Below, one piece after another: positions 1 to 64,000 of a DNA stretch of 64,000 bases (the first letter of the stretch is position 1; every line of letters starts with the position of its first letter). The DNA is from a virus, in the IMG/VR virus record IMGVR_UViG_3300028800_000081, positions 1 through 64,000 of that record, one strand, 5' to 3'. The position numbers were made by a program, and so were the translations under genes. The notes under the pieces were generated by a model, which searched no databases, had not been told where the DNA came from, and saw nothing but the letters and a program-made list of their open reading frames with translations.

Positions 1-22
1 CCGACATGGGGCAGATCCCGCA

Positions 23-1447
23 ATGAGCAATCTACCCCCTCTCGTCATCACCGCTGCGGGGCCGCAACCCACGCCGCCTGCGACGCTCTACCAGCGGCTG
101 ATCGCTCTCGTGGCTGCTGCTGTCCCGGGCTACACGGCCAATCTCCCCGGCTCGCTGATTGACGATGTGGCGGGCACGGACGTCGGCGCTCTCGTGATTT
201 GCGACCAGGCGCGCATCGACCTCATAAATTCGCTCGATCCCTACACGGCAAATCCTCAGCTTCTCATCAGCCTCGGAAACATGCTGGGCGTGCCGCAGGG
301 GCTGGGATCAAATACCAGCGTCTACGTGGTTTTCTCCGGCACGGTCGGCTTCGTGATAGGCAAGGGCTTTGTCGTCTCGGACGGCGCGCATCAATACGCG
401 GTCCAGGATGGTGGGATCGTCAATTCGACCGGTTCATCGCTGCCGCTGTTCTGCCTCGCGACGGCGGCTGGCACATGGGCTGTTCCGGCCGGCACCGTGA
501 CGTCCATCGTCACCTCAGTGCCGGGCAGCATCACGCTCAGCGTGACAAACCCCGCGGACGGCCTGCCGGGCGTCGGGGAACAGAGCGAGGAGGACTATCG
601 CGCCCAGGTGCTCACCGCAAACCTCGCGACCTCGCAGGGCATGACGAGCTATTTGCGGACGCTTCTGAGCAATGTCTCGGGCGTTCAGCCGCGGCTCATT
701 TCGCCGCTGCAGACATCGGCTGGGTGGGAAATCATCGTGGGCGGGGGAGACCCGTACGACGTCGCCTATGAGATTTTCACTGCCTTGTTCGACATCAACA
801 CCCTTGTAGGTTCTACACTTTTCGTTTCGAACATCACGCAGGCGGCAAGCGGGAAGGTAACGACCGTCTTGAACCATGGGCTTTCGAACGGCAACATCGT
901 GGAGGTGAACGGCGTCGTCGGCATGACGGGAATCAATGGCCTGCCTCTCACCGTGACGGTTGTCGATGAGAAGAACTTCACGACCGGCGTCGATACATCC
1001 GGGTTTGGCGCATATGTGAGCGGCGGGATCGTCACGCCGAACCCGCGCAACACCGCAGTATCGATCGTCGACTATCCCAACACCTATTCGATCCCCTTCG
1101 TATTGCCGCCGCTTCAGACTGTTTCGATGGCCGTGACGTGGAACACAGATTCGCCCAACATCGTCTCTCCCGCAGCGATCGCGGCCGCAGCGGCGCCGGC
1201 ACTTGCCCTCTATGTGAATTCGATCCTCGTCGGCCAGCCGATGAACCTTTTCGTGCTCAACTCGACGTTTCAGCAAGCCGTGGCAAATATCGTCGACCCG
1301 CAGCTCCTGACGCGGCTTGTCTTCAGCGTCTCAATCAATGGCGTGGGAACGGCACCGGAAGCTGGAACGGGGATTATCGCGGGCGACCCTGAATCGTTTT
1401 TTCAAACTGCGTCCGACGGTTCGCAAATCGTCATAAGTCAGGGGTAG
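23..1447 (+). CDS. Baseplate J-like wedge protein with an inserted small beta-domain (E1-FCCH-like)
   Basis: 474 aa; J-like GVGEQSEEDYRAQV motif; insert SNITQAASGKVTTVLNHGLSNGNIV...GAYVSGG; lies upstream of wedge and fibre genes. Confidence 0.8.
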   Translation: MSNLPPLVITAAGPQPTPPATLYQRLIALVAAAVPGYTANLPGSLIDDVAGTDVGALVICDQARIDLINSLDPYTANPQLLISLGNMLGVPQGLGSNTSVYVVFSGTVGFVIGKGFVVSDGAHQYAVQDGGIVNSTGSSLPLFCLATAAGTWAVPAGTVTSIVTSVPGSITLSVTNPADGLPGVGEQSEEDYRAQVLTANLATSQGMTSYLRTLLSNVSGVQPRLISPLQTSAGWEIIVGGGDPYDVAYEIFTALFDINTLVGSTLFVSNITQAASGKVTTVLNHGLSNGNIVEVNGVVGMTGINGLPLTVTVVDEKNFTTGVDTSGFGAYVSGGIVTPNPRNTAVSIVDYPNTYSIPFVLPPLQTVSMAVTWNTDSPNIVSPAAIAAAAAPALALYVNSILVGQPMNLFVLNSTFQQAVANIVDPQLLTRLVFSVSINGVGTAPEAGTGIIAGDPESFFQTASDGSQIVISQG

Positions 1448-1450
1448 GCG

Positions 1451-1840
1451 ATGTCGAACGGTCAATCGAGCCCCGGGTGGATCAAAGGCTACGTTCCTTC
1501 CGCTGATCAGTGGAATTCCGAATTTGCGAGCAAGCAGGACGCCAACCCTCCGGTCGTGGAAAACACCGGCAACTTCACCGTGTCGGCTTCCGGAACATAC
1601 GGATATTTCGGCAACACGAATGCAACGTGCACGATGTCGGTTCTTGCGTCAGGGATCACGCCGTATCGGATCAAGAATTTTGGCACTGCGCTGCTGACAG
1701 TCGTGGCAGACCCCGGCGATACGGACGTGATGTTCATTCCCGTCTCGGGATCGACGCCGCAAGCCTCGATCGTGCTAGCGCCCGGCGCCGATTATGACTT
1801 TGAGAATTTCGTGACGCAGCGCGTGTGGGCGCTCTTCTGA
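1451..1840 (+). CDS. Hypothetical virion protein
   Basis: 129 aa, tightly packed in the baseplate operon. Confidence 0.6.
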   Translation: MSNGQSSPGWIKGYVPSADQWNSEFASKQDANPPVVENTGNFTVSASGTYGYFGNTNATCTMSVLASGITPYRIKNFGTALLTVVADPGDTDVMFIPVSGSTPQASIVLAPGADYDFENFVTQRVWALF

Positions 1841-1843
1841 GCC

Positions 1844-2545
1844 ATGCTGCAGAAGATCCTTCCGTCCTATGTTTACAGTCAATTTTCTGACGACGACGAC
1901 ATCCAGGCGTTCAAGGACGCCTACAACACGTTGGCGCAGCAATATCTGGATTGGGATATCCAGATCAATCTGCCGGTCTACACCGGGCCGCTGATTGTCG
2001 GTCTGCTGCTAGATTGGGTTGCGCTCGGCCTCTACGGCATGAAGCGCCCGGTACTGCCTTTCGGCATCGCGGCAAAGGCCGGGCCCTACAATACGTTCGC
2101 CTACAATACGCTTCCGTATAACGCCATCGAGGCACCGAAGAACGTCCATCCGTTCGTCACGAGCGACGATGTTTTCAAGCGCTGCATGACGTGGGCGCTC
2201 TACAAAGGGGACGGCAAGGTCTTCGATATCCGCTGGCTGAAGCGGCGCGTCGCGCGATTCCTGTTCGGCGTGAACGGCACCGATCCGCCGGTGGATCAGA
2301 CGTATCGCATCAGCGTGACGTTCGGCACCGACAATCAGGTGGACATCAATATTCTGAGCGGCTTTGGTTCGCTCATCAACGGCGCGGTCTACAACGGGTT
2401 TGCGTACAATACCCAGCGCTACAACGGCCGCCTGACGCACTTCTCGCCGCTTATCCCGATCCCGCTAGCGCCTGTGTTCAAAGCCGCGATGGATGCTGGC
2501 GTGCTTGAAACCCCATTCCAATTCAAATTTGTCGTCGGAATCTGA
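1844..2545 (+). CDS. Baseplate wedge protein (DUF2612/gpI-like)
   Basis: GLLLDWVALGLYGMKRP motif; position after baseplate J. Confidence 0.7.
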   Translation: MLQKILPSYVYSQFSDDDDIQAFKDAYNTLAQQYLDWDIQINLPVYTGPLIVGLLLDWVALGLYGMKRPVLPFGIAAKAGPYNTFAYNTLPYNAIEAPKNVHPFVTSDDVFKRCMTWALYKGDGKVFDIRWLKRRVARFLFGVNGTDPPVDQTYRISVTFGTDNQVDINILSGFGSLINGAVYNGFAYNTQRYNGRLTHFSPLIPIPLAPVFKAAMDAGVLETPFQFKFVVGI

Positions 2546-2553
2546 GGAAAATC

Positions 2554-3960
2554 ATGTCGCAAATCACTCTGCTCGCCGCGAACAATGCCACGACAACGCT
2601 CGCAGGCTCGATCACCAATGTCGCGACAACGGCCAACCTTGCGGTGGGGTCCGGCGCGCTGTTCCCGACGCCGGCTGCGGGACAGTTTTTCGTTTTGACG
2701 TTTGTCGATGCGGCGACCGGGCTTCTCAACGAAATCGTGCATGTCACGAACATCAGCGGCGACACGATCACGATGGTGCGCGCCCAGGAAGGCACATCCG
2801 CACTGGCATGGAGCGCCGGCGACCTTGCGCTATCGCTCGTAACGGCAGGCTCGGTCGAGCTCTTCACCCAGCCGCTGCAGCTTCAGTCTCAGTCTGGAAA
2901 TTCCGGAACCGATACCGGGACGGCGAACGCGCTGGTTCTGACGCTCGATCCCGTGCCGCAGACGTTCGCCGATCTTCTCGGGACGTCGCTTCGCATCAAG
3001 AAATCAGCAGCGGCAAATACCGGAGCGACGACACTCAACGTCAATGGCTTCGGCGTATTTAACGTCCTCCACGCGGACGGCTCCGCCCTTGGCTCCGGTG
3101 AACTGCCGGCGAATGGCTGGTTCAACGTTATCGTCGGGGCAGGCTCTTTCACGCTTTCGAGCGTTTCAGCGGCACCGAACAATTCCGTCGTTTCGCAGAA
3201 CTGCTGGGGCGGAACTTCGGGTGGGGCTGCAAACGTTCAGACATTGGCGACCACGCCGACCTTCGCGAGTTTGGTCGCCGGGCAAATGGTCACCTGCGTG
3301 GCCGGGTTCGCCAATACCGGAAGCGCAACGCTCAACGTGAACTCTACCGGTCCAAAAACCATAGGGAAGCGCACCGGCTCCGGAATCGCGGCGCTGAATG
3401 GCGGCGAGATCATCGTCGGAAACCAATACAGCTTCCAGTACGACGGCACAAATTGGCAGCTTCTGGCCCCATGGGTCTCGACTGCGGCGACAAAGAGCGC
3501 GTCTGATAACACACAGACAGGTGTTGCATCCGTCGTTGGCGCGACGACTGCCGGGCATATCGCGGAATTCAATGACACGGCAGGCTCGGTCAAGGACGGT
3601 GGTTTTGGCCTCGCCTTCTCGACCTCCGCTCTGAACGCCTCGTGGTCGGCCGGGGCCGGGTTTTCTGTCGCTCACGGTCTCGGCGCTGTTCCGACCATGG
3701 TGTGGGTCAAAGCGAAGTGCACGAGCGCACAGGGCAATTACTCCGTCGGTCAATTCATCAATCTCATTGCCGAGATCGACGCCACAGGTAGCGTGGGCAC
3801 AACCTACTATCGTGGCGTCACTGTCGCGTGGGACGGCACGAACATAATCGTGAACGTCGCGTCTACAGGCATCTTTGCGCTCGACGCTTCGAGCTTCAAC
3901 GGCTTCCAGCTCGACAACGCGCACTGGAGCCTTCAAACCACCGCAATGCTCGTCAGCTAA
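2554..3960 (+). CDS. Tail fibre protein
   Basis: N-terminal VRAQEGTSALAWSAGD module; two ANTG.xTLNVN repeats; Gly/Ala/Thr-rich. Confidence 0.8.
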   Translation: MSQITLLAANNATTTLAGSITNVATTANLAVGSGALFPTPAAGQFFVLTFVDAATGLLNEIVHVTNISGDTITMVRAQEGTSALAWSAGDLALSLVTAGSVELFTQPLQLQSQSGNSGTDTGTANALVLTLDPVPQTFADLLGTSLRIKKSAAANTGATTLNVNGFGVFNVLHADGSALGSGELPANGWFNVIVGAGSFTLSSVSAAPNNSVVSQNCWGGTSGGAANVQTLATTPTFASLVAGQMVTCVAGFANTGSATLNVNSTGPKTIGKRTGSGIAALNGGEIIVGNQYSFQYDGTNWQLLAPWVSTAATKSASDNTQTGVASVVGATTAGHIAEFNDTAGSVKDGGFGLAFSTSALNASWSAGAGFSVAHGLGAVPTMVWVKAKCTSAQGNYSVGQFINLIAEIDATGSVGTTYYRGVTVAWDGTNIIVNVASTGIFALDASSFNGFQLDNAHWSLQTTAMLVS

Positions 3961-3972
3961 GGAATTTGACGC

Positions 3973-4323
3973 ATGCCGAACATCGGACAGATCACGCCAC
4001 CGTTCCCGTCGCCTCCTCCCGCGACGCTGGGGGCGGGCTTGCATTGGGATTCCGGCATCATGCCATCAGGCGGATACACGGGGTTTCTCTACACCGCGCA
4101 ACTCGACCAGGCGGGGACGATGCAGATCACCCGCTATGCCGACCCGGCCGGGACACTTTCGCTCGGCACCGCACCGGCACAGGCGCTCACCGCGAACGTC
4201 CTCGGCTGGACCTACGTCAATGACAGGGTGCCGTATTCGGCGATTCAGATCCGCGTGACCAACCAGTCTGGCTCGACGGCCGCGCTATCCAACACCTTCG
4301 CCCTCGGTTCGATCGGAGCATGA
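3973..4323 (+). CDS. Hypothetical beta-rich tail-associated protein
   Basis: 116 aa; AAGGA SD upstream; operon packing. Confidence 0.6.
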   Translation: MPNIGQITPPFPSPPPATLGAGLHWDSGIMPSGGYTGFLYTAQLDQAGTMQITRYADPAGTLSLGTAPAQALTANVLGWTYVNDRVPYSAIQIRVTNQSGSTAALSNTFALGSIGA

Positions 4324-4325
4324 CT

Positions 4326-6200
4326 ATGAAGCGACTTCTATTTGCCGCGGCGCTTCTGTGCCCGCTTCCTGCGTTTGCGCAAGGCGGCGTCGGTCAGCCG
4401 GTGCAGATCCAGGATCCGACGACCCCGACGCAGAAGCTGAAGGTCAATTCCGATGGATCGATTCCTGTCACGGGATCGTTCTCAGCGTCTCTCGGCTCAT
4501 TTGCTCCTGGAGGCGCTTACGCCAATCTGACCGCAACAGGGTCGTCCGCGCGCGTTGCCCTTCCTGCCGGCCTCACCGTAGTGGCCTACAACAGTGGCAC
4601 CACGGCGGTTTCGTGCGTTCTCGGCAACGGGTCAGTCACGGCGGTTGCCAATGAGGATCAGATCGCGCCGGGCGGATTCTTTGCCTATGTCGTAGGATCG
4701 AATGTCGATCTCGCCTGTATCGACCAGACCGGCAGCGCGTCAAATGTCGTTGTCTTGTCCGGCGGCACAGGGTTGCCCGCGGGATCAGGCGGCGGAGGGG
4801 GAGGAGGCAGCGGCGGCACGGTAACGCAGGGATCGCCGCCTTGGTCCACGATCGACGGCGGAACGCTTCCGACGGGCGTCTCGCAGCCGACGGGCGGCGC
4901 TTCGTTGCTCGGCACGACCGGCCAGATCATGAAGGATCTCGATACGGCTGCTAGTCAAGCCAACACGCCTGTCGCGGGCCAAACGGCATCGGGAAGCGCC
5001 GGCGTGGCTCCGCCAGTGCTGATTGGCGGCACGCAGAATGCCGCGCAGACCGGCGTGGTTCAGAATCTCAAGATCGATTCCTCGGGTGAAGCTTCGATCA
5101 CGGCGGCGGCGTTGCCGCTCCCGACCGGCGCAATGCCTTCTTCGGGAGGATCTGTTACTGCGAACGCTGGGACAAATCTGAATACTTCCGCGCTTGAACT
5201 CGATACGACCGGCGCAACGGCAAACACGAACCTCGGCGCCCCTGGGGCCACGGCGTGCACGACGGACACCGCATCATGCTCACTTAATCAGCTTGCCCAG
5301 CGTCAGGCACAGCGGCTCACGACGATCAATACGACCCTCGGAACGCCGATGCAGGCGACGGGCGGCTCAGTCACAGCCAACGCCGGCACCAACCTCAACA
5401 CGTCGGCGCTCGCCACTGACGCGCATCTCACTCAGGCTCAGAGTGCCCCCGGGACGCCACAGACCCAAGCATTCACCATTCAAGGCAATTCGTCGGGCGT
5501 AGCGGTTCCGGTCACGAGCGGCGTTGCACAGGGTTCGACCACATCAGGTCAGACCGTTTCGCCCACGGGTTGCCGCACACTGACATCGGCTCCGACCGAC
5601 ACGACTGCGCAGACCAACATCCCTTGGTGCCGAACGAATGGCACTCAGGCGCAGGATTTGGCGTCGATCAACGGCACGACTGTTTTGGCGGGCACCGGCG
5701 CTGTCGGAACGGGGTCGCCTCGTGTTGCGGTCGGGACAGATACGGCAACAATCGCAGGGTCTTCCCCGACATCCCCCCTTGTCGCCGGAGGCATTGGAGC
5801 AACAGGGTCGGCACCACCTGCCAATGCCGTCTATCAAGGTGCGAACATAGGCGGCAATCTAACCGGGTTGGTCTCGTGCCAGAACTCCGTGATCTACGAC
5901 GCGTCTACAAACGGAGCAACGCAACTTGTTGCTCTCTCGTCCGGCAAGGTTGTCTACATCTGCGGCTACACGATATTCGCAGCAGGGACGGCAAACGTCG
6001 AACTCGACTATGGAACAGGTACGGCTTGTGCGACAGGTAACAACAAAATCACGCCGGCTTATCAGCTCACCGCCCAGACGGGTATCAGTGATCAGTCGCC
6101 ATATTATCGTGGACTGAATGCCATCGCGAGCAACGAGCTTTGCATCAAAACGAGTGCGGGCGTTGCGGTGCAGGCCGTCGTCTACTATTCGCAGTTCTGA
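4326..6200 (+). CDS. Long Thr/Gly/Ala-rich fibre-like protein with a Sec signal peptide
   Basis: MKRLLFAAALLCPLPAFA|Q; duplicated GGSVTANAGTNLNTSAL; paired cysteines. Confidence 0.7.
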   Translation: MKRLLFAAALLCPLPAFAQGGVGQPVQIQDPTTPTQKLKVNSDGSIPVTGSFSASLGSFAPGGAYANLTATGSSARVALPAGLTVVAYNSGTTAVSCVLGNGSVTAVANEDQIAPGGFFAYVVGSNVDLACIDQTGSASNVVVLSGGTGLPAGSGGGGGGGSGGTVTQGSPPWSTIDGGTLPTGVSQPTGGASLLGTTGQIMKDLDTAASQANTPVAGQTASGSAGVAPPVLIGGTQNAAQTGVVQNLKIDSSGEASITAAALPLPTGAMPSSGGSVTANAGTNLNTSALELDTTGATANTNLGAPGATACTTDTASCSLNQLAQRQAQRLTTINTTLGTPMQATGGSVTANAGTNLNTSALATDAHLTQAQSAPGTPQTQAFTIQGNSSGVAVPVTSGVAQGSTTSGQTVSPTGCRTLTSAPTDTTAQTNIPWCRTNGTQAQDLASINGTTVLAGTGAVGTGSPRVAVGTDTATIAGSSPTSPLVAGGIGATGSAPPANAVYQGANIGGNLTGLVSCQNSVIYDASTNGATQLVALSSGKVVYICGYTIFAAGTANVELDYGTGTACATGNNKITPAYQLTAQTGISDQSPYYRGLNAIASNELCIKTSAGVAVQAVVYYSQF

Positions 6201-6203
6201 TCC

Positions 6204-6527
6204 ATGAGCATTGTAAATTTCGGCCCCTTTGCCTACCGGACGCTTGGAGGCGTGATGAAAGAGGGCGATACAACGGGAGGCCATGATCATAATTTCGATC
6301 ATGTGACAATCCTGTTCAGCGGCGCGGTGCGTGTGGAGGCTGACGGAAAAACGGAATTGTTTCGGTCCTCTGTAGGGCATCACCCGAAAATCTGGATCAA
6401 GGCCGGGGTTGTCCATAGCATCACGGCCCTCGAAGACAACACATATCTCGAATGCTGGTACGTCCATCGGGACGAGAACGGTTACGTTGTCGAAGAATAC
6501 CAAGGCAATATGGCGGCGGTGCAATGA
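6204..6527 (+). CDS. Cupin-fold protein
   Basis: GHDHNFDH and IWIKAGVVHSITALED cupin motifs. Confidence 0.75.
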   Translation: MSIVNFGPFAYRTLGGVMKEGDTTGGHDHNFDHVTILFSGAVRVEADGKTELFRSSVGHHPKIWIKAGVVHSITALEDNTYLECWYVHRDENGYVVEEYQGNMAAVQ

Positions 6528-7243
6528 ACAGGCGCGAGGCTCTTCTGACTGGTGCCGCGCTGTCTCTCGCTCCGCAGATCGCGCGAGGAAACATCAGCAT
6601 ATCGGCTAAGGCCGGCTGCGAAATTCTGTTGCGCGTCAAGGATAACCGAAAAGACATAGGCGACGTGGCGCACGACAGCAAAACCGACCGCAGGGGAGAT
6701 GTATGCTTTGTCGCTCCCATCGGTTGGACGTGGGGCGATTGCGAGCGCGGCGGTCCGACCTACGAGCATGTCGAGACGACACCTGTTCCGCGTGAAAGGC
6801 ATTTCAAGATCGCCGACAGCGAATTGGAAACGGTTCGCCGCATTCATCCTGATAAGGTGAATGAAGACGGATTCCTCGTCGTTCGCAGCGTCGATCATGT
6901 TGAAGTTGCTCGGGAGGAGCGACCAATTCACACGCACATTCATGGCAATCATCCGTTCTGGCGCATTGTCCGACTTACGAATGTCAGGCGCAGCACGGCA
7001 ACGATCCTGGAGCATCCCGAGCAGCGGACGCATGAGAAGCAGCCTGAAACACACCTTCAGAGCCGGGGATACTATTTCGACATTGAAGCAACAAACGGTG
7101 CACTCCGTAAATTTCTTGATGATGATTCTCGCTCTGAACCAATCTTCGTCAGCGATATGAGCGAAACGGAATTCAAGGGACTGATCCGAAGACGGCCCAC
7201 GCTGCCTTGGGCGGTCGGTGCTATCCCGGGAGTGTTCGGATGA
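6524..7243 (+). CDS. Hypothetical protein with a Tat-like signal
   Basis: ATG overlaps the upstream stop; MNRREALLTGAALSLAP. Confidence 0.6.
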   Translation: MNRREALLTGAALSLAPQIARGNISISAKAGCEILLRVKDNRKDIGDVAHDSKTDRRGDVCFVAPIGWTWGDCERGGPTYEHVETTPVPRERHFKIADSELETVRRIHPDKVNEDGFLVVRSVDHVEVAREERPIHTHIHGNHPFWRIVRLTNVRRSTATILEHPEQRTHEKQPETHLQSRGYYFDIEATNGALRKFLDDDSRSEPIFVSDMSETEFKGLIRRRPTLPWAVGAIPGVFG

Positions 7244-8244
7244 GCACTACCAGCTCAATCGGGACAACCTCACGAAATTACTCGACCATCGCTGCGTGGA
7301 ACAGCGCCTTCACGACAGGCGGCTGGATCGGTCAGTGTTACAATGACAGTGAATTTCTGGTCACCAGCACGATCACAATTTCTGCAGCGACAAATGCTTC
7401 TGATTTTTACACGCTTCAAACTGCTGCCGGTCAGGGCTTCAAGGATAACGTAAACGCGCAGACGAACGGTCTTCCAGGGTACAATCAGACAAATGGTGTC
7501 GGGGTTCGTACCACGACTGGGTATACGTCGATCATTTCGAATGCTTCAACTGATTACGTCACTATCCAATATATTCAATGGTACTGCGCTAATACTGGCA
7601 GCGGAGGAAATTCGTCTTTCTTCGCCGTGAGATTTTTCAGCACAGCGCAGACGCATTGCATCATAGATTCAAATGTCATGCAAAATACCGGGCCTGGGAC
7701 TACGGCAGACCCTCCTTTTGAGATGTCATCTGGAACGGTGATCAATAATTTCATCCTCGCTCTATCGAATAAGAGCGGAATGCAGACGAGTACCCCAGGC
7801 ACGCTAATTCTGTGCAACAACACCATAGTTTGCCCCGCATCCGTGGGAAACACGCAGGCCGCGTTCAAGACGGCAAATGGTGGGCTGACCGTAACGGCGA
7901 TCAATAATTGCTGGTTTGGGTTCACCTCGTTCCAGAGCGCCGCCGCAGTATTTTCCGGCAACAACAACGCCTCGGACCTTGCAATCAGCTTCGGCTCCGC
8001 CAATCAAGCGTCGCTGACCTACTCGGCGCAGTTCAACAACTCTGCATCGAATTGGATACCTGCGTCATCCGGCTCCGCTTTGGTGGACAATGGCGCGACA
8101 GCAACAACACAAATTCCGGCAGCAATCGATATTGTAGGGACCAGCAGGCCGCAGGGCTCGGCATGGGATATCGGATGCTGGGAGCTAAAGTCAGGCGCAC
8201 CTCCTGCAACGAAGCATCAAATGACTACGATGGGAGCCGGCTAG
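7240..8244 (+). CDS. Beta-helix protein with a choice-of-anchor-Q-like C-terminus
   Basis: Asn-ladder repeats; DIVGTSRPQGSAWDIGCWE. Confidence 0.65.
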   Translation: MSTTSSIGTTSRNYSTIAAWNSAFTTGGWIGQCYNDSEFLVTSTITISAATNASDFYTLQTAAGQGFKDNVNAQTNGLPGYNQTNGVGVRTTTGYTSIISNASTDYVTIQYIQWYCANTGSGGNSSFFAVRFFSTAQTHCIIDSNVMQNTGPGTTADPPFEMSSGTVINNFILALSNKSGMQTSTPGTLILCNNTIVCPASVGNTQAAFKTANGGLTVTAINNCWFGFTSFQSAAAVFSGNNNASDLAISFGSANQASLTYSAQFNNSASNWIPASSGSALVDNGATATTQIPAAIDIVGTSRPQGSAWDIGCWELKSGAPPATKHQMTTMGAG

Positions 8245-8247
8245 GTG

Positions 8248-10359
8248 ATGTCTCGGCGTTTTATGCTGGCATCAACCGCTGTTTTTGGCTTAAGTGCCCC
8301 AGCTAATGCGGCGCTTTTTTCCGGCGGCATAGTCCAGCAATCCGCATCTGCCCTCACCGTCACCGAATTCAATATCGGTTATTTCCAAACCTTCTACTCA
8401 TGGACGAACCTGACGATCAGCGGCACGGCCGTTACCGATGCTGGCAACACAAATCAGTTCCTCGCCAACATGAATGGCCTGCCGTTCACGATTGCAGGGG
8501 TGGCGTATATTGTCGCCGCTTTTGTTAACTCGAATCACATCACGCTCGCGACCGCTCCGGGAAATGGCACTGGCGTTCATGCGACAATCGCCTACCCAGG
8601 CACTGTCATAAATCGCGCAGTTGGGTCGAATAGCAGATCGGTCACGCTTTCAGGAACGTACACTGGAAACTCGCCATCGTCTCTCGATTGCAAGCTGACA
8701 TATGCCGCAGCGTGTCAGGTAGCGACGCCGGGAGCGACATTTCAAAACTGGGCAACAATGAGCTCCTTGAGTGCGAGTGGCGGCACATGGACTGCGGTCA
8801 TCAATGTCCCGCTCTGCAACGATTGGGTCGTGGCGCAGATCAGGGACCACTATAACAATTCCGTTCTCTCAAACCTGCAGGTGAATTTCTGGGGCGTTGG
8901 TGTCAACGTCATGCTCTCAGGACAAAGCAATATCGACAAACTGATAGAGCTTGGACCGTCTTTGCTGAATACAAATCAAGACAGCCGCACAAGGGTTTTC
9001 GATCACAGTGGCTGGCACGCCGTCCATGTTTATCAGTTCCCCGGTGCGCCGTCGTGGGCGGGGGCGGACGGTGTTGCCAACGATAATGTAATCCGGCTCT
9101 CAAACGAGATTGCAAATTCCCTGAATTGCGTGACGGGAGTTCTGGTTTTTGAAGCAAGCGGAACGGCGATCAAACAGTGGCTTCTAGCTGCGAATGGGGG
9201 ATATGCAAACAACGACTCTCGCAATATCTGGGTAGCGAATGCAATTGGCGGGAACGGCGGCGGAACATCATCCGGCGATCTCGCGGGGCTGAACAGCACG
9301 ACGCTTCTGTATTCTACAGATTTTGAAGCTGCGGTGTGGCAGCAGGGCGAGAACGATGTCGGAAGCGTGGTCTATGGCACGCAACTCGCGGCGCTGTTCG
9401 GACAGATTCAGTCTGTCAATGGCCGAAGCGGAAACCAATTCAAATTCTGCGTCGTGCCGATCGGAACTCAGGTCATTGGGCCTAACGGTTATACGCCAGG
9501 CAGCAATTCCGGGTATGACTCGGTTCGGGAAGCGCAGCAGACGTGGATTTCAAGCAATGTTGGAGCAGGGTCGATTTATGGAGGCTCCGTACAGGATGCG
9601 ACCCACAATCCTTTTGATCCGGTTAGCGTCGGTGACTATGTGCATTGGTGCTATTCAGACCGCGTTTCTATGGGCAAGCGATACACGCAGGCGTTGTTGC
9701 AGGCACTCGGAGCGCAGGCTTATGGCGCGGCTGGGCCGGCCATCACCAGCGCCAGTATGTCCACTGGCTCAAGCACGATAATCGTTACGGTCACACAGGA
9801 CCAAGGAACGCAGCTTCTCGACGCCAATGGCAGCAACACAGGAGCCAACCTTCAGGGCTTCGTGGTCGTCATCAATGGGTCGCCTGTCGCAGTCACGAAT
9901 GCGCAGATCACGGGTGCAAGTCAGATCACGCTAACGACCGCTTCGCCTCGCGGCGCAGGCCAAACGGCAACGGTCTCGTACCAGAATGGCGCGAATCCTG
10001 ACGCTATCGTCTACGGGCAATGGACCAATCTGAGCTGCACGCACAATTCCCTGACGATCACGGACGCGAGCAATCTCGGCATCTTCAATTCCGTCATGGC
10101 CGGGGGAACGATTGTCATCAGCGCGGGAACGAATTTCGTACCCGGAAGCTACACGATCAACACCATCCCTGATGCGAACACCTGCACCGTCACGGCTACT
10201 CCATGCCCATCTGCGAACGGTACTGCTGGGGCTGCGGGCGTCTCTGTGAACGGCACGCCTGACGTGATATACGACAATTTCGCTTGGGCCGGCACGCTTT
10301 ACCCGGACACACGCGGAATGCCGCTGCAGCCGACCAACGGAGCGATTTCGATACCATGA
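8248..10359 (+). CDS. SGNH/SASA-type carbohydrate O-acetylesterase with beta-sandwich domains and a Tat signal
   Basis: SGQSN, WQQGEND and DYVH blocks; MSRRFMLASTAVFGLSAPANA. Confidence 0.75.
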   Translation: MSRRFMLASTAVFGLSAPANAALFSGGIVQQSASALTVTEFNIGYFQTFYSWTNLTISGTAVTDAGNTNQFLANMNGLPFTIAGVAYIVAAFVNSNHITLATAPGNGTGVHATIAYPGTVINRAVGSNSRSVTLSGTYTGNSPSSLDCKLTYAAACQVATPGATFQNWATMSSLSASGGTWTAVINVPLCNDWVVAQIRDHYNNSVLSNLQVNFWGVGVNVMLSGQSNIDKLIELGPSLLNTNQDSRTRVFDHSGWHAVHVYQFPGAPSWAGADGVANDNVIRLSNEIANSLNCVTGVLVFEASGTAIKQWLLAANGGYANNDSRNIWVANAIGGNGGGTSSGDLAGLNSTTLLYSTDFEAAVWQQGENDVGSVVYGTQLAALFGQIQSVNGRSGNQFKFCVVPIGTQVIGPNGYTPGSNSGYDSVREAQQTWISSNVGAGSIYGGSVQDATHNPFDPVSVGDYVHWCYSDRVSMGKRYTQALLQALGAQAYGAAGPAITSASMSTGSSTIIVTVTQDQGTQLLDANGSNTGANLQGFVVVINGSPVAVTNAQITGASQITLTTASPRGAGQTATVSYQNGANPDAIVYGQWTNLSCTHNSLTITDASNLGIFNSVMAGGTIVISAGTNFVPGSYTINTIPDANTCTVTATPCPSANGTAGAAGVSVNGTPDVIYDNFAWAGTLYPDTRGMPLQPTNGAISIP

Positions 10360-10766
10360 TGCGGCCCCGCTCGATTGTCCTTGCGCTTGCGCTGATCGTG
10401 CCGCAGCCGGTGCTTGCCGCCGGCGCCGCGATCTTCCTCTCGACGCACATGGTAGCGCCGCCGAACGCGACGACGTTCCTGCAGGAAGACGCAGCACAAG
10501 GCTGCTCGCTCAGCGTTCCCGATAAGGCGCGTTACAGTCTGCTGTTCATGACGCTGAACCGGGACGCGGTTCCGTTGTCGCAGTTCGACCGCATGACGCT
10601 CCCTGGGCTGGCGCCGGATCAATGCAGCGCCAACATCGTCGCGGCCACTCCGACCTTCGCGGGCTACTACCTGTTTCCATACGGAGCGGTGTTCGGCGGC
10701 GCGATCTCGCCTTGCCTCCAGACCGTTCAAAAGGTCGGAAATCTCAGCCGACTCCCAACATGCTGA
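10356..10766 (+). CDS. Small secreted hypothetical protein
   Basis: MMRPRSIVLALALIVPQPVLA signal; four cysteines. Confidence 0.6.
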   Translation: MMRPRSIVLALALIVPQPVLAAGAAIFLSTHMVAPPNATTFLQEDAAQGCSLSVPDKARYSLLFMTLNRDAVPLSQFDRMTLPGLAPDQCSANIVAATPTFAGYYLFPYGAVFGGAISPCLQTVQKVGNLSRLPTC

Positions 10767-10782
10767 TCGGAGCTATCTTCTG

Positions 10783-13200
10783 ATGCGTCGTCCGGTGATT
10801 CTCTTCCTAGCGGCTCTTTATGCTCTTCTCGTTGGACACGTCTCCGATGTGGCGCTCGCGCAAGGGCAGGGTCCGGCAACAATCCTTTATCCGACGACGC
10901 CTGGAAATTGCATTCAGACCGACCCTACGATGGGCGCGGGGTACCTATCCAACTCTGGCGCCCCCTGTCCGGTACTTAAGGATGCTTTTTATTATGGCGC
11001 TAAATGCGACGCAGATGCGAACGACACTGCTGCCTTTCAGGCTTACATTGATGCGGCCGGTCCTGGAGTGGTGGAAGTTCCAGCCAAGCGTACATGCGTC
11101 GTCAGTTCTCTCAATTTGCCCTCTGGGACGTATCTTCGTGGCGGCGGGATGGGGAGTTCTGTCCTTAAACTAGGATCGAACATCGGCAGTGGCGGCGCTG
11201 CTGGAATGCTGACTCTGGCGTCAGCCAGTCACGTCACGATCAGCGATCTTACACTAGATGGCAACCGCTCGACTTTCTCTAGCACAAACAACAACGCCAT
11301 CTATGGTCCGGCCTCCGGGTCCGGTCTTTCCGATATCGCCATTGATCGCGTCGAGGTCAAATCTCCGGCTGGCGCATGCGCGCTCATTCTTGGCCCCAGT
11401 TCTGCCGTGCGAGACTCGCGCATCGCGGTGCGAAGCTCCTATCTTCATGACTGCGGATACCACGGCGTCATAACGCAAGGATATGTCGATCACGTCAGCT
11501 ATTCGCACAATCAGGTTTTCAACTGGGGTGAGCTGGTAGCGAATTCCGTTGGCCTCGTTTGCGGCCGCTACGCGACGGACTGTCTTATCGACGGCAATCA
11601 GGTAAGCGGAGACCTCGTAAATGAAACGGGTCCCAGCAGCCACGGCATCAGCCTCGATAATTGCGCCAATGGCAACGTCATCAACAATTATGTGACTTCA
11701 ACAATAGGCTACGGCATCGAGGTCGGCGAGTGCTCAGGCGTCACCGTTGGCCACAACGTCATCATTGGAACTACGCGCTCCGGAATTTCAGTCGACGGAA
11801 GCGGCACGGGGTCGTCTGTCGCCGATGGTGTGACTACTGCAAACTCGACCGCCATCACGTCCGCGACGGCAAACTTCTTTCCCGGAATGAAGGGGAAGGG
11901 AATTGCGGCGTCTGGCTGTCAGGCCAATGGCGGCACAGAAGTGACATGGGTCACCGCCTTCAATAGCCCAACATCGATCAGCGTTTTTACGCCGTGTGCC
12001 AACTCTCAGACAGGCGTCACGCTGACGTGGCCGGCAACAAATTCGAATGTCACTGTGGTCGGGAATTCCTTGCAGTCCGCCGGAACGCTGGCGCCTTCTG
12101 CGGCAGTGTATTCCGTGATCAACGGCCCAGTCAGCAAGTATGTGAATGCGACCGACGTTACGTGCACCAGCGGATCGACAACGATCGCTTCGCCAACCGT
12201 CCCATTTGCCTCATGGATGGTGGGACAGGGTGGCACGTTCACCGGCTGCGCAGCCGGGCCGGGAACGCTAACCGCAGTCATAGCGGCGATCATCGACGCT
12301 CATGACGTAAGGATTTCAAAGGCCGCCACAGCGACGAACTCGGGCGGCTCGACCATGAACATCAGCACACCTTATAGTTTGAACAATCGAGTCTCAATTG
12401 TTGGGAATGTTGAAAGCGCCGCTGCTGGACTCGGGTACTTTATAAACAACGCCGAGTATGTGACACTGCAGGGCAACGTTGCGATGGACAACCCGCAATC
12501 TGGGATTGAATTGGCGAACTCCAACTATGTTTCCGTTGCCTCCAACACGGCGGAGTTGAACAACACATCCTTGACTGCCGGGCAAGCAGGCATTGTGGCG
12601 TTGATGACAACCTCCATCGGAAGCGTTTTGACGGCGTATGGCAATCAATCTCTGGCGAACGGAGATGGGACTGGAGGAGCGGCGGACGAGATATACGATC
12701 TCGACAGTTTGCCTTCGAATTTCAACTTCGACCCCATCCAGATCGCCAACTCCTTGATTCCTAATACGCCCAATACTGGCGCGTTGGGCACCACTAGCAA
12801 TCCTTGGTCATTGGTTATCGCCGGCACGAATGCGAGTGCTGCAGTTCCGCAAGGCGCTCGCAGGGCGTCAACGATATTCGTGGACTCGGCACTTTCTCCG
12901 ATCACGTTGGCAACGGCGAGCAACGCTTCGCTTGGCGCGTATGGAAGTCTCGTTCCTCTTGGAGAATTTGTTATCTACGACGTCAACGGGGCGTTCTGTA
13001 AATTCTTTCTTCGTGGTCCGTCAAACGCAACAATCAAAGAGTATGATGCGGGCACCGACGGCGGGTGCTCTGTGACAAAAGGTAACGCGAGTACGACAAA
13101 CGTCTATTATGATGCGGCCGGATCTTCTGGAGCGGGATATTACATCGAAAATCAAATCGGCTCGACGCGAACGTATTATGTCATCACGCAGGGGACCTGA
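10783..13200 (+). CDS. Pectate-lyase-superfamily right-handed beta-helix depolymerase/tailspike-like protein with a Sec signal
   Basis: YGAKCDADANDTAAFQAYID; parallel beta-helix repeats; hydrophobic N-terminus ending ALA|Q. Confidence 0.8.
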   Translation: MRRPVILFLAALYALLVGHVSDVALAQGQGPATILYPTTPGNCIQTDPTMGAGYLSNSGAPCPVLKDAFYYGAKCDADANDTAAFQAYIDAAGPGVVEVPAKRTCVVSSLNLPSGTYLRGGGMGSSVLKLGSNIGSGGAAGMLTLASASHVTISDLTLDGNRSTFSSTNNNAIYGPASGSGLSDIAIDRVEVKSPAGACALILGPSSAVRDSRIAVRSSYLHDCGYHGVITQGYVDHVSYSHNQVFNWGELVANSVGLVCGRYATDCLIDGNQVSGDLVNETGPSSHGISLDNCANGNVINNYVTSTIGYGIEVGECSGVTVGHNVIIGTTRSGISVDGSGTGSSVADGVTTANSTAITSATANFFPGMKGKGIAASGCQANGGTEVTWVTAFNSPTSISVFTPCANSQTGVTLTWPATNSNVTVVGNSLQSAGTLAPSAAVYSVINGPVSKYVNATDVTCTSGSTTIASPTVPFASWMVGQGGTFTGCAAGPGTLTAVIAAIIDAHDVRISKAATATNSGGSTMNISTPYSLNNRVSIVGNVESAAAGLGYFINNAEYVTLQGNVAMDNPQSGIELANSNYVSVASNTAELNNTSLTAGQAGIVALMTTSIGSVLTAYGNQSLANGDGTGGAADEIYDLDSLPSNFNFDPIQIANSLIPNTPNTGALGTTSNPWSLVIAGTNASAAVPQGARRASTIFVDSALSPITLATASNASLGAYGSLVPLGEFVIYDVNGAFCKFFLRGPSNATIKEYDAGTDGGCSVTKGNASTTNVYYDAAGSSGAGYYIENQIGSTRTYYVITQGT

Positions 13201-13314
13201 TGATGCGGTCCAGTAAGGAGCGCAGAGAGACATGAGGGGATGGTGGATTGTGCCGTGCGTTATTGGCGGCGCTGGAATGTGGGCGCTTGCAATCATGGCT
13301 GCGATGGGAGCGCT

Positions 13315-13950
13315 ATGATGGTCACAATGTTGAAGCCTATCACACCCGGCATTCTCTCCGTCTTGGTCAAGGGCGGCGACATCCATCTGCTCGCCGATCT
13401 CGCGCCGGAACTTGAAGCGCAGCTCGCGCCAGCCGGGATCGACACGCTGCTCCGCAAGGCTCACTTTCTGGCGCAAGCGGCTTACGAGAGCGGCTACTTT
13501 TCGCGACTTGACGAGAACCTCAATTATTCGGCTGCGCACATCGTCGAACTCTACGGCAAGACTCATCCCGACGTGGCACGGCGCGCGAATGTGCTGGCCC
13601 ATGATCCAAAGGCGTTCGGAAGCGCCATCTATGCCAACCGGTTCGGGAACGGCAATGAGGCGAGCGGAGACGGGTATCGGTTCCGCGGGCGCGGCATTCT
13701 GATGACAACTTTCCGCGACAACTATCGCGCGCAAGGCGTGGAGGACGACCCCGATTCCGTCGCCACGCCGGCGGGCGCGGTCAAGACGGCAATCGCCTAC
13801 TGGAATTCGCGCAAGTGCAACGAGGCGGCCGACGCCGACAACTGCCCGCGCGTGACGTTCCTGATCAACGGCGGGTCGAACGGCCTCTCGGATCGATCTA
13901 TCCTGAAGGCGCGGGCGATGGAATTGCTTGCAGACGGACAGAGCACATGA
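13315..13950 (+). CDS. GH19 endolysin
   Basis: AHFLAQAAYES, ENLNYS, GDGYRFRGRG, INGGSNGLSDR. Confidence 0.9.
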   Translation: MMVTMLKPITPGILSVLVKGGDIHLLADLAPELEAQLAPAGIDTLLRKAHFLAQAAYESGYFSRLDENLNYSAAHIVELYGKTHPDVARRANVLAHDPKAFGSAIYANRFGNGNEASGDGYRFRGRGILMTTFRDNYRAQGVEDDPDSVATPAGAVKTAIAYWNSRKCNEAADADNCPRVTFLINGGSNGLSDRSILKARAMELLADGQST

Positions 13951-14084
13951 AACGCACATTTGCCGCCCTATGCCTGGCGCTCACAGCCTGTACCGGTGCC
14001 GTCACGCCTTCGATTCGTGTCGGCGATGGTCGTGCATCGTGGCACGGCTTCTTGCGTCACGGCGAATGGGAAGTGTGCAAATGA
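13947..14084 (+). CDS. Small putative lipoprotein
   Basis: MKRTFAALCLALTAC lipobox; ATGA overlap with the endolysin stop. Confidence 0.5.
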   Translation: MKRTFAALCLALTACTGAVTPSIRVGDGRASWHGFLRHGEWEVCK

Positions 14085-14470
14085 CGCGCGCGCCCGCAAT
14101 TTTCGCCGCCCTCACTCTCTCCGCATGCGCCAACATCTCCACTGTAGTCCCCTACGCGCCCCAGCCAGAGATCAAGGACCAGGCGGCGTTCAATGCCGAC
14201 CTTGCCACCTGCAGGGGATACGCGACAGGCTATCAGCCGGGGTTCTCCGTATCGAGCATCGGAAACGCGGGGCTGCAGGGCGGGCTCGGCAATCTCGGCG
14301 GCGTTGCGATCAATCCGCTCGTGCCCGTGGCCGGGGCGGCGGGCGGAGGCGGGGCAGAGTTCATGCGCGAGCTCGGGCTGTTGAACGACGCTCAACGGAA
14401 AGTGTTGACGCTGTGCATGGACAAAAAAGGCACTGCGAGCGGCAAATATATGATATTGGATCCCGGCTAG
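14081..14470 (+). CDS. Lipoprotein with a glycine zipper
   Basis: LSAC lipobox; GLQGGLG...GAAGGGGA. Confidence 0.65.
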   Translation: MTRAPAIFAALTLSACANISTVVPYAPQPEIKDQAAFNADLATCRGYATGYQPGFSVSSIGNAGLQGGLGNLGGVAINPLVPVAGAAGGGGAEFMRELGLLNDAQRKVLTLCMDKKGTASGKYMILDPG

Positions 14471-14663
14471 CGGGTCGGCGCGCGCTTCTCCAGTCGGTAG
14501 AAGATGGCTCGGCAAAGCGGGGCTCGCTGGCCGCCCCATCTGGGGCACGTTCGCAATCCGGCCATCGAGCAAGAATCCCTTTCCGGAGACTGCCCTTCGC
14601 CCAGGATTCGAACGTGCGCCACGTGCGGCGATCTTGCCGCGCGAACCCGGAAAGGCTTTCACC

Positions 14664-15044
14664 ATGTCACAAGCAGGAACATCACCCCCGGCAGTCGTTA
14701 CGCCGGACTTCTTCAGCCAGGTTTGGGCCGACGCCGACGCGCTGGCCGTCAAGGTATGGGACGAGATCAAGACCGATGCGGTCGAGGTCGCGCAGGTCGC
14801 CTATGCGGACTTCAAGGACATTCTGAGCGTCGGGCTTCCGCTCGCCATTCAGGCGGTCGCGGCGCAGGTGCCTGGGATCATTGCAGGCACGGAAAAGTTC
14901 GGTAATGCCGCGACGAGCGTCGGACAGCAGCTCGAGGCGCAACTCGGCCCTGTCGCATGGAACGACGTGCAGACCGTGACCCAGCTCGCCTATAACAAGC
15001 TCATGGGCATTGCCGGCGGCGCGCCCGGTCCGGCACCGAAATAA
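14664..15044 (+). CDS. Hypothetical lysis-region helical protein
   Basis: AAAGG SD; 126 aa. Confidence 0.6.
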   Translation: MSQAGTSPPAVVTPDFFSQVWADADALAVKVWDEIKTDAVEVAQVAYADFKDILSVGLPLAIQAVAAQVPGIIAGTEKFGNAATSVGQQLEAQLGPVAWNDVQTVTQLAYNKLMGIAGGAPGPAPK

Positions 15045-15149
15045 ACCCTATCGCGACGGTCCACCCCTGCCGATCGCGACGTGCCGGGCCGTGCGTAGTG
15101 CCCTCGGGTTTTAAATGCGTACGGCCCGGAACCCTTAAGGAGAATGTGA

Positions 15150-15572
15150 ATGACCGGAATCGATCTTTCGCCTCTCGCTGGCGTCGCCAATCTGGCGATT
15201 ACCACGTTCACAACCGTGGCAACGGCGGCAATCCCCATCGCTGGATTCTATTGCATCCAATGGTTGAGAGCACATGCGGCGCAAACCAGGCAGGCAACGC
15301 AGGTCGCTGCGGCTCCGCAGGTCGACAACGCGATCCAGAAGGGCTTTTCCTATTCTCAGCAGCAGGGCATTGACCCCATCGCCGGCGCGGTCGACTACGC
15401 GATCAAACAGGTGCCGCAACAGCTCAAGACGCTCGGCTTTGACCCGGCTACCGAAGACGGCAAAGCCGCTGTTACCCGCATGGTGACGGCGCGGCTTGTC
15501 CCGGCACCGACGCCGCCGGCAACGCTGGACCTGAATGTCACGACGGCGAAAGACACTTCGACCAAGAGGTAA
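15150..15572 (+). CDS. Holin candidate with an N-terminal TM segment
   Basis: AAGGAG SD; hydrophobic N-terminus followed by an amphipathic domain. Confidence 0.55.
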   Translation: MTGIDLSPLAGVANLAITTFTTVATAAIPIAGFYCIQWLRAHAAQTRQATQVAAAPQVDNAIQKGFSYSQQQGIDPIAGAVDYAIKQVPQQLKTLGFDPATEDGKAAVTRMVTARLVPAPTPPATLDLNVTTAKDTSTKR

Positions 15573-15576
15573 GCCC

Positions 15577-15876
15577 ATGCGCACACTGATCGACGTTTGC
15601 AAACATTTGGCGATGCTGGCCGGATACGGCGAAGGCGATGCGGCGGACATTGCGGATAAGCTGCACAAGGCGGCGGCGCTCGAGCATCAGCAGAGGCACG
15701 CGGAATCAGAGGCGCATATTAAGGCGCTTGAAAGCAGCCTGACTGCGCACGTTGAAGTCTCAGAGCCCGTTACTGACGTTTACAAATCGCTCAACGTCAA
15801 GCGTCCGCGCAAGGCTAAGAAGAAGCCCGTCTCCAAACCCAAGCCCCGCGCCAAGCGTAAGAAGGCGAGGAAGTGA
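15577..15876 (+). CDS. Hypothetical protein with a basic tail
   Basis: GAGG SD; operon packing. Confidence 0.5.
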   Translation: MRTLIDVCKHLAMLAGYGEGDAADIADKLHKAAALEHQQRHAESEAHIKALESSLTAHVEVSEPVTDVYKSLNVKRPRKAKKKPVSKPKPRAKRKKARK

Positions 15877-16139
15877 TGGCAACAACCCGCACACAACTTC
15901 TCGGATGGATCGAACATTGCGAGCGAGAGCATCCTGGAAAGGGGACGCATATTCCTGTCTGGCTTTGCTCTATGCACGCAGTACATGAGGCCGTCGCCGA
16001 TGGCGATGTAAAGGAAATTGGAAAGCAACCGTTTCGCAGCACGGAATCGTTCGTTATTTACGGCCTTACGGAACAAGGGCGGTGCAAATTCTATGCGTCG
16101 CTTCCGGTCTTAACCGAACAAACCGCAAAGGTCGCGTGA
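15876..16139 (+). CDS. Hypothetical protein
   Basis: Start overlaps the upstream stop; GAGG SD. Confidence 0.5.
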   Translation: MATTRTQLLGWIEHCEREHPGKGTHIPVWLCSMHAVHEAVADGDVKEIGKQPFRSTESFVIYGLTEQGRCKFYASLPVLTEQTAKVA

Positions 16140-16140
16140 C

Positions 16141-16359
16141 GTGTCATGGCTCTCCTACATATGGGCTGCGATCAAGGCGATATTCAGCGGCTATGTCGGG
16201 GCGAAGCAGCAAGTCGGGGTGGATCAAGGCCGTGCCGAAGCCGAGCGTGACATGAGCGTAGCATCTGCAAAGACCGAATCGCGTGTCGCACAAGCCGAAG
16301 TAGACGCTCCCCATAGCATTACTGAGGCGGAGAGGAGGGCGGAAGATGGGACGCTGTGA
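16141..16359 (+). CDS. i-spanin (Rz-like) candidate
   Basis: N-terminal hydrophobic segment plus short coiled coil; stop overlaps the GTG of the downstream lipoprotein. Confidence 0.55.
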   Translation: MSWLSYIWAAIKAIFSGYVGAKQQVGVDQGRAEAERDMSVASAKTESRVAQAEVDAPHSITEAERRAEDGTL

Positions 16360-16720
16360 GGAAATTTGCTGCGGGCCGGGCTCGAAACCGGCTGTCCCTT
16401 TTGGGGGTGAATTGGGTACTGGGTCTCCGCCAGCAAGGCGGTACATACGTTCCCCAACGGACGGCGACCATTTCCGTGCTTCCTTCAGCACCGCCGCAGC
16501 CCTCGCACTATGCGCCCTCACAGCCTGCTCTACAAGCCCGCCAGTGCCTCCGGTTCAAACGGTATGCCTGCCAATGGCGACCTACTCCCAAGCCGCACAG
16601 ACCGCCCTAGCGAAGGAATGGCGCGCTCTCGACCCCAACAGTCTGACGGCGAGCCGGTTCATTCCTGATTCGATCGCATTGAGGGACAGCAACCGCGCCG
16701 CATGTGGGGCCAAACCGTGA
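16356..16720 (+). CDS. o-spanin (Rz1-like) lipoprotein interrupted by a 125-nt structured insert, or read from ATG 16346 with an extended N-terminus
   Basis: ALALCALTA|CSTSPPVPP lipobox, Pro-rich segment and later cysteines; the MRKF start lies in another frame. Confidence 0.6.
16367..16500 (-). ncRNA. tRNA-like RNA with an enlarged central arm
   Basis: Acceptor GCTGCGG/CCGCAGC-A; D-like arm GTGC-TGAAGGAA-GCAC; T-like arm GCCGG-TTTCGAGC-CCGGC. Confidence 0.6.
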
Positions 16721-16995
16721 CCGCTCGAAAATCTCACAAAGCCTATGACGAGCCAGAGGCAGGGGAATGGGTACGCCCTATCCATAAAGGATACAAACTA
16801 GCGTGTTGCTCGTGCGGGCTCGTTCACAAGATGGACTTTCGTATCGTTCGTGGAAGGGTGCAATTTCGAGTATTCAGCGCGCCTCGGGAAACGGCGGCGA
16901 TACGCAGACGGCCCCACAAGTTCATCCCCAGAGATGTTGCTGAGCAACTGGCCAGCCAGATTCTTCTGATGGAAAAGCGGGCGGCGAAATCATGA
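16717..16995 (+). CDS. Putative Zn-binding phage protein
   Basis: ACCSCGLVH motif; GTGA overlap. Confidence 0.55.
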   Translation: MTARKSHKAYDEPEAGEWVRPIHKGYKLACCSCGLVHKMDFRIVRGRVQFRVFSAPRETAAIRRRPHKFIPRDVAEQLASQILLMEKRAAKS

Positions 16996-17174
16996 AATGG
17001 CCCATGACTCCGAATATTTTCGTAGCCTCAGACGATTTTTGTACGATCTCGAAGGCGACGACGCTCAGCGCAAGGTGCCGCGAAAGCCGAACGGTGAGCT
17101 TCTCTATCCGAGGCGGGAGAGGCTGATTCGCATGTCGCTGGCTTGGCAGAAAAGATATGGGCGGGCGGTGTGAC

Positions 17175-17645
17175 GTGGATAAGACGGCCACAGATTGGAC
17201 GTTTGCCACGCTATTTCATCACGTCGATGAGCGGCTTAACGCGCTCAATGCCAAGATCGACGAACGCGACCGACTTTATTCCGATCTCCGCTCAGCCGAC
17301 AAGGACGCCATCGAAACGGCCTTTCAGGCTCAGAAGGAAGCGATTGCCGCCGCTCTTGCTTCCGCAGATCGTGCCGTCGCCAAGTCTGAGAGCGCGAACG
17401 ACAAGCGGTTCGACGGCGTTAACGAGTTTCGATCCAGTCTCAGCGACGCGGCTTCCAGGATGATGCCGCGCACGGAAACCGAAGCATTGATCCGAGCCCT
17501 GACCGAGAAGATTGCGGAGACGAATTCGCGGCTTGACCGTTCCGAGGGGCACGGCGGCGGGGTGCGGGATACGTTCAACTGGCTCACGGCATTACCTTGG
17601 GTGGCGATAGCGGGGCTACTGCTTTGGATCGCTAGGGGGCACTGA
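17175..17645 (+). CDS. Coiled-coil protein with a C-terminal TM segment
   Basis: Heptad repeats followed by LPWVAIAGLLLWIA. Confidence 0.65.
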   Translation: MDKTATDWTFATLFHHVDERLNALNAKIDERDRLYSDLRSADKDAIETAFQAQKEAIAAALASADRAVAKSESANDKRFDGVNEFRSSLSDAASRMMPRTETEALIRALTEKIAETNSRLDRSEGHGGGVRDTFNWLTALPWVAIAGLLLWIARGH

Positions 17646-18026
17646 ATGAGCGAAGAAACCATAGACCATGAAGCCCGAGGAGGGATAGCCCGTCTGGAGC
17701 AAAAGATCGACGGCGTGCGTTCCTACTTCGATGACAAGCTCAATACATGGACGCAGGGCTACGATGCGCGGCTTACCGGAGGGCTGGCTACCGTCCGGGA
17801 CAATGACGTGCGCAACTCTGCCGGCATGATCGCCATGGAAGGGCGGCTCAATACGAAGATTTCCGAGACTGAAGGCCGCATGATAATCGCGATCAATGAA
17901 GTGAAAGCGGCTGTGTCTAGCGGAAGCACTCGCTTCTGGGATACGTCCACGAAGATTATTCTTTCCTTGGTCGCTGCTATTTTCTCCATTGCCATGCTAT
18001 ACGTGACGCTTGGGAGGCATCCGTGA
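17646..18026 (+). CDS. Coiled-coil protein with a C-terminal TM segment
   Basis: IILSLVAAIFSIAMLYVTL at the C-terminus. Confidence 0.65.
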   Translation: MSEETIDHEARGGIARLEQKIDGVRSYFDDKLNTWTQGYDARLTGGLATVRDNDVRNSAGMIAMEGRLNTKISETEGRMIIAINEVKAAVSSGSTRFWDTSTKIILSLVAAIFSIAMLYVTLGRHP

Positions 18027-18355
18027 GCGACAAGGGCATGACCGCAGAAGGGGCATCGGCCATTAGCAACGTCCAGCTTGTCTTGCCGCCTGAGAGCGCC
18101 AAGAGTCTATTCAACATGCTCATTGCGTCCATGGTTTTCTCGGCTATGGCGTGCCTTCTGGCAGTTGGATCGATTACCTATTCGATAGCGAGAGTGAACG
18201 GACTGAGCGACGAAGTTGGCGCATACAAAACCGACGCAAAGCTGGCGCAATATGACGCGAGCGAGCTTCGCGATACGATCATCCAAGATGGTATCAAAGT
18301 GCCGCTTAGCGCGGCGGAACAGGCCGATGCGGCCAAACTCAGGAGAAAGCCATGA
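18023..18355 (+). CDS. Membrane protein
   Basis: Central TM segment; GGAGG SD. Confidence 0.6.
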   Translation: MSDKGMTAEGASAISNVQLVLPPESAKSLFNMLIASMVFSAMACLLAVGSITYSIARVNGLSDEVGAYKTDAKLAQYDASELRDTIIQDGIKVPLSAAEQADAAKLRRKP

Positions 18356-18546
18356 CCAAGCACACTCACCCCCCCGATGGCGGTAGCGTTATAATCATAA
18401 CTGGCCAGAAAGCACCGGGCGATCTCGTAAGCGAAAATCTCTCGTGCGCCGAACTCGGAACGATCATCAATTCGATCCCTGCCAATTCCGCGAACGCCGC
18501 GCTGATTGCGAAGCTGACCGCTGTGCAAAGTGCAGCAGGCTGCTAA
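18352..18546 (+). CDS. Hypothetical protein
   Basis: AGGAG SD; overlaps the upstream stop. Confidence 0.55.
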   Translation: MTKHTHPPDGGSVIIITGQKAPGDLVSENLSCAELGTIINSIPANSANAALIAKLTAVQSAAGC

Positions 18547-18876
18547 ATGCCTCCCGCTCTGAAACGTATCGGAGAGGTAGCGGCCACCGTCATGGCGATT
18601 GGTGGCCTGCTATCGGGCTTCGTGTGGATCATGGGAGGCTCTGTCCCTCCGTGGGTGACTACCGCTGCAGGACAATCAATTCTCCAGCGGCTCGACCATG
18701 AGGACGCCTTCCAGAACTCGATTGCGCTGGAAGTTCTGGACGAGAAGCTCGACCACGCTTGGGAGCGTCACAGAGCGCACATAGACGATCCGGGAGCGGT
18801 GGACGATATCCGAAGGCTCAATCGCGAGATCAAAAAAATCGACCCGACAGAGACGCTCGCGCCGCCTCCTGATTAG
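18547..18876 (+). CDS. Membrane protein
   Basis: N-terminal TM segment; abuts the previous stop. Confidence 0.6.
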   Translation: MPPALKRIGEVAATVMAIGGLLSGFVWIMGGSVPPWVTTAAGQSILQRLDHEDAFQNSIALEVLDEKLDHAWERHRAHIDDPGAVDDIRRLNREIKKIDPTETLAPPPD

Positions 18877-18952
18877 TCCGCCGTTCCGTATCTGCCTCAG
18901 GATGGACCATAATCACACTTGCCACCGCCATGGCTGCGGGGTAGAGTTGCGT

Positions 18953-19229
18953 GCTGCGGCGGCGTTGGAAGCCATCACACCGAGGGAAACTGTCGCGGGT
19001 GGCAACGGACGAAACGCTGGCCTTGATCCGCAAGTAGCCGAAGCCGCTGTAATGCGGCACCGTGAGGGTTATCGCTTCGAAGGCGCAAGTATCGGCTGTT
19101 AGGAAAGTCGCCTACGGCGTCGGATTGCCTCGAAGATGAAAGTCCCGCAGGCGAAGTCGGGTAGCGACAAACGGTGGAGCGGTCTAGAACGCCCTTCCGT
19201 CAGCCAGAGGTGGCGGCTGGCCCGCAGCG
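18953..19229 (+). ncRNA. Large tRNA-like structured RNA
   Basis: GCTGCGG...CCGCAGC terminal stem with GCCAG/CTGGC hairpin stacked on it; multi-hairpin interior. Confidence 0.55.
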
Positions 19230-19309
19230 TCGGGAAGTATCAGGTTGACGTAGCATGAGCGATTCGAATACTAAATCTGGTGACAGGCCGTCACCGCTAG
19301 AAATCGAAG

Positions 19310-19996
19310 TCACCCCCGAGATGATCGCCGCCGGGAGCGATGCCGTTTGGTCCCCGCTTGGCGGCTCTGACTTGCATCCTTCTTTTGACCCGGACGCTCT
19401 GGCCAAGCGGGTCTATCTGGCAATGGCTGCAGTTGCGTCCCTTTCCAAAACAAATCGACGACGCGGGCGATAGTCACGGCGTGCTTGTGCAGCGCGGCGG
19501 CACGCTCCCGATAAACGCGGAACTCTTTTAGGAGATTTGCCCTTTTTAAGGACTTCGCCAACGGATTGCCAAAAATGTCTTTCGCGACAAACTCTCCGGG
19601 GTCGCCAACCAAAAACGCAACTGGCGAGTGTGCCGCTGCATCGCGACGCGGCCCCAATTTGTCGGCGCTATCCACAAGCCAAAGAATATCGGCCCACAAA
19701 GCAGTCGCAAATTTGCTCGCGTTTGGGTTTTTTACGCCGCCCTCGTGGATTGAATGTTCCGGGTTGAACATGAAGGACGCCAACTCGCGCAACATATTCC
19801 GCTGAAACCTATCGTTCGGAATAGCGTGCCAGATCGCGCGGCCCAAATCATGATTGCTATGGCAAACCAATGACGCGAAAAGAGAGCCAAGCCGCTCTTG
19901 AAGCTGATTCCATTCTCGAAGCAGAAACCCGATTTCAAGCGCGTATGGCCGAAACGCCTTGTCCCATTCCTGCTCTGGCAGAATCTCGTCCGTCAC
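19310..19996 (-). CDS. IS passenger, helical hypothetical protein (possibly HEPN-like)
   Basis: 228 aa; RDAAAH fits an Rx4H motif. Confidence 0.55.
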   Translation of the reverse strand: MTDEILPEQEWDKAFRPYALEIGFLLREWNQLQERLGSLFASLVCHSNHDLGRAIWHAIPNDRFQRNMLRELASFMFNPEHSIHEGGVKNPNASKFATALWADILWLVDSADKLGPRRDAAAHSPVAFLVGDPGEFVAKDIFGNPLAKSLKRANLLKEFRVYRERAAALHKHAVTIARVVDLFWKGTQLQPLPDRPAWPERPGQKKDASQSRQAGTKRHRSRRRSSRG

Positions 19997-20010
19997 GATA
20001 CAATCCCCCC

Positions 20011-20184
20011 ATGAAGGCCAAAGAATCCGACGATCAATTCACTCCCGCAGAGATCGCGCAACGCCGCGACACGCTGCTTTTCCAGCTTTTGAAAACGCCG
20101 CCGAAGCCACGGGCAGCCCCGAAGGCTAAGCGGAAACCGAGTCGGGCCAAGGGCGCGAGTCGCAAGGCGCGAACGGTTGCCTGA
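20011..20184 (+). CDS. Small basic IS-associated protein
   Basis: FTPAEIAQRRDTLLFQLLKTPPKP. Confidence 0.45.
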   Translation: MKAKESDDQFTPAEIAQRRDTLLFQLLKTPPKPRAAPKAKRKPSRAKGASRKARTVA

Positions 20185-20221
20185 TATCCACAGATTCGCG
20201 CGGTCGAAACAGGGGGGAAAG

Positions 20222-20716
20222 ATGCGCGCATTCGGGATGATCGTCGCGGCAATTCTTGTTTTCAATGGCACGTCTGCAATCGCGCAAACGCCGCTATCTA
20301 CCCAGCCTGTCGACAACGTGGATCCATGCGCGCCCGATGATGGGATGTGCTGGGCGTCGCATGATGACTCCCGGAATTACGTCAAAGCCAGGAAGGCGTT
20401 CGAACATCTTGCGGAACATGGTGACGCTATTGCCGCGCTGTGGCTCGGTGAATCGTACGATGAACCCGCATGGGTCCGCGTCCCCATAGACCATGTGCAG
20501 GCATACAAATGGTATGACATTGCCGCTGCATTGAAAGCGCGCGAAATAGCCAAGGATGGTCCTGCGCCAAACGGATCGCTGACGCCACCCGACGATAACA
20601 AAACAGAGATAAATTATCGCGATGAATGCATCCAGTATCTGAACAACGTGCAACTCATGCTCGCGCGGCACTGGTCACATGAGTGGCAATCGGAACATCC
20701 TGAGGCCATGAAATAA
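20222..20716 (+). CDS. IS passenger, secreted Sel1-like repeat protein
   Basis: Signal peptide; AEHGDAIAALWLG...DHVQAYKWYDIAA. Confidence 0.7.
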   Translation: MRAFGMIVAAILVFNGTSAIAQTPLSTQPVDNVDPCAPDDGMCWASHDDSRNYVKARKAFEHLAEHGDAIAALWLGESYDEPAWVRVPIDHVQAYKWYDIAAALKAREIAKDGPAPNGSLTPPDDNKTEINYRDECIQYLNNVQLMLARHWSHEWQSEHPEAMK

Positions 20717-20931
20717 CGACCTATGACCTACCCGCTTCCGCAACGGCGTTCAGTGGAGTAGCATGAAAAAAATTGGGCCGAGGTGCTAGCCTCAGCCCGT
20801 TGGAATTCGATGCAGCGACGCGTCGTTATCCTCGAAAGAGGATATACGAAATGCTGTCGCACGCAACCGCTCATTTCACAGATATAAAATCCGTCGCATC
20901 GGCGGACGTAGCGCAACAAATTTTGAGCGTC

Positions 20932-21246
20932 TTACCAATCACCCCCGGCATTTCGCTGTTCCTTGATTGCGATGTCAGCGGCGAACTTCTGCCGGGCTTC
21001 GGCGTTGATCCTATAACCCTTGCTCGCGCACCATTGCGGGAATGTACGCGGATTGATGTAGATGCGTCTGACGGCCTTACCGCCGCTCTTAAAGTCATTC
21101 TCAGCGCGCTCAAATGTGCGGACAAAATCTTTCCAGAGCGGCGGCAGTTCGTTGGCGTCTTCGCAGATAGCGAGGAAGGCGTCGTAATCTTCCTCCCGAC
21201 ACCACGGAAGGCCGAGGGGAATTAGCTTTGGATCAAATGCTGGCAT
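20932..21246 (-). CDS. IS passenger hypothetical protein
   Basis: 104 aa; GGAG SD on the minus strand. Confidence 0.6.
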   Translation of the reverse strand: MPAFDPKLIPLGLPWCREEDYDAFLAICEDANELPPLWKDFVRTFERAENDFKSGGKAVRRIYINPRTFPQWCASKGYRINAEARQKFAADIAIKEQRNAGGDW

Positions 21247-21290
21247 TGTTTTGGAACTCCTAGGCGTTTGGCGATTCCTAGGATAACGGC

Positions 21291-21320
21291 GAAGCCCACC
21301 GGAGTCATTCGGTGGGCTTC
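21291..21320. terminator. Hairpin downstream of the transposase
   Basis: GAAGCCCACCG-N8-CGGTGGGCTTC. Confidence 0.45.
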
Positions 21321-21359
21321 TGCCTCTTCTGCCAGCGCAGGAACGCTTTCGCGTGCTGC

Positions 21360-22310
21360 TTAGGCGTTCGCGGTTTTGTTAGTCTGATGATATTGCAGGC
21401 GCTTGCCCTTCGCTCCCGCCAATAAGGCGTCGGCGCGCGCTGCATCCGTCATGTGACGGCCATTATATCGGAAATCGAACTCGGCAAGATAACGTGGCAA
21501 ATGTTGCTCGCTGATGCTGTGGAACGTGCCGTAAACGCCGCGCTTCAGGATCGCAAAATAGCTTTCAATCGTGTTGGTATGCATGAAGCCGCCAAGGCGC
21601 ACATATTCGTCCGCCGAATGATTGACCGTGCCGTGACCGGAGAACTCCGCACCGATTGACGGATAAACCGTGCTTTCGTCCGTCATCAGGTACGACTTGC
21701 GGCTTGCGTGCTTCACGATGATAGGGCGAAGCGTCTTGGAGTTCACGTTCGCAACATGGAAGGAGCGGACATGTCCGCCGTCACGCTCGACAAGGGCGAA
21801 CACGGGAGACTTTTTCGGGATCGGGCCAAACGCCTTATTCTTCGCCTTGCCTCCGATATACGTTTCGTCACCTTCAACGACCTTGTTCTTACCGCCTAAA
21901 GGGCGCGGCTTCTTCGCAATCGGGCATTCCCGCAAACGATGCGCGAGGAACCAAGCCGCCTCGTAACTGATATCCAGCATCCGATGCAGTTGAAGGGCGC
22001 TAATGCCTTTCTTGCTCGCCATCATCAGGTGCGAGGCCATGACCCATTTTGTCAGCGGGATATGGCTGCGCTCCATGACGGTTCCGACCGTGACGCTGAA
22101 GGGCTTGCGGCAATCTTTGCAGTTGTAAACGCCCGGGCGGGTGCTCTTCCCGGCAAGCTTTGTGATCCGGCCCCCGAACTGGCCACAACGCGGGCACGTA
22201 GCCCCGGCGTCCTTCCACAGGACGCTTTCCAGATGTTCCCGCGCCTTGTCCTCATCATTGAAAATGGGGTTGCGGATATCGAACGATTGCTTGGGGAATT
22301 TCTTGGACAC
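21360..22310 (-). CDS. IS1595-family transposase
   Basis: Zn ribbon CPRCG..CKDC; DETYIGG, TDE, NHS, HTNTIES, YLAEFDFRYN. Confidence 0.95.
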   Translation of the reverse strand: MSKKFPKQSFDIRNPIFNDEDKAREHLESVLWKDAGATCPRCGQFGGRITKLAGKSTRPGVYNCKDCRKPFSVTVGTVMERSHIPLTKWVMASHLMMASKKGISALQLHRMLDISYEAAWFLAHRLRECPIAKKPRPLGGKNKVVEGDETYIGGKAKNKAFGPIPKKSPVFALVERDGGHVRSFHVANVNSKTLRPIIVKHASRKSYLMTDESTVYPSIGAEFSGHGTVNHSADEYVRLGGFMHTNTIESYFAILKRGVYGTFHSISEQHLPRYLAEFDFRYNGRHMTDAARADALLAGAKGKRLQYHQTNKTANA

Positions 22311-22604
22311 GGGCAGAACCTCGATTTGTGAGGCGATTCTAGCCCTAGTTTCGTGTTACGTCAAGCCGATACTTCCCGCAGCGTCTTTCCCGCCCCATGC
22401 GCGTTCTCTCAAAGAGGCAGTCCGCCTCACGGAGAACTTCCATGACAAACACCCCCAAGCCTGATCCGAAGCCACAGCCCAATCCGCAGCCTGTCCAGAA
22501 CCCAAATCCGGGCCAAGGACGGCCAAACCCGAACTACCCGAACAAATAGACCGCTCAGACGGGGGCTCGCCTCGTGCGGGCTCCCTGTCGCTTTGGAGGC
22601 CACA

Positions 22605-22820
22605 ATGGTAGGCTTGCTTATAACGCTTCTGGTGATTTGCCTCATCGCCTCTGTGGTGTGGTGGATTCTGACGATGATCCCGATTCCGCCGCCATTCGTG
22701 TGGATCGTGCGGGTTATTTTCGCGGTCATATTCCTGATCGTTTTGCTAGATTTGCTGCTCGGCGGTGGATTCGGCAATCTGAGCCTTGGCGGTGGCAATC
22801 TCTTCGCGAGGCGCTGTTGA
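22605..22820 (+). CDS. Small two-TM membrane protein
   Basis: Two TM helices around IPIPPPF; GGAGG SD. Confidence 0.7.
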   Translation: MVGLLITLLVICLIASVVWWILTMIPIPPPFVWIVRVIFAVIFLIVLLDLLLGGGFGNLSLGGGNLFARRC

Positions 22821-22849
22821 ATTGTCACACGGGCGGAGTATTGTGCCCC

Positions 22850-23158
22850 ATGTTCCGAAACCCCTTCCGCAGCATCGGCGAGAAGCTCGATAGGCTGCTC
22901 AGACAACAGGAGTGCATTATGACCCTCGCAACCGATCTCGCCACCGCTGTTGCCGCCGTAGACGCGAAGCAACAGGCCCTCCAAGCCTCAGCAGACCAGA
23001 TTGTGGCCGACATTGCCGCCTTGAAGGCTGCAATCAATTCGGGCGACGAACAGGCCATGCAGGACGCTGTAGCGGACCTCACGGCAACGGCTGGCAAGCT
23101 CGACTCCACGAATACCGAGCTCCAGGCTGCGCTGCCCACGCCTCCCGCAGGCCCCTAA
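22850..23158 (+). CDS. Coiled-coil hypothetical protein
   Basis: GGAG SD; Ala-rich heptads. Confidence 0.6.
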   Translation: MFRNPFRSIGEKLDRLLRQQECIMTLATDLATAVAAVDAKQQALQASADQIVADIAALKAAINSGDEQAMQDAVADLTATAGKLDSTNTELQAALPTPPAGP

Positions 23159-23220
23159 CCGCCCGCTACCCCCAACGGTGTGCGTAACTTGGCCTCGCGG
23201 GCGACTGCAGGGCCACATTT

Positions 23221-23940
23221 TTATGCGCGGCAAACACGACATTGGAGCGCGGCCATTGGGTCGCGGCGCGTCTCTCGCGGAACGCGGCCCTTCTCAAATT
23301 CGGCCCGCAACAGCCGAAGCGATGCAGGCCATGTGTCCCGTTGAGGCGAGCGAAACGTGAAGCCAGTCAATTCCTCATAAGCCTCGCCTTCGAGGTATGC
23401 GGGCAGATTGTCCCTCCAAAGCTCAAACCACTGAATGAGTCGCTGGAAAAAACACAACATGCAATCCGTCCGGGCCGGAATTATGATCCCGCGTTGAGCG
23501 TTGAAAGACAGAACTTCGGCCAGCCCCATTCCAGCTTCCCGGAGCGGGAAAAGCATCTCGACGTTTGGCACATTCTGATAGTCTCCGCCCTCGCGCGCCG
23601 GTTCATCCGCGCGCAAGCCAACATAGAACTTTGCTGGCGAATGCTGCATCAGATAGGCGGCAAACGGCTCAATCTTCAGGACGCGCGTGCACCAACGCTG
23701 TCGCCAATTGGGAAGCGCCTTCCATTGGCGAATGAGCCCGTCCAGTCCGCCAGGGTACATCAGAGGCAGAATAGGGCCGATACGGTCCCGCAAGACCTTC
23801 ATGTGAGAGAACCACTCCGGCGGCTCATTGCCGGTCGGCGTGCAGACCCATTGAAAATCAATTTCAGGGTGCGTTTCTTTGAGCAACACAGCCATCGCAA
23901 CGCTGTCCTTGCCGCCTGAGATCGCGCCAATATGGTTCAT
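23221..23940 (-). CDS. PAPS-reductase-like PP-loop protein
   Basis: ISGGKDS, RWCTRVLK, GLRADE, CMLC. Confidence 0.85.
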   Translation of the reverse strand: MNHIGAISGGKDSVAMAVLLKETHPEIDFQWVCTPTGNEPPEWFSHMKVLRDRIGPILPLMYPGGLDGLIRQWKALPNWRQRWCTRVLKIEPFAAYLMQHSPAKFYVGLRADEPAREGGDYQNVPNVEMLFPLREAGMGLAEVLSFNAQRGIIIPARTDCMLCFFQRLIQWFELWRDNLPAYLEGEAYEELTGFTFRSPQRDTWPASLRLLRAEFEKGRVPRETRRDPMAALQCRVCRA

Positions 23941-24373
23941 CTCTCTCCGTCCTTTGCCCGCTGACGACCTTCGTCAACGCGCTCCCAATATCGCTGTTCT
24001 TCGTCATACTGGCGCTGACGCTCTGTCTCGTTCGCAAGCTGTACCGCCTTCAGATACCAGCGATGTCCGCACATGCCGCACGTCGCCCTGCCGGTGAGAA
24101 TGTCGGTCTCGTATTCATCGTGGTCGCAGTCCTCGGCGTCGTCAAAATCGTTGCTCATCTCACGCCGCCCGGCGCGGAGAGGGGCGCATATCGTCTAGGC
24201 CACCAATCGCAGGATGTGAACCCGCGCCTGACCGCCCCGAACAGCTTGTCGCATGCTGGCCCGTTACGGCAATCCGCGCACGTCTTGCCGGGCGGCAATT
24301 TCATTTCGGCGGCGTAGTCTGGCTCGCCCATCACACACCCTCCCCGCGCTCTGGCTTGTCCATGGTTATCCGG

Positions 24374-24895
24374 TTAGCGGACAGGGGGGATAGTCGTTGA
24401 CGCTAGCAGTTCGGCGCGAATCTCCATCCAGAGCTTGCCGAGCATGTTCTGGCCTTCACGATACGGACCCCAACCCCAGAAGTTGTCGCGCCACGAATTT
24501 TCGATCAGTGTCCGCTCGCCCGTCGCCAATAGCTTGCGCCTAACATATTCGTGTTGAATGGTTTTGGCACGAAGGATGTCGCGCATGACGCCAATCTTCA
24601 CCGTATCCCAATCACGGCGCTGGAAGCTCTTGTTTTCCTGTGCAAGCTTGAACGCCTCATGGGCGGAAGCGGCGAAGCGGATATTGTCGGCAATGAGCCA
24701 CGCTTGCGCCCCGATGGCTGGGCTTTGTCCTTCCTGTCCGGTAGCGAACCTTTCCCAATGATATGCCGCCTCTGATGTATCGAAATCCCTTCCGCGCCAC
24801 TGAATGCGGAAAGCTGAGAAATTCGATAGGACATAGAAATCCTGTTCGTAGAAAAACACCTGCGTCTCATTGTCGAGTCCGTGAATTTCCATCAC
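24374..24895 (-). CDS. NADAR family (YbiA-like) protein
   Basis: LSNF, TSEAAY, RRDWD, LLATG, IENS, WG, GQNMLGKLWMEIR. Confidence 0.9.
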   Translation of the reverse strand: MMEIHGLDNETQVFFYEQDFYVLSNFSAFRIQWRGRDFDTSEAAYHWERFATGQEGQSPAIGAQAWLIADNIRFAASAHEAFKLAQENKSFQRRDWDTVKIGVMRDILRAKTIQHEYVRRKLLATGERTLIENSWRDNFWGWGPYREGQNMLGKLWMEIRAELLASTTIPPVR

Positions 24896-24929
24896 CTACT
24901 CTCCTTCTGTGTCATCGTATCGGTATCAG

Positions 24930-25250
24930 CGCGCTCTGGCTTGGGCTCGACCGTGGAGCGTGGCGTGGCGGTATATCATGGCAAGCCGCTCCGCAATTTT
25001 GCGAAATCCATTGTCGCAAAAAGCATCGCTTCGTCGAGTTGCTTGATAACGGATAACATCATGGCAACGTCGTCATATAGTAGTTTTGGCCCGGACCAAC
25101 GCCCCGTTGCTTTCCATTGCTGAACAGAGATTTCTAGCTGTTGAAGTCGTTCGCGCTGGCGATCTCTCGCGTCATCCATTGTTGCGATGTTTGCTCCCAT
25201 CACCCCTCTCCCGTTGCGGAATGCTCGACGCGCTCTGGCTTGGGCTCGAC
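24930..25250. repeat. 22-bp direct repeat CGCGCTCTGGCTTGGGCTCGAC
   Basis: Copies at 24930-24951 and 25229-25250; 14-bp partial copy at 24345-24358. Confidence 0.8.
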
Positions 25251-26473
25251 TGTACGGGCTCGGATGGCGGCGGCGATACCATCAGCAATGGCGTACCCTC
25301 GCAGGAAAATTGGGCCTTCGCGCTTTGGAAAGTCAGGCTTTTCCATTTCGGCATTCTCGGCTGCTGCCCACTCGTCCGCAATCTTCGCTGCTTCCTCGAA
25401 TGCCTCCGCTCTGATACGCGCACTCTCTCCCCCTGCCCCGTCTGCGCCGTGTGGCCGTACCTTTTCGAGCCAGAATTGAACGTGGCCGAACGCTTTTTTG
25501 TCGTATCCCTGCGCACACTCCGCAGGATGATCGTGAGCGTAGCCCCATGCCAGATGAAATTCCGATATGCCTGCCCCGTCTGCGGTGGGCTGGAGGCGGG
25601 AGAGGGCGGCGAATTCGCAAAGCAAATCGACAACCGCGACCGACGATATTGAGGCCGCGTCTCTGTAGCCTTTCGAAACAAGGAATTGTGCGGCCTTGGA
25701 TACCTGTTCAGTCAGCGCAACGTCGCCGGGCGGACGGTCGGTCATGGGTTCACCTTTAGTAACTGGAAACGCGGGCATACGTGGTCTGAGCGCACAGGCA
25801 TATAGCCGTAAAAGTCGCTCTCCAGATCGCACGTCATTTGACGCTTGTTCATTGTGTATCCTTTGTGGGCGCAGTAACCGCAACAGGCACCATCGGAACG
25901 TAACTGCGCAACCATGGCGTCTCGGAGAGTTTTTGTAATTTTCGCTCGCAAGCGAAGACGCGCCTTTCTAGCGGGGCTCAGTTTACTCATTCTCCATCTC
26001 GCTTGGTGACAGCGGCGGCGCGGATCGCGTCTCTAGTCTTTTCGACGCCAAGCCAAAAAGCGTGCGTGGATTCTTCGGAGCCGCTTTCTTCATCGGGATA
26101 TTTCGGCATGGCCCTATCAACCGCCCGCTCAAGCCTCTCCACCTTATCAAGGAGCGATTCTACTGTCGCGTCGCCGTTGAACATCTTGCGGATTGTAGTG
26201 GTGTCTGGGGGCGTGGTCATAGTCCTAAATCCTTGGCATCTTCATTCGCGACGAAGCCGTTGCAGCGGTCGCAGATGCGGCCTTCATCGCCCATGGTATC
26301 CGTATATGGTCGCCAATCATGGACGCAGGCGTCGAAATGTGCGCGCCACTCCTTCACGCAAGCCTCGCAGAACCAGCAATCCTCCATCATCGTCATTGTT
26401 TCTATGGGAAACGCTTTCTCGCAATGCTCACATTGCTGCATGTCTGCCAGCGTCACGGGTTTGGTCGGGTGGG

Positions 26474-26866
26474 TCATTGGGCGGCCTCATAGAATTTTGA
26501 CTTCGGGGTCTTGCCGTCCTGGTCGCTTTCCCAAGCGGCAAACATGCGTTCAACATCGGCACTCGGCAGAAATTCGACAAGCGCGTCGCATTCGGTGCAC
26601 ATGCCGTCCCACATCAAATCGTAGGCGCGCTGGAGCATAGCGTCCCTCAGTTCGTCCGTAGACCGGCTACTCGGAAGCATATTGAACTTGGTACGCTGCC
26701 GGCCGATCCGCCGCTCTTCGTCATCAAGGAACCGGCCCTCCGCTTTCGTTGATGCTTTCCATTTTGCGTTCTCGCGCAGATCCGCAATCAGCTTTGGATT
26801 GCCGCCTTCCTGCTCAAGCCGCGCGGCAGCGACCATGAGCATGTGAATGCGAGAGCGCGGCGTCAT
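26474..26866 (-). CDS. Hypothetical early protein
   Basis: 130 aa, overlapping starts and stops in the leftward operon. Confidence 0.5.
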   Translation of the reverse strand: MTPRSRIHMLMVAAARLEQEGGNPKLIADLRENAKWKASTKAEGRFLDDEERRIGRQRTKFNMLPSSRSTDELRDAMLQRAYDLMWDGMCTECDALVEFLPSADVERMFAAWESDQDGKTPKSKFYEAAQ

Positions 26867-27228
26867 CGTTTCCTCATCTTCCTACTGCCGAAATGCTTGA
26901 AGCCTTCCGGCGCCTTGGCGAACTTGCGCGTCGGGATCTTGCGCTTCGGCCCCTGCTTCGTGACGCCGGTAATGCGATCGATCTTCGCGAGGGCTTGGAC
27001 GTCGCGCTTCGATTTCGGCTTGTGCGCCGCCTTCAGAACCGGCCGGAAGTTCCTATACTCGTGCTTGCCTCCGAGCGCGTCGGCATGGATGTGATCGATC
27101 TCCACCGGATCACCTGGGCGCATAGGTTCGCCGGAGATCGCACACTTCAGCGGCTCACCAAACTGCATCTCGACGCGATACAGGAGCGTGTCGATTATCT
27201 CGCGCTTGGTGAAGGGCTTGCGGCTCAT
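26863..27228 (-). CDS. HNH endonuclease
   Basis: CAISG..EIDHIHADALGGKH..N. Confidence 0.8.
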   Translation of the reverse strand: MSRKPFTKREIIDTLLYRVEMQFGEPLKCAISGEPMRPGDPVEIDHIHADALGGKHEYRNFRPVLKAAHKPKSKRDVQALAKIDRITGVTKQGPKRKIPTRKFAKAPEGFKHFGSRKMRKR

Positions 27229-27430
27229 GGCTTCACCTTGTGCTTTTCGTTCCACGCCTTGCTGCCGGCAAAGAATTCGGAATCGCGCCACGGGCATTCG
27301 AATTCGCACCATTCCGAACCGGCCATCATGCATTGACCGTCCGCCATGAGCATGCACTCGTCATCGCCGAATTCATCTTCTGGCTCTTCGTCGTCGTCCA
27401 GATAGTTTTCGTCGTCGGATGGATTGCCCA

Positions 27431-27682
27431 TCACCCGTCTCCCACCAAATAGCTCAGCGTCGTGCCGAGCGCGTCCGCAAGCAGTCTTAACATCCACATC
27501 TGCGGCACCATCGTCTTTTCGTAGCGGCTGATTTGCGACCCCACGGCGCCGACTCTGCGCCCGAGCTCGCCCTGGCTCATGCCGGCCATTGTGCGGAGAT
27601 GATAGAGCCGCGGGCCGATCTTGCGGTCTTCGGCTCGTGCAGCGGCGCGTTTCGCGGCTTGGGCTTTGCTGATCGTGGACAT
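27431..27682 (-). CDS. XRE-family HTH protein
   Basis: GMSQGELGRRVG...ISRYE...LADALG. Confidence 0.85.
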   Translation of the reverse strand: MSTISKAQAAKRAAARAEDRKIGPRLYHLRTMAGMSQGELGRRVGAVGSQISRYEKTMVPQMWMLRLLADALGTTLSYLVGDG

Positions 27683-27683
27683 G

Positions 27684-28082
27684 CTATTTCTTCTCTGCCA
27701 AGAATCTGCTGGCTTCCAAGATCGGTAGGTTTGCCTCGGTCGGGACGTAGATCGTCTCGTCGCCGTCGCGCTCTTCCATCATCTTGATCCACTGCCAGCG
27801 CAGATAGAGGTCATGCTGTTTCAGACCTTCGCCGATCTCTTTGATCTGGGCGGCGACGGCCTGCGCTTCGATGATCGCTGCCTGCTTATTCAATTCGGCG
27901 GCGTTCAAACGCCCTTGTGCTTCGGCAACTTGGATCGTTTGCTCATTACGGGCCTGCGCGAGGTCAGCGAGCCCCCGTTGATGCGCTGCCCATACGCGCC
28001 AGAGCGGGTAAAGCCACAGGATCCAAATCAGAATGATCGCGAAAGCCGCAAGAACGACCAACAAAATGTTCTCCACGTCCAT
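27684..28082 (-). CDS. Membrane-anchored coiled-coil protein (SPFH-C-terminus-like)
   Basis: N-terminal TM; YLRWQWI...IYVPTEANLPILEA. Confidence 0.65.
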   Translation of the reverse strand: MDVENILLVVLAAFAIILIWILWLYPLWRVWAAHQRGLADLAQARNEQTIQVAEAQGRLNAAELNKQAAIIEAQAVAAQIKEIGEGLKQHDLYLRWQWIKMMEERDGDETIYVPTEANLPILEASRFLAEKK

Positions 28083-28141
28083 CTCCTATTTCCCCGCCTT
28101 CGCCTTGGCGCGTTGAGCCGCGACGATTTCCTTTTGCTGTT

Positions 28142-28657
28142 TCATGACGGTCTATTCTCCTCCAGTTGTTTCCGCGCGACGCCGATCAGGTCAGACACCC
28201 AATCGAGTGTCGCCTGTTTCGAAGCCTGAAAGTCCTGTTTTCCCATTGCGCGCATCGACTGGCTCTTCGCCGTGTAGCGCGTCACCGTAGCCTCTCGAAC
28301 CGTCACGACCCCGAATTCGTCTGTCGGCCGGATGAATGCCGCAACGCGCTTCGCCTCGGCCTTGGATGCGCAGACAAGGGTTTGCGTGTCGCAGTAGCCG
28401 GTCTGGATCAGTGCGCGCTTGCGGAGATGTTCCGGCGAGGGATACATCCCGGCGATCGTCTCAGGCAAATTCATCCAAGAATCTTTGAGCATCGCGAAAT
28501 AATGCCTTCTCGACGCTTCCGAGGCCGGATGAACGACGCTGACGAGATACCTCTCGCCAATGACAAGTTCAGCGTCGCAATCCCGTTGCCAGCGCTGCGA
28601 CGCGGGGCGAAGTAGATCGCCCTCCCACACGAACAGGATTTGCTTGTCGTCGCTCAC
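28142..28657 (-). CDS. Recombination-associated protein (NinB-like)
   Basis: SRRHYFAML, SQSMRAMGKQDF; adjacent to the recombinase. Confidence 0.55.
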   Translation of the reverse strand: MSDDKQILFVWEGDLLRPASQRWQRDCDAELVIGERYLVSVVHPASEASRRHYFAMLKDSWMNLPETIAGMYPSPEHLRKRALIQTGYCDTQTLVCASKAEAKRVAAFIRPTDEFGVVTVREATVTRYTAKSQSMRAMGKQDFQASKQATLDWVSDLIGVARKQLEENRPS

Positions 28658-28660
28658 TGC

Positions 28661-29782
28661 CTACGCCTTCGCGCCTTTCAGCCGATCGCGGTTTGTCTTA
28701 TAGGTCGCGTTCCACTTCGGCCGGAGATCGTCTTCGCGGTTCTTCTGTGCCAGTTCGCGGCACACCTGATCGTCGATATGATCGAGGTCCGACATGGCGT
28801 CGCAGGAATCGGCGAGATCGGATTGCTTGCCAAGCCAGTCCGCCGTCTCGTCGGGCTCGCGTTGCTGCTCGGGCGCGGGCTTCTGATCCGCCGCTTGTTC
28901 TGGCGCATTGATGGGTTCGGGCTTCACTTCCGCCTTTGGCTTCGTCTCAGGCTCGATGGGGGCCTTGGCAGACGTTTCCTGCGGCACTTCGATCGCCGGC
29001 TTGCCGAGATAGTCCTCGCGCCGTGGGCGCTCTGTGGGCCGCGTTGCTGGCGCTCCCCCGTGGTCTACAACGCGGCCGGCCATTTCCTCGGCGGCGTATT
29101 CGCCCCCAAGCTCTTCCGGGTAGGCGCGACGCAGGGCCGCCGCTTCGGCACATTTCTCGAGCTGCCCGCGCGGCCTGCCTTCCCACATCGAATTTGGCAG
29201 TTCAGAAAAGTGGCTCTTCGTCGCGTAGGTTTCCTCCCAATAAACGCGCGGCCCAGGGAACGGCACGCGGTTCCCCTGTAGCATCCGGTAAAGCGTAATC
29301 TGCGCCCATTCCGGGAACGTGACGGTGGCCTGCTCTTCCTTGTGATCCCTGTTCTCGCCGAAGAAGGTTTTCTCGATGTCGTCGCCGAACACACATGGAT
29401 CGCAACCAGCATAGGAGCCGGTTCGCATCGCCGTGGTGCGCAGTTCCGATATGCTCGGCCAAACGGTTTCAACGGTTTTCCGCAGCGCCGAATTGTAGAC
29501 GGGCACGATGTGCACCGGCCTCTTGAACGGATCGAGTTGGCGGGCGCGGCAATACGAAAGCGCCATGATGACGGATTCGAGGCTTTGAGCGCCGGGCCAA
29601 ATGGATTCGACCAGTACGCGCCAGCCAGCACGATCGACGCCGAAGCGTTCCTCGATCAGCGGGTGGTATGGAAGCCTCTCGGCCGCCAGGCGGACGACTT
29701 CCTGCCCCTTGGTGGGCTGCTCCGGCGGCAATGTCTGCGCCTGCGTCTTGTCCTTCGTGGTGGTGGATTTCGCCATTGTCAT
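28661..29782 (-). CDS. bet: RecT/Bet single-strand annealing protein
   Basis: LDPFKRPVHIV, MW..RP..QL.KCAEAAALRRAYPE. Confidence 0.88.
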   Translation of the reverse strand: MTMAKSTTTKDKTQAQTLPPEQPTKGQEVVRLAAERLPYHPLIEERFGVDRAGWRVLVESIWPGAQSLESVIMALSYCRARQLDPFKRPVHIVPVYNSALRKTVETVWPSISELRTTAMRTGSYAGCDPCVFGDDIEKTFFGENRDHKEEQATVTFPEWAQITLYRMLQGNRVPFPGPRVYWEETYATKSHFSELPNSMWEGRPRGQLEKCAEAAALRRAYPEELGGEYAAEEMAGRVVDHGGAPATRPTERPRREDYLGKPAIEVPQETSAKAPIEPETKPKAEVKPEPINAPEQAADQKPAPEQQREPDETADWLGKQSDLADSCDAMSDLDHIDDQVCRELAQKNREDDLRPKWNATYKTNRDRLKGAKA

Positions 29783-30058
29783 GTTCCTACTTGTCGACGT
29801 CGTCGAAGATTGATCGGTTGCCGTTTTCGTCCAACATGGTGCCGTCCAGAGCGAACATCGGCCGTTCGTTCGGATGAAGCTTTACCTCCCAGTCTCCGCA
29901 GAATTCTTCGGCCTGCGTTGGCGGGAAGGCGGATCGCGTTTCGAACACGCGGCCGGTCTCGTGGTCCCAGGATGTGTCTATGACGGCTGGCGACCGATGG
30001 TGGCATTCGCCGTTCGCCCACCACCGGCACGTCCCGCACGTCAGCCCCTGGATCGCGC

Positions 30059-30937
30059 TCATGCGCCCCTCGTGCTGGCTTCTTCGAAAATGACGGCGCC
30101 GCGGATTTCACGTCCGCCCGATTTCACGAAAGCCCTGACTGCCTGCTCGAGCCCAGCCAGCGGGATGTGCTGACGAAGCTTCTCAAGGTCCAGCGTGGCG
30201 CGGTCCAAATCACGGAACGTCCACTCCGTCTTGAGGCTCGAAACGCCTCCATGACCTCCGCGCGCGCGGGAAAGGTCCGCAAGATTGGCCGATGCCGACT
30301 TGTCCGCGGCCGCGCGGGCCTCGGCTGCGACCCGTTCCGCCGCCGCCGCTTCGTCGGCCCGCGCCTTCGCTAGCGCGGCCGCTCGGTCAGCCTTCTCGCG
30401 CTCTTCGACGTTCCGCTTGCGCGCCGCCGCACGCGCCGCCTCGTCGGCCGCCTGCTGTGCCCTGAGGGCTTCAGCACGCCGCTTGTCTTCCTCGGCTCTG
30501 GCCTTCGCTGCCTCGGCTTCGCGAATGTGCCGCTCTTCCTCGGCAATCTTCAGCTTGTACCGGGTCTGGGCCGACTGGACGCGCTCCTTCACGCCGGGGG
30601 GGGCGTTCTTCGTCGGGGCCGTTAGCTTGTCCATCGGCCCGCGAAAGAAGGCGTGCACGCGGCTCGCCTCGGTATCGTAGGGCTCCTTCTCGCCCTCGCG
30701 GGCAGCATCGAGCGCCTTCACGCAAGCCTGTATCTGCTTGACGAATTCGGTCGCCTTGCTGTCCGCTTCCGGGCTGTCGATCTCCGGCATACGCGATTCC
30801 GCGGCGATCAGATCCTCGGCGCGCTTCGTCAGTTCTAGGTGCGTCAGGGTCAGATGGTCGTCTAGCTCGGCTCCCTTGCGGAGACCGGCGAGAATGTTGT
30901 GGCCGAGGCCGGTATCGGCTGCGGTGGCGTCGTTCAT
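30059..30937 (-). CDS. Coiled-coil phage protein
   Basis: Long Ala/Glu/Arg helix; C-terminal GGREIRGAVIFEE. Confidence 0.7.
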   Translation of the reverse strand: MNDATAADTGLGHNILAGLRKGAELDDHLTLTHLELTKRAEDLIAAESRMPEIDSPEADSKATEFVKQIQACVKALDAAREGEKEPYDTEASRVHAFFRGPMDKLTAPTKNAPPGVKERVQSAQTRYKLKIAEEERHIREAEAAKARAEEDKRRAEALRAQQAADEAARAAARKRNVEEREKADRAAALAKARADEAAAAERVAAEARAAADKSASANLADLSRARGGHGGVSSLKTEWTFRDLDRATLDLEKLRQHIPLAGLEQAVRAFVKSGGREIRGAVIFEEASTRGA

Positions 30938-30946
30938 GAATTCCTC

Positions 30947-31375
30947 CTAGAACGGGGTTGGTAGCTTGTTGAAGTCGATAGGGCGCTCCGGTTGAGACAC
31001 AGGATCGTTCGGATCGTTCTGCTCGCACCACCGCTGGTTATCCATCATGTAGTCGTATTCCTCGCGCGGGATCGGGTGCGAAGCGAGATAGGTCCACTGA
31101 TCGGCTGGATCGCGCGCTTTGCCGCCGACTTCGCATTTGAGAACTTCGTCCGATGCCAGCGAGCCGTCTTCATCGGTCTCCGCTTCAAGCCAGATGCGCG
31201 CCGCGACCCACGGCCCATTGCGGACAAGGCGGCGGCGGTAGAATCCTGGCTGCGGCTCGTCTGTAATCCGCACCCCTGCCGCATCGCACCCCCGCATGGA
31301 GCCGTTGCGCTCATGGTATTCGAGCGCGCGCGTCCACCATGCGAGGGATTGCGACTCGGGGGTTGGGCTACGCAC
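30947..31375 (-). CDS. Hypothetical phage protein
   Basis: EPQPGFYRRRLVRNGPWVAARIW; operon packing. Confidence 0.65.
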   Translation of the reverse strand: MRSPTPESQSLAWWTRALEYHERNGSMRGCDAAGVRITDEPQPGFYRRRLVRNGPWVAARIWLEAETDEDGSLASDEVLKCEVGGKARDPADQWTYLASHPIPREEYDYMMDNQRWCEQNDPNDPVSQPERPIDFNKLPTPF

Positions 31376-31679
31376 TCGGGGCTGGTTCCTTCATCAGATT
31401 ACGGAACGCGGCCACGAGCGCGGCAATGTCCTCGTCCGACTTGCCGTAGAAAAACAGCACCACGTCCGATCCGTCCTTGTCCTCGATGCGGACAGAATGC
31501 GCCTGCGTGCTAATGTGGCTGTAGTGACTGACCTTGGCGGGCCAGTGTATTGAAGCGTTCATGCTCATTTCGCCACCACATAGAACACGATCACGATCAC
31601 AAATATTGCCAGCGCTGCCATGACGGCCGCTGCGTCTTCCAGTGCGGAAGGCTTGGGCGGGAGAGGTTCGTAGGTCATG

Positions 31680-31982
31680 TCAGGAACCCTTTGCCTTGGA
31701 GATGGCGGCATGCATCTCTTCGGTCAGCGCGGCGATTGCTTCGGTAGAATTCCCGCCCAATCTGGCGCACGCTTCGAGCTTGCGGACCGCGATATCCAGC
31801 GCCCAAAGCAATTCCGGCGCGGCTGAGCACAGGCGGGCATTCTCTCGCGCATCCGGCCCGTGAAACGTCGCAATGATGAATCCGCCGTTGTCGTTTGCGG
31901 AATGATTGAGCCGTTTGGCGCGCACCGTCGGCTCGTGGCTGACGTTGTGGGCGTCGACCCACGGTCCGGGTGTCACGCTCAT
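31680..31982 (-). CDS. Hypothetical phage protein
   Basis: TPGPW...NARLCSAAPELL family motif. Confidence 0.7.
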   Translation of the reverse strand: MSVTPGPWVDAHNVSHEPTVRAKRLNHSANDNGGFIIATFHGPDARENARLCSAAPELLWALDIAVRKLEACARLGGNSTEAIAALTEEMHAAISKAKGS

Positions 31983-32218
31983 GCCAGCACCAGCCGCACC
32001 TTGGCCCGCTTGGCTTCAAACCATTCGCCGAGCACCCTCAGATGGTGCGCACGCTTGCCTTCACGGGCGTCGTCATCCACAGCCATGTCGCAGAGCAGCG
32101 AGCCGATTTCCTGCGCCGGGACGCCGACCGATTCGCCGTCGCCCCGCTCGATCGTCGCCTGGCTGAAGTCGCGACCTATGCGGCAGGAAAGCGCGTAGAT
32201 ATGGGCATTTTCTGGCAT
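31979..32218 (-). CDS. First gene of the leftward operon
   Basis: AAGGGA SD; overlaps the next start. Confidence 0.5.
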   Translation of the reverse strand: MPENAHIYALSCRIGRDFSQATIERGDGESVGVPAQEIGSLLCDMAVDDDAREGKRAHHLRVLGEWFEAKRAKVRLVLA

Positions 32219-32299
32219 TGCGTGTCCCTTCGAGAAAGGCGCTTCGAACTCGCCCTTGCTGGAATAGCATAGGGGGCCCTTGCTCGCCATGCAAGGGGG

Positions 32300-32316
32300 T
32301 ATTGCACAAAGCAATA
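32300..32316. promoter_or_regulatory. Operator-like inverted repeat in the divergent control region
   Basis: TATTGC-ACAAA-GCAATA between divergent operons. Confidence 0.45.
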
Positions 32317-32522
32317 GATTGCCTCAATGTGATTCGACCCAAAGAAGCCCCGATGGATTGTGGGTTTCCTGCCAATGATAACGATGGAGGCGGAAATGAG
32401 CGGGATGCAAGAGGCGAGGAAAAGCCCTTGAAAGCCGCGATACACTCTCAGAAGTGCTCGATATCCTAGAGCGGGGCGCGGCGATTGGATGCCGCGCCCG
32501 CGCATTTCGTGAAAGATCGTAA

Positions 32523-32711
32523 ATGACACCCAAGCAGCTCCTATCCCAGATTAACGCTCACCTGAAAAAGACGAAGGAGAGCCCTTCGGCATTCGGCAAG
32601 CGCGTTCTGAACGATCCAGCGTTCGTGCTGAAGCTAAAGCGGAAACCCGCTCGGAAGCCATTCCCGCACACCGTCGACAAGGTGCTTGCGGCGATAACCC
32701 CAACCCAATGA
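32523..32711 (+). CDS. Cro-like small HTH protein
   Basis: SPSAFGKRVLNDPAFVLKLK; first rightward gene. Confidence 0.65.
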   Translation: MTPKQLLSQINAHLKKTKESPSAFGKRVLNDPAFVLKLKRKPARKPFPHTVDKVLAAITPTQ

Positions 32712-32724
32712 AGGATTGAACCAC

Positions 32725-33342
32725 ATGGCAGCAAAACGAGGAACGCGCGCTAAGACGCCCGCGAAGGGCAAAGCAAAGCGCGGAGGCAAAAAATCACGCG
32801 CGGAATCCATGACCGGCAAGAAAGCCGCCGAAGTCGAGGGCCGCACGGGCGAACTGGAACTCAAGGAAGTTGAGATCGACGACGGCGACTTTGACATGCA
32901 TTTCCGGGCACTGAAGGGCGCAACGGATCGCATGAAAACTGCGAAAAACTTGTTCGATGGCTGCTGCAAAGCCGCGAAGAAGGTCAGCCCGGAACTGCTC
33001 GACGCCGTGAAGCGCGCGATCAAGTTCGAAGGCATGGACACCGAGGACATCAAGCGGCAGTTGCAGATCGACGGCTATGTGCTGCGGAAGACCGGGGCCC
33101 CGATCCAAATTACGTTGCATGACACGCTTCTCGGGGACGTTGATGACGCCGCCGAGGCGCGCGGGCGCAAGGATGCGGAAGGCGGGAAGTTTGCCAGTAA
33201 TCCATACCCGGCCGGCTCCTCGCTGCACGAGCGCTATAAGATCGGCTGGGGCAAAGTGTCGGCCGAGCGGATCGCCGGCGCCGACGAGCATCCCAACAAT
33301 GGTGCCATCGAACTCCGCGAAGAAGCCGAGGCTGCGGAGTGA
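32725..33342 (+). CDS. Hypothetical protein with an RMF-like C-terminal motif
   Basis: ARGRKDAEGG...NPYP...YKIGW. Confidence 0.6.
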   Translation: MAAKRGTRAKTPAKGKAKRGGKKSRAESMTGKKAAEVEGRTGELELKEVEIDDGDFDMHFRALKGATDRMKTAKNLFDGCCKAAKKVSPELLDAVKRAIKFEGMDTEDIKRQLQIDGYVLRKTGAPIQITLHDTLLGDVDDAAEARGRKDAEGGKFASNPYPAGSSLHERYKIGWGKVSAERIAGADEHPNNGAIELREEAEAAE

Positions 33343-33860
33343 TCCTGGCCTTGGACCTGTCGACCGTCAAAACCGGGTTTTCCTTCGGCGGCCAGAATGA
33401 CGGCGCGCCGAAGGGGGGCGTGTGGCGCATGCCAGGCGCTGGGGCCGACGTGTTCGATCGCACGCTTGGTGGCATTTACGAGTCCGTCCTGATGATGGCG
33501 CGCGCGATCAAGGCCGAGCGCGTCTGCATCGAAGCCCCGCTCCTGCTCAATGACAGCGAGCACGGGGCGGCGATCACCATGGCGCTGGTCCAGCTTACCG
33601 GGGCGGCGCGCGCGGGGGCGCACAATGCCGGGTGCCTCGTGAAATGCGTTGCCGTCTCGACGGTTCGAAAGCATTTTATCGGGATAGGCAACCTTCCGAG
33701 CAAGAAGGCAAAGCAGGCCGTCATGGACCGGTGCACGCTGTTCGGATGGCCCTACGAGGACGACAACCAAGCCGACAGCAACGCGGTCTGGAGTTGGGGT
33801 ATGTCGACCTACTATCCAAAGTGGAGTCCGCGCTCGACGCCTCTCTTCGCCAAGCGATAG
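33339..33860 (+). CDS. ruvC: RuvC-like Holliday junction resolvase
   Basis: ILALDLS.TG, CIEAP, DDNQADS. Confidence 0.8.
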   Translation: MILALDLSTVKTGFSFGGQNDGAPKGGVWRMPGAGADVFDRTLGGIYESVLMMARAIKAERVCIEAPLLLNDSEHGAAITMALVQLTGAARAGAHNAGCLVKCVAVSTVRKHFIGIGNLPSKKAKQAVMDRCTLFGWPYEDDNQADSNAVWSWGMSTYYPKWSPRSTPLFAKR

Positions 33861-33868
33861 GAGATCAA

Positions 33869-33924
33869 ATGCCAGCCTCCCGAAACGACCAATGGTCCGA
33901 AGAGGACAAGGAAACGCTCCGGAA
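33869..33924 (+). pseudogene. 5' fragment of a GcrA-like HTH gene interrupted by the TnpB unit
   Basis: WSEEDKETLR resumes after 35233 as NYWP, with SAS..KRLGL nearby. Confidence 0.45.
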
Positions 33925-34038
33925 GAAAAGTGCGCCGTTAACTATCTGTTTGACATTTCTTCGCCGCCGCCCGATAAAGTTCGGGCTGATCCGACGTTTC
34001 CGCGTCGCCCAGCCCTGACCTTGACGGAGAGTAAGTCC

Positions 34039-35202
34039 GTGTCGGCTGACACCAACATAGCCACCCAATTTTTGACGTACAAGACGCGTCTGTTGCCCTC
34101 GCGCGGCCAGCACGACAAGATGCGCGCGGCCTTGGATCACACTCGCGATTTGTACAACGCAGCTCTCGCCGAGAGGATTGACTGCTATCGCAAGACTGGC
34201 AAAGGCCGAAGCTGGCCAGACCAATGTAAGGGCCTGACCGAATTACGCGCTGAGTCGGCTTGGACAATTTATCCTGTTTCTCTGCAACGATGGCCGCTGA
34301 AACAACTCGATTTGGCTTTTGCGGCATTCTTCCGGCGAGTCAAATCTCGTAACGGTCGGCCCGGCTTTCCGCGTTTTCGTGGCCGCGAATGGTTCAAGAC
34401 ATTCGGCTTCTCGGATCGTTTGGGCTGGGCAGTGAAAGGCTCTCGCCTTCGTATGAAGGGCATCGGGTCCGTTCGGTTGCATTTGCACCGCCCGCTGCCA
34501 TCAAAACCAGTCGCCTGCAAGGTGAAGCGCGAAGGCCAAAACTGGTACGCGCTGTTGACTGTCGAAATTCCGTGCGTTGCTGAACATCGCGGCCCCGCAG
34601 TCGGGATCGACGTTGGTATCACTACGTTGGCAGCGCTTTCGACCGGTGAATTGATTGCCAATTCTAGGCCGTCCCGCCTGGCGCAGGCAGAAATTCGGCG
34701 TCGTCAACGCGCGCTCGCGAGGTGCAAGCGTGGGTCCAATCGGAGACGCAAGATTAAGGCGAGGCTGGCGGATCAGCATGCGAAAATCGCTCGCTCTCGC
34801 GAGACCTATTTGCATCAGATTACGGCCTCTATTGCCGCGCGGTTCAGTTTGATTGCGGTAGAGAAACTGAATCTCAAGGGCCTCGCTGGCGGAATGCTGG
34901 CGAAGGAAGTTCACGATGTTGCATGGGGGCGCTTCAATCAATTTCTCCGCTACAAGGCCGCAAGAGCCGGTGGCAGTGTGATCGAAGTTGATCCAAATTA
35001 CACTTCGCAGATATGTCCAGAATGCGGCGTCATCAAGCGGAAGGAACTCTCTGAGCGGGCGCACTCGTGCCCGTGCGGTTGTGTGCTTGACCGCGATGTT
35101 GCTGCCGCAAAGGTCATTCTGCAGCGGGCCGGGAATGGTCCGTGGACACATAACGTGCCGGATGCGGCGCGTGTGTCCAGAAAGGTGCGGAGGGCTGCCT
35201 GA
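34039..35202 (+). CDS. tnpB: TnpB RNA-guided endonuclease (IS200/IS605 family)
   Basis: GIDVG, VEKL, CPECG/CPCG, DRDVAAA: intact RuvC D-E-D triad. Confidence 0.93.
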   Translation: MSADTNIATQFLTYKTRLLPSRGQHDKMRAALDHTRDLYNAALAERIDCYRKTGKGRSWPDQCKGLTELRAESAWTIYPVSLQRWPLKQLDLAFAAFFRRVKSRNGRPGFPRFRGREWFKTFGFSDRLGWAVKGSRLRMKGIGSVRLHLHRPLPSKPVACKVKREGQNWYALLTVEIPCVAEHRGPAVGIDVGITTLAALSTGELIANSRPSRLAQAEIRRRQRALARCKRGSNRRRKIKARLADQHAKIARSRETYLHQITASIAARFSLIAVEKLNLKGLAGGMLAKEVHDVAWGRFNQFLRYKAARAGGSVIEVDPNYTSQICPECGVIKRKELSERAHSCPCGCVLDRDVAAAKVILQRAGNGPWTHNVPDAARVSRKVRRAA

Positions 35203-35245
35203 TGTCAGTCAACCGTATAATTCCCCTCCGGAACTACTGGCCATT
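35125..35245 (+). ncRNA. Putative omegaRNA scaffold and guide of TnpB-1
   Basis: Hairpin loop GGGAAT pairs with ATTCCC at 35220-35225; TGGACACA/TGTGTCCA stem. Confidence 0.55.
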
Positions 35246-35806
35246 TCTCCGGCATTGACCATGAGCGCCTCCCGGAAAGGTCTGAAGCGTCTCGGGCTTC
35301 GCCGGTATATCGTGGAAGGCCCGCGTCCGATGGTCATAGAGCGGGACCGCCCCTGGCGCTGGTTTGTTAGGCCGGCGTCCTATCCCAACGCGCCCGGCGG
35401 GTTCTTCTCGCAGACATTCCGGCGCCTTCGGTGCGCGCGGGCCTATGCGGAAGCGCAGGCGGGGATCGAACCATACCCCTATCTTGATATTCCTGTCTGT
35501 CTTCGCCGCTGGAAGCCGGGAGCGCGGACTTGACGAATCTCGCGGGACAGTCATTAACTATTCGCGTCGGGGCGACGGTCTCGGCAAATGCGGCTGTCAG
35601 CCAGTCTCAGAGCGTGAATGCTGCAAAGCACTCCCTTCGAGGCTGAGACTGGCGGCAGTTCCTTGAAGGGGAAACGACATGCCTCAATCACTCAAAGACG
35701 CACTTGAACGCCTAGCGGTTGCGGGCCGGTATCGTCCGCCTGGCGACATTCTGGCTGGCCCGCGCCGTCCAGAGCCGTTCCGCTGGTGGGTCGATAGGGC
35801 GAACTG

Positions 35807-36112
35807 ATGGGCAAACAATCCTCGGTCAATTTCAGTGACAAGGCGAAGCGCGCGCGCGGCATTGAGCCGAGCGATGCGCTGAAGGAAAACGAGCGGCTGC
35901 ATCTCGAGCTGATGGCGGCACAGCGGGCCGTGACGGCCAAGGAGGCCCTGATGCGGGGCCGGCTCGAACGCATCCGTTCCGACGTCCGCGCGGCCGTTGA
36001 GGCTATGGACGCCGGACGTCGCGGCGAAGGCATGCAGATCCTCCGCGCGCTTGTGCGGCCCAAGGACGGCAAGCTTTCCAGCGGTGAGCCCGCAGAGCCG
36101 GACGCGGCATGA
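35807..36112 (+). CDS. Hypothetical coiled-coil protein
   Basis: Operon packing. Confidence 0.55.
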   Translation: MGKQSSVNFSDKAKRARGIEPSDALKENERLHLELMAAQRAVTAKEALMRGRLERIRSDVRAAVEAMDAGRRGEGMQILRALVRPKDGKLSSGEPAEPDAA

Positions 36113-37302
36113 GCGAAGATCAACCAAAATTCGAATATCGGTACATCCAGACTCGTCCGTGCGAGTGGTCCGTTTTTTTGATTTTCGACGACGAGTCGAA
36201 CGTCTGGCGCCGCGTCGCCGTCTTTGTGAGTGAGGCGCGCGCGAAAAGCTACGCCGAAATCGAGCAGATGCGCGACGAGTGGGAAGGTGACAAGGGCGGC
36301 GAGGAAGGCGAACTGCTGTGCCAGATAACGGCGCGCGAACTCCCGGCCTCCCGCGTCACGCCTGATCGCATGATCCGCCGCGAGAGCATCGCGCACACCA
36401 GGATCGAACGTACCGAGGAAATCAGCCGAGCCGCTGTTGCGCTATTAACGCGCGAGGATCTCGCTGAGCTTCCCGCCGCGGTCATTGCGGAATTGAGCCC
36501 TGCCGCGCAGGCAGTTGCACTTTCACCCCCGGAACCTGCAATTGAGGCCACGCCTGTTGCTGTTAAAGGCAACACTCCAGAGCCGCCCGACGACGGCGCC
36601 GAGGAATATCCGCCCCTGCCAGAAGCGATCGACTGCGCGACGCTTGAGCCGCTGACGGCGCTTCAGTTCAAGGTGCTTTCCGCCGTCCTCATGACGCGCG
36701 GCGCGGAAACATCCGGCGTCGCCTTGGACAAGGCGTCGGGCGTCATTGGCGCGTCGACACACACTCTTTCGCTCGCGAAAAAAGGCTACATCAGAATCCG
36801 CAAGCTTGGAAAGCATCGCTACGCCTATGACGGCCTGACGTTCGGGGCCCCGCGCGTAGGCGTGTACGATTCGAAAGCTGGGAAATGCGTCGGAAAATAT
36901 GACGCGCCAGCCTCATTGCCTTCCAAAGCCGTTGAGCACCGACCTGCAGAGGTTGCAGCGGCTACCAAACCAGCGCAGAAATCAGAACCGGCGCGGGTCG
37001 CACCTATAAGTATCAGCCCCTCACCTGCAAGTAAGCCGTCTCACGCCCGCCCGACGCCTCCCAACGGCACACGCTTCCCCATCGCTGGCGACCCCGAGCA
37101 TGGCCGCAGCGCGCTCGACGCCGACGATGGCCGCATCCATGTCATCTCCTACCTGACGCGCAAGGGTCACACGGTGTCGCTGGCTGAAGGTGGCTGGCGG
37201 GTGGATGGGCGGATCAAGCGCGTCGACGAAGCACTGGAGTTGATCAACAGCTACCGCGCCAAGGCGGAACTTCCGCCCGCGCTCGCGAGCATGCTGGCAT
37301 GA
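36109..37302 (+). CDS. Hypothetical protein with a probable winged-helix domain
   Basis: LTALQFKVL...SLAKKGYIRI; overlaps the dnaB start. Confidence 0.6.
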   Translation: MSEDQPKFEYRYIQTRPCEWSVFLIFDDESNVWRRVAVFVSEARAKSYAEIEQMRDEWEGDKGGEEGELLCQITARELPASRVTPDRMIRRESIAHTRIERTEEISRAAVALLTREDLAELPAAVIAELSPAAQAVALSPPEPAIEATPVAVKGNTPEPPDDGAEEYPPLPEAIDCATLEPLTALQFKVLSAVLMTRGAETSGVALDKASGVIGASTHTLSLAKKGYIRIRKLGKHRYAYDGLTFGAPRVGVYDSKAGKCVGKYDAPASLPSKAVEHRPAEVAAATKPAQKSEPARVAPISISPSPASKPSHARPTPPNGTRFPIAGDPEHGRSALDADDGRIHVISYLTRKGHTVSLAEGGWRVDGRIKRVDEALELINSYRAKAELPPALASMLA

Positions 37303-38804
37303 ACAAGCCGGAGAAAGACTTCAGACGATCGCTGCCCTGTTCGATCGAGCTTGAACAGGCCGCCATCGGGGCCTGTTTGGTCGACAACCGGCTGATCGAA
37401 GTCCTCGCCGCCGACCTTGAGCCCGAAGCTTTGTTCGACCCGCTTCACCAGCGCATCTATGGGCTCATCCTCGCGCTCTCGGCCGAAGGCAAAGTCGACC
37501 CGCTGATCCTCAATTCCGTGATGGCGCACGATGACGGCCTCAAGATCGTCGGAGGCATCGGCTACCTCGCGAATCTCGCCCAGGCGGCACCGGCTCGCCC
37601 GAACGTCACGGAATACGCGCGCGCGCTCAAGGAACTCGCCCAACGCCGCCGGCTGATCGAGATAGGCGAATCGCTTCTTGACGACGCCTATGCGGCGACG
37701 GGCGATCGGTCCTCGGATGAACTCGTGACCCGCCACGCCGACGCGCTGCTCCGAATCGGGGAGGGGCGAAAGACCGGGACGAAGCACCTTGCCGACGTTG
37801 TCACGGCCAGCCTCACGCAAGCCGAGAAGCATCTGGCGGGCGAGAAGATTGCGGCCGTCGAGACAGGTATCGGCCCGTTTGATCGCGCCATAGGCGGCCT
37901 ACAGCCGGGCGACCGGGTAGCGATCGCGGCTCGCACCGGAATGGGCAAGAGTTTGACCGCCTCGGCAATCGCCAACGGACTGGCGCGGAATGGTGCACCG
38001 GTCTTCATCGCAAGCGGTGACATGCGGGCGAAGCAATGGGGCGATCGCGCGGCGTGCGACGTTGAGTCGTTCCTGCATCCAGGAGAGCCCTACATTTCGT
38101 ATTCGAAGTTCCGGGCCGGCCTGCTCTCTAACAAGGAAATCTATCGCCTGGCGCTCGCGCAACACGAGATGCAGGCATGGGCGATCGACATAGACGACAA
38201 TCCGACGATCAACGTGGCGACGTTCCGCGGCCGGGTGCGCGAGATGGCGCGGCGGTATCCGGGCCAGCAAGGCGTTGCGATCCTGGACTTCATCCAGAAG
38301 GTCAAGCCCGAGAAGGGCGGAAAGCGCGACCAGCGGCGCGACGAAGACCTGACGGAGATATCCTACGACCTCGGCGATATCTGTGGAGAACTCGGCTGGT
38401 CGCTGATTGCCTTGGTGCAGCTCAAGAACAAGGCGACCGACGCCAAGGGACAGCTTTCCGAGGCGCCGCCCAGCGTTGCCGATATCCGCGAATCGGGCGG
38501 GATCGAGATGGCCTTCGACATCATCGTCAGCCCGTTCCGCAAGGCGTTTTTCATCGAGCGCCGTGAGCCTGAAGGCAAGCACAACGCCGGCGGCCCGCCG
38601 CCTGAATGGATCTCGTGGAACGCCGAAATGGCGGAGCATCGGAACAAGCTTCGCCTGCTCGGGTGGAAGAATCGGGACGGCAACGCGGCGGTGCTCAATC
38701 TCGATCTGTGGTGCAACCCCGCGACCGCGACGGTCTGCGAATACGCGCCGGAACGCAGCACGCAACAGACAGCCGACCTTCTGGCGTTCGGAGCGCCGGG
38801 GTGA
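37299..38804 (+). CDS. dnaB: DnaB-like replicative helicase
   Basis: LPCSIELEQAAIG, Walker A AARTGMGKS, LDFIQ, DIRESGGIE. Confidence 0.92.
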   Translation: MNKPEKDFRRSLPCSIELEQAAIGACLVDNRLIEVLAADLEPEALFDPLHQRIYGLILALSAEGKVDPLILNSVMAHDDGLKIVGGIGYLANLAQAAPARPNVTEYARALKELAQRRRLIEIGESLLDDAYAATGDRSSDELVTRHADALLRIGEGRKTGTKHLADVVTASLTQAEKHLAGEKIAAVETGIGPFDRAIGGLQPGDRVAIAARTGMGKSLTASAIANGLARNGAPVFIASGDMRAKQWGDRAACDVESFLHPGEPYISYSKFRAGLLSNKEIYRLALAQHEMQAWAIDIDDNPTINVATFRGRVREMARRYPGQQGVAILDFIQKVKPEKGGKRDQRRDEDLTEISYDLGDICGELGWSLIALVQLKNKATDAKGQLSEAPPSVADIRESGGIEMAFDIIVSPFRKAFFIERREPEGKHNAGGPPPEWISWNAEMAEHRNKLRLLGWKNRDGNAAVLNLDLWCNPATATVCEYAPERSTQQTADLLAFGAPG

Positions 38805-39841
38805 GCGCCTACTACAATGAAATCGACCCCTATGCAGCACAATGGCTGCGCAACCTTATTGCTGCGGGACACATTGCCGATGGTGAAGTTGACGAACGAT
38901 CAATCATCGACGTTCCCGCCGCCGATCTCCGCGACTTCACGCAATGCCATTTCTTCGCTGGAATCGGCGGGTGGTCTGTCGCACTCAGGCTCGCAGGATG
39001 GCCCGATGATCGACCTGTTTGGACAGGAAGTTGCCCCTGCCAGCCCTTTAGCGCCGCCGGAGCGGGCAAGGCGGCCGATGACAGCCGTCACCTGTGGCCT
39101 GCGTGGTTTTCTCTCATCTCCGTCGCACGCCCTGCAATCGTCTTTGGAGAGCAGGTTGAAGCGGCAATTGGATGGGGTTGGCTCGACGCTGTTTTCGCTG
39201 ACATGGAAGGCGCGGGCTACGCCTGCGGGGCGTCCGTACTTCCAGCTTGTGGCATCGGCGCGCCGCACATCAGACAGCGAACTTGGTTCGTGGCCGACGC
39301 CAATGGCGGGGACGCCGGCGCAGCGGGGCTACAACGAAGCGGGGAACACGGACAGCGGGCGCAAGACGGTCGCGCTGGTGAGTTCCTGGCCGACTCCGCG
39401 CGCGGAAGACAGCGAGAGTTCGGGAATGCGTCACGGCCGCGGAGTGGCGGACACTCTGACGGCGGTATCGAGCCTAGCGGCTTGGACAACCCCGCAAGCG
39501 CACGACACGCACAAGCGCGGCGCGGGGAATCGCCTCAATCCGAAGGGCGGCGGGGGATGTTTGGCGTCGGAAGCGATCCTCGCGAGTTGGGCGACACCAA
39601 CGGCGGACGACGCGGACAATGTGACGAGGGCGAGCGGCCAATATCAATCGCTAACGCGACAGGCGATGACGCTTGGTCAAATCTCGAATGGCTCGCCTGC
39701 ACAGACGGAAGATCGCGGCCAGTTGAGCCCGGGACATTCCCGCTGGCTCATGGGATACAGCGTCGAACATCTAAGCTGCGCGCCTACGGCAATGCCATCG
39801 TCCCGCAAGTCGCGGCGGAGTTCATAAAGGCGTTCGCGTGA
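38801..39841 (+). CDS. C5-cytosine DNA methyltransferase (alpha-like chain)
   Basis: FFAGIGG, GSCPCQPFS, GEQV, PHIRQR, YGNAIVPQVA. Confidence 0.9.
   Translation: MSAYYNEIDPYAAQWLRNLIAAGHIADGEVDERSIIDVPAADLRDFTQCHFFAGIGGWSVALRLAGWPDDRPVWTGSCPCQPFSAAGAGKAADDSRHLWPAWFSLISVARPAIVFGEQVEAAIGWGWLDAVFADMEGAGYACGASVLPACGIGAPHIRQRTWFVADANGGDAGAAGLQRSGEHGQRAQDGRAGEFLADSARGRQREFGNASRPRSGGHSDGGIEPSGLDNPASARHAQARRGESPQSEGRRGMFGVGSDPRELGDTNGGRRGQCDEGERPISIANATGDDAWSNLEWLACTDGRSRPVEPGTFPLAHGIQRRTSKLRAYGNAIVPQVAAEFIKAFA
38817..39827 (+). CDS. Overlapping +1 frame ORF, putative methyltransferase beta chain (true start uncertain)
   Basis: Four WxTP repeats and the motif IX-like LSPGHSRWLMGY. Confidence 0.6.
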   Translation: MKSTPMQHNGCATLLLRDTLPMVKLTNDQSSTFPPPISATSRNAISSLESAGGLSHSGSQDGPMIDLFGQEVAPASPLAPPERARRPMTAVTCGLRGFLSSPSHALQSSLESRLKRQLDGVGSTLFSLTWKARATPAGRPYFQLVASARRTSDSELGSWPTPMAGTPAQRGYNEAGNTDSGRKTVALVSSWPTPRAEDSESSGMRHGRGVADTLTAVSSLAAWTTPQAHDTHKRGAGNRLNPKGGGGCLASEAILASWATPTADDADNVTRASGQYQSLTRQAMTLGQISNGSPAQTEDRGQLSPGHSRWLMGYSVEHLSCAPTAMPSSRKSRRSS

Positions 39842-40070
39842 CGTTCCCTCTTGCATCGCGCCCGTTGTGATTCGTCTCGCGGAGGCACAAGACATAGCGG
39901 CTTGCGATTTTCCGAATCTGGGCCAATCGTGAGGGGCTTGACGGGCGCGGTCGACTTGCCGCACATTCCGTCCGCTTGATGGCCCTAAGCAAGCCATCTG
40001 TTCGCGGTTGTCGGCCGGGCCTGGGCGTTCCAGGTCAGGCTCGGCGGCAGCTCCCTGGAACCGTAGGAAC

Positions 40071-40532
40071 ATGAACTCAGTCACAAATACGCCCAGAAGC
40101 AATCAGCACGATCCAGCCAGAGACGCGCGGATCGTTGCTCACTATCTGACGCCGCACTCAATGGAAGAGACGGGCGCGGAATTTGGCATCTCGAAGCAGC
40201 GCGTTCATCAAATTTTGGACCGCGTTGGGGTAGCTATTAGGCACGGCATCGGCGCCACAATGGCTGCGAGAATCGCTTCAGGGCAAGTCGCTCGCGCAGA
40301 GGCTGAAGCTAAGACAAAGGTCAAACGGGATCGCCAATTGCGGCAAAAAACCATTGCCGCGCTTGCTTTTGGCGATGGATATAGATTGCGCGAAATCGCT
40401 CGGTTTCTTGATTTTAATAGTCCGCAGCATGTGAATTCGTTGCTTCGAAAGATTGGCGCCCCTTTCCGAAAGCCAGAGGCGCACGAGCATATGAAACGCC
40501 GATGGGAAATGCGGCGCGAGTTAGCGAAATGA
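40071..40532 (+). CDS. HTH DNA-binding protein (sigma70 region 4-like)
   Basis: MEETGAEFGISKQRVHQIL; second HTH LREIARFL. Confidence 0.7.
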   Translation: MNSVTNTPRSNQHDPARDARIVAHYLTPHSMEETGAEFGISKQRVHQILDRVGVAIRHGIGATMAARIASGQVARAEAEAKTKVKRDRQLRQKTIAALAFGDGYRLREIARFLDFNSPQHVNSLLRKIGAPFRKPEAHEHMKRRWEMRRELAK

Positions 40533-41031
40533 AAATTACGCCTTCCACATTCACGCAAAGCCGCCCGGCATTATGCCGTCTGAGCGGTCAGCATGGCTAT
40601 GGAAAGCGAAACGGCCCGGTGCCTTTGAGGGCGTTCCGGGCCGCTTGCGTAGGGAGGAAAAGCCTTCCGAGGGGCGCGCTTGATATAGCGTTTCCCCACT
40701 CCCCGCGCAAGCCGATCCGTCCTCAACGGCCCGGCGGTCGCCTAGACCGTCACAAATCGCTGGCTCTGCTCCCCACGGCACCCAGCGGCCCAAACGGAGC
40801 GCGCGCGAGCGCGAACGTATGAGATGGTGACGGTCGGGAAACCCCAAGTCCAAAGCCTCGTAGGGTTTTCCAGGAGGGCGGCCATAACAACGCTCTCAGG
40901 CGGACGGCCTTAAGGACAGGGCCGGGGCGAAAGCCCGAGTGACGAGTACGCGGGGGAGGAATCCTCTTGGCCATAGGCGGCCTCCACCATACTCCGGTGG
41001 GCGGAAAGTGGGGAAGCTATGGAGAGGCGCG

Positions 41032-41481
41032 ATGAAGGCGACGGTCGGAAGCAAAAAGTGGCACAAGCGCCACAAGCGAAAGATGCACAAACGCAGAGGC
41101 GCTTCGTGGTGCCTCGTGTACGGGCTCTATGACCCGCGCGACGAAGCAAAGGCGATCCGGTATGTCGGGCAAACGAGGAATTCTAAAGTTCGCCTCGCCT
41201 ATCATCTGAAAAACGCGCGCGACGGGAAAGCCGGCCGCGTTCTCGCTTGGATACGCGAACTATTGGACGCTGGCGTTGCTCCCGTGCTGGCGGTCCTCGA
41301 CGGCGATGGCGCGTGGGACGTCTCAGAGATTATCTGGATCGAACGGCTGCGCGTCGGCGAAGCCGATCTTCTGAATGTGCTTCGCGGTGGCTGCGATCAA
41401 ACGCAACGCCGCGGACGGATCGAACGACATCCTGACGCAATCGCGCTGAACGAAGAATTTCGCGCGGTGATCGGCCCGTGA
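41032..41481 (+). CDS. GIY-YIG endonuclease
   Basis: VYGLYDPR...RYVGQT...RL..H...E..WI...LLN. Confidence 0.8.
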   Translation: MKATVGSKKWHKRHKRKMHKRRGASWCLVYGLYDPRDEAKAIRYVGQTRNSKVRLAYHLKNARDGKAGRVLAWIRELLDAGVAPVLAVLDGDGAWDVSEIIWIERLRVGEADLLNVLRGGCDQTQRRGRIERHPDAIALNEEFRAVIGP

Positions 41482-41518
41482 ACCACATCAACCCGAGCGA
41501 ATGGAAAGGCGAACTGCC

Positions 41519-42250
41519 ATGAGGGAAATTGACAAGACTGCGATGTCGTACTGGTTCCCGAAGATTGAGGCGGCTGGGCTTCCTGTCCCTCGCACGACGA
41601 TGGTGCCAATGCCGACTGATGCACAGCGCGACTTATTCCGAAGCTTTGACCAAGAACAGATGCATGGCGAATACGCTGCGTTCGTCAAGACACTTGAGCC
41701 GATAGCCGAATCCCTTGGATATCCATGTTTTGTGCGGACGGAATTCACATCCGCGAAACACGATTGGGAATTAGCATGTTACGTCAAGGCGTACGCGGAA
41801 TTGGCCGACCATATTTCGCACATCGTATATTTCAGCGAGTGCTGCGCTCCCGGAGGAGAGTTAGGTTACAACTTTTGGGCAATCCGAGAGTTCCTTCCTA
41901 CGATGCCCATCGGCGTCTGCCGCGGATACAGCAACATGCCGATTTGCCGAGAGTTTCGGTTTTTCGTCGAAGACGATAAAGTTGTGTGCTGGCATCCCTA
42001 CTGGCCTCGTCACGCGCTTGACGATGGCAACCCGGTATATTCCGGACCCCCTATGAGTTACGAAGAATTCTGCACGCCGCCAGACTTGGCCGCGCTAGAA
42101 AAGATCGCATCTGATGCAGGGCGCGCTGTTGGCGGAGCTTGGTCGGTCGACCTTCTCGAAACGAAGCGCGGATGGTTCCTGACTGACATGGCAGAAGCGC
42201 ACAGGTCTTTCCATTGGGAAGGTTGCCAAGTTCACGGAAAGCAACGCTGA
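41519..42250 (+). CDS. ATP-grasp fold protein (R2K/Cdc123-like)
   Basis: GLPVPRT, FVRTEFTSAKH, REFRFFV, WSVDLL..WFLTDM. Confidence 0.7.
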   Translation: MREIDKTAMSYWFPKIEAAGLPVPRTTMVPMPTDAQRDLFRSFDQEQMHGEYAAFVKTLEPIAESLGYPCFVRTEFTSAKHDWELACYVKAYAELADHISHIVYFSECCAPGGELGYNFWAIREFLPTMPIGVCRGYSNMPICREFRFFVEDDKVVCWHPYWPRHALDDGNPVYSGPPMSYEEFCTPPDLAALEKIASDAGRAVGGAWSVDLLETKRGWFLTDMAEAHRSFHWEGCQVHGKQR

Positions 42251-42834
42251 TGGACGACACGCAATTCGCCAACGGCCTGCTCGAATTGTGGACGGCTCAC
42301 GACACAGCCGGGTCACGAACCTACATCGCATCGAACGGCGGCATGTCTCGTGTCATTGCCCTCGCTGTCCGCGGCGCCGTGCGGGCAAAGCGTGATGCGA
42401 CCAAGACCGCGAAGGGCACGCCGCTGTCTGCGGACTTCCCGGACCGAATCGCCCTCGACAACGCCCTCGAATACTGGCGCAAGCACAAGCGGCCCGACAT
42501 CTGCCTGAAGATCGAAGAGGTCTCGGATCACTTCCGCCGTCACCACGCGGAGCACAAGGCGCTGAGCTGGCCCCGCACCTGGGCGACGTGGTACTGCAAT
42601 CAGATCAATTTTATCCGCGCGCCGGCGTCGATGCAGACCGCAACCGTCATTCCCATCAACGGCACGCCGCAAGAGTGGGCGAATCGGGTGCGGATTTGGG
42701 ACGGCACGAGCGGCGACGCTGACCTTCCGCCCGGCACATGGTCGGACAAATGGGGCCCGAAGCCCGGCGAGCCCGGTTGCCGAGTCCCGGACGAAGCGTA
42801 TGGTCTGGCGAGACCGAAAGCAGCGAGGGCGTGA
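42250..42834 (+). CDS. Replication-initiator-like protein (C-terminal domain type)
   Basis: SWPRTWATW, WGPKPGEPGCRVP. Confidence 0.5.
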   Translation: MDDTQFANGLLELWTAHDTAGSRTYIASNGGMSRVIALAVRGAVRAKRDATKTAKGTPLSADFPDRIALDNALEYWRKHKRPDICLKIEEVSDHFRRHHAEHKALSWPRTWATWYCNQINFIRAPASMQTATVIPINGTPQEWANRVRIWDGTSGDADLPPGTWSDKWGPKPGEPGCRVPDEAYGLARPKAARA

Positions 42835-43628
42835 TGGGTGAGAGAACCGAAATTTCATGGGCGGACAGCACGTTCAATCCGGTCGTGGGATGCACGAAGG
42901 TGAGCGCGGCATGCGATCATTGCTACGCGGAATCTTGGGCCAAGCGGGCCGGTCAGCCGGAGTTGTGGCAGGGCGAACGCCGCCGCACGACGCCTGAGAA
43001 CTGGCGCAAGCCTCTGAAGTGGGATCGCGATGCCGCGCTGTCGGGGCGCCGACCGCGCGTGTTCTGCGCTTCGCTGTCGGATGTGTTCGACAATCAGTGG
43101 GAACCAGAATGGCGTAGAGACCTGTGGCAACTGATAGCCGAGACACCGCATCTCGATTGGCTGTTGTTGACGAAGCGGCCGCAGAACATCGCGAAAATGC
43201 TTCCGAGCGGCGACCTCGCAAAATTCCTCCCGTGGCCGTGGCCGAATGTTTGGCTCGGCACGACGGCAGAAAATCAGACTGAGGCTAACAGGCGGGTGCC
43301 GCACCTCGTCGCAGTTCCTGCGGCCGTCCGGTTCCTCTCATGCGAGCCGCTGCTCGGACCGATCAATCTCGCACTGGCGGGATTGGAGGTATGCTTGAAC
43401 GACTTCGACACGCCATGCACGACGAACATTTCGTGGGTGATTTCAGGCGGGGAGAGTGGGTCGCATCATCGCCAAACGGACCCCGCGTGGATCCGGTCGT
43501 TGCGCGATCAGTGCTACGCTGTGGACATTGCGTTCCATCACAAACAGAACGGCGGCAAACGGCCGAAAGATGGCGGATGTTTGCTCGACGGTCGCGAGCA
43601 CAAAGAGTTTCCGAGGATGGCAGCGTAA
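42834..43628 (+). CDS. DUF5131 / Gp37Gp68 family protein
   Basis: GCTKVSAACDHCYAE, LLLTKRPQN, FLSCEPLLG, GGESG. Confidence 0.92.
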   Translation: MGERTEISWADSTFNPVVGCTKVSAACDHCYAESWAKRAGQPELWQGERRRTTPENWRKPLKWDRDAALSGRRPRVFCASLSDVFDNQWEPEWRRDLWQLIAETPHLDWLLLTKRPQNIAKMLPSGDLAKFLPWPWPNVWLGTTAENQTEANRRVPHLVAVPAAVRFLSCEPLLGPINLALAGLEVCLNDFDTPCTTNISWVISGGESGSHHRQTDPAWIRSLRDQCYAVDIAFHHKQNGGKRPKDGGCLLDGREHKEFPRMAA

Positions 43629-45007
43629 TGGCAAAGGTTGGAACACGAGCGGCCCCGAAGCTCCCCGCGCAGGCGAACGGCAAGCCGCTCGAGATCGTGT
43701 ACCGCGATCCGAAGGAACTGAAGCCGGATGCGAGAAATTCTCGTGTCCATAGTCCCGAGCAAATTGAACAACTCAGGGCCTCGTATCGACGCTTCGGATG
43801 GACGTCGCCGGTCTTGCTTCGTCCTGACGGTTCAATCGGTGCCGGTCACGCTCGCGTGCGCATGGCGATCCTCGAAAAGATCAAATCCGTCCCCACCGTC
43901 ACGATCGACCTCACCGAGAAGCAATGGCGCGCGTACGCAATTGTGGACAACCAGTCCGCACTCAATGCTTCTTACGATCTCGACATTCTCCGCACCGAAC
44001 TCGACGAGCTAAACGGCGACTTCAACCTAATCGAGGAAATGGGCTTTTCACTCGACGAACTCGCGGACCTCGAAGTCCCAGGATTCACGCTCGACGAAAC
44101 AAACGAGCGCGCCGAAGAGACGCCGCCTGTTCCTGCAAATCCGGTCGTGAAGCGCGGCGAGCTTTGGCTGCTCGGGAAGCATCGTGTGCTATGCGGCGAC
44201 TCGACGAAGGCTGACGACGTGGCGCGGCCTCTCAACGGCGCGAAGCCGCATCTGATGGTCACCGATCCGCCGTATGGCGTGAACTACGATGCCGACTGGC
44301 GCAATCGCGCCGACAGAGCAAACGGGCGTCCCTACGGCGCTCGCGCGGTAGGGAAAGTGACGAACGACAACCGATCCGATTGGCGCGAAGCGTGGGCGCT
44401 CTGCCCTTCCGACGTAATTTATGTTTGGCACCCGGCGGGTGCCAAACAGGTGGAATTTTTCCACAGCATCGTCGATTCTGCATTCGAATTTCGAATGCAG
44501 ATCATCTGGGCGAAGCAACAATTCCCAATCGGCAGAGGCGACTATCACGTCAAGCACGAACCTTGCTGGTACGCGGTGCGCAAAGGCAAGACCGCGCACT
44601 GGAACGGGAGTCGCACAGAGTCGACGCTGTGGGAGATCGACAAGCCGCACAAATCAGAAACGGGGCACTCGACACAGAAACCGATTGAGTGCATGCGCAA
44701 GCCCATCCTAAACAATTCGAAGCCCGGAGATTCCGTCTACGACCCGTTCCTCGGCTCTGGAACAACGCTCATCGCAGCCGAGATGGAGAAGCGCATCTGT
44801 CTAGGAATTGAGATCGCGCCAGAATATGTCGAGGTCATCATCCGACGCTGGGAAAAGTTCACATCCAAAACTGCGAAACGCGAAGACGGCGCAACGCTTG
44901 AAGACCTTCTCGACGCCAGAACGGCTGGTAAGGCTGTGGCTGGCATCGCGACCGGCAAGACGAAGCTCGTCCGTGGCAAGCGGCTCGCCAAGGCTCTGGC
45001 GACGTGA
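43628..45007 (+). CDS. ParB-like domain fused to an N6A/N4C DNA methyltransferase
   Basis: GAGHARV; TDPPY; HSTQKP; DPFLGSGTT. Confidence 0.92.
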   Translation: MAKVGTRAAPKLPAQANGKPLEIVYRDPKELKPDARNSRVHSPEQIEQLRASYRRFGWTSPVLLRPDGSIGAGHARVRMAILEKIKSVPTVTIDLTEKQWRAYAIVDNQSALNASYDLDILRTELDELNGDFNLIEEMGFSLDELADLEVPGFTLDETNERAEETPPVPANPVVKRGELWLLGKHRVLCGDSTKADDVARPLNGAKPHLMVTDPPYGVNYDADWRNRADRANGRPYGARAVGKVTNDNRSDWREAWALCPSDVIYVWHPAGAKQVEFFHSIVDSAFEFRMQIIWAKQQFPIGRGDYHVKHEPCWYAVRKGKTAHWNGSRTESTLWEIDKPHKSETGHSTQKPIECMRKPILNNSKPGDSVYDPFLGSGTTLIAAEMEKRICLGIEIAPEYVEVIIRRWEKFTSKTAKREDGATLEDLLDARTAGKAVAGIATGKTKLVRGKRLAKALAT

Positions 45008-45280
45008 CCCGCGTCCTGCAATGGGCACGCACGGAAGCCGAGGCGAAGCGCATGCAGGCCGAGGGCTGGATCGTGCCCGAGCAGGCCGTGACGCATCACA
45101 CGCGCTGGTCGATCCTGCTCGAATGGCCCGGCCCCGGCGATCCTCCCGGACTTGACGCCGCCCCGCCACAGGCCGCAGATGGCTGAGATTTGACTTATGC
45201 GCGCGCCTGGGGGTAAAAAGTTCGGGCCGATGGGCGTGTCACCGCCGAATCGACCCTGACCGTAGCGACTGGAGATCGCC

Positions 45281-46423
45281 TTGGCTAAGCAAGCCGTACC
45301 AAAACTCATCCGAACGTACAAGTTCCGATTGCTGCCGCGCAAGGCGCAGCACGTCCGTTTGCGCGCTGCGCTTGATCACACACGAGATATTTACAACTCC
45401 GCGCTGGAGTCCCGCATCTCTGCCTACCAGAAGCTCGGCAAGACGATGGGCTATGTGCGCCAGTGTCGTGAGCTTACGGAATTGCGCGGCGATCCCGGTT
45501 ACACGGAATTTCCAGTCGCTCTCCAGCGCTGGCCGTTGAAGCGGCTTGACGACGCGTTCGCCGCATTCTTCCGCCGTGTGAAAGCAGGCGATAGCCCTGG
45601 CTTTCCTCGCTTCAAGGGCCGCGACTGGTTCAAGAGCTTCGGCTTTTCTGATCGCTATGGCTGGAAGCTAGACGGCTCGCGCCTCTACATGAAAGGTATC
45701 GGTCGCGTGAAGGTGCATATGCATCGTGCGTTGCCATCCGCGCCGATTTTGTGCCAGATCAAACGCGATGCGAATGGTTGGGCTGTTCTACTCGTCTGCG
45801 AGGTAAGTGCCGAGCCATTGCAGGAAACTGGCAGAAACATCGGCATCGACCTCGGCATAACGTCGTTCATCGCCACGTCGGACGGCGAGACGGTGCCAGG
45901 GTTTCACGCGGCGAGGCGTGCGCAAGCGCAGATGCGCAGGCGTTCGAGGGCGCTTGAAAGATGCAAGCGGGGTTCGCGCAACAGGCGGAAGGCGAAGACT
46001 TGCGTTACGGCGGCGCATGAAAGCATCGCCAACGAGCGCCGAACGTTCCTGCATCAAGTGGCAGCGAAACTTGTGCGCGAAAATGACATGATCGCCGTCG
46101 AAAATCTAAACGTCAAAGGTCTTGCGCGCGCCATGCTTGCCCGCGATGTCAACGATGCTGGATGGTCCACCTTCACACGCCTCCTAATCGAAAAGGCTGA
46201 GAGAGCCGGTCGGTTGGTCGTAAAAGTCGATCCTAGATACACGAGCCAAGCCTGTTCCGGCTGTGGGGTTATCGTGCCGAAGGCGCTAGGCGTCCGCGTG
46301 CACGATTGCCCAGATTGCGGATTGCGTTTGGATCGTGACGTAAACGCAGCAAAAAATGTGCTGCACAGGGCGGTAACGCGCCCTGACGCGCTTCAATGCC
46401 GGGAGTCACTGGTATGCGCGTAG
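45281..46423 (+). CDS. tnpB: TnpB RNA-guided endonuclease (IS200/IS605 family)
   Basis: GIDLG, VENL, CSGCG/CPDCG, DRDVNAAKN: intact triad. Confidence 0.93.
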   Translation: MAKQAVPKLIRTYKFRLLPRKAQHVRLRAALDHTRDIYNSALESRISAYQKLGKTMGYVRQCRELTELRGDPGYTEFPVALQRWPLKRLDDAFAAFFRRVKAGDSPGFPRFKGRDWFKSFGFSDRYGWKLDGSRLYMKGIGRVKVHMHRALPSAPILCQIKRDANGWAVLLVCEVSAEPLQETGRNIGIDLGITSFIATSDGETVPGFHAARRAQAQMRRRSRALERCKRGSRNRRKAKTCVTAAHESIANERRTFLHQVAAKLVRENDMIAVENLNVKGLARAMLARDVNDAGWSTFTRLLIEKAERAGRLVVKVDPRYTSQACSGCGVIVPKALGVRVHDCPDCGLRLDRDVNAAKNVLHRAVTRPDALQCRESLVCA

Positions 46424-46469
46424 AAATGTCGGGCAACCGATTCGTTACCGTATGTCTCGCGTTGCGCTT
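46366..46469 (+). ncRNA. Putative omegaRNA scaffold and guide of TnpB-2
   Basis: Loop GGTAACG pairs with CGTTACC at 46443-46449; ACGCGC/GCGCGT stem. Confidence 0.55.
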
Positions 46470-46598
46470 CGCACGCCTTCTCGCCATGGCAGAGCGCGCA
46501 CGCAAACAGCCACGCATAGCGACATTCCTCCGCGCATGTGCGGATCGCGCGCAAGGCGAAGGCGAGTTCTATCAAGGCGCACCGGGAGGTAGACTGCG

Positions 46599-49353
46599 AT
46601 GAGCGATAACAAGATAACCGAAGCGTTTGAAACGTACCTGCGCGATCCTGTCGTGCAACGCGCGTTGGAAATGCGGATGACAAGCGGCAAGTTATCGGTC
46701 GACCTGCTCCGCGATTGTTTCATGAACGGCGCGAAGTGCGCAGCCGATCTCCTTGTAAAGCAGAAAACCGAGGCAAGACGCTCATGAGATACGAACCGAG
46801 GAACTACACGCTCGACGCGGAGCACGGGCTCGCGCCTGACTGGCTTGAGAAGTTCCCGATGGTTACGCCGTTCGCGCGGAACTGCATCGTCGGCCTCGCA
46901 ATCGCGCTGGCTTTAATCGCTTTCGCAATCATTCATTGACCACTCGGAGGGAAACAACATGCGCGACAGAGAACAACAGAGTAGCGTGCTGATGGGCGCG
47001 CTGGACGAGGCTGAAATCTGGCAGCGTTCCCCGGTGAGACGCTGGAACTATCTGATCCTGGCCGCGACGTATCTCTGCGGCATGGCGATATTCGCAGCGT
47101 TTATGACAGCGATCGTTGCCGGCGTCTGGCTGGTGATCGGATTCGTGCAATCGCTTTTCGGAGGATGACATGGCATTGGACAGAGTTCTACACGGCGGAG
47201 AGAAGCCGCGCTCCCACGCTGCGGCGATGGTCGACGGGCTGAAGTGGGATTCTGGCAATAACGCTTGCCTGAGCTTCCACGCGCTTGCGGAGCTGGCGCG
47301 CCGCGGCGATCTGACGATCGAGCACGCAACCGGCGAGTCTGGCGCGATACATCTCAGGATTGACCCGCGATGAGCGACGAAACAACGTGGATGAAGTTTC
47401 ATGTCGGCCAGCGCGTGTGGTGTGTGAACGACAAACCGCACAATCCAAATCGGATACAAGCCCCTCATCGCCCCGCGAGAGCGTGAGGCTCTCATCTCGG
47501 CAATGTGCGGCTTGTGACCCCACCCAACCCGAAAGGTGAGAGATGAGCTATCGGATGTTCCGGCAGCAATGCAGCGACTGCAAAGCGGTCTGGAACGCGG
47601 CGTTTGGGATCGTCGGCATGACGAAGATCGCCGAGCCTCCGTCGAAGTGCCCGAAGTGCGCCTCGCCGAAAATTGCCTTCTTCGATCACGGGTGGGCAAT
47701 GGATGACGGCTCGATATATCCCAAGCCTGTTGTAACGCACGTTGGCGATGCGGTTGTGCATGGCGACCGTGCTATGTCCGACAGCGAGATTGAAGCGATT
47801 GCGCTGATCGTCGAGGCTGCGAAGCAGAAGTTCGCATCCCCCACCCCACCAAAGGAGAAGACGTGATCTGCTCTGTCTGTGAAGGCGCGGGCAACATCAT
47901 AGCTCGCAGCGATAGCGGCTCAGACTGGCGCGGGCGGTATGCGTCATGCCCTTGCTGCCGTGGTCGCGGCGCTCTGGATGGTGAAGGTGCCGCGCTAGAC
48001 GACGCCACCCGCCGAATGCTGTATCCCATGCCGTCGCGATATAGGAGAGGCAACCGTGACTAGCTTCCTGACAGTATCTTCGACTGCGGGCTTCGAAAAA
48101 GGTGACATAATAGCCTTCCCTCCGGAGTGGAGGCCTGCCAAAGACCCCTGGTGGATTAGGGCATGGCGCTTGATCGTGCTGATGACCGTACGATACGAAG
48201 AAACTACAAGTATGATGGCCATTACCGACGTATGTAATGGAACCACGCTCAAAATATGTCCAGCGCCATGATGCCCGCTCTCGCCCTCTCCGCCTTACTA
48301 GCCGCGCAGCCGGTGGTGAAGCCGTGTGCGGGCAATCATTTTTGCTACGTCAAATTCCCGGACGACGATTTAGTATGGACCAAAGGGGTTGGCCCTGAAT
48401 ATCTCTACATCCCAGATTGGTGCACGCAAGTCGCGCCGCACGTGTTCGCATGTGAGCATACAATCACGCTCCCCTCCCCACACAAGGACAAACCATGACC
48501 GATACCGCGCCACTTCCAAACTGCAAGGGCTCGTGGGCGATTGGCACGGCGTGCAAGAAATGCGACCGCTGCATTCAAGAAGCGCTAGCGACGCATCAAG
48601 GACTGCTCGATAGCCTGAAGGCTGCACGCGCCGCTACGGAATTCACGTTGAGGTTGCTGCCAGAAAAAACTGACGGCCACGATGTCGGTGATCAATTCAA
48701 GATCGCATGCTTTGACGAACTGAGGCGCATGATGTGGGGAGCGAAGAAATAATGCCTGACCTGAGCCTCGCCGATTCCGCAGTTCTGCTCGCTGGAGCGA
48801 TTGCGGCCGGCATTCTGTTCGCATGGGTTCGGCCGTTGACGGCGCGTAGGGGCTACACGCCTCATCATGGCGGCGACAAATCTCGACCTCCAAAAGGATC
48901 TGCGGTATGGACCAGTCGCACAACTCGCCACTTTTGACCTACTCCGACAAATCGAACGAAGAGCTAGCCGACGCGCTGACCGGCATGCTTGCCACGGCGG
49001 CACAGCTCAAACGCGACGGCGACATCGAGATCGCGGATTCGATCTGGGATGGACAGATTGCGCCGCTGCTCACAGAATGCGCGAGGCGGTTGCGCGTGAC
49101 GAAAAGCGCGCCGCGCCCATACGTAGACCTCCGCGCGGTACCTGGCTCCGTATACTTTCGCGATTGCCACGGCGCGTTTTACCACTTGCGTCAATGCCAG
49201 TTCCCAATTGACGTTCTGGACGCCGCCCATTACCCAAATTCTTTCGGTCGTGCGGTCAACGAATCGGACGCGCAGCAATTGATCAGCGACATATTCTACA
49301 AAACTCCGCCCGGCACCGTAATCGCCATTTCCGATCGGGTTCTCGATCTATGA
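46599..49353 (+). other. Run of small overlapping hypothetical genes (nin-like region)
   Basis: More than ten short ORFs with ATGA/GTGA overlaps, several with CxxC pairs or TM segments. Confidence 0.55.
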
Positions 49354-49895
49354 CAGTCACGCACGCCAACGGGTCCAAGCCCAAAAAGCCGCAAGACCAT
49401 CTCCGCTGGTACGTGGTGCGCACGGAATCCCGCCGGGAGAAGCGCGCGGCGCTCGAGATCGAAGCCATGGGCGTCACGGTCTTTCTCCCTCTGCACTACG
49501 AATTCGTGAAAGACGGCAAGTGGTACAAGCCGGAGGCGCGAGGCCCGCTGTTCCCCAGATATATCTTCATCATGGCCCGGCAGCGATCGCCCTGGGGAAA
49601 GATCCGCGACGCCCGCGGCGTCGAGCGCGTGATCTGCAAGACAGACGGCACGCCGGTCCCCGTACCCTACCGGCAAATGCGCTTCATCCGCACCCGTCAC
49701 AAGCGAGGCGAGAAGAAACGCATCGAGCCTAAATTCAAGCAGGGCCAGCGGGTCCGCGTGACAAACGGCCCATTCGAAAGCTTCGAAGGCACATTCGACG
49801 GCTCGGCACAGAACCGCGTCAAGGTGCTGCTCAGCATCTTCGGACGCGAGACTGAGGTCCAGATACCCGAAACAGATTTGCGAGGCGTGGCGTGA
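49350..49895 (+). CDS. NusG/RfaH-family antiterminator (likely late-gene regulator)
   Basis: WYVVRT, PLFPRYIF, KOW motif GQRVRVTNGPFESFEG. Confidence 0.88.
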   Translation: MTVTHANGSKPKKPQDHLRWYVVRTESRREKRAALEIEAMGVTVFLPLHYEFVKDGKWYKPEARGPLFPRYIFIMARQRSPWGKIRDARGVERVICKTDGTPVPVPYRQMRFIRTRHKRGEKKRIEPKFKQGQRVRVTNGPFESFEGTFDGSAQNRVKVLLSIFGRETEVQIPETDLRGVA

Positions 49896-50308
49896 GGAAC
49901 AAGGAACGCGCTGCAAAGGTGAACGCATGAGCGAGAAGACGACATGGAAGCGATGGCACGAGGGAGCCAATCCGCAGCTTGACGCGATAGTGTTGCGGCG
50001 GTTCGGGAGCGACCATGACAAGCCGTGCCACAATCCAGAAATGCTCACATGCGCGCTATGGTCCTGCCAAGTCCATGATCGCTGCCGTTTGTCCCCCACC
50101 CCCGACCAGAAGGCGGCACAATGAGCGAGAAAACATTTATGTGCCCAGATTGTCGCAAGCCCAATGCGATAACGGCCAGACAGAAAGCCGCTCATAATCA
50201 TTGCGACGAATGCACGGAATCGTGCCGACGCATGATGGAGCCTGCATCTCACGTCGTTCTGACCTTCACTGGCATGCCCGTGTTCCGGCGTGAATTTCCG
50301 ACATCGCC

Positions 50309-50701
50309 ATGACCCAATCGACCACAGAGAAATGCGCCAGAGCGTTGGCTGAGGCTGATGTCCGAAGCAAGGTTCCGGCTTTGTGGGATGATGCTGTGCG
50401 CCGCCATGTCGATGCAAATTGGCGCGACTACATCCCCCAGGTTCGGACGGTTTTCCAGAACGCGCGGGAGCCTACGGAGGCGATGTGGGGCGGGCTCGCG
50501 CGGCAAATCGTATTCTGGCAACGCGGAGGGCCGGGACAGACTGGGGCGTCTCTCTATCGCTTCCTAGAGCCTGTCGGGTTCGAAGCGCCGGAATGGCTCA
50601 GAAAGGAAATTCCAGACGACAATCGCGTCCCGCCAAAAGGTACGATTGCCGCCGTAATCTGGCAAGCCATGCTAGACGAGATCATGAAGGAGGAGCCATG
50701 A
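50309..50701 (+). CDS. Hypothetical phage protein
   Basis: REPTEAM motif; operon packing. Confidence 0.55.
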   Translation: MTQSTTEKCARALAEADVRSKVPALWDDAVRRHVDANWRDYIPQVRTVFQNAREPTEAMWGGLARQIVFWQRGGPGQTGASLYRFLEPVGFEAPEWLRKEIPDDNRVPPKGTIAAVIWQAMLDEIMKEEP

Positions 50702-51248
50702 CCGACATGGTGGAGCGAGCTATGCGCGCGGCCCTTGATGCTTCGGGATACACCTCAGAAGGAGATAGGGCAGCGATTCTTTCTGGAAAACTTCACGGCA
50801 TTTTCAGCCTTCCAGTCATCATTCGCGCCGCAATCCAAGCCATGCGCGAGCCGACCCATGAAATGTGTAGAGCCGGAGAGCGCCAAGCCTTCAATTCGGC
50901 GGGACCAGATGTTCATTCCGGGGAGGCTGGCGACATTTGGCGCGATATGCTCGACGCCGCCCTCTCCACCCCACCTATTGACAAGGACACAAAATCGTAG
51001 GATTTCTCCTGCGTCGAACCGCTGGGGGCGTTCCGCCACCCACTCCGTAGGGGTCTCCAAAACCGGAGCAGTTCTGCCCCTCGAAAACCCAATAAAATCA
51101 GCACTTTCTGAGCAATAAAGGGTCAAGCGGTTACGACCGCGACACCCGGCCCGAATCCCCTGCAATCCGTAGCACCTTGGCCGGGCAGTTTGACGACCGC
51201 GTATACACTCCTTGCCATCGCCTCGGCAGTCCGCGTATACAGATCGGC

Positions 51249-51593
51249 ATGAAGGCCGTGAAGTGCAAAACGTGTGGCAAAGAGGAATGGCGGCATACTT
51301 GCGGCCCTGGCGCTCCGCCTCTCGCAACGCTCGCCCTCGGAACGCCTATTGCCTTCATCGCGTCTGCTACGAACACCGGCCCCTCAACGACCCAAGGCCG
51401 AGGCGGAAAAGCCGTCACGCTCAAACACCCTGACGGCTCGGCACTGAAAGCCGGAGACATCGCGCAAGGTGATATCATGACGGTCGATAAGGCGACCGGC
51501 ATCGTCAAATCCAGTCTGAGCCGCAAGGAATACCTGAAGCTCAAAGCCCGTGACCGTCGCGCTCGCGTGAAAGCGCAGAAGCAGACGGCTTAA
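51249..51593 (+). CDS. Small Zn-finger/basic protein
   Basis: CKTC..H.C; basic C-terminal helix. Confidence 0.55.
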   Translation: MKAVKCKTCGKEEWRHTCGPGAPPLATLALGTPIAFIASATNTGPSTTQGRGGKAVTLKHPDGSALKAGDIAQGDIMTVDKATGIVKSSLSRKEYLKLKARDRRARVKAQKQTA

Positions 51594-51614
51594 CCCACCA
51601 CAAAGGTCAATCGT

Positions 51615-52187
51615 ATGGCGCGTGCCGCCAAGCCGAAGAAGGCCGCGCGCTCACTTCCCCCAGCCGGCCCACCGCGGAAACGTGGAAGACCATCTGGCTA
51701 CAGGGCCGAATTCGCCGCTCAAGCGCGAGAGATGTGCGAAGGAGGCGCCACCGATTTCGAGGTCGCGCGCGCACTCGGCACAACGGATCGAAACCTCTAT
51801 CGCTGGGCGATTGAATATCCAGAATTTCGTCAGGCCCTAAAACTTGGCAAGGACGGCCCCGACGATCGCGTGGTGCGCAGCCTGTTCGAGAAGGCCACTG
51901 GCTACCGGATCATCACCGAGAAAATCTTCCTTCAGGCCGGCTCACGTGAGCCCATCCGCGTCCCATTCATCGAGCATGTTGCGCCTGACACAACGGCTTG
52001 CATCTTTTGGCTCAAGAATCGTCGCGTCTTGGAGTGGCGCGACAGACAGGCGACCACGACGGAAGACGGCGACGAAACGGTGACGATCAAGGTCGAGGGT
52101 GGATTGCCGGCAGAGATCGAGGCGCCTGTAGCCCCTACGGTGCCGGCGGATGTAGACCCTACACCGGACGACAATGCCGGTTCTTAG
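51615..52187 (+). CDS. terS: Terminase small subunit
   Basis: GRPSGY HTH; PDTTACIFWLKNR. Confidence 0.88.
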   Translation: MARAAKPKKAARSLPPAGPPRKRGRPSGYRAEFAAQAREMCEGGATDFEVARALGTTDRNLYRWAIEYPEFRQALKLGKDGPDDRVVRSLFEKATGYRIITEKIFLQAGSREPIRVPFIEHVAPDTTACIFWLKNRRVLEWRDRQATTTEDGDETVTIKVEGGLPAEIEAPVAPTVPADVDPTPDDNAGS

Positions 52188-53499
52188 GGTCACGCTTCCG
52201 ACGCTGCACGCCGATCAGGTACGGGCGTGGCGGTTGCCCGGAAAGCGCAAGGCCGTCAGATGCGGGCGTCGTTGGGGTAAGTCTCTCCTCGGAGAAACGA
52301 TTGCCGGAGACGGCGCGGTCAAGGGTGAGCTCGTCGGATGGTTTGCTCCGACGTATCGCTATCTCTCCGAGCCCTACAACGACCTCGTCGAGATTCTTCA
52401 GGGCGTGCTGCAACGATCATCGAAAAACGAGGGCGTGATTCGCACGCTGACAAAGGGCCAGATTGATTTCTGGACCATGGACGACGAGCGCTGCGGGCGC
52501 GGCCGCAAGTATCACAAGATCATCATCGACGAGGCGGCGTTCAACAAACCGAACGCACGGCAAATCTGGGAGCAGTCTATCGAGCCAACGTTGCTCGACT
52601 ATTCCGGCACCGCCTATGTGCTGAGCAACACGAAAGGCAATTCGCCGGAGAACTTCTTCTGGCAGGTCTGCAACGATCCAAGCCTGCACTTCCTCGAGCA
52701 CCACGCCCCCACGATGAGTAACCCGCTTGTGCCGCTACGGCTCAAGGGCGAAGACGAGATCACCTACCAGGAACGCCGTCTAACGGTGTTTGAGAAGCTC
52801 AAGGCCGACAATCATCCGCTGGTGTATCAGCAGGAATATCTTGCCGAGTTCGTCGACTTCTCCGGCGAGGCATTCTTCGCGTTGGACAAATTGCTGATCG
52901 ACGGCAAGCCGGCACCGAAGCCGAGATACTGCGACACCGTCTTTGCCGTATTGGACACGGCGGTCAAAACAGGAACTGCAAACGACGGAACGGCCGTCAC
53001 GTATTGCGCGGTCATCCGCCACGTTCTGCCATACGAACTCATCATCCTCGATTGGGACATCGTCCAGATTGAGGGCGCGATGCTCGAAACGTGGCTCCCC
53101 AGCGTCTTCAAACGGCTCGAGGAATTGTCCGCAGAGTATGGCGCGCGCCGGGGTTCCATGGGCGCCTTCATTGAAGACGCGGCAAGCGGGACGATCTTGC
53201 TCCAGCAATCGGCGCGACACGGATGGCCGGCGCGCGCGATCGATTCCGAACTCACTGCGGCCGGCAAGGATGGGCGCGGAATTTCGGTCTCGGGCTACGT
53301 GTATCGCGGCCTCGTGAAGTTTTCCGAGCACGCCTACAACAAGACCAAGGCCTACAAGGGCGTGACGCGCAATCATCTCGTGAGCCAGGTTGTCGAGTTC
53401 CGGGTTGGCGACAAGGACGCGGCGAAGCGCGCGGACGATTTATTAGACGCGTTCGTCTATAGTGTGGCGCTGTCACTCGGAAACGCTGAAGGCTACTGA
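52174..53499 (+). CDS. terL: Terminase large subunit
   Basis: CGRRWGKS, IIIDEAAF, QEYLAEF, DDLLDA. Confidence 0.93.
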   Translation: MPVLRVTLPTLHADQVRAWRLPGKRKAVRCGRRWGKSLLGETIAGDGAVKGELVGWFAPTYRYLSEPYNDLVEILQGVLQRSSKNEGVIRTLTKGQIDFWTMDDERCGRGRKYHKIIIDEAAFNKPNARQIWEQSIEPTLLDYSGTAYVLSNTKGNSPENFFWQVCNDPSLHFLEHHAPTMSNPLVPLRLKGEDEITYQERRLTVFEKLKADNHPLVYQQEYLAEFVDFSGEAFFALDKLLIDGKPAPKPRYCDTVFAVLDTAVKTGTANDGTAVTYCAVIRHVLPYELIILDWDIVQIEGAMLETWLPSVFKRLEELSAEYGARRGSMGAFIEDAASGTILLQQSARHGWPARAIDSELTAAGKDGRGISVSGYVYRGLVKFSEHAYNKTKAYKGVTRNHLVSQVVEFRVGDKDAAKRADDLLDAFVYSVALSLGNAEGY

Positions 53500-55044
53500 A
53501 TGGGCCAGGTGACGGTTTACAGTGCGGACAACGGGCCGCTCCCGGGCTCATGCCTTGGAACGCCGTTGACGCAAATCCTCAACAGCGAGGATGCGCTTCC
53601 GGGCAGTGATGCGTCGTACGAGCTCGCAAAATTGCTCTACGTCTATCATCCGCTGGGCGACAAGATTGCGCGAAAGCCTATCGAACTCGCGCAGTCGCAA
53701 TCCCGGGAAATCACCATCCCGGATTCTCCCGAGGAGCACGTCAAGAAGGCGTTCATCGACCAGTGGACGGCGGACAAGGTCGACGAGGTCATTTCGAACC
53801 TGATGACGCTTGCCCGCGTCTATGGGCTTGCGACAGTTGGCGTGCTGACCCGGGGCGACAACGCCAACACGGCGCTCGACTACAAGACGCTCTGGGAAAA
53901 GGAAATCGCGTACAACGTTTGGGATCCGTTGAACACGGCTGGCAGCATTGTGCTCAACCAGGATCCGAACGCCATGGATTTCCTGAAGCCGCAAAGCGTC
54001 ACGGTGTCGGGCACCGCGTATCACCGCTCTCGCACCTGCGTGGCGATGAACGAGAAGCCGATCTACATCCAGTACACGACGTCCGCCTACGGGTATGTCG
54101 GCCGCTCCGCGTATCAGCGCTGCCTCTTCCCGCTGAAATCCTTCATCCAGTCTATGCAAACCGACGATCTCGTGACGCTGAAGGCCGGCGTGCTGGTCGC
54201 AAAGCTCAAGCCAGCGGGATCGATCGTCGACAACATCATGGCGTATTTCGCCGGGCAGAAGCGCCAGCTCATCCGTGAAGCGCAGAATTACAACGTCATC
54301 TCCATCAATGCGCCGGACGAAGCGATTGAGTCGCTCAACCTGCAGAACCTGGACGGCGCATCGAAGAACGCGCGCGACAACATCCTGAAGAACATCGCCA
54401 TGGGCGCCGACATGCCGGCGCTGGTGCTGAACGAGGAAACCTTTGTCGACGGCTTCGGCGAGGGCACGGAAGACGCCAACAAGATCGCCCGCTTCGTCGA
54501 TCGCATCCGCCTCCAGATGTCAGGCGTCTATGCGTTTCACGACAACATCACCCAGTATCGGGCGTGGAACCCGGATTTCTATGCAGGGCTGCAGAACGAG
54601 TTCCCGGCTTGGCGCAGCGTCCCTTTCGACGTGGCGTTCAATCGCTTCCGCAATTCCTTTGCAGCCGTGTGGCCGAACTTCCTGCAAGAGCCGGATAGCG
54701 AAAAGGTCAAGATCGAGGACGTAAAGCTCAAAGCCGTGATCGCCATCGTGGAAATCCTCACCCCGGCGCTGGACCCGAACAATAAAGCCGCCCTGTTCCA
54801 GTGGGCGTGCGACTGCTTCAACGAAAACAAGCTGCTCTTTCCCTCTCCACTCGACCTCGAATTCGACGACGAGTTCATGGCGTTTGCCGAGGAATCGGCT
54901 GCGCAACTCAAGGAACCGGAACCGTCCAAGCCCTTCGCCGCCAATGACGCGCAGCGGATGCTGAGCGAGGCTGTAGCCCGGCTACCTGATCGTGATCCCA
55001 GGCGCCGGCGCGTGGCGGACCTCGTCAAGCTCGTGAATGCATGA
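53500..55044 (+). CDS. Portal protein (DUF1073-like)
   Basis: 514 aa directly after terL; ARVYG, GFGEGTED. Confidence 0.85.
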   Translation: MGQVTVYSADNGPLPGSCLGTPLTQILNSEDALPGSDASYELAKLLYVYHPLGDKIARKPIELAQSQSREITIPDSPEEHVKKAFIDQWTADKVDEVISNLMTLARVYGLATVGVLTRGDNANTALDYKTLWEKEIAYNVWDPLNTAGSIVLNQDPNAMDFLKPQSVTVSGTAYHRSRTCVAMNEKPIYIQYTTSAYGYVGRSAYQRCLFPLKSFIQSMQTDDLVTLKAGVLVAKLKPAGSIVDNIMAYFAGQKRQLIREAQNYNVISINAPDEAIESLNLQNLDGASKNARDNILKNIAMGADMPALVLNEETFVDGFGEGTEDANKIARFVDRIRLQMSGVYAFHDNITQYRAWNPDFYAGLQNEFPAWRSVPFDVAFNRFRNSFAAVWPNFLQEPDSEKVKIEDVKLKAVIAIVEILTPALDPNNKAALFQWACDCFNENKLLFPSPLDLEFDDEFMAFAEESAAQLKEPEPSKPFAANDAQRMLSEAVARLPDRDPRRRRVADLVKLVNA

Positions 55045-55264
55045 GCCACCTTGACCGCGACATGGAGGCATCAGTCCGCGCCATGGATGCGGGCCGCCTG
55101 CGATACGGCGCGCTGTCCGAGCAATTCCAGGCCGAGTGCATGGCTGGCAACTGGCCGGCAACGGAGCGCCTGCGGTTCGAAGTCGTAACGGCCGTTGAAG
55201 GATATCTGGACGCCATGGCCGCCGCGTATCGCAGGATGGAGATCGCCAAAGCGACGCAGGGCCG

Positions 55265-56086
55265 ATGACCACCCGGGCCTACAACGACATCCTGTCCGAA
55301 GCGATCGAGGACATTTCGCTCAACGGGTATGACACCCCAGACCGTATCGCCTACTGGACCGAACGCCTCCGGATCGCTGCCGAAGAGCAGGCCCGCAAGC
55401 CGGACGAAATGGAGCGGATGCTTCAGGAGGCGATGCGGGCCATCTACACGCGCCTCGTCGAAAAGGGCAAAGCGCTTCAGTATCACCAAGGCATTGCGCG
55501 CTTCACGCTTGAGAAGGTGCGGCCGGAACTCAGGGGCGAACTTGATCGCCGTATACTGGCTGCCGCTGACCTCATCAGGCTCAACCGCACCGAGGCCATT
55601 CGCAATACCCTGCACAGGTTTCAAGGATGGGCAACGAGCATACCGCGTGGAGGATTGGCGGACGTTGACCGGGGCAAGGTGAAATCCGACCTCAAAAAGC
55701 CTATGCAGCGCCTCCCCTACTCGGAGAGATTCGTACTTACGGATCAGGCCCACAAACTCAGGGCGTCCATTTCGGAAGTCTTGGCTCAGGACGGTGGAGC
55801 GCTAGGAGGCATCTGGCACTCGAACTGGCGCCAGAGTGGATACCAGGCGCGCATCACGCACAAGGAACGCGACCTCAACTTCTACACGATGCGAGACAAC
55901 TGGGCGATCCGCGCAGGGCTGATGAAAGTTGGGCCATACGGGTACTACGACGATATCACGCCGGTCGCATTCGAGCCCAATTGCAGATGCTTCATGCAGT
56001 GGCGCTACTCACTTCGGGCTATCCCGCCGGAGCAATTGACGGTAAAAGGAAGGGCCGAACTTGATCGCGTGCGAGTCGCAGCTTGA
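55265..56086 (+). CDS. Head morphogenesis protein (MuF-like)
   Basis: RITHKERD, EPNCRC. Confidence 0.85.
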   Translation: MTTRAYNDILSEAIEDISLNGYDTPDRIAYWTERLRIAAEEQARKPDEMERMLQEAMRAIYTRLVEKGKALQYHQGIARFTLEKVRPELRGELDRRILAAADLIRLNRTEAIRNTLHRFQGWATSIPRGGLADVDRGKVKSDLKKPMQRLPYSERFVLTDQAHKLRASISEVLAQDGGALGGIWHSNWRQSGYQARITHKERDLNFYTMRDNWAIRAGLMKVGPYGYYDDITPVAFEPNCRCFMQWRYSLRAIPPEQLTVKGRAELDRVRVAA

Positions 56087-56862
56087 TCGAAAAGACAGAT
56101 TTCTACGTCTACGTCTATTTCAGATTGGATGGGTCTCCCTGCTATGTGGGGAAGGGGCGCGGAGAGCGGTGGCTCGTTCATGAACGGCAAGAGTCGCACA
56201 ACCAGCATTTTAACCGCATCATTTCAAAGGCCGGCGCGTCTCTGCCTAAAGTAAAGACCCGCGAAGGCCTGACAAACGCCGCAGCGATCGAAACGGAAAT
56301 AGCTCTTATAGCCGCGATTGGGCGAGCCGACCTCGGGTCCGGTCCGCTGGTAAATCACACCATTGGTGGCGATGGATCGCGGGGCCATATTCACACTATG
56401 TCAGCATCTTCCCGCAGGAAGCTAAGTGCTGCAAAAATGGGCCACGCGGTATCCAAAGAAACTCGGGAAAAGATATCGCGCGCCCTTCGCGGTAGATCAC
56501 TCTCGTCAGAGCACAAGGAAAAAGTCAGCGCCGGCATAAAAGCGTCCGGCAAGGCTGCGGCGCATATCCTTGATCTTGCAAATCAGTGTCGCGGCAAGCG
56601 TTTGTCGCAAGAGCACTGCGAGAAAGTGCGGCTAGCTAATATCGGAAAGAATCGGTCTCCAGAAGCGCGCGCGGCAATGAGTGAGGCTCAGCGCCGCAGA
56701 AAGCATGGTCCGATGTCTCCTGAGGCGCTCGCGCGGCGTCGCGAAAAGACGAAGCATCACACCAAGAGCCCTGAGACGAGAGCGCGAATAAGTGCGGCAG
56801 CAAAGGCGCAGCACGCTAGAGCGAGGGCCGAACGTGAACGCGACCGACCAACTCTCCTCTGA
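56083..56862 (+). CDS. GIY-YIG-like homing endonuclease with NUMOD3 repeats
   Basis: YVYVY..YVGKG; LVNHTIGGDG; repeated SxETREKIS-like units. Confidence 0.85.
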   Translation: MIEKTDFYVYVYFRLDGSPCYVGKGRGERWLVHERQESHNQHFNRIISKAGASLPKVKTREGLTNAAAIETEIALIAAIGRADLGSGPLVNHTIGGDGSRGHIHTMSASSRRKLSAAKMGHAVSKETREKISRALRGRSLSSEHKEKVSAGIKASGKAAAHILDLANQCRGKRLSQEHCEKVRLANIGKNRSPEARAAMSEAQRRRKHGPMSPEALARRREKTKHHTKSPETRARISAAAKAQHARARAERERDRPTLL

Positions 56863-57416
56863 TATTCAGGCCGTTTACGACAGCGTCGTTTCGGAGATGC
56901 GCGTTGCTCTCGGGCGAGAACTTACGATCCCTGAAACAGTAGAAGCATTTCAAGCCAGCCGGGAGCGCATCGCGCGCACCATCCAGTGCGCGACGATCGA
57001 AACGGCAGGGCCTCGAAACTGAGGACCGCATGAGCAACCATCCGACCGTCAAACCCTTCACCGGAACATCCGAAGCAGCACTGTCGATCCTGTGCCGCGT
57101 TGAGTGCGTGGACGGCAAGATCGTGCGCTGCATCCCGATCCACGACGTGAGGATCATGGAGCAGGAAGTCGCGGGCCGCAAAACCGTGTTCGCCTCGTCA
57201 AAGTCGCAGAGTTGAGGGCAGCATGAACGCGAGCAAGCTCGACGCTGCACTGGCGAAGTGCGATGCGATTGTGAGCCGCTCTGATGCCAGCAAAAGCGTT
57301 GCGCTACTGTCACCAGAGGAATTGCGCCGCCTGAAATACGATCCCCTGACGACGCACGTCGGGGCTACATCGTCAAAAAAGTACTGGCACCCGCAATACG
57401 GTTATTTTGAAATCCC

Positions 57417-58502
57417 ATGATCCGAGCCGCAGGCATTCTCTTCCTCACCCCGGACAATAAATGCCTCTTCCTGCAGCGCGGACCCGGCGGCGATCACCCA
57501 AACGAATGGTGCTTCCCCGGCGGGCAGACGGAAGCGGAAGAGACCGCGGAGCAAACCGCAACCCGTGAGGCGCTTGAAGAAGTCGGCGTGATGCCGCAAG
57601 GCTCGCGCACGCTGTTGACGCGCTCGGTATCGCAGCCCGTGGTGGGCATGGAGCCGGCGCAGGAACCCGTAGACTTCTCCACGTTCCTGCAAAAGATCGA
57701 CGCGCGTTTCGAGCCGACAATCTCCGATGAAAGCGTGGGCTTCGCCTGGGCGCCGGTGGATCAACCACCTGAACCGCTTCACCCGGGATGCAGAATTGCG
57801 CTGAAGAGATTGAATTGGCATGAGCTCGATGTGGCCCGCGCCATGGCGGCCGGAGAACTCACCAGCCCGCAGCGGTACATCAACGTCACGCTGTTCGACA
57901 TTCGCATCACCGGGACCGGCGTTGCCTACCGCGGAGCATTCCGAAAAGACGGCAAGATTGTTCGTCGCGAAGAGTATGTGTTTCGCGACCCCGCGATATT
58001 TCTCAACGACGATTTTGTACAGCGCTGCAACGGCCTCACGGTTATCCTCATTCACCCCGAGAAGGCGCTGCTCGATTCCAAGGAATTCGGCGACCGCACG
58101 ATAGGCTCCATCCTGCTGCCCTATGTCAAAGGCGACGAAGTGTGGGGCATTGCGAAGATTTACGACGACGACGCAATCAATCTCATGACCTACGGAGAGT
58201 CGTCTACCTCGCCGGGCGTGTTGATCGGAAGCGAAGCCGACCAGCGCATCACTCTCGCGGACGGCAAACCGGTTTTGATCGAAGGTTCTCCGAAACTCAT
58301 CGACCACCTCGCAGTCCTGCCAAACGCTCCGGGCGTATGGGATAAAAAATTGGGCCTCAAAGGTGTTGTTTCTTCTGAAGTGCGCGCAGACAAAGAGATA
58401 TGCGAAGTTTGTGTTGTAGTACCCAACAAATTGGATATTGCAATCGGGAAGATGCGAGACATGCAATTCAGGAATCGCATCGCCGAACTTATAGCGCGCT
58501 AA
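57417..58502 (+). CDS. NUDIX hydrolase fused to a DUF2213-like prohead protease
   Basis: Nudix box GGQTEAEETAEQTATREALEEVG; HP, STSPG, DHLAV. Confidence 0.8.
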   Translation: MIRAAGILFLTPDNKCLFLQRGPGGDHPNEWCFPGGQTEAEETAEQTATREALEEVGVMPQGSRTLLTRSVSQPVVGMEPAQEPVDFSTFLQKIDARFEPTISDESVGFAWAPVDQPPEPLHPGCRIALKRLNWHELDVARAMAAGELTSPQRYINVTLFDIRITGTGVAYRGAFRKDGKIVRREEYVFRDPAIFLNDDFVQRCNGLTVILIHPEKALLDSKEFGDRTIGSILLPYVKGDEVWGIAKIYDDDAINLMTYGESSTSPGVLIGSEADQRITLADGKPVLIEGSPKLIDHLAVLPNAPGVWDKKLGLKGVVSSEVRADKEICEVCVVVPNKLDIAIGKMRDMQFRNRIAELIAR

Positions 58503-58641
58503 CAATCTTCCTGTTTTTGATCAAATTATCTTTGGCCCACAGTGTTTGGGACTTCATTCCTAGCCGCCTCTCCAGCCGCTCCCGCAAGGCCTGGATCTTT
58601 CAAGGCATGTCCAACTGCGGGTTTCCCCGATAGGAGCCACC

Positions 58642-59547
58642 ATGGCCGCCGAAACTGAAGAAGAGAAGAAGGCTCGCGAGGACGCCGCGAAGGCCGATGC
58701 AGCGCGTGCTGACGAAAAGCTGGACCTTCTGTTGAAGGGCCTCGATAGCGTGAAGTCGATGTGCGATGCGGTGACGCAACGCATGGACGCCGTCGAAGCC
58801 AAGGCCGATGCAGCGGTGAAAGCCGATGCGGCGCGCAAGGACGCGGAATCCGAGAAGGAAAAGGAAGCCGAGGCCGAGAAAGAGAAGGCCAAGGCGGATC
58901 GCGCCAAGAAGGACGGCGAGTCCGAAGAGGCCTATGCCGACCGTATCGACTCGATGCGCAAGGACGGCGAATCCGAGGAAGGCTTCAAGGAGCGCATGGC
59001 GGCCAAGGCGGACAAAAAGAAGAAGGCCGACGCGGAAGAGGAAGATGCCAAAAAGAAGGCCGATGCCGATCTCGCGTCCCTCACCAGCCAGGTGAACGAT
59101 CTCGCGTCCCGCATGCCGGTCGTGCGCACCGACGAAGACCTCGCGACCCTGGCGGACATTCAGTCCCGCGCCGATCATGTCGCACTCGCCTTTGGAGAAC
59201 GCGCTCGCCCGCCGATGATTGGCGAGACCCCGCAGGCCTACCGCCGCGCCATGGCGACGAAGTTCAAGTCCCACAGCACGAAATGGAAAGATTTCGATCT
59301 TGCCAAGGCGGATTCTGGCTTGCTCGAGATCATCGAGGCGGACGTCTACAAGGACGCGGCCGCGGCTGCTTCCAGCCCTGCAGCGCTTCCCGCCAATACC
59401 ATTCGGGCGCGCGAGCGCACGTCCGCGGGCGGACACAAGATCACGGAGTTCGTTGGCAATACGTCCTTCGTGCGCCAGTTCTCCCGGCCATCCCGCCGGC
59501 TGATCGGCATGCCGGGGCTCGAACAGCGCGCCGGTCGCGCGCGCTAA
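58642..59547 (+). CDS. Scaffolding protein
   Basis: Highly charged K/E/D/A helix; AGGAG SD. Confidence 0.7.
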   Translation: MAAETEEEKKAREDAAKADAARADEKLDLLLKGLDSVKSMCDAVTQRMDAVEAKADAAVKADAARKDAESEKEKEAEAEKEKAKADRAKKDGESEEAYADRIDSMRKDGESEEGFKERMAAKADKKKKADAEEEDAKKKADADLASLTSQVNDLASRMPVVRTDEDLATLADIQSRADHVALAFGERARPPMIGETPQAYRRAMATKFKSHSTKWKDFDLAKADSGLLEIIEADVYKDAAAAASSPAALPANTIRARERTSAGGHKITEFVGNTSFVRQFSRPSRRLIGMPGLEQRAGRAR

Positions 59548-59598
59548 TCCGCGCACGCTGTTCCACCCCACCCCTAGACCAAACGAGGAATCACCCAA

Positions 59599-60459
59599 AT
59601 GGTCGCGACTGTCCCCTTCAATCCGAACCTCACGACCAACGGTCTGGGGTCTTTCAATGTGTCGTCCACCGGGCTCGTACAGGGCACGGCCTTTGACGAT
59701 CCCTCGGCTCGCTTCCGCCTGCGTGGCGGCTGGCTGTCCAACTCCGAAACCATCCCGATGTGGGGCGGCGTCGGCATTTATGAGAATATCCCGGGCGTTG
59801 CCGGACAGCCGGGCAATGTCCTCGGCCCGGCAGTCGGTCGCGCCACGACGCTGACATCCGGCGTTGCGGGATCTCTCGCGGGATTCGCGGTGTTCGATCA
59901 GAACTATTCCGCGCTGATCACGACATCTTCGCCGGTGCCGCTCACTCCGTCCTACGGGCGGGTCCAGTATTACCCGCTCGGCTCCAAGGCGCGCATCGCC
60001 GTGGCTGTCGATCCTGCCATTGCCGCACTGGCAGGCGATCCGTCATCGCAGGCAGTATCGTGGGACTTCGTCAATCAGCAGCTCGTCGACTATGCGAGCG
60101 CAACGGCGGCGAGCCAGACCTACAACAACACGACCGGCGCGGTTGTCCTGACGTTCTCGCCGTCGGCTCCGGCCAATGTCGGCGTGGGCGACATCGTCAT
60201 CGTGTCCGGCGCGACCGGCACGGCGGCTGCTTCAGTCAACGGCGAGCATGTCGTGACAGCCGTCACGGGCACGACCGTCACCTATGTGATCGCTTCCGGC
60301 CTGTCCGCAGCGGTGACCGGCACCATCGCAATCGCGACGGGCGGTATCCTCCCCTGCACAATCCTGCTGCTCGAGATCGGCAATTCCATGACGGTCAACT
60401 ACGACGGCACGAACGCCACGTGGAATCGCACGGGTAGTGCGGCAATAATTTCCATATAG
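59599..60459 (+). CDS. Head decoration/cement protein
   Basis: Between scaffold and capsid genes; beta-rich. Confidence 0.65.
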   Translation: MVATVPFNPNLTTNGLGSFNVSSTGLVQGTAFDDPSARFRLRGGWLSNSETIPMWGGVGIYENIPGVAGQPGNVLGPAVGRATTLTSGVAGSLAGFAVFDQNYSALITTSSPVPLTPSYGRVQYYPLGSKARIAVAVDPAIAALAGDPSSQAVSWDFVNQQLVDYASATAASQTYNNTTGAVVLTFSPSAPANVGVGDIVIVSGATGTAAASVNGEHVVTAVTGTTVTYVIASGLSAAVTGTIAIATGGILPCTILLLEIGNSMTVNYDGTNATWNRTGSAAIISI

Positions 60460-60507
60460 CCCCCGCTTCAGACGACTGACGCGATCCACAACTAGGAGAA
60501 CCTTCTC

Positions 60508-61530
60508 ATGCCCAACATTGCCCCGGCCCGCGTAGTCGTCGAGCCGTCCTACTGGATGCCGGAAATCCTGCTTCCATACAGCCAGGCCTCCGGCGCCTTC
60601 GAGCTTCTGCCCACCGGTCAGCCGCTTACCCGACTCTCGGAAGGCGACCTCTACGCCTACATCAAGCGCGCGGACATCCGCACCAAGCTTGCGACGGGCC
60701 AGAGCGCTGCGAACGAGTTGCCCAGCGTTTCGATCGTCATGGGCTACATGAGCACGCCGACCTATCTGCAGCGCGTCCGTGCGGAATACGATCACCACGA
60801 CACGGCCGCGATGGGGCGATGGGACGTCTCGATCGTCGCCGCGCAACGCCTCGGCATGCGGCAGGGCCACAATCAGCTCCTCCGCTCCGCGCTGCTCTAC
60901 GGGCTCAACCCGCAGAACGGCGAGGGCTTGCTGAATTCCAACGGCGCGACAGCGATCAACCTGCCGCCCGATCCGTTCGGCAACACGACGTTCTCGACCT
61001 ATGACAACGGCTCGATGGCGTTTTTCCTCCTCAGTGTCATTTCGGCGCTGAAGTCACGCACCAATCAACTCGGGATCGGACGCAAGTTCACCATCCTGGG
61101 ACCGCAGCGGGACCTGTCGATCTTCGAATATCAGGGGATCGTCCAGGTGACGCAGTTCCAGCGCATCGGCGCAGGTGCGTCATCGGTGGCCGGCGTGGTC
61201 AAGGAAGTGCTGGACTGGAACGGCGACGAGTTCATCTGGGCGTATGACGACACGCTGATCGGCAAGGGCGCCGGCGGCACGGACGCCATCGTTGTCGTCA
61301 TGCCGGAGGTCGAGAACCCGCAAGCGGAAGGCGCGATCGACACCAACGCATTCGCCAAGCTGGCGCCCGGGCTCGACGCCTGCACGCTGATGCTGAACGA
61401 CATGGTGGCGCCGCGTGAAATCACGGCTCCGTTGGCCGGCGGCGCGGTTGACATCGTGTCCGAGTTGCGCACGACTTCCGGCTGGGGCGTTCGTCCGGAG
61501 GCCATCACCATCATATCCGGCGCGAACTAA
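60508..61530 (+). CDS. Major capsid protein
   Basis: 340 aa; YGL..GEGLLN; VRPEAI C-terminus; AGGAG SD. Confidence 0.8.
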   Translation: MPNIAPARVVVEPSYWMPEILLPYSQASGAFELLPTGQPLTRLSEGDLYAYIKRADIRTKLATGQSAANELPSVSIVMGYMSTPTYLQRVRAEYDHHDTAAMGRWDVSIVAAQRLGMRQGHNQLLRSALLYGLNPQNGEGLLNSNGATAINLPPDPFGNTTFSTYDNGSMAFFLLSVISALKSRTNQLGIGRKFTILGPQRDLSIFEYQGIVQVTQFQRIGAGASSVAGVVKEVLDWNGDEFIWAYDDTLIGKGAGGTDAIVVVMPEVENPQAEGAIDTNAFAKLAPGLDACTLMLNDMVAPREITAPLAGGAVDIVSELRTTSGWGVRPEAITIISGAN

Positions 61531-61567
61531 GCGCCCGGCCCGGCTCACTGAAAAAGGGAGGCTTTCC

Positions 61568-62101
61568 TTGCAGCTTTTTGTTGCCAACACGACGAAGCAG
61601 ATCCAGGCGTTCGCCTGTGCGGTTCCGGAAATGACCGGGATCAAGATCGCGATGATTCCCATCGGCCAGCAAATCCCGGTATTCGGCGATTTGAACCGAC
61701 CGCAGATCGACGCGATCATCGAGCAGCACCGCAGGTACGGAATGGTCAGTGCGGACGAAGTGGACCGCACCAAGCCCTTCATCGGCATGTGCTATTCGGA
61801 GGGCAAGAAAATCCCTCTCGGCAAGCTCATGCACGCCTTCGATCACAACCGGGAAGTCCTCGAAGCGCGGGGTGCGGAACTCCGCAAGCTCGCGGCCATC
61901 CAGGTCAGCAATCAGATCGAGGGCGAACTCGGCCGCGTCGTGCAGGATCCGACTCTGAAAGCCTTCGACGTCACGTTGACGGAAGAGGACAGCAAGGAAG
62001 GCAACGCGGATCACAAGCTGCTGAGCGAGAAGATCGTGCTGGACCACACGGGCGATCGCGATAGAGGCGGCGCCCCAAGGCCGCGACGCCGCGGGAAGTA
62101 A
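61568..62101 (+). CDS. Hypothetical head-associated protein
   Basis: GGAGG SD with TTG start. Confidence 0.6.
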   Translation: MQLFVANTTKQIQAFACAVPEMTGIKIAMIPIGQQIPVFGDLNRPQIDAIIEQHRRYGMVSADEVDRTKPFIGMCYSEGKKIPLGKLMHAFDHNREVLEARGAELRKLAAIQVSNQIEGELGRVVQDPTLKAFDVTLTEEDSKEGNADHKLLSEKIVLDHTGDRDRGGAPRPRRRGK

Positions 62102-62601
62102 TGCCTTCCCTGGCCCCGACCGTCACCGGCTATCTGGCGTTCATTCGCAACCAGGCGCAGATACCGACCTCCGCGCTGCCGGACGCCTCGCCCTACATCC
62201 AGGGCACGTTCAACATGGCGCTGACGAACGCGAACGTCCAACTGGCCTGCATGCCGGTGTTCGGGGATAGAACGGGACCGACGCCGTACCAGTTGGCCGT
62301 CTACAATCTAGGCGTGAGCAACCTCATCAACTTCGCGCCGGACCAGCCCGGTGCACCGGCGGTCCCGGGAAGCCAGCCGCCGGAGCAGTATTTCACCTAC
62401 TGGCGCAACAAGTGGAACCTGCTCGCGCCGATCTCCGGTGTTGTCTCATCCTCTGCGGATGAAAGCACGTCGGTCTCGCTCGAAGTCATCGACCAGTTGA
62501 AATACCTGACGCTGGCTGACCTCGCGCTGATGAAAGACCCGTACGGCCGCGCGTACCTCAATCTCGCCTCGCGTTCCGGGTATCTGTTGGGGCTGTCATG
62601 A
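62101..62601 (+). CDS. Head-tail adaptor (DUF4054-like)
   Basis: GVVSSSADESTSVS, DPYGRAYL. Confidence 0.7.
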   Translation: MPSLAPTVTGYLAFIRNQAQIPTSALPDASPYIQGTFNMALTNANVQLACMPVFGDRTGPTPYQLAVYNLGVSNLINFAPDQPGAPAVPGSQPPEQYFTYWRNKWNLLAPISGVVSSSADESTSVSLEVIDQLKYLTLADLALMKDPYGRAYLNLASRSGYLLGLS

Positions 62602-63104
62602 AACTGATCCTCGGCGCGGTCGACATACCGTACGCCTTCGAGCCGAAGGAAATCCGCGCCACGAAGCGCCGCATCGGCAAGGCCCGCAAGGCTCCGAAAT
62701 CTGCGAACCCGAACAACACGATCACCACGGGAGATGTGGCGGAAATCCTTGAGGCGAAATATCACGTCATGGAGAACTTTTTCGAGCTGCACAAAGCCGA
62801 TATTGCGCACGATCTCGAAGAGGCAATTGGTGGCCGTCTTGAAAACATCTTGGCCGGAGCGCCCATTTCAAATTCTGCCTCGGCGTTTGCAGAGGCGGAA
62901 TCGGCAATAGAAACGCGCTTTCGGAACATGCTCGCGACAAAAGAGCTGGATCAGTTAGGATACCCAGGGATACCAACACGCGCGTCACTCGAAGGCGTGT
63001 CGCATCGTTTCAAACACCCATACGCAAAAAGAGCCCCGAGACCCAGTTTTGTGGACACAGGACTCTTCAGCAGTGCATTCGCGGCCGAAATTAAGGACGA
63101 CTAA
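62598..63104 (+). CDS. Neck/tail completion protein
   Basis: PRPSFVDTG motif. Confidence 0.65.
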   Translation: MKLILGAVDIPYAFEPKEIRATKRRIGKARKAPKSANPNNTITTGDVAEILEAKYHVMENFFELHKADIAHDLEEAIGGRLENILAGAPISNSASAFAEAESAIETRFRNMLATKELDQLGYPGIPTRASLEGVSHRFKHPYAKRAPRPSFVDTGLFSSAFAAEIKDD

Positions 63105-64000
63105 ATGCCCAGCGTCGATGAAGCAGCGGAGACGCAATCACCGATCCGCGCGGCGCTCGACCAGGGCATTCAGACGGTATCGCTTTCGCAGGTCGTCCGG
63201 TTCACGCTCTACATTCGGCTCGTGCTGCCGATCGACGGCTTCGTCTTCTGGGTCCGCGCCGATCATGTGACGAAGAAGGCGGCCTTCAACGCCTTCGCCT
63301 ACAACCAGTCGTACTACAACGAGGGACCGGTCCAGACCTTCCCCGTGCTGTCAGGCGGCATCGGTGACTTCATCATCGGGGTCACGCCCATAGGGGGCTA
63401 CGAAGCGTATGTCGGGGAGCCGGATAGCCCGGCTACATTCCTCGACGCACAGGGCTCGCTTCACTACGCGAGCACGCGCCATCAGGACGAAGACGCGGAG
63501 TTCATCCAGAACAGCGTGATTTTCACGTCCGAGCAGATCGTCAACGACTTCGAGGCCGTGGGGCCCGAGGCCATGTATGTCGGGGAGTTCGAGGGGCTGA
63601 AGTTCGCCTGGTCGGCCCGCCGGCAGAATTATCAGCAGGCCGGAATCTTCCACTACGTCGGCGATGCGATCAACGCCTATGCGGCGACGCAGCTTGTAGA
63701 TGATCCCCGGACGCTGGACACGAAGAACGTCATCGTTTCGAACAGCCTGCCGTTCTGGCTCGCGATGAAGGGCTACCAGACGCAGCCTTGGGAACCGATC
63801 CCCGCGCCGTCGTTTCCCATCTATCCGTCGTTCCTCCTGCCGTTCAATCTGAAGCCGCCCTACGGCGTGGTGCACATTCCGGAAGAAAACACGGAATCTC
63901 TCGCCCTGGCGCCGACGCTCGGACCCACCCTGTCCCATAACCAGCTTGTGAGCGAAGACGTCGAGATCACGCTGTACGGAACGCGGAACTTCAACGCGAT
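63105..64000 (+). CDS. Virion neck/tail protein (runs off the window)
   Basis: AAGGA SD; frame from MPSVDEAAE appears open to the window end. Confidence 0.6.
   Translation, partial: MPSVDEAAETQSPIRAALDQGIQTVSLSQVVRFTLYIRLVLPIDGFVFWVRADHVTKKAAFNAFAYNQSYYNEGPVQTFPVLSGGIGDFIIGVTPIGGYEAYVGEPDSPATFLDAQGSLHYASTRHQDEDAEFIQNSVIFTSEQIVNDFEAVGPEAMYVGEFEGLKFAWSARRQNYQQAGIFHYVGDAINAYAATQLVDDPRTLDTKNVIVSNSLPFWLAMKGYQTQPWEPIPAPSFPIYPSFLLPFNLKPPYGVVHIPEENTESLALAPTLGPTLSHNQLVSEDVEITLYGTRNFNA

What the first reader, a model, noticed from the sequence alone, without database searches (positions are those of the whole stretch)
16356..16720. Antisense tRNA-shaped element splits the signal peptide of a probable o-spanin
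Seen: GTG 16356 overlaps the upstream stop (GTGA) and reads MRKF. Removing 16368-16492 (125 nt, frameshifting) gives a textbook lipoprotein signal, MRKFAAALALCALTA|C. The insert read on the minus strand is tRNA-shaped: a 7-bp acceptor stem, a D-like arm with GG, a T-like arm with TTCGA, and about 80 nt of irregular hairpin in place of the anticodon and variable arms, with no encoded CCA. On the mRNA its terminal stem brings the two exon-like ends together. Inference: this is a mobile tRNA-like insertion that is spliced, bypassed by ribosomes (TTT 16365 to in-frame TTC 16484), or tolerated by using ATG 16346, which has a good SD. It could also act as an antisense lysis regulator.
Basis: partly seen in the sequence, partly recalled or inferred. 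Interest (0 to 1): 0.8.

Follow-up and report, generated by a model that had tools for sequence, protein, structure and literature searches.

The report
tRNA-shaped RNA gene inside spanin gene
A phage lysis gene (a probable outer-membrane spanin) is interrupted near its start by an intact, backwards-facing gene for a tRNA-shaped small RNA that belongs to a large, apparently uncatalogued family of phage RNAs, and the lysis protein can probably still be made from a new upstream start codon.

Summary
Window 16368-16500 (minus strand, 133 nt, not 125) has a perfect 7-bp terminal helix, a 5-bp D-like hairpin, a variable centre and a T-like hairpin. ARAGORN, Rfam and folding energy see nothing, but comparison does. 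The terminal helix and D-like stem covary heavily. A covariance model built without the window hits 16368-16500 at 59.9 bits (E 7e-10). A second copy lies at 18953-19228 (+).

All 48 homologues of the lipoprotein match only its residues 43 onward; only P0042 has a long N-terminal extension. In two related loci the start overlaps the upstream stop (ATGA) where the window has GTGA. So the RNA gene interrupts the ancestral reading frame.

ATG 16346 follows AGGAGG by 7 nt and is in frame and open through the RNA gene. It gives a 124-aa precursor with about 45 extra residues before the lipobox. I favour this tolerated route (about 0.55) over a dead gene (about 0.25). Splicing and ribosome hopping have no support. 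The RNA's function is unknown.

The parts
16141..16359 (+). i-spanin-like ORF, 72 aa, with an N-terminal hydrophobic segment. It ends ..AEDGTL and its stop is TGA 16357-16359.
   Evidence: ORF list. There is no Pfam or PHROG hit. The label rests on architecture and on the homologous C-terminal ..DGTI / ..EGTI ends next to o-spanin homologues in L002 and L004.
16333..16338 (+). AGGAGG Shine-Dalgarno-like hexamer, 7 nt before ATG 16346. It is made of two AGG Arg codons of the i-spanin-like gene.
   Evidence: Sequence. AGG is 15 of 321 Arg codons in 13 long ORFs. Only 3-4 of the 11 plus-strand AGGAGG sites precede an ORF start.
16346..16720 (+). 124-aa ORF (P0001): about 45 extra N-terminal residues, then the signal peptide and lipobox, then the mature o-spanin-like domain.
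   Evidence: phrog_26778 matches residues 54-118 starting at profile position 2. All 48 homologues match only residues 43 onward. Alignment A1.
16356..16359 (+). GTGA overlap. GTG 16356 is the probable ancestral o-spanin start and is now out of frame with the gene body.
   Evidence: L002 and L004 have ATGA at the equivalent place.
16368..16500 (-). Copy A of the tRNA-shaped small RNA gene, 133 nt.
   Evidence: Model R2, built without the window, scores 59.9 bits, E 6.8e-10, over the full model length. R1 scores 91.3 bits, but copy A is in its seed. Alignments A3 and A4.
16494..16500 (-). 5' strand of the 7-bp terminal (acceptor-like) helix. It pairs with 16368-16374. On the plus strand it also forms part of the Ala codons at the start of the signal peptide.
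16476..16491 (-). D-like hairpin: 5-bp stem and a 6-nt loop GAAGGA, starting at RNA nt 10.
   Evidence: 17 of 18 members have such a hairpin, with 10 distinct stem sequences.
16375..16392 (-). T-like hairpin: 5-bp stem and an 8-nt loop, stacked directly on the terminal helix.
   Evidence: It is identical to that of L009.
16507..16535 (-). Promoter-like site for copy A. TTGTAG is the reverse complement of 16530-16535, the spacer is 17 nt, and CATAGT is the reverse complement of 16507-16512. It ends 6 nt before the RNA 5' end and lies antisense within the signal-peptide codons.
   Evidence: this arrangement is found at 21 of 116 family members against 29 of 2320 random positions. Only 7 of 12 positions match the E. 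coli consensus, and the consensus scan did not list it.
16493..16528 (+). Signal-peptide hydrophobic region and lipobox, AAALALCALTAC. The Cys codon is 16526-16528 (residue 61 of P0001).
16412..16414 (+). In-frame TTG, an alternative start that would give a 39-residue signal peptide.
   Evidence: Read. No test was possible.
18953..19228 (+). Copy B of the same RNA family, 276 nt. It has the same terminal helix as copy A, a T-like stem GCCAG/CTGGC, and long insertions.
   Evidence: 5' part only, 17 bits, E 0.1-0.2. Sequence, fold. The both-ends motif search finds it. R2 did not find it.
18919..18947 (+). Promoter-like site of copy B: TTGCCA, 17-nt spacer, TAGAGT. It ends 5 nt before the RNA 5' end.
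   Evidence: 9 of 12 matches to the consensus.

Best explanation
Window 16368-16500 (minus strand) is an intact gene for a tRNA-shaped small RNA. It belongs to a large family carried by phages and prophages of Pseudomonadota.

The family plan is:
- a 7-bp terminal helix whose outer three pairs vary freely but always pair;
- two unpaired bases;
- a 5-bp D-like hairpin;
- a central domain of very variable length;
- a 5-bp T-like hairpin with an 8-9-nt loop, stacked on the terminal helix;
- no encoded CCA.

In part of the family a sigma-70-type promoter ends 4-9 nt before the 5' end.

In this phage one copy sits in the usual kind of place, an intergenic gap after the late genes (copy B, 18953-19228). 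The other (copy A) lies backwards inside the first codons of the o-spanin gene.

The ancestral o-spanin started at GTG 16356, overlapping the i-spanin stop. The RNA gene now separates that start from the signal peptide and puts it out of frame.

The gene is most likely still expressed from ATG 16346. That ATG is a by-product of conserved Asp-Gly codons in the i-spanin and has a strong Shine-Dalgarno site. From it the reading frame runs open, antisense, through the whole RNA gene into the signal peptide. The product would be a 124-residue precursor whose first 60 residues are removed at the lipobox Cys.

Shown: the family, its structure, the interruption, and the open frame.

Inferred:
- That the RNA is transcribed and processed like a tRNA. 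This is suggested by its shape and by members that lie 5-10 nt from tRNA genes.
- That the long precursor is exported and lipidated.
- That the RNA acts as a tRNA mimic. Its target is unknown.

The confidence given (0.55) is for the whole statement, including use of ATG 16346. That the element is a member of a real structured family interrupting the o-spanin I hold at about 0.9.
For: RNA family:
- Terminal helix, 17 sequences: 100% of 204 cells paired, 4 of 7 pairs with compensatory changes, 0 of 500 shuffles as good, about 40% paired when the partner is slid.
- Terminal helix, 55 distinct sequences: 99.7% of 660 cells paired, pairs 1-3 each show all four Watson-Crick types, and 71 doubly changed cells against 17.4 in shuffles.
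- D-like hairpin: present in 17 of 18 members with 10 different stems; 15 have a loop of 12 nt or less, against a mean of 2.0 (max 6) in shuffles.
- Model R2, built without the window, hits 16368-16500(-) at 59.9 bits, E 6.8e-10.
- One copy each in 9 of 151 Acetobacteraceae genomes and in 4 of 151 Pseudomonadota genomes, G003 included in both counts.
- Promoter-like site: 21 of 116 members against 29 of 2320 random positions; both window copies have it.
- A tRNA gene lies within 600 nt of 17 of 114 elements (15 on the same strand), some only 5-10 nt away. In the Acetobacteraceae loci 5 of 8 have one 108-429 nt upstream.

Interruption:
- 50 proteins reached E<=1e-3. Leaving out the query itself and a 584-aa repeat protein, 48 homologues of 74-138 aa remain, and all align only from query residue 43 onward.
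- The four closest have Cys at position 15-16.
- L002 and L004 have the start overlapping the i-spanin stop as ATGA.
- G001, the phage that holds L002, has no hit of the RNA model at E<=1.

Tolerated route:
- AGGAGG lies 7 nt before ATG 16346, and the frame is open to 16720.
- AGG is only 4.7% of Arg codons.
- A variant contig in run X1 keeps this ATG and the AGGAGG, and carries another allele of the RNA's 3' end at the same place. It has GTA instead of GTG 16356.
Against: - No RNA data exist for this phage, so transcription and processing of the RNA are unproven (see Tried and rejected).
- Folding energy is unremarkable, and for L009 z is only -1.3.
- The promoter-like site of copy A matches only 7 of 12 consensus positions and was not listed by the consensus scan.
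- 95 of 116 members lack such a site.
- In the large alignment, two of the five covariation measures are no better than shuffles: pairs with a change on both sides, 3 against 2.9 (425 of 500 shuffles reach it); further pair types, 13 against 11.7 (127 of 500).
- The T-like stem hardly varies, partly because the search patterns fixed it.
- Alignments A6 and A7 were fitted to the model's structure.
- An open 49-codon frame at this G+C content is expected about one time in four (my own arithmetic), so openness alone is weak evidence.
- AGGAGG is not reserved for start sites here: 7 of the 11 plus-strand copies are not followed by a start codon within 4-12 nt.
- A lipobox 60 residues from the start is unusual, and nothing here shows export.
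- The clean 125-nt deletion is not the element's boundary. The last 8 nt of the RNA gene double as Ala codons, so the exact ancestral junction cannot be rebuilt.
- The variant contig is 113 nt long at depth 3.
Confidence: 0.55

Rival explanations
1. The RNA gene insertion killed the o-spanin. The 124-aa frame is open by luck and no functional lipoprotein is made. The phage gets by without a working spanin pair, or uses another one.
For: The ancestral start, GTG 16356, is out of frame and its frame gives an 84-aa product unrelated to the o-spanin. An open 49-codon frame is not rare at this G+C content (own arithmetic). Of 116 family members examined, only this one lies inside a lipoprotein ORF, so the arrangement is exceptional. 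AGGAGG is not specific to start sites.
Against: The mature domain is intact and 70% identical to P0003. A strong Shine-Dalgarno site sits at ideal spacing before an in-frame ATG. A diverged strain shares the arrangement. No second o-spanin candidate was noticed in the cassette, though no systematic search was made.
Confidence: 0.25
2. The conserved element works as DNA, not RNA. It would be a recombination or packaging site such as an att core or a cos-linked site, and the paired ends would be protein-binding inverted repeats.
For: An exact 22-mer is shared by at least 120 viral contigs. Members often lie at prophage-host junctions or next to tRNA genes that serve as integration targets. One copy, L020, is split. 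No RNA data exist.
Against: Compensatory changes occur in two separate helices with otherwise free sequence. A promoter-like site lies at a fixed distance from the 5' end in 21 of 116 members. Some members lie in tRNA clusters with 5-10 nt spacing on the same strand. No tyrosine integrase is found in this phage. Whole copies, not half sites, occur in unintegrated phage contigs.
Confidence: 0.08
3. The mRNA is repaired. Either the element is spliced out, or ribosomes starting at GTG 16356 hop from TTT 16365 to TTC 16484.
For: On paper, the deletion gives a 16-residue signal peptide of the same length as the closest homologues. The terminal helix would bring the two ends together.
Against: No intron or ribozyme family matched. 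No joined form was seen in the contigs of four runs. There is no stop codon after the take-off codon, and the GTG frame stays open for 84 codons. The take-off and landing codons differ. The variant strain has GTA at 16356. The deletion boundary (125 nt) does not coincide with the RNA gene (133 nt).
Confidence: 0.02
4. Nothing special is there. The tRNA shape is a chance fold, and the long N-terminus is the natural form of this o-spanin.
For: ARAGORN, Rfam and folding z-scores are all negative.
Against: A model built without the window hits at E 6.8e-10. The 26-nt 3' end is identical to that of L009. No homologue match reaches residues 1-42; 12 of 12 aligned homologues and the 13 further sequences read have no long N-terminal extension, and only P0042 (138 aa) does.
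Confidence: 0.01

Closest known systems
Phage P1/P7 c4 and P4 CI immunity RNAs (recalled, not read here). These are small phage regulators cut out of precursors by RNase P because their paired ends mimic a tRNA acceptor stem. The Rfam family is named C4 (recalled).
   Same: Phage-borne, about 80-130 nt, with 5' and 3' ends paired into an acceptor-like helix and internal hairpins. Likely dependent on tRNA-processing enzymes.
   Different: No Rfam family, C4 included, matched any member tested. c4 and CI pair with nearby target sites, but the central domains of 115 members show no excess complementarity to the surrounding 4 kb on each side. This family has a T-like arm and a much more variable length.
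T4 species 1 and 2 RNAs and the phi80 M3 RNA (recalled). These are stable tRNA-like phage RNAs of unknown function, encoded with or processed like tRNAs.
   Same: tRNA-shaped, with no anticodon function evident. Some members lie within tRNA clusters. Function unknown.
   Different: The present family is from phages of Pseudomonadota (hosts seen include Acetobacteraceae; a Burkholderiales-named RNA motif lies in one locus). It is defined by its own conserved D-like and T-like sequences.
Bacterial Y RNAs of the YrlA type (Chen et al. 2014, PMC4201824; passages read).
   Same: Non-coding RNAs with a tRNA-like module, also found in phages. They are substrates of tRNA enzymes.
   Different: In YrlA the T and D arms lie in the middle, the acceptor-like stem is a hairpin between them, and the RNA ends form the Ro60-binding helix. 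YrlA genes lie next to Ro60 genes. Here the RNA ends form the acceptor-like helix, and no constant protein neighbour exists: the commonest neighbour is an endolysin, in 11 of 115 loci.
Rickettsia palindromic elements (recalled). These are short structured repeats that insert into protein-coding genes and are translated as part of the protein.
   Same: A structured element of about 130 nt sits inside an ORF and is read through, adding residues to the protein.
   Different: Those are multicopy selfish repeats inserted in frame. This is an RNA gene with one or two copies and a promoter-like site. It is not a multiple of three and is tolerated only through a shift to another start codon.
T4 gene 60 translational bypass (recalled).
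   Same: A non-coding gap inside a phage ORF.
   Different: The defining features were tested and not met. See the membership test.

Membership tests
Canonical tRNA | Recognised by a tRNA finder or by the Rfam tRNA model | tested here: not met
   ARAGORN found 0 genes in the window and 0 in L020-L027. The Rfam tRNA model gave no match at E<=10. The same tools did find true tRNAs in L030, L031 and L034-L036.
Canonical tRNA | Anticodon arm, 7-nt T loop, D loop with GG, encoded or added CCA | tested here: not met
   The centre is 50-220 nt of variable sequence. The T-like loop has 8-9 nt. The D-like loop reads GAAGGA, GATGGA or GAAAGCAGA. No CCA follows the 3' end.
tmRNA | tRNA-like domain plus a tag reading frame; detected by ARAGORN or Rfam | tested here: not met
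   ARAGORN in tmRNA mode found none. No Rfam tmRNA match.
Phage tRNA-shaped small RNA family defined here | 7-bp terminal helix formed by the two ends | tested here: met
   16494-16500 pairs with 16368-16374, 7 of 7 pairs.
Phage tRNA-shaped small RNA family defined here | 5-bp hairpin starting at nt 10 with a purine-rich loop | tested here: met
   Stem GTGCT/AGCAC with loop GAAGGA.
Phage tRNA-shaped small RNA family defined here | Conserved T-like hairpin abutting the terminal helix | tested here: met
   The 26 nt at the 3' end are identical to those of L009.
Phage tRNA-shaped small RNA family defined here | Significant score against a model built without the candidate | tested here: met
   R2 scores 59.9 bits, E 6.8e-10, over model positions 1-115. 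Copy B was not found by R2. It was recognised by R1 in its 5' part only (17 bits) and by the both-ends motif search.
Phage tRNA-shaped small RNA family defined here | Transcribed and processed to a discrete RNA | not testable with these tools
   No RNA run holds the stretch.
o-spanin (small outer-membrane lipoprotein of a two-part spanin) | Lipobox with Cys after a hydrophobic stretch | tested here: met
   LTAC with Cys at residue 61 of P0001. The Cys is invariant in alignment A1.
o-spanin (small outer-membrane lipoprotein of a two-part spanin) | Gene overlaps or follows that of a membrane-anchored partner within a lysis cassette | tested here: inconclusive
   The gene follows a 72-aa ORF with an N-terminal hydrophobic segment. 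Weak holin PHROG hits lie upstream (E about 1e-3). No endolysin was identified in the window. phrog_26778 is annotated as unknown function.
o-spanin (small outer-membrane lipoprotein of a two-part spanin) | Signal peptide at the N-terminus | tested here: not met
   From ATG 16346 the lipobox Cys is residue 61, and from TTG 16412 it is residue 39. In the four closest homologues read (P0003-P0006) it is residue 15-16.
T4 gene 60-type bypass | Identical take-off and landing codons, a stop codon right after take-off, and a short gap | tested here: not met
   TTT against TTC; GCT follows the take-off codon; the gap would be 116 nt; the GTG frame is open for 84 codons.
MITE or insertion sequence | Terminal inverted repeats beyond a few bases, target-site duplication, many copies | tested here: not met
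   Only the 7-bp helix is present and there are no flanking direct repeats. There is one full copy plus one diverged paralogue in the phage. There is one copy per bacterial genome.
Self-splicing intron or ribozyme | Match to a known catalytic RNA class | tested here: not met
   No Rfam match at E<=10.

The most novel reading that the evidence does not exclude
The arrangement is not an accident but a working overlap. A gene for a new class of phage tRNA mimic would be maintained antisense inside the leader of the o-spanin gene in a whole lineage.

Two hints point that way:
- The variant strain in run X1.
- Possibly the 138-aa homologue P0042. Its N-terminal extension carries the same short peptide motifs as the antisense translation of the RNA.

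On this reading the RNA's promoter, firing against the late transcript, helps set the amount or timing of spanin synthesis.

Separately, the RNA family itself may be an undescribed, widespread phage tool that engages the host tRNA machinery. For example, it could act as a decoy for tRNA-directed defences. It would be processed by RNase P and could sit in tRNA clusters.
Probability: 0.2. Interest if true: 0.8.

Novelty: new variant of a known kind. Interest (0 to 1): 0.62.

Why it matters
There are two points of interest.

First, the element led to a large family of tRNA-shaped RNA genes in phages and prophages.
- One 22-mer alone hits at least 120 viral contigs.
- About 6% of sampled Acetobacteraceae genomes carry a copy.
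- The family shows textbook covariation, yet matches nothing in Rfam 15, and no paper holding its core sequence turned up in the full-text library.
- It may be listed without a name among the 8,495 candidate viral RNAs of Fremin et al. 2023 (PMC10690425). I could not open their supplements.

tRNA mimics in phages are of current interest because many host defences cut or sense tRNAs. A conserved scaffold with a free central domain invites experiments.

Second, it is a clear natural case of an RNA gene landing inside an essential-looking lysis gene and being accommodated by a shift of start codon. The same DNA would then encode a structured RNA on one strand and a disposable protein leader on the other. 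That bears on how tolerant lipoprotein signal peptides are to long N-terminal extensions, and on how phage mosaic junctions heal.

Tried and rejected
- **Single-sequence tests saw nothing.** ARAGORN, Rfam and folding z-scores were all negative, and I nearly dismissed the tRNA shape on that basis.
- **Close DNA relatives.** INPHARED blastn in distant mode gave no match. A viral-contig search with the 124-aa protein found none. Two exact 26-nt patterns from the element found none.
- **Other copies in the phage.** blastn-short found nothing beyond 12 nt. Copy B is too diverged for it.
- **Repeats.** No terminal inverted repeats or target duplication. The 9-nt inverted repeat 16353-16361 / 16516-16524 is about what chance gives (own estimate 0.13).
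- **First alignment for locus search.** A1 was too diverse, so I used the four closest sequences as A2. A genome-contig scan with A2 found none.
- **Cis-antisense model (c4/CI-like).** The longest complementary match of the central domain to 4 kb on each side is no longer than in other loci: matches of 12 nt or more in 4 of 115 own loci against 22 of 682 controls. Rejected for perfect matches of 11 nt or more.
- **Constant protein partner.** None. The commonest neighbour is a lysozyme-type endolysin, in 11 of 115 loci.
- **Other spanin genes hosting the RNA.** The o-spanin profile found no other case among all held loci. A scan for antisense lipoprotein ORFs gave 3 of 116, and two of those look spurious.
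- **P0042 as a second case.** BLASTP aligns only the mature parts. Its DNA was not in viral contigs. The N-terminal word search found only the query itself. It remains a hint.
- **Integrase.** No PF00589 match in the phage.
- **Expression.** No RNA holder was listed for the stretch. All four runs laid were DNA contigs.
- **Empty allele.** No joint or empty allele was seen. Contigs drop rare variants, so this shows nothing about absence.
- **Literature.** Four full-text searches found no description of this family. I read passages of PMC4201824 and PMC10690425 and otherwise saw only listings. Supplements were closed.
Full report
**What is at the site**

The window is the first 64 kb of a 73,132-base virus record that CheckV rates complete. 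Around the finding lie small plus-strand ORFs.
- 16141-16359 encodes 72 residues with a hydrophobic N-terminus.
- GTG 16356 overlaps its stop as GTGA and reads M-R-K-F.
- ATG 16346, 7 nt after AGGAGG, opens a 124-codon frame that ends at 16720.
- Deleting 16368-16492 does join MRKF in frame to AAALALCALTAC.

**The protein side**

phrog_26778 (unknown function, 65 positions) matches residues 54-118 of the 124-aa product, starting from profile position 2.

An exhaustive HMMER search returned 50 proteins at E<=1e-3. One is the query itself. One is a 584-aa repeat protein that touches residues 20-51, which I set aside as compositional. The other 48 are 74-138 aa long, and every alignment starts at query residue 43 or later.

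The four closest homologues (49-70% identity) have signal peptides of 15-16 residues, for example M-T-R-A-L-A-I-L-A-C-L-A-L-S-A-C. In a 13-sequence alignment only the window protein has the roughly 45-residue N-terminal extension.

DNA was obtained for two related loci, L002 (a 74.7-kb viral contig) and L004. Both show the upstream gene ending ..DGTI or ..EGTI, with the lipoprotein ATG overlapping its stop as ATGA. That is exactly where the window has GTGA. The ATG at 16346 comes from the conserved Asp-Gly codons (GAT GGG). It is present, out of frame, in L002 too.

I call the pair i-spanin-like and probable o-spanin on architecture only. No curated family names them.

**The RNA side: first pass negative, then positive**

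ARAGORN, Rfam at E<=10 and folding energies gave nothing. The turn came from three results.
- The element was searched in the records behind L002 and L003 (L006 was not held); the one behind L003 gave a 23-nt match, 20 of 23 identical.
- A pattern of the element's 3' end hit one bacterial scaffold, Acetobacteraceae bacterium AT-5844, locus L009.
- Aligning L009 with the window's minus strand showed that the element runs from 16500 down to 16368. Its 5' seven bases pair perfectly with its 3' seven. The next hairpin has the same loop in both sequences but a compensated stem, and the last 26 nt are identical.

**Expanding the family**

- A degenerate T-arm pattern found 8 viral loci.
- A first covariance model (R1) found one copy each in 9 of 151 Acetobacteraceae genomes.
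- R1 found no copy in G001, the phage that holds the intact spanin pair of L002.

A script found a fully pairing 5' strand for 105 of 121 of these matches. Element length has a median of 126 nt and a range of 81-230 nt.

**Structure evidence**

*Terminal helix.*
- On 17 sequences, all 204 cells pair and 4 of 7 pairs have compensatory changes. No shuffle out of 500 does as well, and sliding the partner drops pairing to about 40%.
- On 55 distinct further sequences, 99.7% of 660 cells pair, and pairs 1-3 each show all four Watson-Crick types.

To be fair to the data, in the larger set two coarse measures are no better than shuffles: the number of pairs with any double change, and the number of extra pair types. 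The T-like stem is almost invariant, partly because my patterns fixed it. Both alignments were also fitted to the model.

*D-like hairpin.* A 5-bp stem starting at nt 10 is present in 17 of 18 members, with 10 different stem sequences. Fifteen have loops of 12 nt or less, against a mean of 2.0 in shuffles.

*Independent test.* Model R2, built from 56 members and not from the window, hits 16368-16500(-) over its full length at 59.9 bits, E 6.8e-10.

*Rfam.* Rfam 15 matches no member tried.

**A second copy**

The window also holds copy B at 18953-19228 on the plus strand, in the gap after the last late-region ORF.
- It has the same terminal helix as copy A.
- Its T-like stem is compensated (GCCAG/CTGGC).
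- It has a 46-nt insertion in the D-like loop and a long centre.
- A good promoter-like site (TTGCCA, 17-nt spacer, TAGAGT) ends 5 nt before its 5' end.

R2 with default filters did not find it.

Copy A's 3' end is identical to that of L009, whereas copy B's T-like arm differs. I therefore infer that A came from another phage rather than by duplication of B.

**Where family members sit**

- There is no constant protein neighbour. The commonest is a lysozyme-type endolysin, in 11 of 115 loci. Several seed loci lie in or beside lysis cassettes.
- In bacterial genomes, members lie at the edge of prophage-like DNA. In 5 of 8 Acetobacteraceae loci a host tRNA gene lies 108-429 nt upstream on the same strand.
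- Across 114 elements, 17 have a tRNA gene within 600 nt. A few are only 5-10 nt away on the same strand, as inside a tRNA operon.
- A promoter-like site (TTG, 16-18 nt, NANNNT) ending 4-9 nt before the 5' end occurs at 21 of 116 elements, against 29 of 2320 random positions.
- Another 21 of 116 have the terminal helix extended by 5 bp or more into the flanks.

These facts suggest an RNA released by tRNA-processing enzymes. That is inference.

**How copy A and the o-spanin coexist**

The RNA gene occupies 16368-16500. Its promoter-like site (7 of 12 consensus positions) lies antisense within codons of the signal peptide, at 16507-16535.

The signal-peptide codons align with those of homologues (A-L-C ... 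A-C ... S-P). I therefore take them as ancestral o-spanin sequence rather than imported DNA.

The last 8 nt of the RNA gene double as Ala codons.

From ATG 16346 the frame is open through the RNA gene. At this G+C content an open 49-codon frame has roughly a one-in-four chance (my arithmetic).

*Points for real use of this start:*
- The AGGAGG is at ideal spacing and is made of two AGG codons, each used for only 4.7% of Arg.
- A variant strain in run X1 has four differences over 16269-16357. It keeps the ATG and AGGAGG, has GTA instead of GTG 16356, and continues into a different allele of the RNA's 3' end at the same position.

*Points against:*
- AGGAGG is not restricted to starts in this phage.
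- A lipobox 60 residues in is unusual.
- Nothing shows export.

I put the tolerated route at about 0.55 (ATG 16346, or less likely TTG 16412), a dead gene at about 0.25, and a DNA-site reading of the element at about 0.08. The remainder, a few per cent each at most, goes to splicing or hopping, to chance, and to explanations not listed. Splicing and hopping are at about 0.02 for the reasons given under the rival explanations.

**What the RNA does**

I could not determine this. A c4/CI-type cis-antisense mechanism is not supported.

The conserved scaffold with a free centre, the tRNA-like ends and the company of tRNA genes point to an RNA that engages tRNA-handling proteins. I commit to 'tRNA mimic processed by RNase P' as the most likely mode, at perhaps 0.4, with the target unknown.

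A by-product in this phage is antisense transcription across the i-spanin/o-spanin junction, which could damp spanin synthesis. This is untested.

**Comparison and novelty**

tRNA-like small RNAs in phages are a known kind. Examples are c4/CI, T4 species 1 and 2, and phi80 M3 (all recalled), and YrlA (passages read).

This family fails the membership tests for tRNA, tmRNA, YrlA topology and every Rfam model.

It may be among the unnamed candidates of a 2023 viral RNA catalogue (PMC10690425; passages read, supplements closed).

An RNA gene lodged antisense in a spanin leader and read through as protein is, as far as my four literature searches go, not described.

I rate the finding a new variant of a known kind, with interest 0.62.

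Noticed in passing
window 18953-19228 (+), promoter-like site 18919-18947: A second, longer member of the same RNA family lies in the intergenic gap after the late genes, about 2.4 kb from copy A and facing away from it. It has the same terminal helix, a compensated T-like stem and large insertions.
   Followed up: partly
window 21360-22310 (-): An IS1595-family transposase (DDE_Tnp_IS1595, E 7e-36, plus a zinc ribbon) lies inside the phage genome.
   Followed up: no
window 23221-23940, 24374-24895, 28661-29782 (all -): A PAPS-reductase-like protein, a NADAR-domain protein and a RecT recombinase lie in the early region.
   Followed up: no
run X1, contig record 5, over window 16269-16357: A related strain has four differences, then a diverged junction: TAG stop for the i-spanin, GTA in place of GTG 16356, and another allele of the RNA's 3' end. 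The contig is only 113 nt at depth 3.
   Followed up: partly
protein P0042 (138 aa, no DNA held): This o-spanin homologue has a 56-residue N-terminal extension. Its short motifs (C-G-P ... P-A-x-P-F-G, and V-S-F-N-A-A-A-A just before the hydrophobic stretch) resemble the antisense translation of the RNA gene. It may be a second case of the same overlap.
   Followed up: partly
L020 9579-10059: This is a split or rebuilt family member. The promoter and 5' part run straight into an ORF (M-K-R-V-F...) whose ribosome-binding site is the D-like loop. A T-like arm and 3' strand with a non-matching terminal helix lie about 400 nt downstream, next to host genes.
   Followed up: no
L094, L066, L110, L158: Family members lie 5-30 nt from tRNA genes on the same strand, as if part of a tRNA operon.
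   Followed up: no
L043, L052, L054, L062, L079, L080 and others: In 21 of 116 members the terminal helix continues 5 bp or more into the flanks (for example ..CCATCACA before and TGTGATGG.. after). Such members lack the promoter-like site directly upstream.
   Followed up: no
L052 1542-1615 (-): A Burkholderiales-2 RNA (Rfam RF02917, 93.5 bits) lies about 1 kb from the family member in that prophage.
   Followed up: no
window 26009-26087 (+): A weak R2 hit (16.2 bits, E 0.35) has a similar 5' start. It is probably chance.
   Followed up: no
window 16374-16403 (+): On the plus strand the T-like hairpin followed by CCCTTTTG scores as a terminator-like site. It is one of 2 in 4 kb, against 4.2 expected. 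It could attenuate the late transcript inside the o-spanin leader.
   Followed up: no

Follow-up and report, generated by a model that had tools for sequence, protein, structure and literature searches.

Phage immunity RNAs such as C4 of P1/P7 and CI of P4 are cut by RNase P and combine a constant folded frame with variable recognition loops. In the engineered tRNA scaffold, the acceptor stem and the T and D arms are kept, an insert takes the place of the anticodon stem-loop, and the chimera of the Ponchon/Dardel group is described as being processed and protected like tRNA (PMC3753655). Natural RNAs also contain partial tRNAs. tmRNA (see also PMC3929946) has an anticodon-less tRNA top half with a large variable body between its 5′ and 3′ parts. 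The YrlA-type bacterial Y RNAs are non-coding RNAs with mimics of the T and D arms, occur in phages too, and include one RNA that is cut by RNase P and receives CCA, according to PMC4201824. The same source gives their order as T arm, closed acceptor-like hairpin, and D arm, with both RNA ends at the anticodon side and the Rsr/Ro60 gene adjoining. GOLLD and ROOL are presented in a recent preprint as structured phage and prophage RNAs of unknown function that often lie near tRNA islands; GOLLD members often exceed 800 nt and sometimes carry tRNAs in a linker (bioRxiv 10.1101/2024.12.08.627333). Finally, Fremin et al. (2023) report 10,006 candidate RNAs from IMG/VR (PMC10690425).

Here, we compare these systems with two elements, el1 and el2, from a single virus, and with the family to which they belong.

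Two elements with shared ends in one phage genome

The window, that is, the whole stretch of DNA analyzed, covers the opening 64 kb of an IMG/VR virus record of 73,132 bp that is rated complete. An initial annotation of this DNA had reported that an element at 18953-19229 shares its start and its 3′ end with a companion at 16367-16500, and the letters are indeed found at those positions. Specifically, el2 spans 18953-19228 on the plus strand, starts with GCTGCGGCGG, and ends with CA-GCCAG-AGGTGGCGG-CTGGC-CCGCAGC. Element el1 spans 16368-16500 on the minus strand, with the same ten-mer at its start and the end CA-GCCGG-TTTCGAGC-CCGGC-CCGCAGC. The companion is correct as to the shared ends and needs amending as to orientation: with el1 on the minus strand and el2 on the plus strand, the elements are mutually inverted and point outwards. 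The ten-mer GCTGCGGCGG has exactly two exact matches in the window, at 18953-18962 (+) and 16491-16500 (-); with one mismatch allowed, 24 matches occur against 18.0 ± 4.9 expected, which is unremarkable alone. The 3′ pattern CAGCCRG-N(7-10)-CYGGCCCGCAGC matches twice in the window, at 19201-19228 (+) and 16368-16394 (-), and in none of 100 shuffles, and the rest of the 73-kb record holds no further match. Between the two copies, GCCAG/CTGGC in el2 versus GCCGG/CCGGC in el1 is a true double-sided compensatory change, G-C to A-U, just as annotated.

The elements flank a 2.45-kb block of small membrane-protein genes downstream of the endolysin gene at 13240-13950. Between them, at 17157-18876 (+), lie five back-to-back small genes, each with a single predicted membrane span, for which Pfam and PHROG gave no function. 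Near el1, a spanin-like ORF has a Pro-rich start and a signal peptide with no ATG, GTG, or TTG nearby. Its frame is open backwards through el1, on the opposite strand, to an ATG at 16346, and its match to phrog_26778 covers residues 54-118 only. At 16374-16403 (+), the complement of the third hairpin of el1 followed by GTCCCTTTTG makes a terminator-like site just after the gene at 16141-16359.

Known RNA genes were sought in the whole window. ARAGORN finds neither a tRNA nor a tmRNA, and Rfam 15 gives no match at gathering scores and assigns no family at E ≤ 10, in keeping with the earlier remark that el2 could not be placed in an Rfam family. The JUMPstart RNA model scores 18.8 bits at 18358-18390 (+), with a gathering score of 35 and E of 1.2, probably a chance hit. 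Searches with blastn of el1 and el2 against INPHARED phages return no match. As for antisense targets in the phage itself, the longest complement is 12 nt for each element, which we estimate to be about the chance level.

Contigs of related phages, from runs X1 and X4, carry other variants of the family at the el1 site (16357-16360), directly after the conserved gene at 16141-16359. In run X4, a contig also shows a stretch about 80% like el2, to which another upstream sequence is joined at 18945. On account of these differing variants and this upstream joint, el1 and el2 look like exchangeable modules. Their features are collected in Table 1.

Table 1. Coordinates of el1, el2, and associated features in the window
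Feature	Position	Strand	Remark
el1 closing stem (P1)	16494-16500 with 16368-16374	-	Canonical class A copy
el1 second hairpin (P2), GUGCU-GAAGGA-AGCAC	16476-16491	-	
el1 insert	16395-16475	-	
el1 CA	16393-16394	-	
el1 third hairpin (P3), GCCGG-UUUCGAGC-CCGGC	16375-16392	-	
Small lipoprotein-like, spanin-like gene with lipobox LTAC	16505-16720	+	From translation
Promoter-like site, TTGCCA-17 nt-TAGAGT	18919-18947	+	9/12 consensus positions
el2 closing stem (P1), 5′ strand GCUGCGG	18953-18959	+	Pairs with 19222-19228
el2 linker CG (family J1/2)	18960-18961	+	
el2 candidate second helix, GCGUU/AACGC	18962-19017 (strands 18962-18966, 19013-19017)	+	R2 half-match
el2 variable insert (cargo)	19018-19200	+	
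el2 CA and third hairpin (P3), GCCAG / loop AGGUGGCGG / CUGGC	19201-19221	+	Stem fits family
el2 closing stem (P1), 3′ strand CCGCAGC	19222-19228	+	

A family with a constant frame and a variable insert

Motif scans of IMG/VR yield at least 213 distinct copies built on one frame: a 7-bp closing stem (P1), CG, a 5-bp hairpin (P2), a variable insert of 21-176 nt, and a 5-bp hairpin (P3) that abuts the closing stem. In 184 copies the linker reads CG, and in 29 it reads CA. Scanning with the 3′ pattern gave 102 loci among the matches listed; 37 of these have GCTGCGG within 400 nt upstream, and 25, plus el2 itself, have the shared 5′ motif within 300 nt upstream. The alignment of those copies reads P1, CG, P2 as GCGUG-GAAGGA-CACGC, insert, CA, P3 as GCCGG-UAUCAAGC-CCGGC, and the 3′ strand of P1. 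A further scan used the P2 motif only, with no constraint on P1 positions 1-5 or on any of the 3′ half, and found at least 120 loci of what we call class A. Among the matches listed, 88 of 118 have a 5-bp hairpin that is immediately followed by a 7-nt strand of perfect complementarity.

The P2 and P3 loops come as matched, co-varying sets. In class A (at least 113 copies, 72-227 nt, median 137), P2 loop GAWGGA is coupled with a P3 loop of the UAUCAAGC type. Class B (at least 99 copies, 88-229 nt, median 144), which is as common as class A, joins P2 loop GAAAGCAGA with P3 loop AGUAGCGC/A. The class B 5′ motif scan of IMG/VR found at least 120 loci; among the matches listed, 108 of 121 close, and 70 of these 108 have P3 loop AGUAGCGC or AGUAGCGA. 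Rarer loop sets exist as well (loci L014, L018, L035, L036, and L050). The idea that the two classes form an obligatory pair is rejected, for a class B copy also occurs in only 1 of 100 class A loci. Some loci hold two copies close together with different inserts (L185 5274-5577, L153 5232-5544, L060, and L183 6612-8358); in L183 there is one copy of each loop class.

The closing stem also varies in length. In about 37 of the 213 copies, it gains another 5-14 covarying pairs and is often preceded by a hairpin. One subfamily has a closing stem of 12-21 bp, often GCCAUCA.../...UGAUGGU, with a short G+C-rich hairpin directly before it (L138, L139, L183, L185, L194, L215, L216, L220, L256, L257, L288, L345, and others).

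Pairing and covariation

Evidence for pairing comes from closure of the frame and from covariation. Among the matches listed, the closing stem together with the abutting hairpin closes in 84 of 109 class A copies, against 8 and 3 for two decoy strands, and in 103 of 114 class B copies, against 8 and 8 for decoys. There are 49 distinct closing-stem sequences in class A and 55 in class B. For covariation, models R1 (from 36 class A copies) and R2 (from 34 class B copies) each re-aligned the matches in 100 loci detected solely through the 5′ motif. Such alignments are fitted to a model, which favors pairing; the decoy-strand closure test is independent of this fitting. With that proviso, the 95 class A matches have 98.8% of 1560 cells paired, compared with 30-59% when partners are slid by 1-3 columns, and show double-sided changes in 12 of 17 pairs (286 cells); 0 of 500 shuffles reach any of these measures. 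The 103 class B matches, aligned in the same model-fitted way, have 99.0% of 1690 cells paired, compared with 28-46% when slid, and double-sided changes in 12 of 17 pairs (269 cells).

Individual positions follow the same trend. The outer three pairs of P1 take all four Watson-Crick types, with GC, AU, UA, or CG at the third pair, and the inner two are almost always G-C. Mismatched R/Y combinations in P2, which the search pattern permits, are absent from class A. Of the sequences with letters at the inner pair of P3, which corresponds to G53-C61 of the tRNA T stem, 87 of 90 in class A and 91 of 96 in class B have G-C. The P1 and P3 columns are adjacent, which places the 7-bp stem directly on the 5-bp hairpin with no spacer, as in tRNA.

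Judged from these sequence comparisons, the frame defines a real, large, and structured phage-borne RNA family, predicted to be transcribed. Element el1 is a standard member of class A: R1 matches it at full length, over model positions 1-116, with 55.2 bits and E of 2.6e-9. Its fold has a z of -1.81 relative to shuffles. The initial proposal of an RNA family that wraps variable cargo in a tRNA-like frame is supported, with el1 a clear member; the processing or stability role attached to it is a matter of interpretation, to which we return below.

The covariation keeps pairing, G-U pairs included, and so shows that selection acts on a folded single strand. This bears on the notion that the elements work as DNA, the two inverted copies being recombination or inversion sites that flank the 2.45-kb membrane-gene block. 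The inverted arrangement, the 10 + 27 nt shared by el1 and el2, and the different family variants found in relatives at the el1 site would suit such a function. Nevertheless, we judge it very unlikely given the pairing-keeping covariation. In addition, most loci have a single copy, no recombinase is a conserved neighbor, and no inversion joints for 16501-18952 were seen in the contigs, the material surveyed, of related phages.

el2 is an atypical copy

Element el2 has the outer frame of the family: a 7-bp stem ending in two G-C pairs, CG, and, after NA, an abutting 5-bp hairpin. What it lacks is the compact second hairpin, of 5 bp and with a GAWGGA or GAAAGCAGA loop. Instead, the P2 5′ strand GCGUU is followed by GGAAGC, which is near the start of the class B loop, and its partner AACGC lies 46 nt off. 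The candidate second helix consequently encloses 46 nt, compared with a 6- or 9-nt loop in the family. Model R2 chooses this GCGUU/AACGC pairing in a 12-bit half-match, and enforcing it in a family-type fold costs about 7 kcal/mol relative to the free fold. The P3 loop AGGUGGCGG resembles the class B loop AGUAGCGC, yet it is found in no other copy and is neither of the class A UAUCAAGC type nor of the class B AGUAGCGC type.

Neither R1 nor R2 ever matches el2 whole; with filters off, the half-matches reach 10.1-14.2 bits, and at 276 nt el2 may exceed the span of both models, whose longest match seen is 229 nt. Its best local matches, at both of its ends, are class B copies. Judged on these features, el2 is an atypical, divergent copy, unique so far, with class-B-like ends, that keeps the outer frame. 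The earlier designation of el2 as a larger member of the family is therefore upheld for the outer frame and falls short for the compact second hairpin, the loop consensus, the whole-model match, and homologues.

Two further proposals concerned the interior and the 5′ side of el2. The interior had been called multi-branched, and the hairpins named are present in the sequence. The fold of the whole 277 nt, at -113.9 kcal/mol, is no better than that of shuffles (-110.7 ± 5.4 kcal/mol, z -0.59), 53 of 200 of which equal it. On the 5′ side, an alternative strand, GCTGCGGG, had been suggested to switch the pairing. It is present at 18933-18940, in the spacer of the promoter-like site TTGCCA-17-TAGAGT, and so would not be part of an RNA starting at 18953, which argues against the switching role. 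That promoter-like site ends 5 nt ahead of the first G of el2, and transcription from it would begin with the first base of the closing stem. Promoter-like sites are not enriched in the el2 region (2 found versus 1.5 expected); many family members that have the el2 closing stem are preceded by similar -10-like boxes at a distance of 5-8 nt.

Relatives of el2 were sought by several routes. The insert has no similarity outside the frame ends to any of about 490 loci, and ORF 18902-19102, which overlaps el2, has no match in Pfam or PHROG. The pattern of the third-hairpin loop matches twice in IMG/VR, both times by chance; the 5′ 20-mer has 29 matches in JGI metagenomes, all coding or chance; and the 5′ 17-mer has 18 matches in IMG/VR, 0 of them closing. 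Used as a lead to homologues, the neighboring protein 18547-18876 gave one 20-residue match. Taken together, the phage-database and covariance-model searches provide homologues with covariation for the family, el1 included, and none for el2.

It is reasonably possible, though we lean against it, that el2 is a decayed or recombinant class B relic whose frame ends survive around an interior of functionless filler. The loss of the compact second hairpin and of both loop consensus sequences would be expected of a relic, as would a fold no better than shuffles, the failure of either model to match el2 whole, and the lack of a homologue in INPHARED, IMG/VR, or JGI metagenomes (0/2, 0/29, and 0/18 pattern matches real). 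Decay is harder to reconcile with the pairing still seen at all 17 outer-frame positions and with a well-placed promoter-like site. The stretch in the contig of run X4, about 80% alike and with new upstream sequence at 18945, likewise suggests that the unit persists in a relative, and rarer loop classes, noted above, also exist.

Comparison with described RNAs

The family consists of tRNA-like non-coding RNAs of a kind set apart from tRNA, tmRNA, YrlA, GOLLD, and ROOL. Identity with tRNA is rejected: neither ARAGORN nor RF00005 at E ≤ 10 finds a cloverleaf in the window or in a minimal copy of 81 nt, and where an anticodon arm with a 7-nt loop would be, there is the variable insert. tmRNA hallmarks are a G3-U70 wobble and a D-loop analogue. 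Members of the family lack G3-U70, the third pair never being G-U, have a compact D-like hairpin rather than a D-loop analogue, and encode no CCA; with ARAGORN finding no tmRNA, this identity is rejected as well.

The YrlA-type RNAs differ in their order of parts. In the family, a D-like hairpin is followed by the insert and a T-like hairpin, and both RNA ends lie in the acceptor-like stem; on these grounds, YrlA identity is rejected. Clustering of neighbors shows no counterpart to the adjoining Rsr/Ro60 gene, as no family of neighbors reaches beyond 7 of 114 loci. GOLLD and ROOL have folds unrelated to the frame described here, and both have Rfam models, which give no match; hence, they too are rejected. 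C4 and CI differ in that nothing here matches Rfam at E ≤ 10 and no complementary target stands out in this phage, the longest match being 12 nt. In all, Rfam 15 (GOLLD, ROOL, C4, twister, and Y RNA included), run at gathering scores and at E ≤ 10 on the window, 15 loci, and three typical copies, assigns only the tRNAs in or next to three copies. The last hairpin of the Twister-P5 consensus, CCGG-UCcCAAGC-CCGg, comes close to P3 of class A, CCGG-UAUCAAGC-CCGG (noted at L384 2437-2476 (-)); class A copies nevertheless give no match to any twister model at E ≤ 10.

The engineered tRNA scaffold has a similar layout. It is man-made from a real tRNA, whereas the phage family is natural and has 8-nt T-like loops (class A) or unrelated loops (class B). 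A closing stem of 12-21 bp, unlike that of the engineered scaffold, is possible in the family, and tRNA-like processing is predicted for the family rather than demonstrated as for the chimera. The family is absent from Rfam 15 and from the GenBank annotation of the phages that carry it. Our search of the literature found no published description, and the 10,006 IMG/VR candidates of PMC10690425 may include it.

Inserts, flanks, and neighbors

Where a tRNA has its anticodon arm, the family has a lineage-specific insert, in a few cases a whole tRNA. Specifically, the Rfam tRNA model detects a tRNA inside the insert of L034 and L148 (46 and 59.8 bits), ARAGORN finds a tRNA insert in 2 of 212 copies, and a canonical T arm occurs in 5 of 213 inserts, versus 0.1 in shuffles. 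The initial annotation had offered a decoy for anticodon nucleases as a possible function, for which the tRNA-like frame and these tRNA inserts speak. The frame, however, lacks an anticodon arm, its place being the variable part; anticodon-type loops of 7 nt are rare in inserts; and what is conserved is the top half. We accordingly regard a decoy as extremely unlikely and set that proposal aside.

The inserts share nothing family-wide, but they are conserved between related phages. Related-phage inserts show compensating stem changes (pairs L220/L185 and L139/L185), and one insert type is present in both loop classes (L008/L020 and L364). Given the conservation, the compensating changes, and the one type common to both classes, the inserts are under selection.

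tRNA genes accompany some copies. A tRNA lies within 300 nt of 18 of 212 copies, always on the same strand, and within 30 nt of 10; the 208 family loci (1.8 Mb) contain only 47 tRNAs in all. Copies L149, L150, and L376 are examples that have a leader or belong to tRNA arrays. At the start of the element, U at -1 (41%) and G at +1 (46%) are both enriched. At the other end, NCCA directly follows P1 in only 10 of 212 copies, which means that CCA is not encoded. After the closing stem, G is depleted from +2 to +9 (5-13%), and A is favored at +1 and +2. Pairing of this G-poor tail with the insert is rejected: the mean best run is 5.78, versus 5.93 with tails swapped.

No promoter signal at a fixed position is common to the family, and no neighboring protein is conserved, the largest cluster covering 7 of 114 copies; a few copies each lie next to genes for HNH endonuclease, terminase, SSB, or lysozyme. 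Copies are also located before terminators or antisense to neighbors, with 39 of 213 lying opposite to neighbors when ORFs are used as a rough guide. Because 120 of 213 copies are spanned by stop-to-stop frames in DNA this rich in GC, any ORF-based intergenic measure is noisy. These surroundings speak to the possibility that the elements act in cis, as a 5′ stabilizer, processing signal, or antitermination element in the leader of a downstream gene (19255-19473 for el2). The end of el2 is 26 nt before an ATG, and some ORF starts within 200 nt in 99 of 114 class A copies, about 20 of which, counted from the list, are judged convincing by an SD-like motif together with a start at most 40 nt away. 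A leader function is nonetheless unlikely in our estimation: the downstream genes have no family in common, and copies stand in tRNA arrays, before terminators, or antisense, el1 itself being antisense.

Carriers and hosts

Copies are not confined to virus records. In bacterial genome contigs, 29 of 120 motif matches listed close, and about 20 of these were judged to have family-type loops. The sources are Acetobacter, Arenimonas, Janthinobacterium, Pseudorhodoferax, Bordetella, Pantoea, Comamonas, Xanthobacter, and some MAGs, with 1-2 copies in each of five of these genomes. Prophage copies occur in Acetobacter (A. senegalensis), Pantoea, Comamonas, Bordetella, and Xanthobacter. The Pantoea copy is at a prophage locus with a CI-like repressor; blastn with it finds short unannotated matches only, and none in E. 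coli genomes. Among 151 sampled genomes from the class of the Acetobacter host, with 24 candidates scored per genome, at least 2 have a class A match. Two cultured phages, Iodobacter phage PhiPLPE and Caulobacter phage DMCA, have copies that are unannotated in their GenBank records. In phage DMCA (L346, record 24127-27183), whose host is C. vibrioides CB15, the RNA gene, at about 25551-25690 of the record, lies between annotated transposase and integrase genes, with a TATAAA box about 7 nt upstream.

A proposed natural tRNA scaffold

We propose, at what we consider an even chance of being right, that el1 and el2 are genes for small structured RNAs of a large, uncatalogued family and that the frame of this family is a natural tRNA scaffold carrying exchangeable inserts. 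We hold the scaffold mechanism, taken by itself, with less confidence than this statement as a whole, and the reality of the RNA family with more. The constant part would correspond to the top half of a tRNA: a 7-bp closing stem, a T-arm-like hairpin, a 2-nt linker, and a D-arm-like hairpin. We infer that the P2 and P3 loops touch each other as the tRNA elbow does. With such a frame, the cell would treat the transcript as a tRNA: RNase P would cut the 5′ end where a leader or an upstream tRNA is present, the 3′ end would be trimmed, and the RNA would be protected from decay. The insert would be the working part, and the frame would be the carrier that stabilizes and matures it.

A natural scaffold is favored by the combination of the tRNA-like layout, the membership of copies in tRNA arrays, and the enrichment of U(-1) and G(+1). 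Set beside the tRNA pattern of a 7-nt T loop U-U-C-R-A-N-N and GG in the D loop, class A has a T-like loop of 8 nt containing UCRA and a P2 loop containing GG, and class B has other loops, unlike D or T. Several observations weigh against the analogy. P1 stems lengthened by 5-14 pairs are at odds with RNase P cleavage at an acceptor stem of 7 bp, the T-like loop of class A is 8 nt long rather than 7, and no CCA is encoded. Moreover, the minimal 81-nt copy is missed by the Rfam tRNA model at E ≤ 10, and ARAGORN finds no tRNA in it.

In the chief competing reading, the frame itself would be the working part, a mimic of the tRNA top half that binds or soaks up a host factor, with the insert merely a tolerated, fast-evolving arm. 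Candidate factors are RNase P, the CCA-adding enzyme, EF-Tu, and defense toxins that modify tRNA 3′ ends. Loops, linker, and the inner two G-C pairs are near-invariant over more than 200 otherwise unrelated copies whose inserts share nothing, which speaks for a mimic. With no neighbor cluster beyond 7 of 114 copies, the lack of a conserved neighboring protein gene would indicate that the partner comes from the host. We find this alternative rather doubtful, since the inserts, conserved with compensating changes and with one type in both classes, are under selection, and long closing stems and missing CCA are unlike a tRNA 3′ end.

Returning to the natural scaffold, we tentatively extend it to a broader speculation, to which we assign a clearly smaller chance: phages of Proteobacteria may have in common a modular RNA chassis that mimics the tRNA top half, is held together by one of at least two interchangeable loop-loop locks, hijacks the host machinery for tRNA maturation and protection, and displays swappable effectors, whole tRNAs included. 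If so, such a chassis would amount to a new class of phage RNA, with a reach like that of GOLLD and ROOL, that acts as a carrier. Nature's tRNA scaffold would then long predate the engineered one, and one frame would stabilize many small phage RNAs. Element el2 alone, as a single odd copy, is of smaller value. The family, for its part, is abundant and lends itself to studying how tRNA-like shapes are read by RNase P, 3′ trimming, and CCA addition; it also provides a set of unexplored phage RNA inserts and a natural example of two alternative loop-loop locks.

What the first reader, a model, noticed from the sequence alone, without database searches (positions are those of the whole stretch)
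33917..35245. Transposase-less TnpB-1 whose predicted guide matches the empty allele of the gene it interrupts
Seen: an intact RuvC triad and no tnpA anywhere in the window. CTCCGGAA occurs on both sides of the unit (33917-33924 and 35226-35233), the second copy starting exactly after the pseudoknot strand ATTCCC. Joining the flanks restores WSEEDKETLRNYWP, a GcrA-like first helix. Known: TnpB guides derive from the 3' flank and cut empty sites. Inference: the unit behaves as an RNA-guided homing endonuclease against co-infecting relatives. The filled allele keeps only 8 nt of target next to the putative TAM (..AAACG). A direct repeat is atypical for IS605 peel-and-paste insertion.
Basis: partly seen in the sequence, partly recalled or inferred. 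Interest (0 to 1): 0.72.

Follow-up and report, generated by a model that had tools for sequence, protein, structure and literature searches.

The report
TnpB nuclease inside an IS1595-type transposon
A soil-phage gene for an RNA-guided DNA cutter (TnpB) lies in the worn remains of a cut-and-paste transposon with inverted ends and an 8-base target duplication, an arrangement so far described for its eukaryotic cousins (Fanzor), not for bacteria or their phages.

Summary
The sequence facts hold: there is an intact TnpB (34039-35202), CTCCGGAA lies on both sides, and the 73-kb phage has no IS605/IS607 tnpA. The interpretation needs changing.

- **The repeat is a target-site duplication.** Relatives of this TnpB (72-75% identical) in other phage contigs are bounded by 22-24-nt terminal inverted repeats (GGGAATTATATACTTGAC...) and 8-bp duplications. 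The same ends bound IS1595-family DDE transposases in 71 of 80 phage loci, and also many mini-elements with other cargo.
- **The window's copy is stranded.** Its right end survives (17/22) because it forms the 3' strand of the last helix of a covarying omegaRNA scaffold. Its left end has decayed (11/22), and the cognate transposase is absent. This is a non-autonomous IS1595-type element with TnpB as passenger, not an IS605 unit.
- **The 'interrupted GcrA-like gene' is not supported.** The rejoined frame stops after 26 codons. The downstream gene is an intact, separately conserved 90-aa gene.
- **The guide match is true by construction.**
- **Homing remains an inference.** Homing against element-free relatives is reasonable. 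It is helped by a CG dinucleotide 5' of the duplication in 4 of 4 TnpB elements (10% in controls). No empty allele and no RNA was seen.

The parts
33339..33860 (+). Upstream phage gene, a RuvC-like Holliday-junction resolvase (context)
   Evidence: PHROG 159, E 8e-13. A homologue in locus L170 abuts the small-gene homologue directly.
33869..33916 (+). First 16 codons of a short ORF into which the element inserted. The ORF is 26 codons in the rejoined allele and 49 codons (to 34018) in the filled allele.
   Evidence: Read. GGAG lies 6 nt before the ATG. No family hit. Whether it is a real gene is unknown.
33912..33916 (+). AAACG, a candidate TAM directly 5' of the left duplication (CG at 33915-33916)
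   Evidence: CG lies 5' of the duplication in 4 of 4 TnpB elements that have a duplication (window, L018, L021, L023). In control elements it is 12 of 122 flanks.
33917..33924 (+). Left copy of the 8-bp target-site duplication, CTCCGGAA
33925..33946 (+). Decayed left terminal inverted repeat
   Evidence: 11 of 22 matches to the family consensus. A fraction of 0.0056 of window 22-mers reach that. A PWM scan does not detect it.
33983..34016 (+). Conserved stem-loop in the left, non-coding part (5' leader of tnpB)
   Evidence: RNAalifold on 6 sequences including TnpB-2: 11 of 20 predicted pairs show compensatory change. Its role is unknown.
34039..35202 (+). tnpB-1, 387 aa, GTG start, TGA stop
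   Evidence: Pfam, PHROG 506 E 2e-84, PDB alignment. dN/dS is 0.11-0.19 against five relatives.
35109..35225 (+). 3' part of the omegaRNA scaffold: four helices, overlapping the end of the ORF
   Evidence: Covariance model R1 scores 111.6 bits. In the 7-sequence alignment 91% of cells are paired and 17 of 32 pairs show double changes. 0 of 500 shuffles reach that, and slid controls give 30-41%.
35204..35225 (+). Right terminal inverted repeat, which is also the 3' strand of the last omegaRNA helix
   Evidence: 17 of 22 matches to consensus. PWM score is 14.1 bits for 35200-35225, against shuffle maxima of 3.3-9.1. Its deviations from consensus are compensated in the 5' strand of the helix.
35226..35233 (+). 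Right copy of the 8-bp target-site duplication, CTCCGGAA
   Evidence: Conservation among 6 relatives ends at 35225.
35226..35241 (+). Predicted 16-nt guide (duplication plus the next 8 nt)
   Evidence: Inferred from the IS605-type rule that the guide follows the scaffold. There is no second site with <=3 mismatches in the window or the whole record.
35261..35533 (+). Downstream intact small gene (90 aa, starts MSASRKGL), not part of an interrupted gene
   Evidence: 5 homologues of 53-72% identity all start at the same Met. In six related phage loci it follows other genes directly.
21360..22310 (-). IS1595-family DDE transposase gene elsewhere in the window, not the cognate one
   Evidence: PF12762 hit, E 5e-38. 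38% identical to the transposase that carries the matching ends. No matching inverted repeat lies beside it.

Best explanation
SHOWN
- The unit 33925-35225 is a non-autonomous element of the IS1595 family of DDE (cut-and-paste type) transposons. It carries a TnpB gene and its omegaRNA as passenger.
- It inserted between a RuvC-like gene and a small conserved gene of a phage replication module, inside a 26-codon ORF. The insertion duplicated 8 bp (CTCCGGAA).
- The element is now stranded. Its left inverted repeat has decayed, and the transposase whose elements carry these ends is not in the phage.
- The TnpB gene, a 5' leader hairpin and the omegaRNA scaffold are still under constraint. The right inverted repeat persists because it forms one strand of the last scaffold helix.

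INFERRED
- The omegaRNA ends with a guide copied from the right flank, made of the duplication plus about 8 nt.
- TnpB then cuts the element-free allele of related phages, next to a TAM that ends in CG.
- Recombinational repair from the filled genome copies the element in (RNA-guided homing or marker exclusion during co-infection).
- The filled allele escapes cutting because only the 8 duplicated bases match.
For: 1. **Relatives have inverted ends.** L004/L018, L006/L021, L019 and L023 (72-75% aa identity) carry terminal inverted repeats. These are the longest inverted repeat in L004 (22 nt, 86%) and in L006 (23 nt, 83%). Each end matches the 22-nt consensus with 0-4 mismatches.
2. **Relatives have duplications.** Perfect 8-bp duplications abut those ends in L018, L021 and L023.
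3. **The same ends bound other elements.** A 16-nt stretch of the end is found in 66 IMG/VR loci. Of the 20 complete elements I delimited (235-1773 bp), 16 have a perfect 8-bp duplication and one has 7 of 8. Their cargo includes an N6_N4 methylase and a PAPS-reductase domain.
4. **The ends belong to IS1595 transposases.** One such element (L162) encodes DDE_Tnp_IS1595 (E 3e-47) plus Zn_ribbon_IS1595. Of 80 loci encoding relatives of that transposase, 71 have the inverted-repeat pair. Of 70 assessable, 51 have an 8-bp duplication with <=1 mismatch.
5. **This matches the published family.** IS1595 elements are described with an N-terminal Zn finger and usually 8-bp duplications; the conserved terminal GG is stated there for the related Merlin elements (passages of PMC8101967). 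ISApl4 makes A/T-rich 8-bp repeats (passages of PMC12561309).
6. **The window's ends.** The right end matches 17 of 22 and is the only PWM hit. The left end matches 11 of 22 and lies at the expected distance from the ORF.
7. **The omegaRNA covaries.** The window's deviant right-end bases are compensated in the paired strand. A TnpB only 35% identical (L102a) keeps the same terminal helix and end.
8. **Purifying selection.** dN/dS is 0.11-0.19 with dS above 1. The catalytic triad is intact.
9. **TAM candidate.** CG lies 5' of the duplication in 4 of 4 elements, against 12 of 122 control flanks. From those counts I calculate p about 9e-5 for CG specifically, and about 1e-3 for any shared dinucleotide.
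10. **The guide has no second target.** No other site in the 73-kb genome has <=3 mismatches.
11. **Homing is established for IS605-family TnpB.** I saw this only in the abstracts of PMC10055086 and PMC10690162, as shown in the listing.
Against: - **Left end.** It is only weakly recognisable (11 of 22), so insertion by transposition at this very site rests mainly on the 8-bp repeat and its position.
- **Exceptions among relatives.** L019 and L102a have both inverted repeats but no duplication. L022 has lost its left end.
- **No cognate transposase.** None is present in this phage or in the 5 other records I searched that hold relatives of this TnpB (4 of its clade and L102a). Two phages carry only distant IS1595-family genes without matching ends.
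- **Homing is untested.** No empty allele was seen; the contigs of 4 rhizosphere runs that bridge either junction all show the filled form. There is no RNA data.
- **TAM evidence is thin.** It rests on four insertions and was noticed after the fact.
- **Mechanistic gap.** A cut-and-paste excision would not recreate the exact empty site, so the IS605 'donor-site restoration' logic does not carry over. Only homing into naive genomes does.
- **No promoter.** A sigma-70 promoter scan found none in 33700-35500.
- **Source caveat.** IMG/VR records are predictions, and some may not be phages.
Confidence: 0.65

Rival explanations
1. This is an IS200/IS605-type (IS1341-like) TnpB-only unit that inserted by peel-and-paste into a GcrA-like gene and depends on a Y1 TnpA supplied in trans.
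For: TnpB-1 is closest in sequence to the IS605-family ISDra2 TnpB. A conserved hairpin lies in the left non-coding part, as IS605 left ends have. No transposase lies inside the unit.
Against: - The clade has terminal inverted repeats and 8-bp duplications. The review PMC13565253 (passage seen) says the IS200/IS605 family lacks both.
- The same ends bound IS1595 transposases.
- No Y1 or serine transposase is present in the genome.
- The rejoined ORF has 26 codons, there is no GcrA hit, and the downstream gene stands alone.
Confidence: 0.04
2. The anatomy is the same (a stranded IS1595-type passenger element), but TnpB no longer spreads the element. The phage keeps it as a weapon or regulator. 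For example, it may destroy co-infecting relatives that lack the insertion, without gene conversion, or act on some other target.
For: The left end has decayed and no cognate transposase is present, yet the ORF and omegaRNA are conserved. In L022 the gene is translationally coupled to an upstream phage gene and the left end is lost. A phage intron endonuclease used in interference between co-infecting phages is listed in the references of PMC13565253.
Against: The only sequence in the genome that matches the predicted guide is its own flank. The catalytic residues are intact, which argues against a nuclease-dead regulator. Cutting a naive allele while a filled template is present would lead to conversion anyway, so sequence alone can hardly separate this model from homing.
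Confidence: 0.2
3. The TnpB-omegaRNA module with its right end reached this site by recombination, not by transposition here. CTCCGGAA on the left is then a chance or microhomology match, not a target duplication.
For: The left inverted repeat is not detectable by PWM. CTCCGGAA occurs at two other places on this strand in the window. L022 shows that left ends can be lost or replaced.
Against: The left copy lies exactly where the left end should begin (114 nt before the start, against 103-118 in relatives). The following 22 nt still match the consensus at 11 positions (p 0.0056). CG precedes it as in the three relatives that have clear duplications.
Confidence: 0.07
4. The element is an inert relic. 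Neither TnpB nor the omegaRNA functions any more, and the conservation only reflects recent arrival.
For: There is no expression data. No sigma-70-like promoter was found. The ends have decayed.
Against: The frame is open over 387 codons with the triad intact. The window-specific changes in the right end are compensated in the opposite strand of the helix, which implies selection on the RNA after divergence. dN/dS is 0.11-0.19.
Confidence: 0.04

Closest known systems
ISDra2-type TnpB/omegaRNA (OMEGA) modules of the IS200/IS605 family
   Same: The protein aligns over its full length (E 3e-43 to 8h1j/8exa) with the D-E-D triad and zinc-ribbon region. The omegaRNA scaffold overlaps the 3' end of the ORF and stops at the element boundary. 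The guide is expected from the right flank. Homing into empty sites is the published role (abstracts of PMC10055086 and PMC10690162 in the listing).
   Different: The carrier element has terminal inverted repeats and an 8-bp duplication. There is no Y1 TnpA. The target site is not fixed by the transposase, so a TAM is met only by chance at insertion. The last scaffold helix is built from the transposon's inverted repeat.
Fanzor1 and non-IS607 Fanzor2 in eukaryotic DDE transposons and large eukaryotic viruses
   Same: A TnpB-family nuclease rides as passenger in non-autonomous inverted-repeat transposons that make target duplications, including copies in viral genomes. [quoted passage not shown] (Passages of PMC10711439 and PMC3627910; the latter includes an IS4-type element with 8-bp duplications in an Ectocarpus virus.)
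   Different: Here the host is a bacteriophage and the protein is a typical bacterial TnpB, 387 aa and nearest to ISDra2. The carrier is an IS1595-family element. The variable 8-bp duplication cannot be part of a fixed scaffold, so it should be the first half of the guide. PMC10711439 instead reports duplications folded into the scaffold.
IS1595 family insertion sequences (ISNwi-type; relatives of eukaryotic Merlin)
   Same: The inverted repeats begin with GG(G), the duplications are 8 bp and mostly A/T-rich, and the transposase has an N-terminal Zn ribbon plus DDE_Tnp_IS1595 (passages of PMC8101967 and PMC12561309). From memory, ISfinder lists the ISNwi1 group with ends like 'ggnnatTAT' and with passenger genes. 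I could not check this. The 2009 family paper appears only as a reference in PMC12561309.
   Different: The window's copy has no transposase, a decayed left end and a TnpB/omegaRNA passenger. I found no description of a TnpB passenger in this family.
Free-standing homing endonucleases of phages (T4 Seg/Mob type, 'intronless homing')
   Same: The proposed behaviour is the same: cut the allele of a co-infecting relative that lacks the gene, then get copied in by repair (passage of PMC13565253 seen).
   Different: Target recognition here would be by RNA guide plus TAM, not by protein. No experimental evidence exists.

Membership tests
TnpB / OMEGA RNA-guided nuclease | HTH, OrfB_IS605 (RuvC) and zinc-ribbon (TNB) domain architecture | tested here: met
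   Pfam PF12323 (1e-7), PF01385 (1e-21) and PF07282 (2e-22).
TnpB / OMEGA RNA-guided nuclease | RuvC catalytic triad D-E-D | tested here: met
   D191, E275 and D353 are invariant in alignment A3. They lie in the motifs aligned to the top PDB hit, an ISDra2-like designed nuclease; the ISDra2 entries cover the same residues.
TnpB / OMEGA RNA-guided nuclease | Structured omegaRNA scaffold overlapping the 3' end of the ORF and ending at the element boundary | tested here: met
   91% of cells paired, 17 of 32 pairs with double changes, 0 of 500 shuffles reach that. Conservation ends at 35225. No Rfam family matches.
TnpB / OMEGA RNA-guided nuclease | Guide transcribed from the right flank; TAM-dependent cleavage | not testable with these tools
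   No RNA run holds the locus. The TAM is inferred only from CG in 4 of 4 elements.
IS200/IS605 family (IS1341 group) | No terminal inverted repeats and no target-site duplication | tested here: not met
   The clade has inverted repeats of 22-24 nt and 8-bp duplications. The window has a duplication and a right inverted repeat.
IS200/IS605 family (IS1341 group) | Y1 (HUH) TnpA in the element or the genome | tested here: not met
   PF01797: 0 hits in the 73-kb record; the control genomes did give hits.
IS607 family | Serine-recombinase TnpA; no inverted repeats or duplication | tested here: not met
   PF00239: 0 hits. The ends are as described above.
IS1595 family, non-autonomous derivative | 8-bp target-site duplication | tested here: met
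   CTCCGGAA occurs twice, abutting the element. The same holds for 3 relatives and for 51 of 70 transposase-bearing elements.
IS1595 family, non-autonomous derivative | Terminal inverted repeats shared with elements that encode DDE_Tnp_IS1595 | tested here: inconclusive
   In the window the right end matches 17 of 22 (clear) and the left end 11 of 22 (decayed). Relatives L018, L019, L021 and L023 fully meet the feature, as do 71 of 80 transposase loci.
IS1595 family, non-autonomous derivative | Cognate transposase available in trans | tested here: not met
   The only IS1595-family gene in the genome is 38% identical to the cognate type and has no matching ends. No locus holds both TnpB and the L162-type transposase within one element.
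GcrA-like regulator (the gene said to be interrupted) | GcrA domain (PF07750), or any homologue spanning the junction | tested here: not met
   No hit at E<=0.1. The rejoined frame stops after 26 codons. The downstream gene starts at its own Met in all homologues.

The most novel reading that the evidence does not exclude
A whole lineage of phage-borne TnpB/omegaRNA modules has been captured by IS1595-type DDE transposons. It comprises at least 52 protein clusters at >=69% identity, plus a 35%-identical branch with the same ends. Their omegaRNA has rebuilt its terminal helix out of the transposon's inverted repeat. Because the DDE transposase picks sites with little regard to a TAM, only insertions that land just 3' of a ..CG TAM gain RNA-guided homing between co-infecting phages. 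Such copies persist and keep homing even after the transposon ends decay, as in this window. This would be the prokaryotic counterpart of Fanzor capture. It would also be a natural case in which a guide is half target duplication and half flank.
Probability: 0.4. Interest if true: 0.75.

Novelty: new variant of a known kind. Interest (0 to 1): 0.6.

Why it matters
- **It breaks the textbook pairing.** Prokaryotic TnpB is taught as a component of IS200/IS605 and IS607 elements, which have neither inverted repeats nor target duplications. There its TAM equals the transposase's target, so every new copy is automatically 'armed'. Here the same kind of nuclease rides a DDE transposon in phages, and that coupling is broken.
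- **It gives a natural test of what TnpB does for an element.** One can ask whether TAM-adjacent insertions are enriched, and whether the nuclease module outlives the transposon ends.
- **It shows convergence with Fanzor.** An omegaRNA can absorb a foreign transposon end into its scaffold, as reported for eukaryotic Fanzors. This suggests that such captures are an old and repeated route.
- **It bears on phage biology.** It points to RNA-guided homing or exclusion between co-infecting phages.
- **It has a practical use.** The clade offers a compact TnpB with a possibly short, C/G-type TAM.
- **A by-product.** The survey uncovered a large family of IS1595-type mini-elements that ferry small cargo genes between phage genomes.

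Tried and rejected
- **Rfam** (E<=1, 30000-40000): no family, so the omegaRNA could not be named.
- **Sigma-70 promoter and terminator scan**, 33700-35500: no promoter. I therefore make no promoter claim for the TTGACA...GATAAA stretch I saw by eye.
- **Relatives of the RuvC-like neighbour** in viral contigs: none.
- **Genome-contig scan with the TnpB alignment**: 11 loci, all distant (24-37% identity) and, by their record titles, mostly archaeal MAGs. None has the ends or the omegaRNA; the CM search covered 8 of these 11 among 84 loci.
- **Empty-site searches.**
  - The exact 20-nt left flank plus duplication gave 0 hits in viral contigs.
  - Relatives of the HNH gene next to the L021 insertion reach only 43-55% identity, which is too distant to show an empty site.
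  - Contigs of 4 rhizosphere runs show no joint across the element. Contigs cannot show absence.
- **RNA evidence**: no RNA holder is listed among the sequencing runs.
- **Cultured phages**: 384 records hold TnpB relatives, the best at 40% identity. None belongs to this clade.
- **PWM and mismatch scans** of the window and the whole record for further inverted repeats: only the right end of TnpB-1 is found.
- **L022**: I considered that it shows a duplication (CTCGCGAC on both sides). I dropped it. Its left end is missing, the match is not at a defined boundary, and a chance 8-mer match within the roughly 200-nt stretches I compared by eye is likely.
- **The window's own IS1595-family transposase as mobiliser**: rejected, at 38% identity and with no matching ends.
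- **Rows dropped before the CG count**: L019 and L102a (no duplication), L022 (no left end), L020 and L029 (cut by the contig end).
- **Count correction**: one of the 52 'duplications' (L209) is an artefact of a locus end, hence 51 of 70. Some loci are the same element in two records (for example L191/L193, L201/L202, L204/L205, L227/L228, L239/L242). L115 and L131 are also one element.
Full report
**What is at the coordinates**

The window is the first 64 kb of a 73,132-base IMG/VR virus record that CheckV rates complete. It holds the following features.
- **tnpB-1.** Between 33917 and 35245 there is one real gene, tnpB-1 (34039-35202, + strand, 387 aa). The GTG start is placed by alignment with relatives.
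- **Domains and catalytic residues.** Pfam finds the three TnpB domains. PHROG 506 'transposase' scores E 2e-84. The protein aligns end to end with the solved ISDra2 TnpB (8h1j, 8exa; E 3e-43), with D191, E275 and D353 in place.
- **A longer ORF is an artefact.** The 436-aa ORF from ATG 33892 in the mechanical list is read-through of the left non-coding part.
- **The repeat.** CTCCGGAA stands at 33917-33924 and 35226-35233, as reported.
- **Neighbours.** Upstream is a RuvC-like resolvase gene (33339-33860). A DnaB-like helicase gene lies further downstream (37299-38804). The unit therefore sits in a phage replication module.
- **A second TnpB.** TnpB-2, 55% identical, lies at 45281-46423.

**The repeat is a target-site duplication of a DDE transposon**

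Three viral contigs, later four viral and several metagenome contigs, encode TnpBs 63-75% identical to TnpB-1.
- **Boundaries.** Aligning their ends with the window shows that similarity stops exactly at ...TCCC on the right. It stops about 105-120 nt before the start codon on the left.
- **Inverted ends.** In L004/L018, L006/L021, L019 and L023 these two boundaries are inverted copies of each other. They are the longest inverted repeat in L004 and in L006: 22 nt at 86% and 23 nt at 83%. Each end matches the 22-nt consensus with 0-4 mismatches.
- **Duplications.** In L018, L021 and L023 the 8 bases outside the two ends are identical: CTCCCTAA, AACGAAAG and AAATGATA.
- **This is not IS200/IS605.** A 2026 review states that the family has neither inverted repeats nor duplications (PMC13565253, passage).

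**Who owns these ends**

An exact 16-nt stretch of the end occurs in 66 IMG/VR loci. By my estimate some single hits are chance, but most extend to the 20-nt core with 3 or fewer mismatches.
- **Mini-elements.** I delimited 20 complete elements of 235-1773 bp. Sixteen have a perfect 8-bp duplication, one has 7 of 8, and three have none.
- **Varied cargo.** They carry small ORFs, an N6_N4 DNA methylase, a PAPS-reductase-domain protein, and a distant TnpB (L102a).
- **A transposase.** In L162 the cargo is a 305-aa protein with DDE_Tnp_IS1595 (E 3e-47) and Zn_ribbon_IS1595.
- **Survey of that transposase.** A search for its relatives found 160 confirmed places in viral contigs, of which 80 were kept. 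Of those 80, 71 have the inverted-repeat pair (6 or fewer mismatches of 22 per end). By my reading of the table the pair brackets the gene in 70. Of the 70 assessable, 51 show an 8-bp duplication with at most one mismatch.
- **Agreement with the literature.** IS1595 elements are described with a Zn finger plus a DDE domain and 8-bp duplications; the terminal GG is stated there for the related Merlin elements (PMC8101967, passages). ISApl4 makes A/T-rich duplications (PMC12561309, passages).
- **Conclusion.** The TnpB-1 clade is a set of non-autonomous IS1595-type elements with TnpB as passenger. No locus holds TnpB and this transposase inside one element.

**State of the window's copy**

- **Right end.** 35204-35225 matches the consensus at 17 of 22 positions. 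In the PWM scan the 26-nt stretch 35200-35225 is the only hit in the window, at 14.1 bits against shuffle maxima of 3.3-9.1.
- **Left end.** The 22 nt after the left CTCCGGAA match at 11 of 22. A fraction of 0.0056 of window 22-mers do as well. They lie 114 nt before the start codon, inside the 103-118 nt range of relatives.
- **Reading.** The left end is where it should be, but it has decayed.
- **Transposases in the genome.** There is no Y1 transposase and no serine recombinase. There is an IS1595-family gene at 21360-22310(-). It is 38% identical to the L162 type and has no matching ends.
- **Other TnpB-bearing records.** Five were searched. One (the phage of L021) has an IS1595-family gene, again of another type and without these ends.
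- **Conclusion.** The element is stranded.

**The RNA**

From about 35109 to 35225 the seven available sequences fold into four helices (six of the close clade plus L102a).
- **Covariation.** 91% of cells are paired and 17 of 32 pairs show changes on both sides. None of 500 column shuffles reaches that. Pairing falls to 30-41% when partners are slid by 1-3 columns.
- **The end is part of the scaffold.** The 3' strand of the last helix is the right inverted repeat itself. Where the window's end departs from the consensus (CCGTAT for GTATAT), the 5' strand has changed to match (GTGCGG for ATATGC).
- **Why the right end survives.** The RNA holds it while the left end decays. This also implies that the RNA was under selection after this lineage split off.
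- **An old association.** L102a's TnpB is only 35% identical in protein yet has the same helix and end.
- **Distribution of the model.** A covariance model of the scaffold finds TnpB-1 at 111.6 bits. With filters off it finds a weak but full-length match after TnpB-2 (46351-46458, 22.1 bits), where the terminal helix is shortened. It finds nothing in 84 loci of more distant TnpBs.
- **Protein constraint.** dN/dS against five relatives is 0.11-0.19, with dS above 1.
- **Leader hairpin.** A hairpin in the 5' leader (33983-34016) also covaries. I cannot say what it does.

**Guide and TAM**

Conservation ends at 35225, and the 8 bases that follow differ in every copy. They cannot be scaffold, so the guide should begin with the right duplication. 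In the window that is 35226-35241, if it is 16 nt long as I recall for ISDra2.
- **Only one target in the genome.** That 16-mer has no other site with 3 or fewer mismatches in the 73-kb genome.
- **TAM position.** In an element-free allele the target would be preceded by the bases now lying 5' of the left duplication. These are AAACG (window), CCCCG (L018), TGACG (L021) and CGACG (L023).
- **Control.** In 61 cargo-free or transposase-bearing elements with perfect duplications, CG takes that position in 12 of 122 flanks.
- **Significance.** From those counts, four of four has p about 9e-5 for CG. For 'any shared dinucleotide' it is about 1e-3, which is the fairer figure because I saw the pattern after the fact.
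- **Interpretation.** This fits a TAM ending in CG, and selection for insertions that happen to land next to one. It does not prove it.
- **Self-protection.** The filled allele keeps the TAM plus 8 matching bases and then runs into the left end.

**The 'interrupted gene'**

- **Rejoined frame.** Removing 33925-35233 joins the short ORF that starts at 33869 to the right flank in frame. The ORF totals 26 codons.
- **Downstream frame.** The long downstream frame is in another phase. It is a gene of its own, from ATG 35261 to 35533 (90 aa). Five homologues at 53-72% identity all begin at that Met.
- **Synteny in relatives.** In six related phage loci that gene directly follows a methylase-like ORF (by eye) or a RuvC-like gene. 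In L170 the RuvC-like homologue overlaps its start, with no spacer ORF.
- **No GcrA.** There is no GcrA domain in the genome.
- **Conclusion.** The insertion lies in an 80-nt spacer that contains a short ORF of unknown standing.

**How it most likely works, and what is only inferred**

- **Shown.** The class of the carrier element, the duplication, the decay of the left end, the absence of a cognate transposase, an intact and constrained TnpB, and a covarying scaffold that uses the right end.
- **Inferred.** Transcription of a flank-derived guide; TAM-dependent cutting of the naive allele; and copying of the element into cut genomes during co-infection. The last is the behaviour published for IS605-family TnpB. 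I saw only the abstracts of PMC10055086 and PMC10690162, in the listing. It is analogous to intronless homing by phage Seg/Mob endonucleases (PMC13565253, passage).
- **A difference from IS605.** A cut-and-paste excision would not recreate the precise empty site, so TnpB here can help only by invading naive genomes, not by restoring the donor.
- **No direct evidence.** Contigs from four rhizosphere runs bridge both junctions in the filled form and show no joint. No related phage with the site was found.

**Comparison and novelty**

- **What it works like.** An IS605-type OMEGA module, carried like a Fanzor. Fanzor1 and some Fanzor2 genes sit in eukaryotic DDE transposons that have inverted repeats and duplications, also in large viruses. 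There the inverted repeat is predicted to be part of the guide-RNA scaffold (PMC10711439 and PMC3627910, passages).
- **What the literature says of prokaryotes.** Both Fanzor papers and the review place prokaryotic TnpB in IS200/IS605 and IS607 only.
- **Literature searches.** My full-text searches returned nothing whose title or abstract start (or, for two papers, searched passages) describes a prokaryotic or phage TnpB in an inverted-repeat, target-duplicating or IS1595 element. The term sets were: TnpB with terminal inverted repeats and target site duplication; TnpB with bacteriophage and homing; TnpB with IS1595; TnpB with DDE transposase and passenger; and two IS1595 subgroup searches. 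The library lacks most subscription papers and all supplements, so this is not proof of absence.
- **Size of the clade.** 52 protein clusters at 69% identity or more, nearly all metagenomic, several on contigs of 73-100 kb. Named relatives at 57-60% identity occur in Sphingopyxis, a Sphingomonadales MAG and Tundrisphaera.
- **Rating.** I rate it a new variant of a known kind.

**Verdict**

- **Trivial.** The guide matches the empty allele by construction.
- **Wrong.** The unit is not an IS605-type element, and it does not interrupt a GcrA-like gene.
- **Right.** The atypical direct repeat, the scaffold end and the ..ACG motif.
- **Where the interest lies.** The carrier element and the way the omegaRNA is welded to its end.

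I give an interest score of 0.6. My confidence in the anatomy is about 0.85. My confidence in the whole explanation, including homing, is 0.65.

Noticed in passing
window 45281-46423 (+), RNA-like match 46351-46458: A second TnpB (380 aa, 55% identical to TnpB-1) has the same leader hairpin. It gives a weak full-length match to the omegaRNA model (22.1 bits with filters off), in which the terminal helix is shortened. Its inverted repeats are no longer recognisable and I found no duplication. Its element would end near 46458.
   Followed up: partly
window 20932-22310 (-): An IS1595-family transposase gene (21360-22310, 315 aa, PF12762 E 5e-38) sits with a 103-aa ORF of PHROG 4753 beside it (20932-21246). 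By eye there are weak end-like sequences near 20801 and 22377, but no scan supports them. This is a second, different IS1595-type insertion in the same phage.
   Followed up: partly
loci L102-L167 and L174-L253 (IMG/VR contigs): A large family of IS1595-type elements (235-2587 bp) in predicted phage genomes shares one inverted repeat and makes 8-bp, mostly A/T-rich duplications flanked by G/C-rich bases. Many lack a transposase and carry one small cargo gene, for example an N6_N4 methylase in L108 and L153, or a PAPS-reductase domain in L140. They look like cargo-carrying miniature elements that shuttle genes between phages.
   Followed up: partly
L106 7108-8584: Nested insertion: a 476-bp element with duplication CTTGAATA sits inside the left inverted repeat of a 1477-bp element of the same family.
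   Followed up: no
L022 about 2470-3700: In this relative (75% identical) the left end is gone. The TnpB start codon overlaps the stop of an upstream phage ORF (ATGA), as if the nuclease had been absorbed into a phage operon. The right end and the omegaRNA are kept.
   Followed up: partly
L154 4328-4567: A C-terminal TnpB fragment (54% identical to residues 305-365), followed by a right end, lies directly after a 267-bp mini-element. It is probably a TnpB element truncated by a later insertion.
   Followed up: no
window 33983-34016, and the same place in L018, L019, L021, L023 and TnpB-2: A conserved stem-loop lies in the 5' leader of tnpB, with compensatory changes in 11 of 20 predicted pairs. 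It could be a relic of an IS605-type left-end hairpin or a regulatory structure.
   Followed up: partly
window 35261-35533; loci L168-L173: This is a small conserved phage gene family (67-91 aa, starting MSASRKGLKR or MNPRKGLKR, with an ARAYAE motif) that has no Pfam or PHROG match. It sits after RuvC-like or methylase-like genes in several soil phage contigs.
   Followed up: partly
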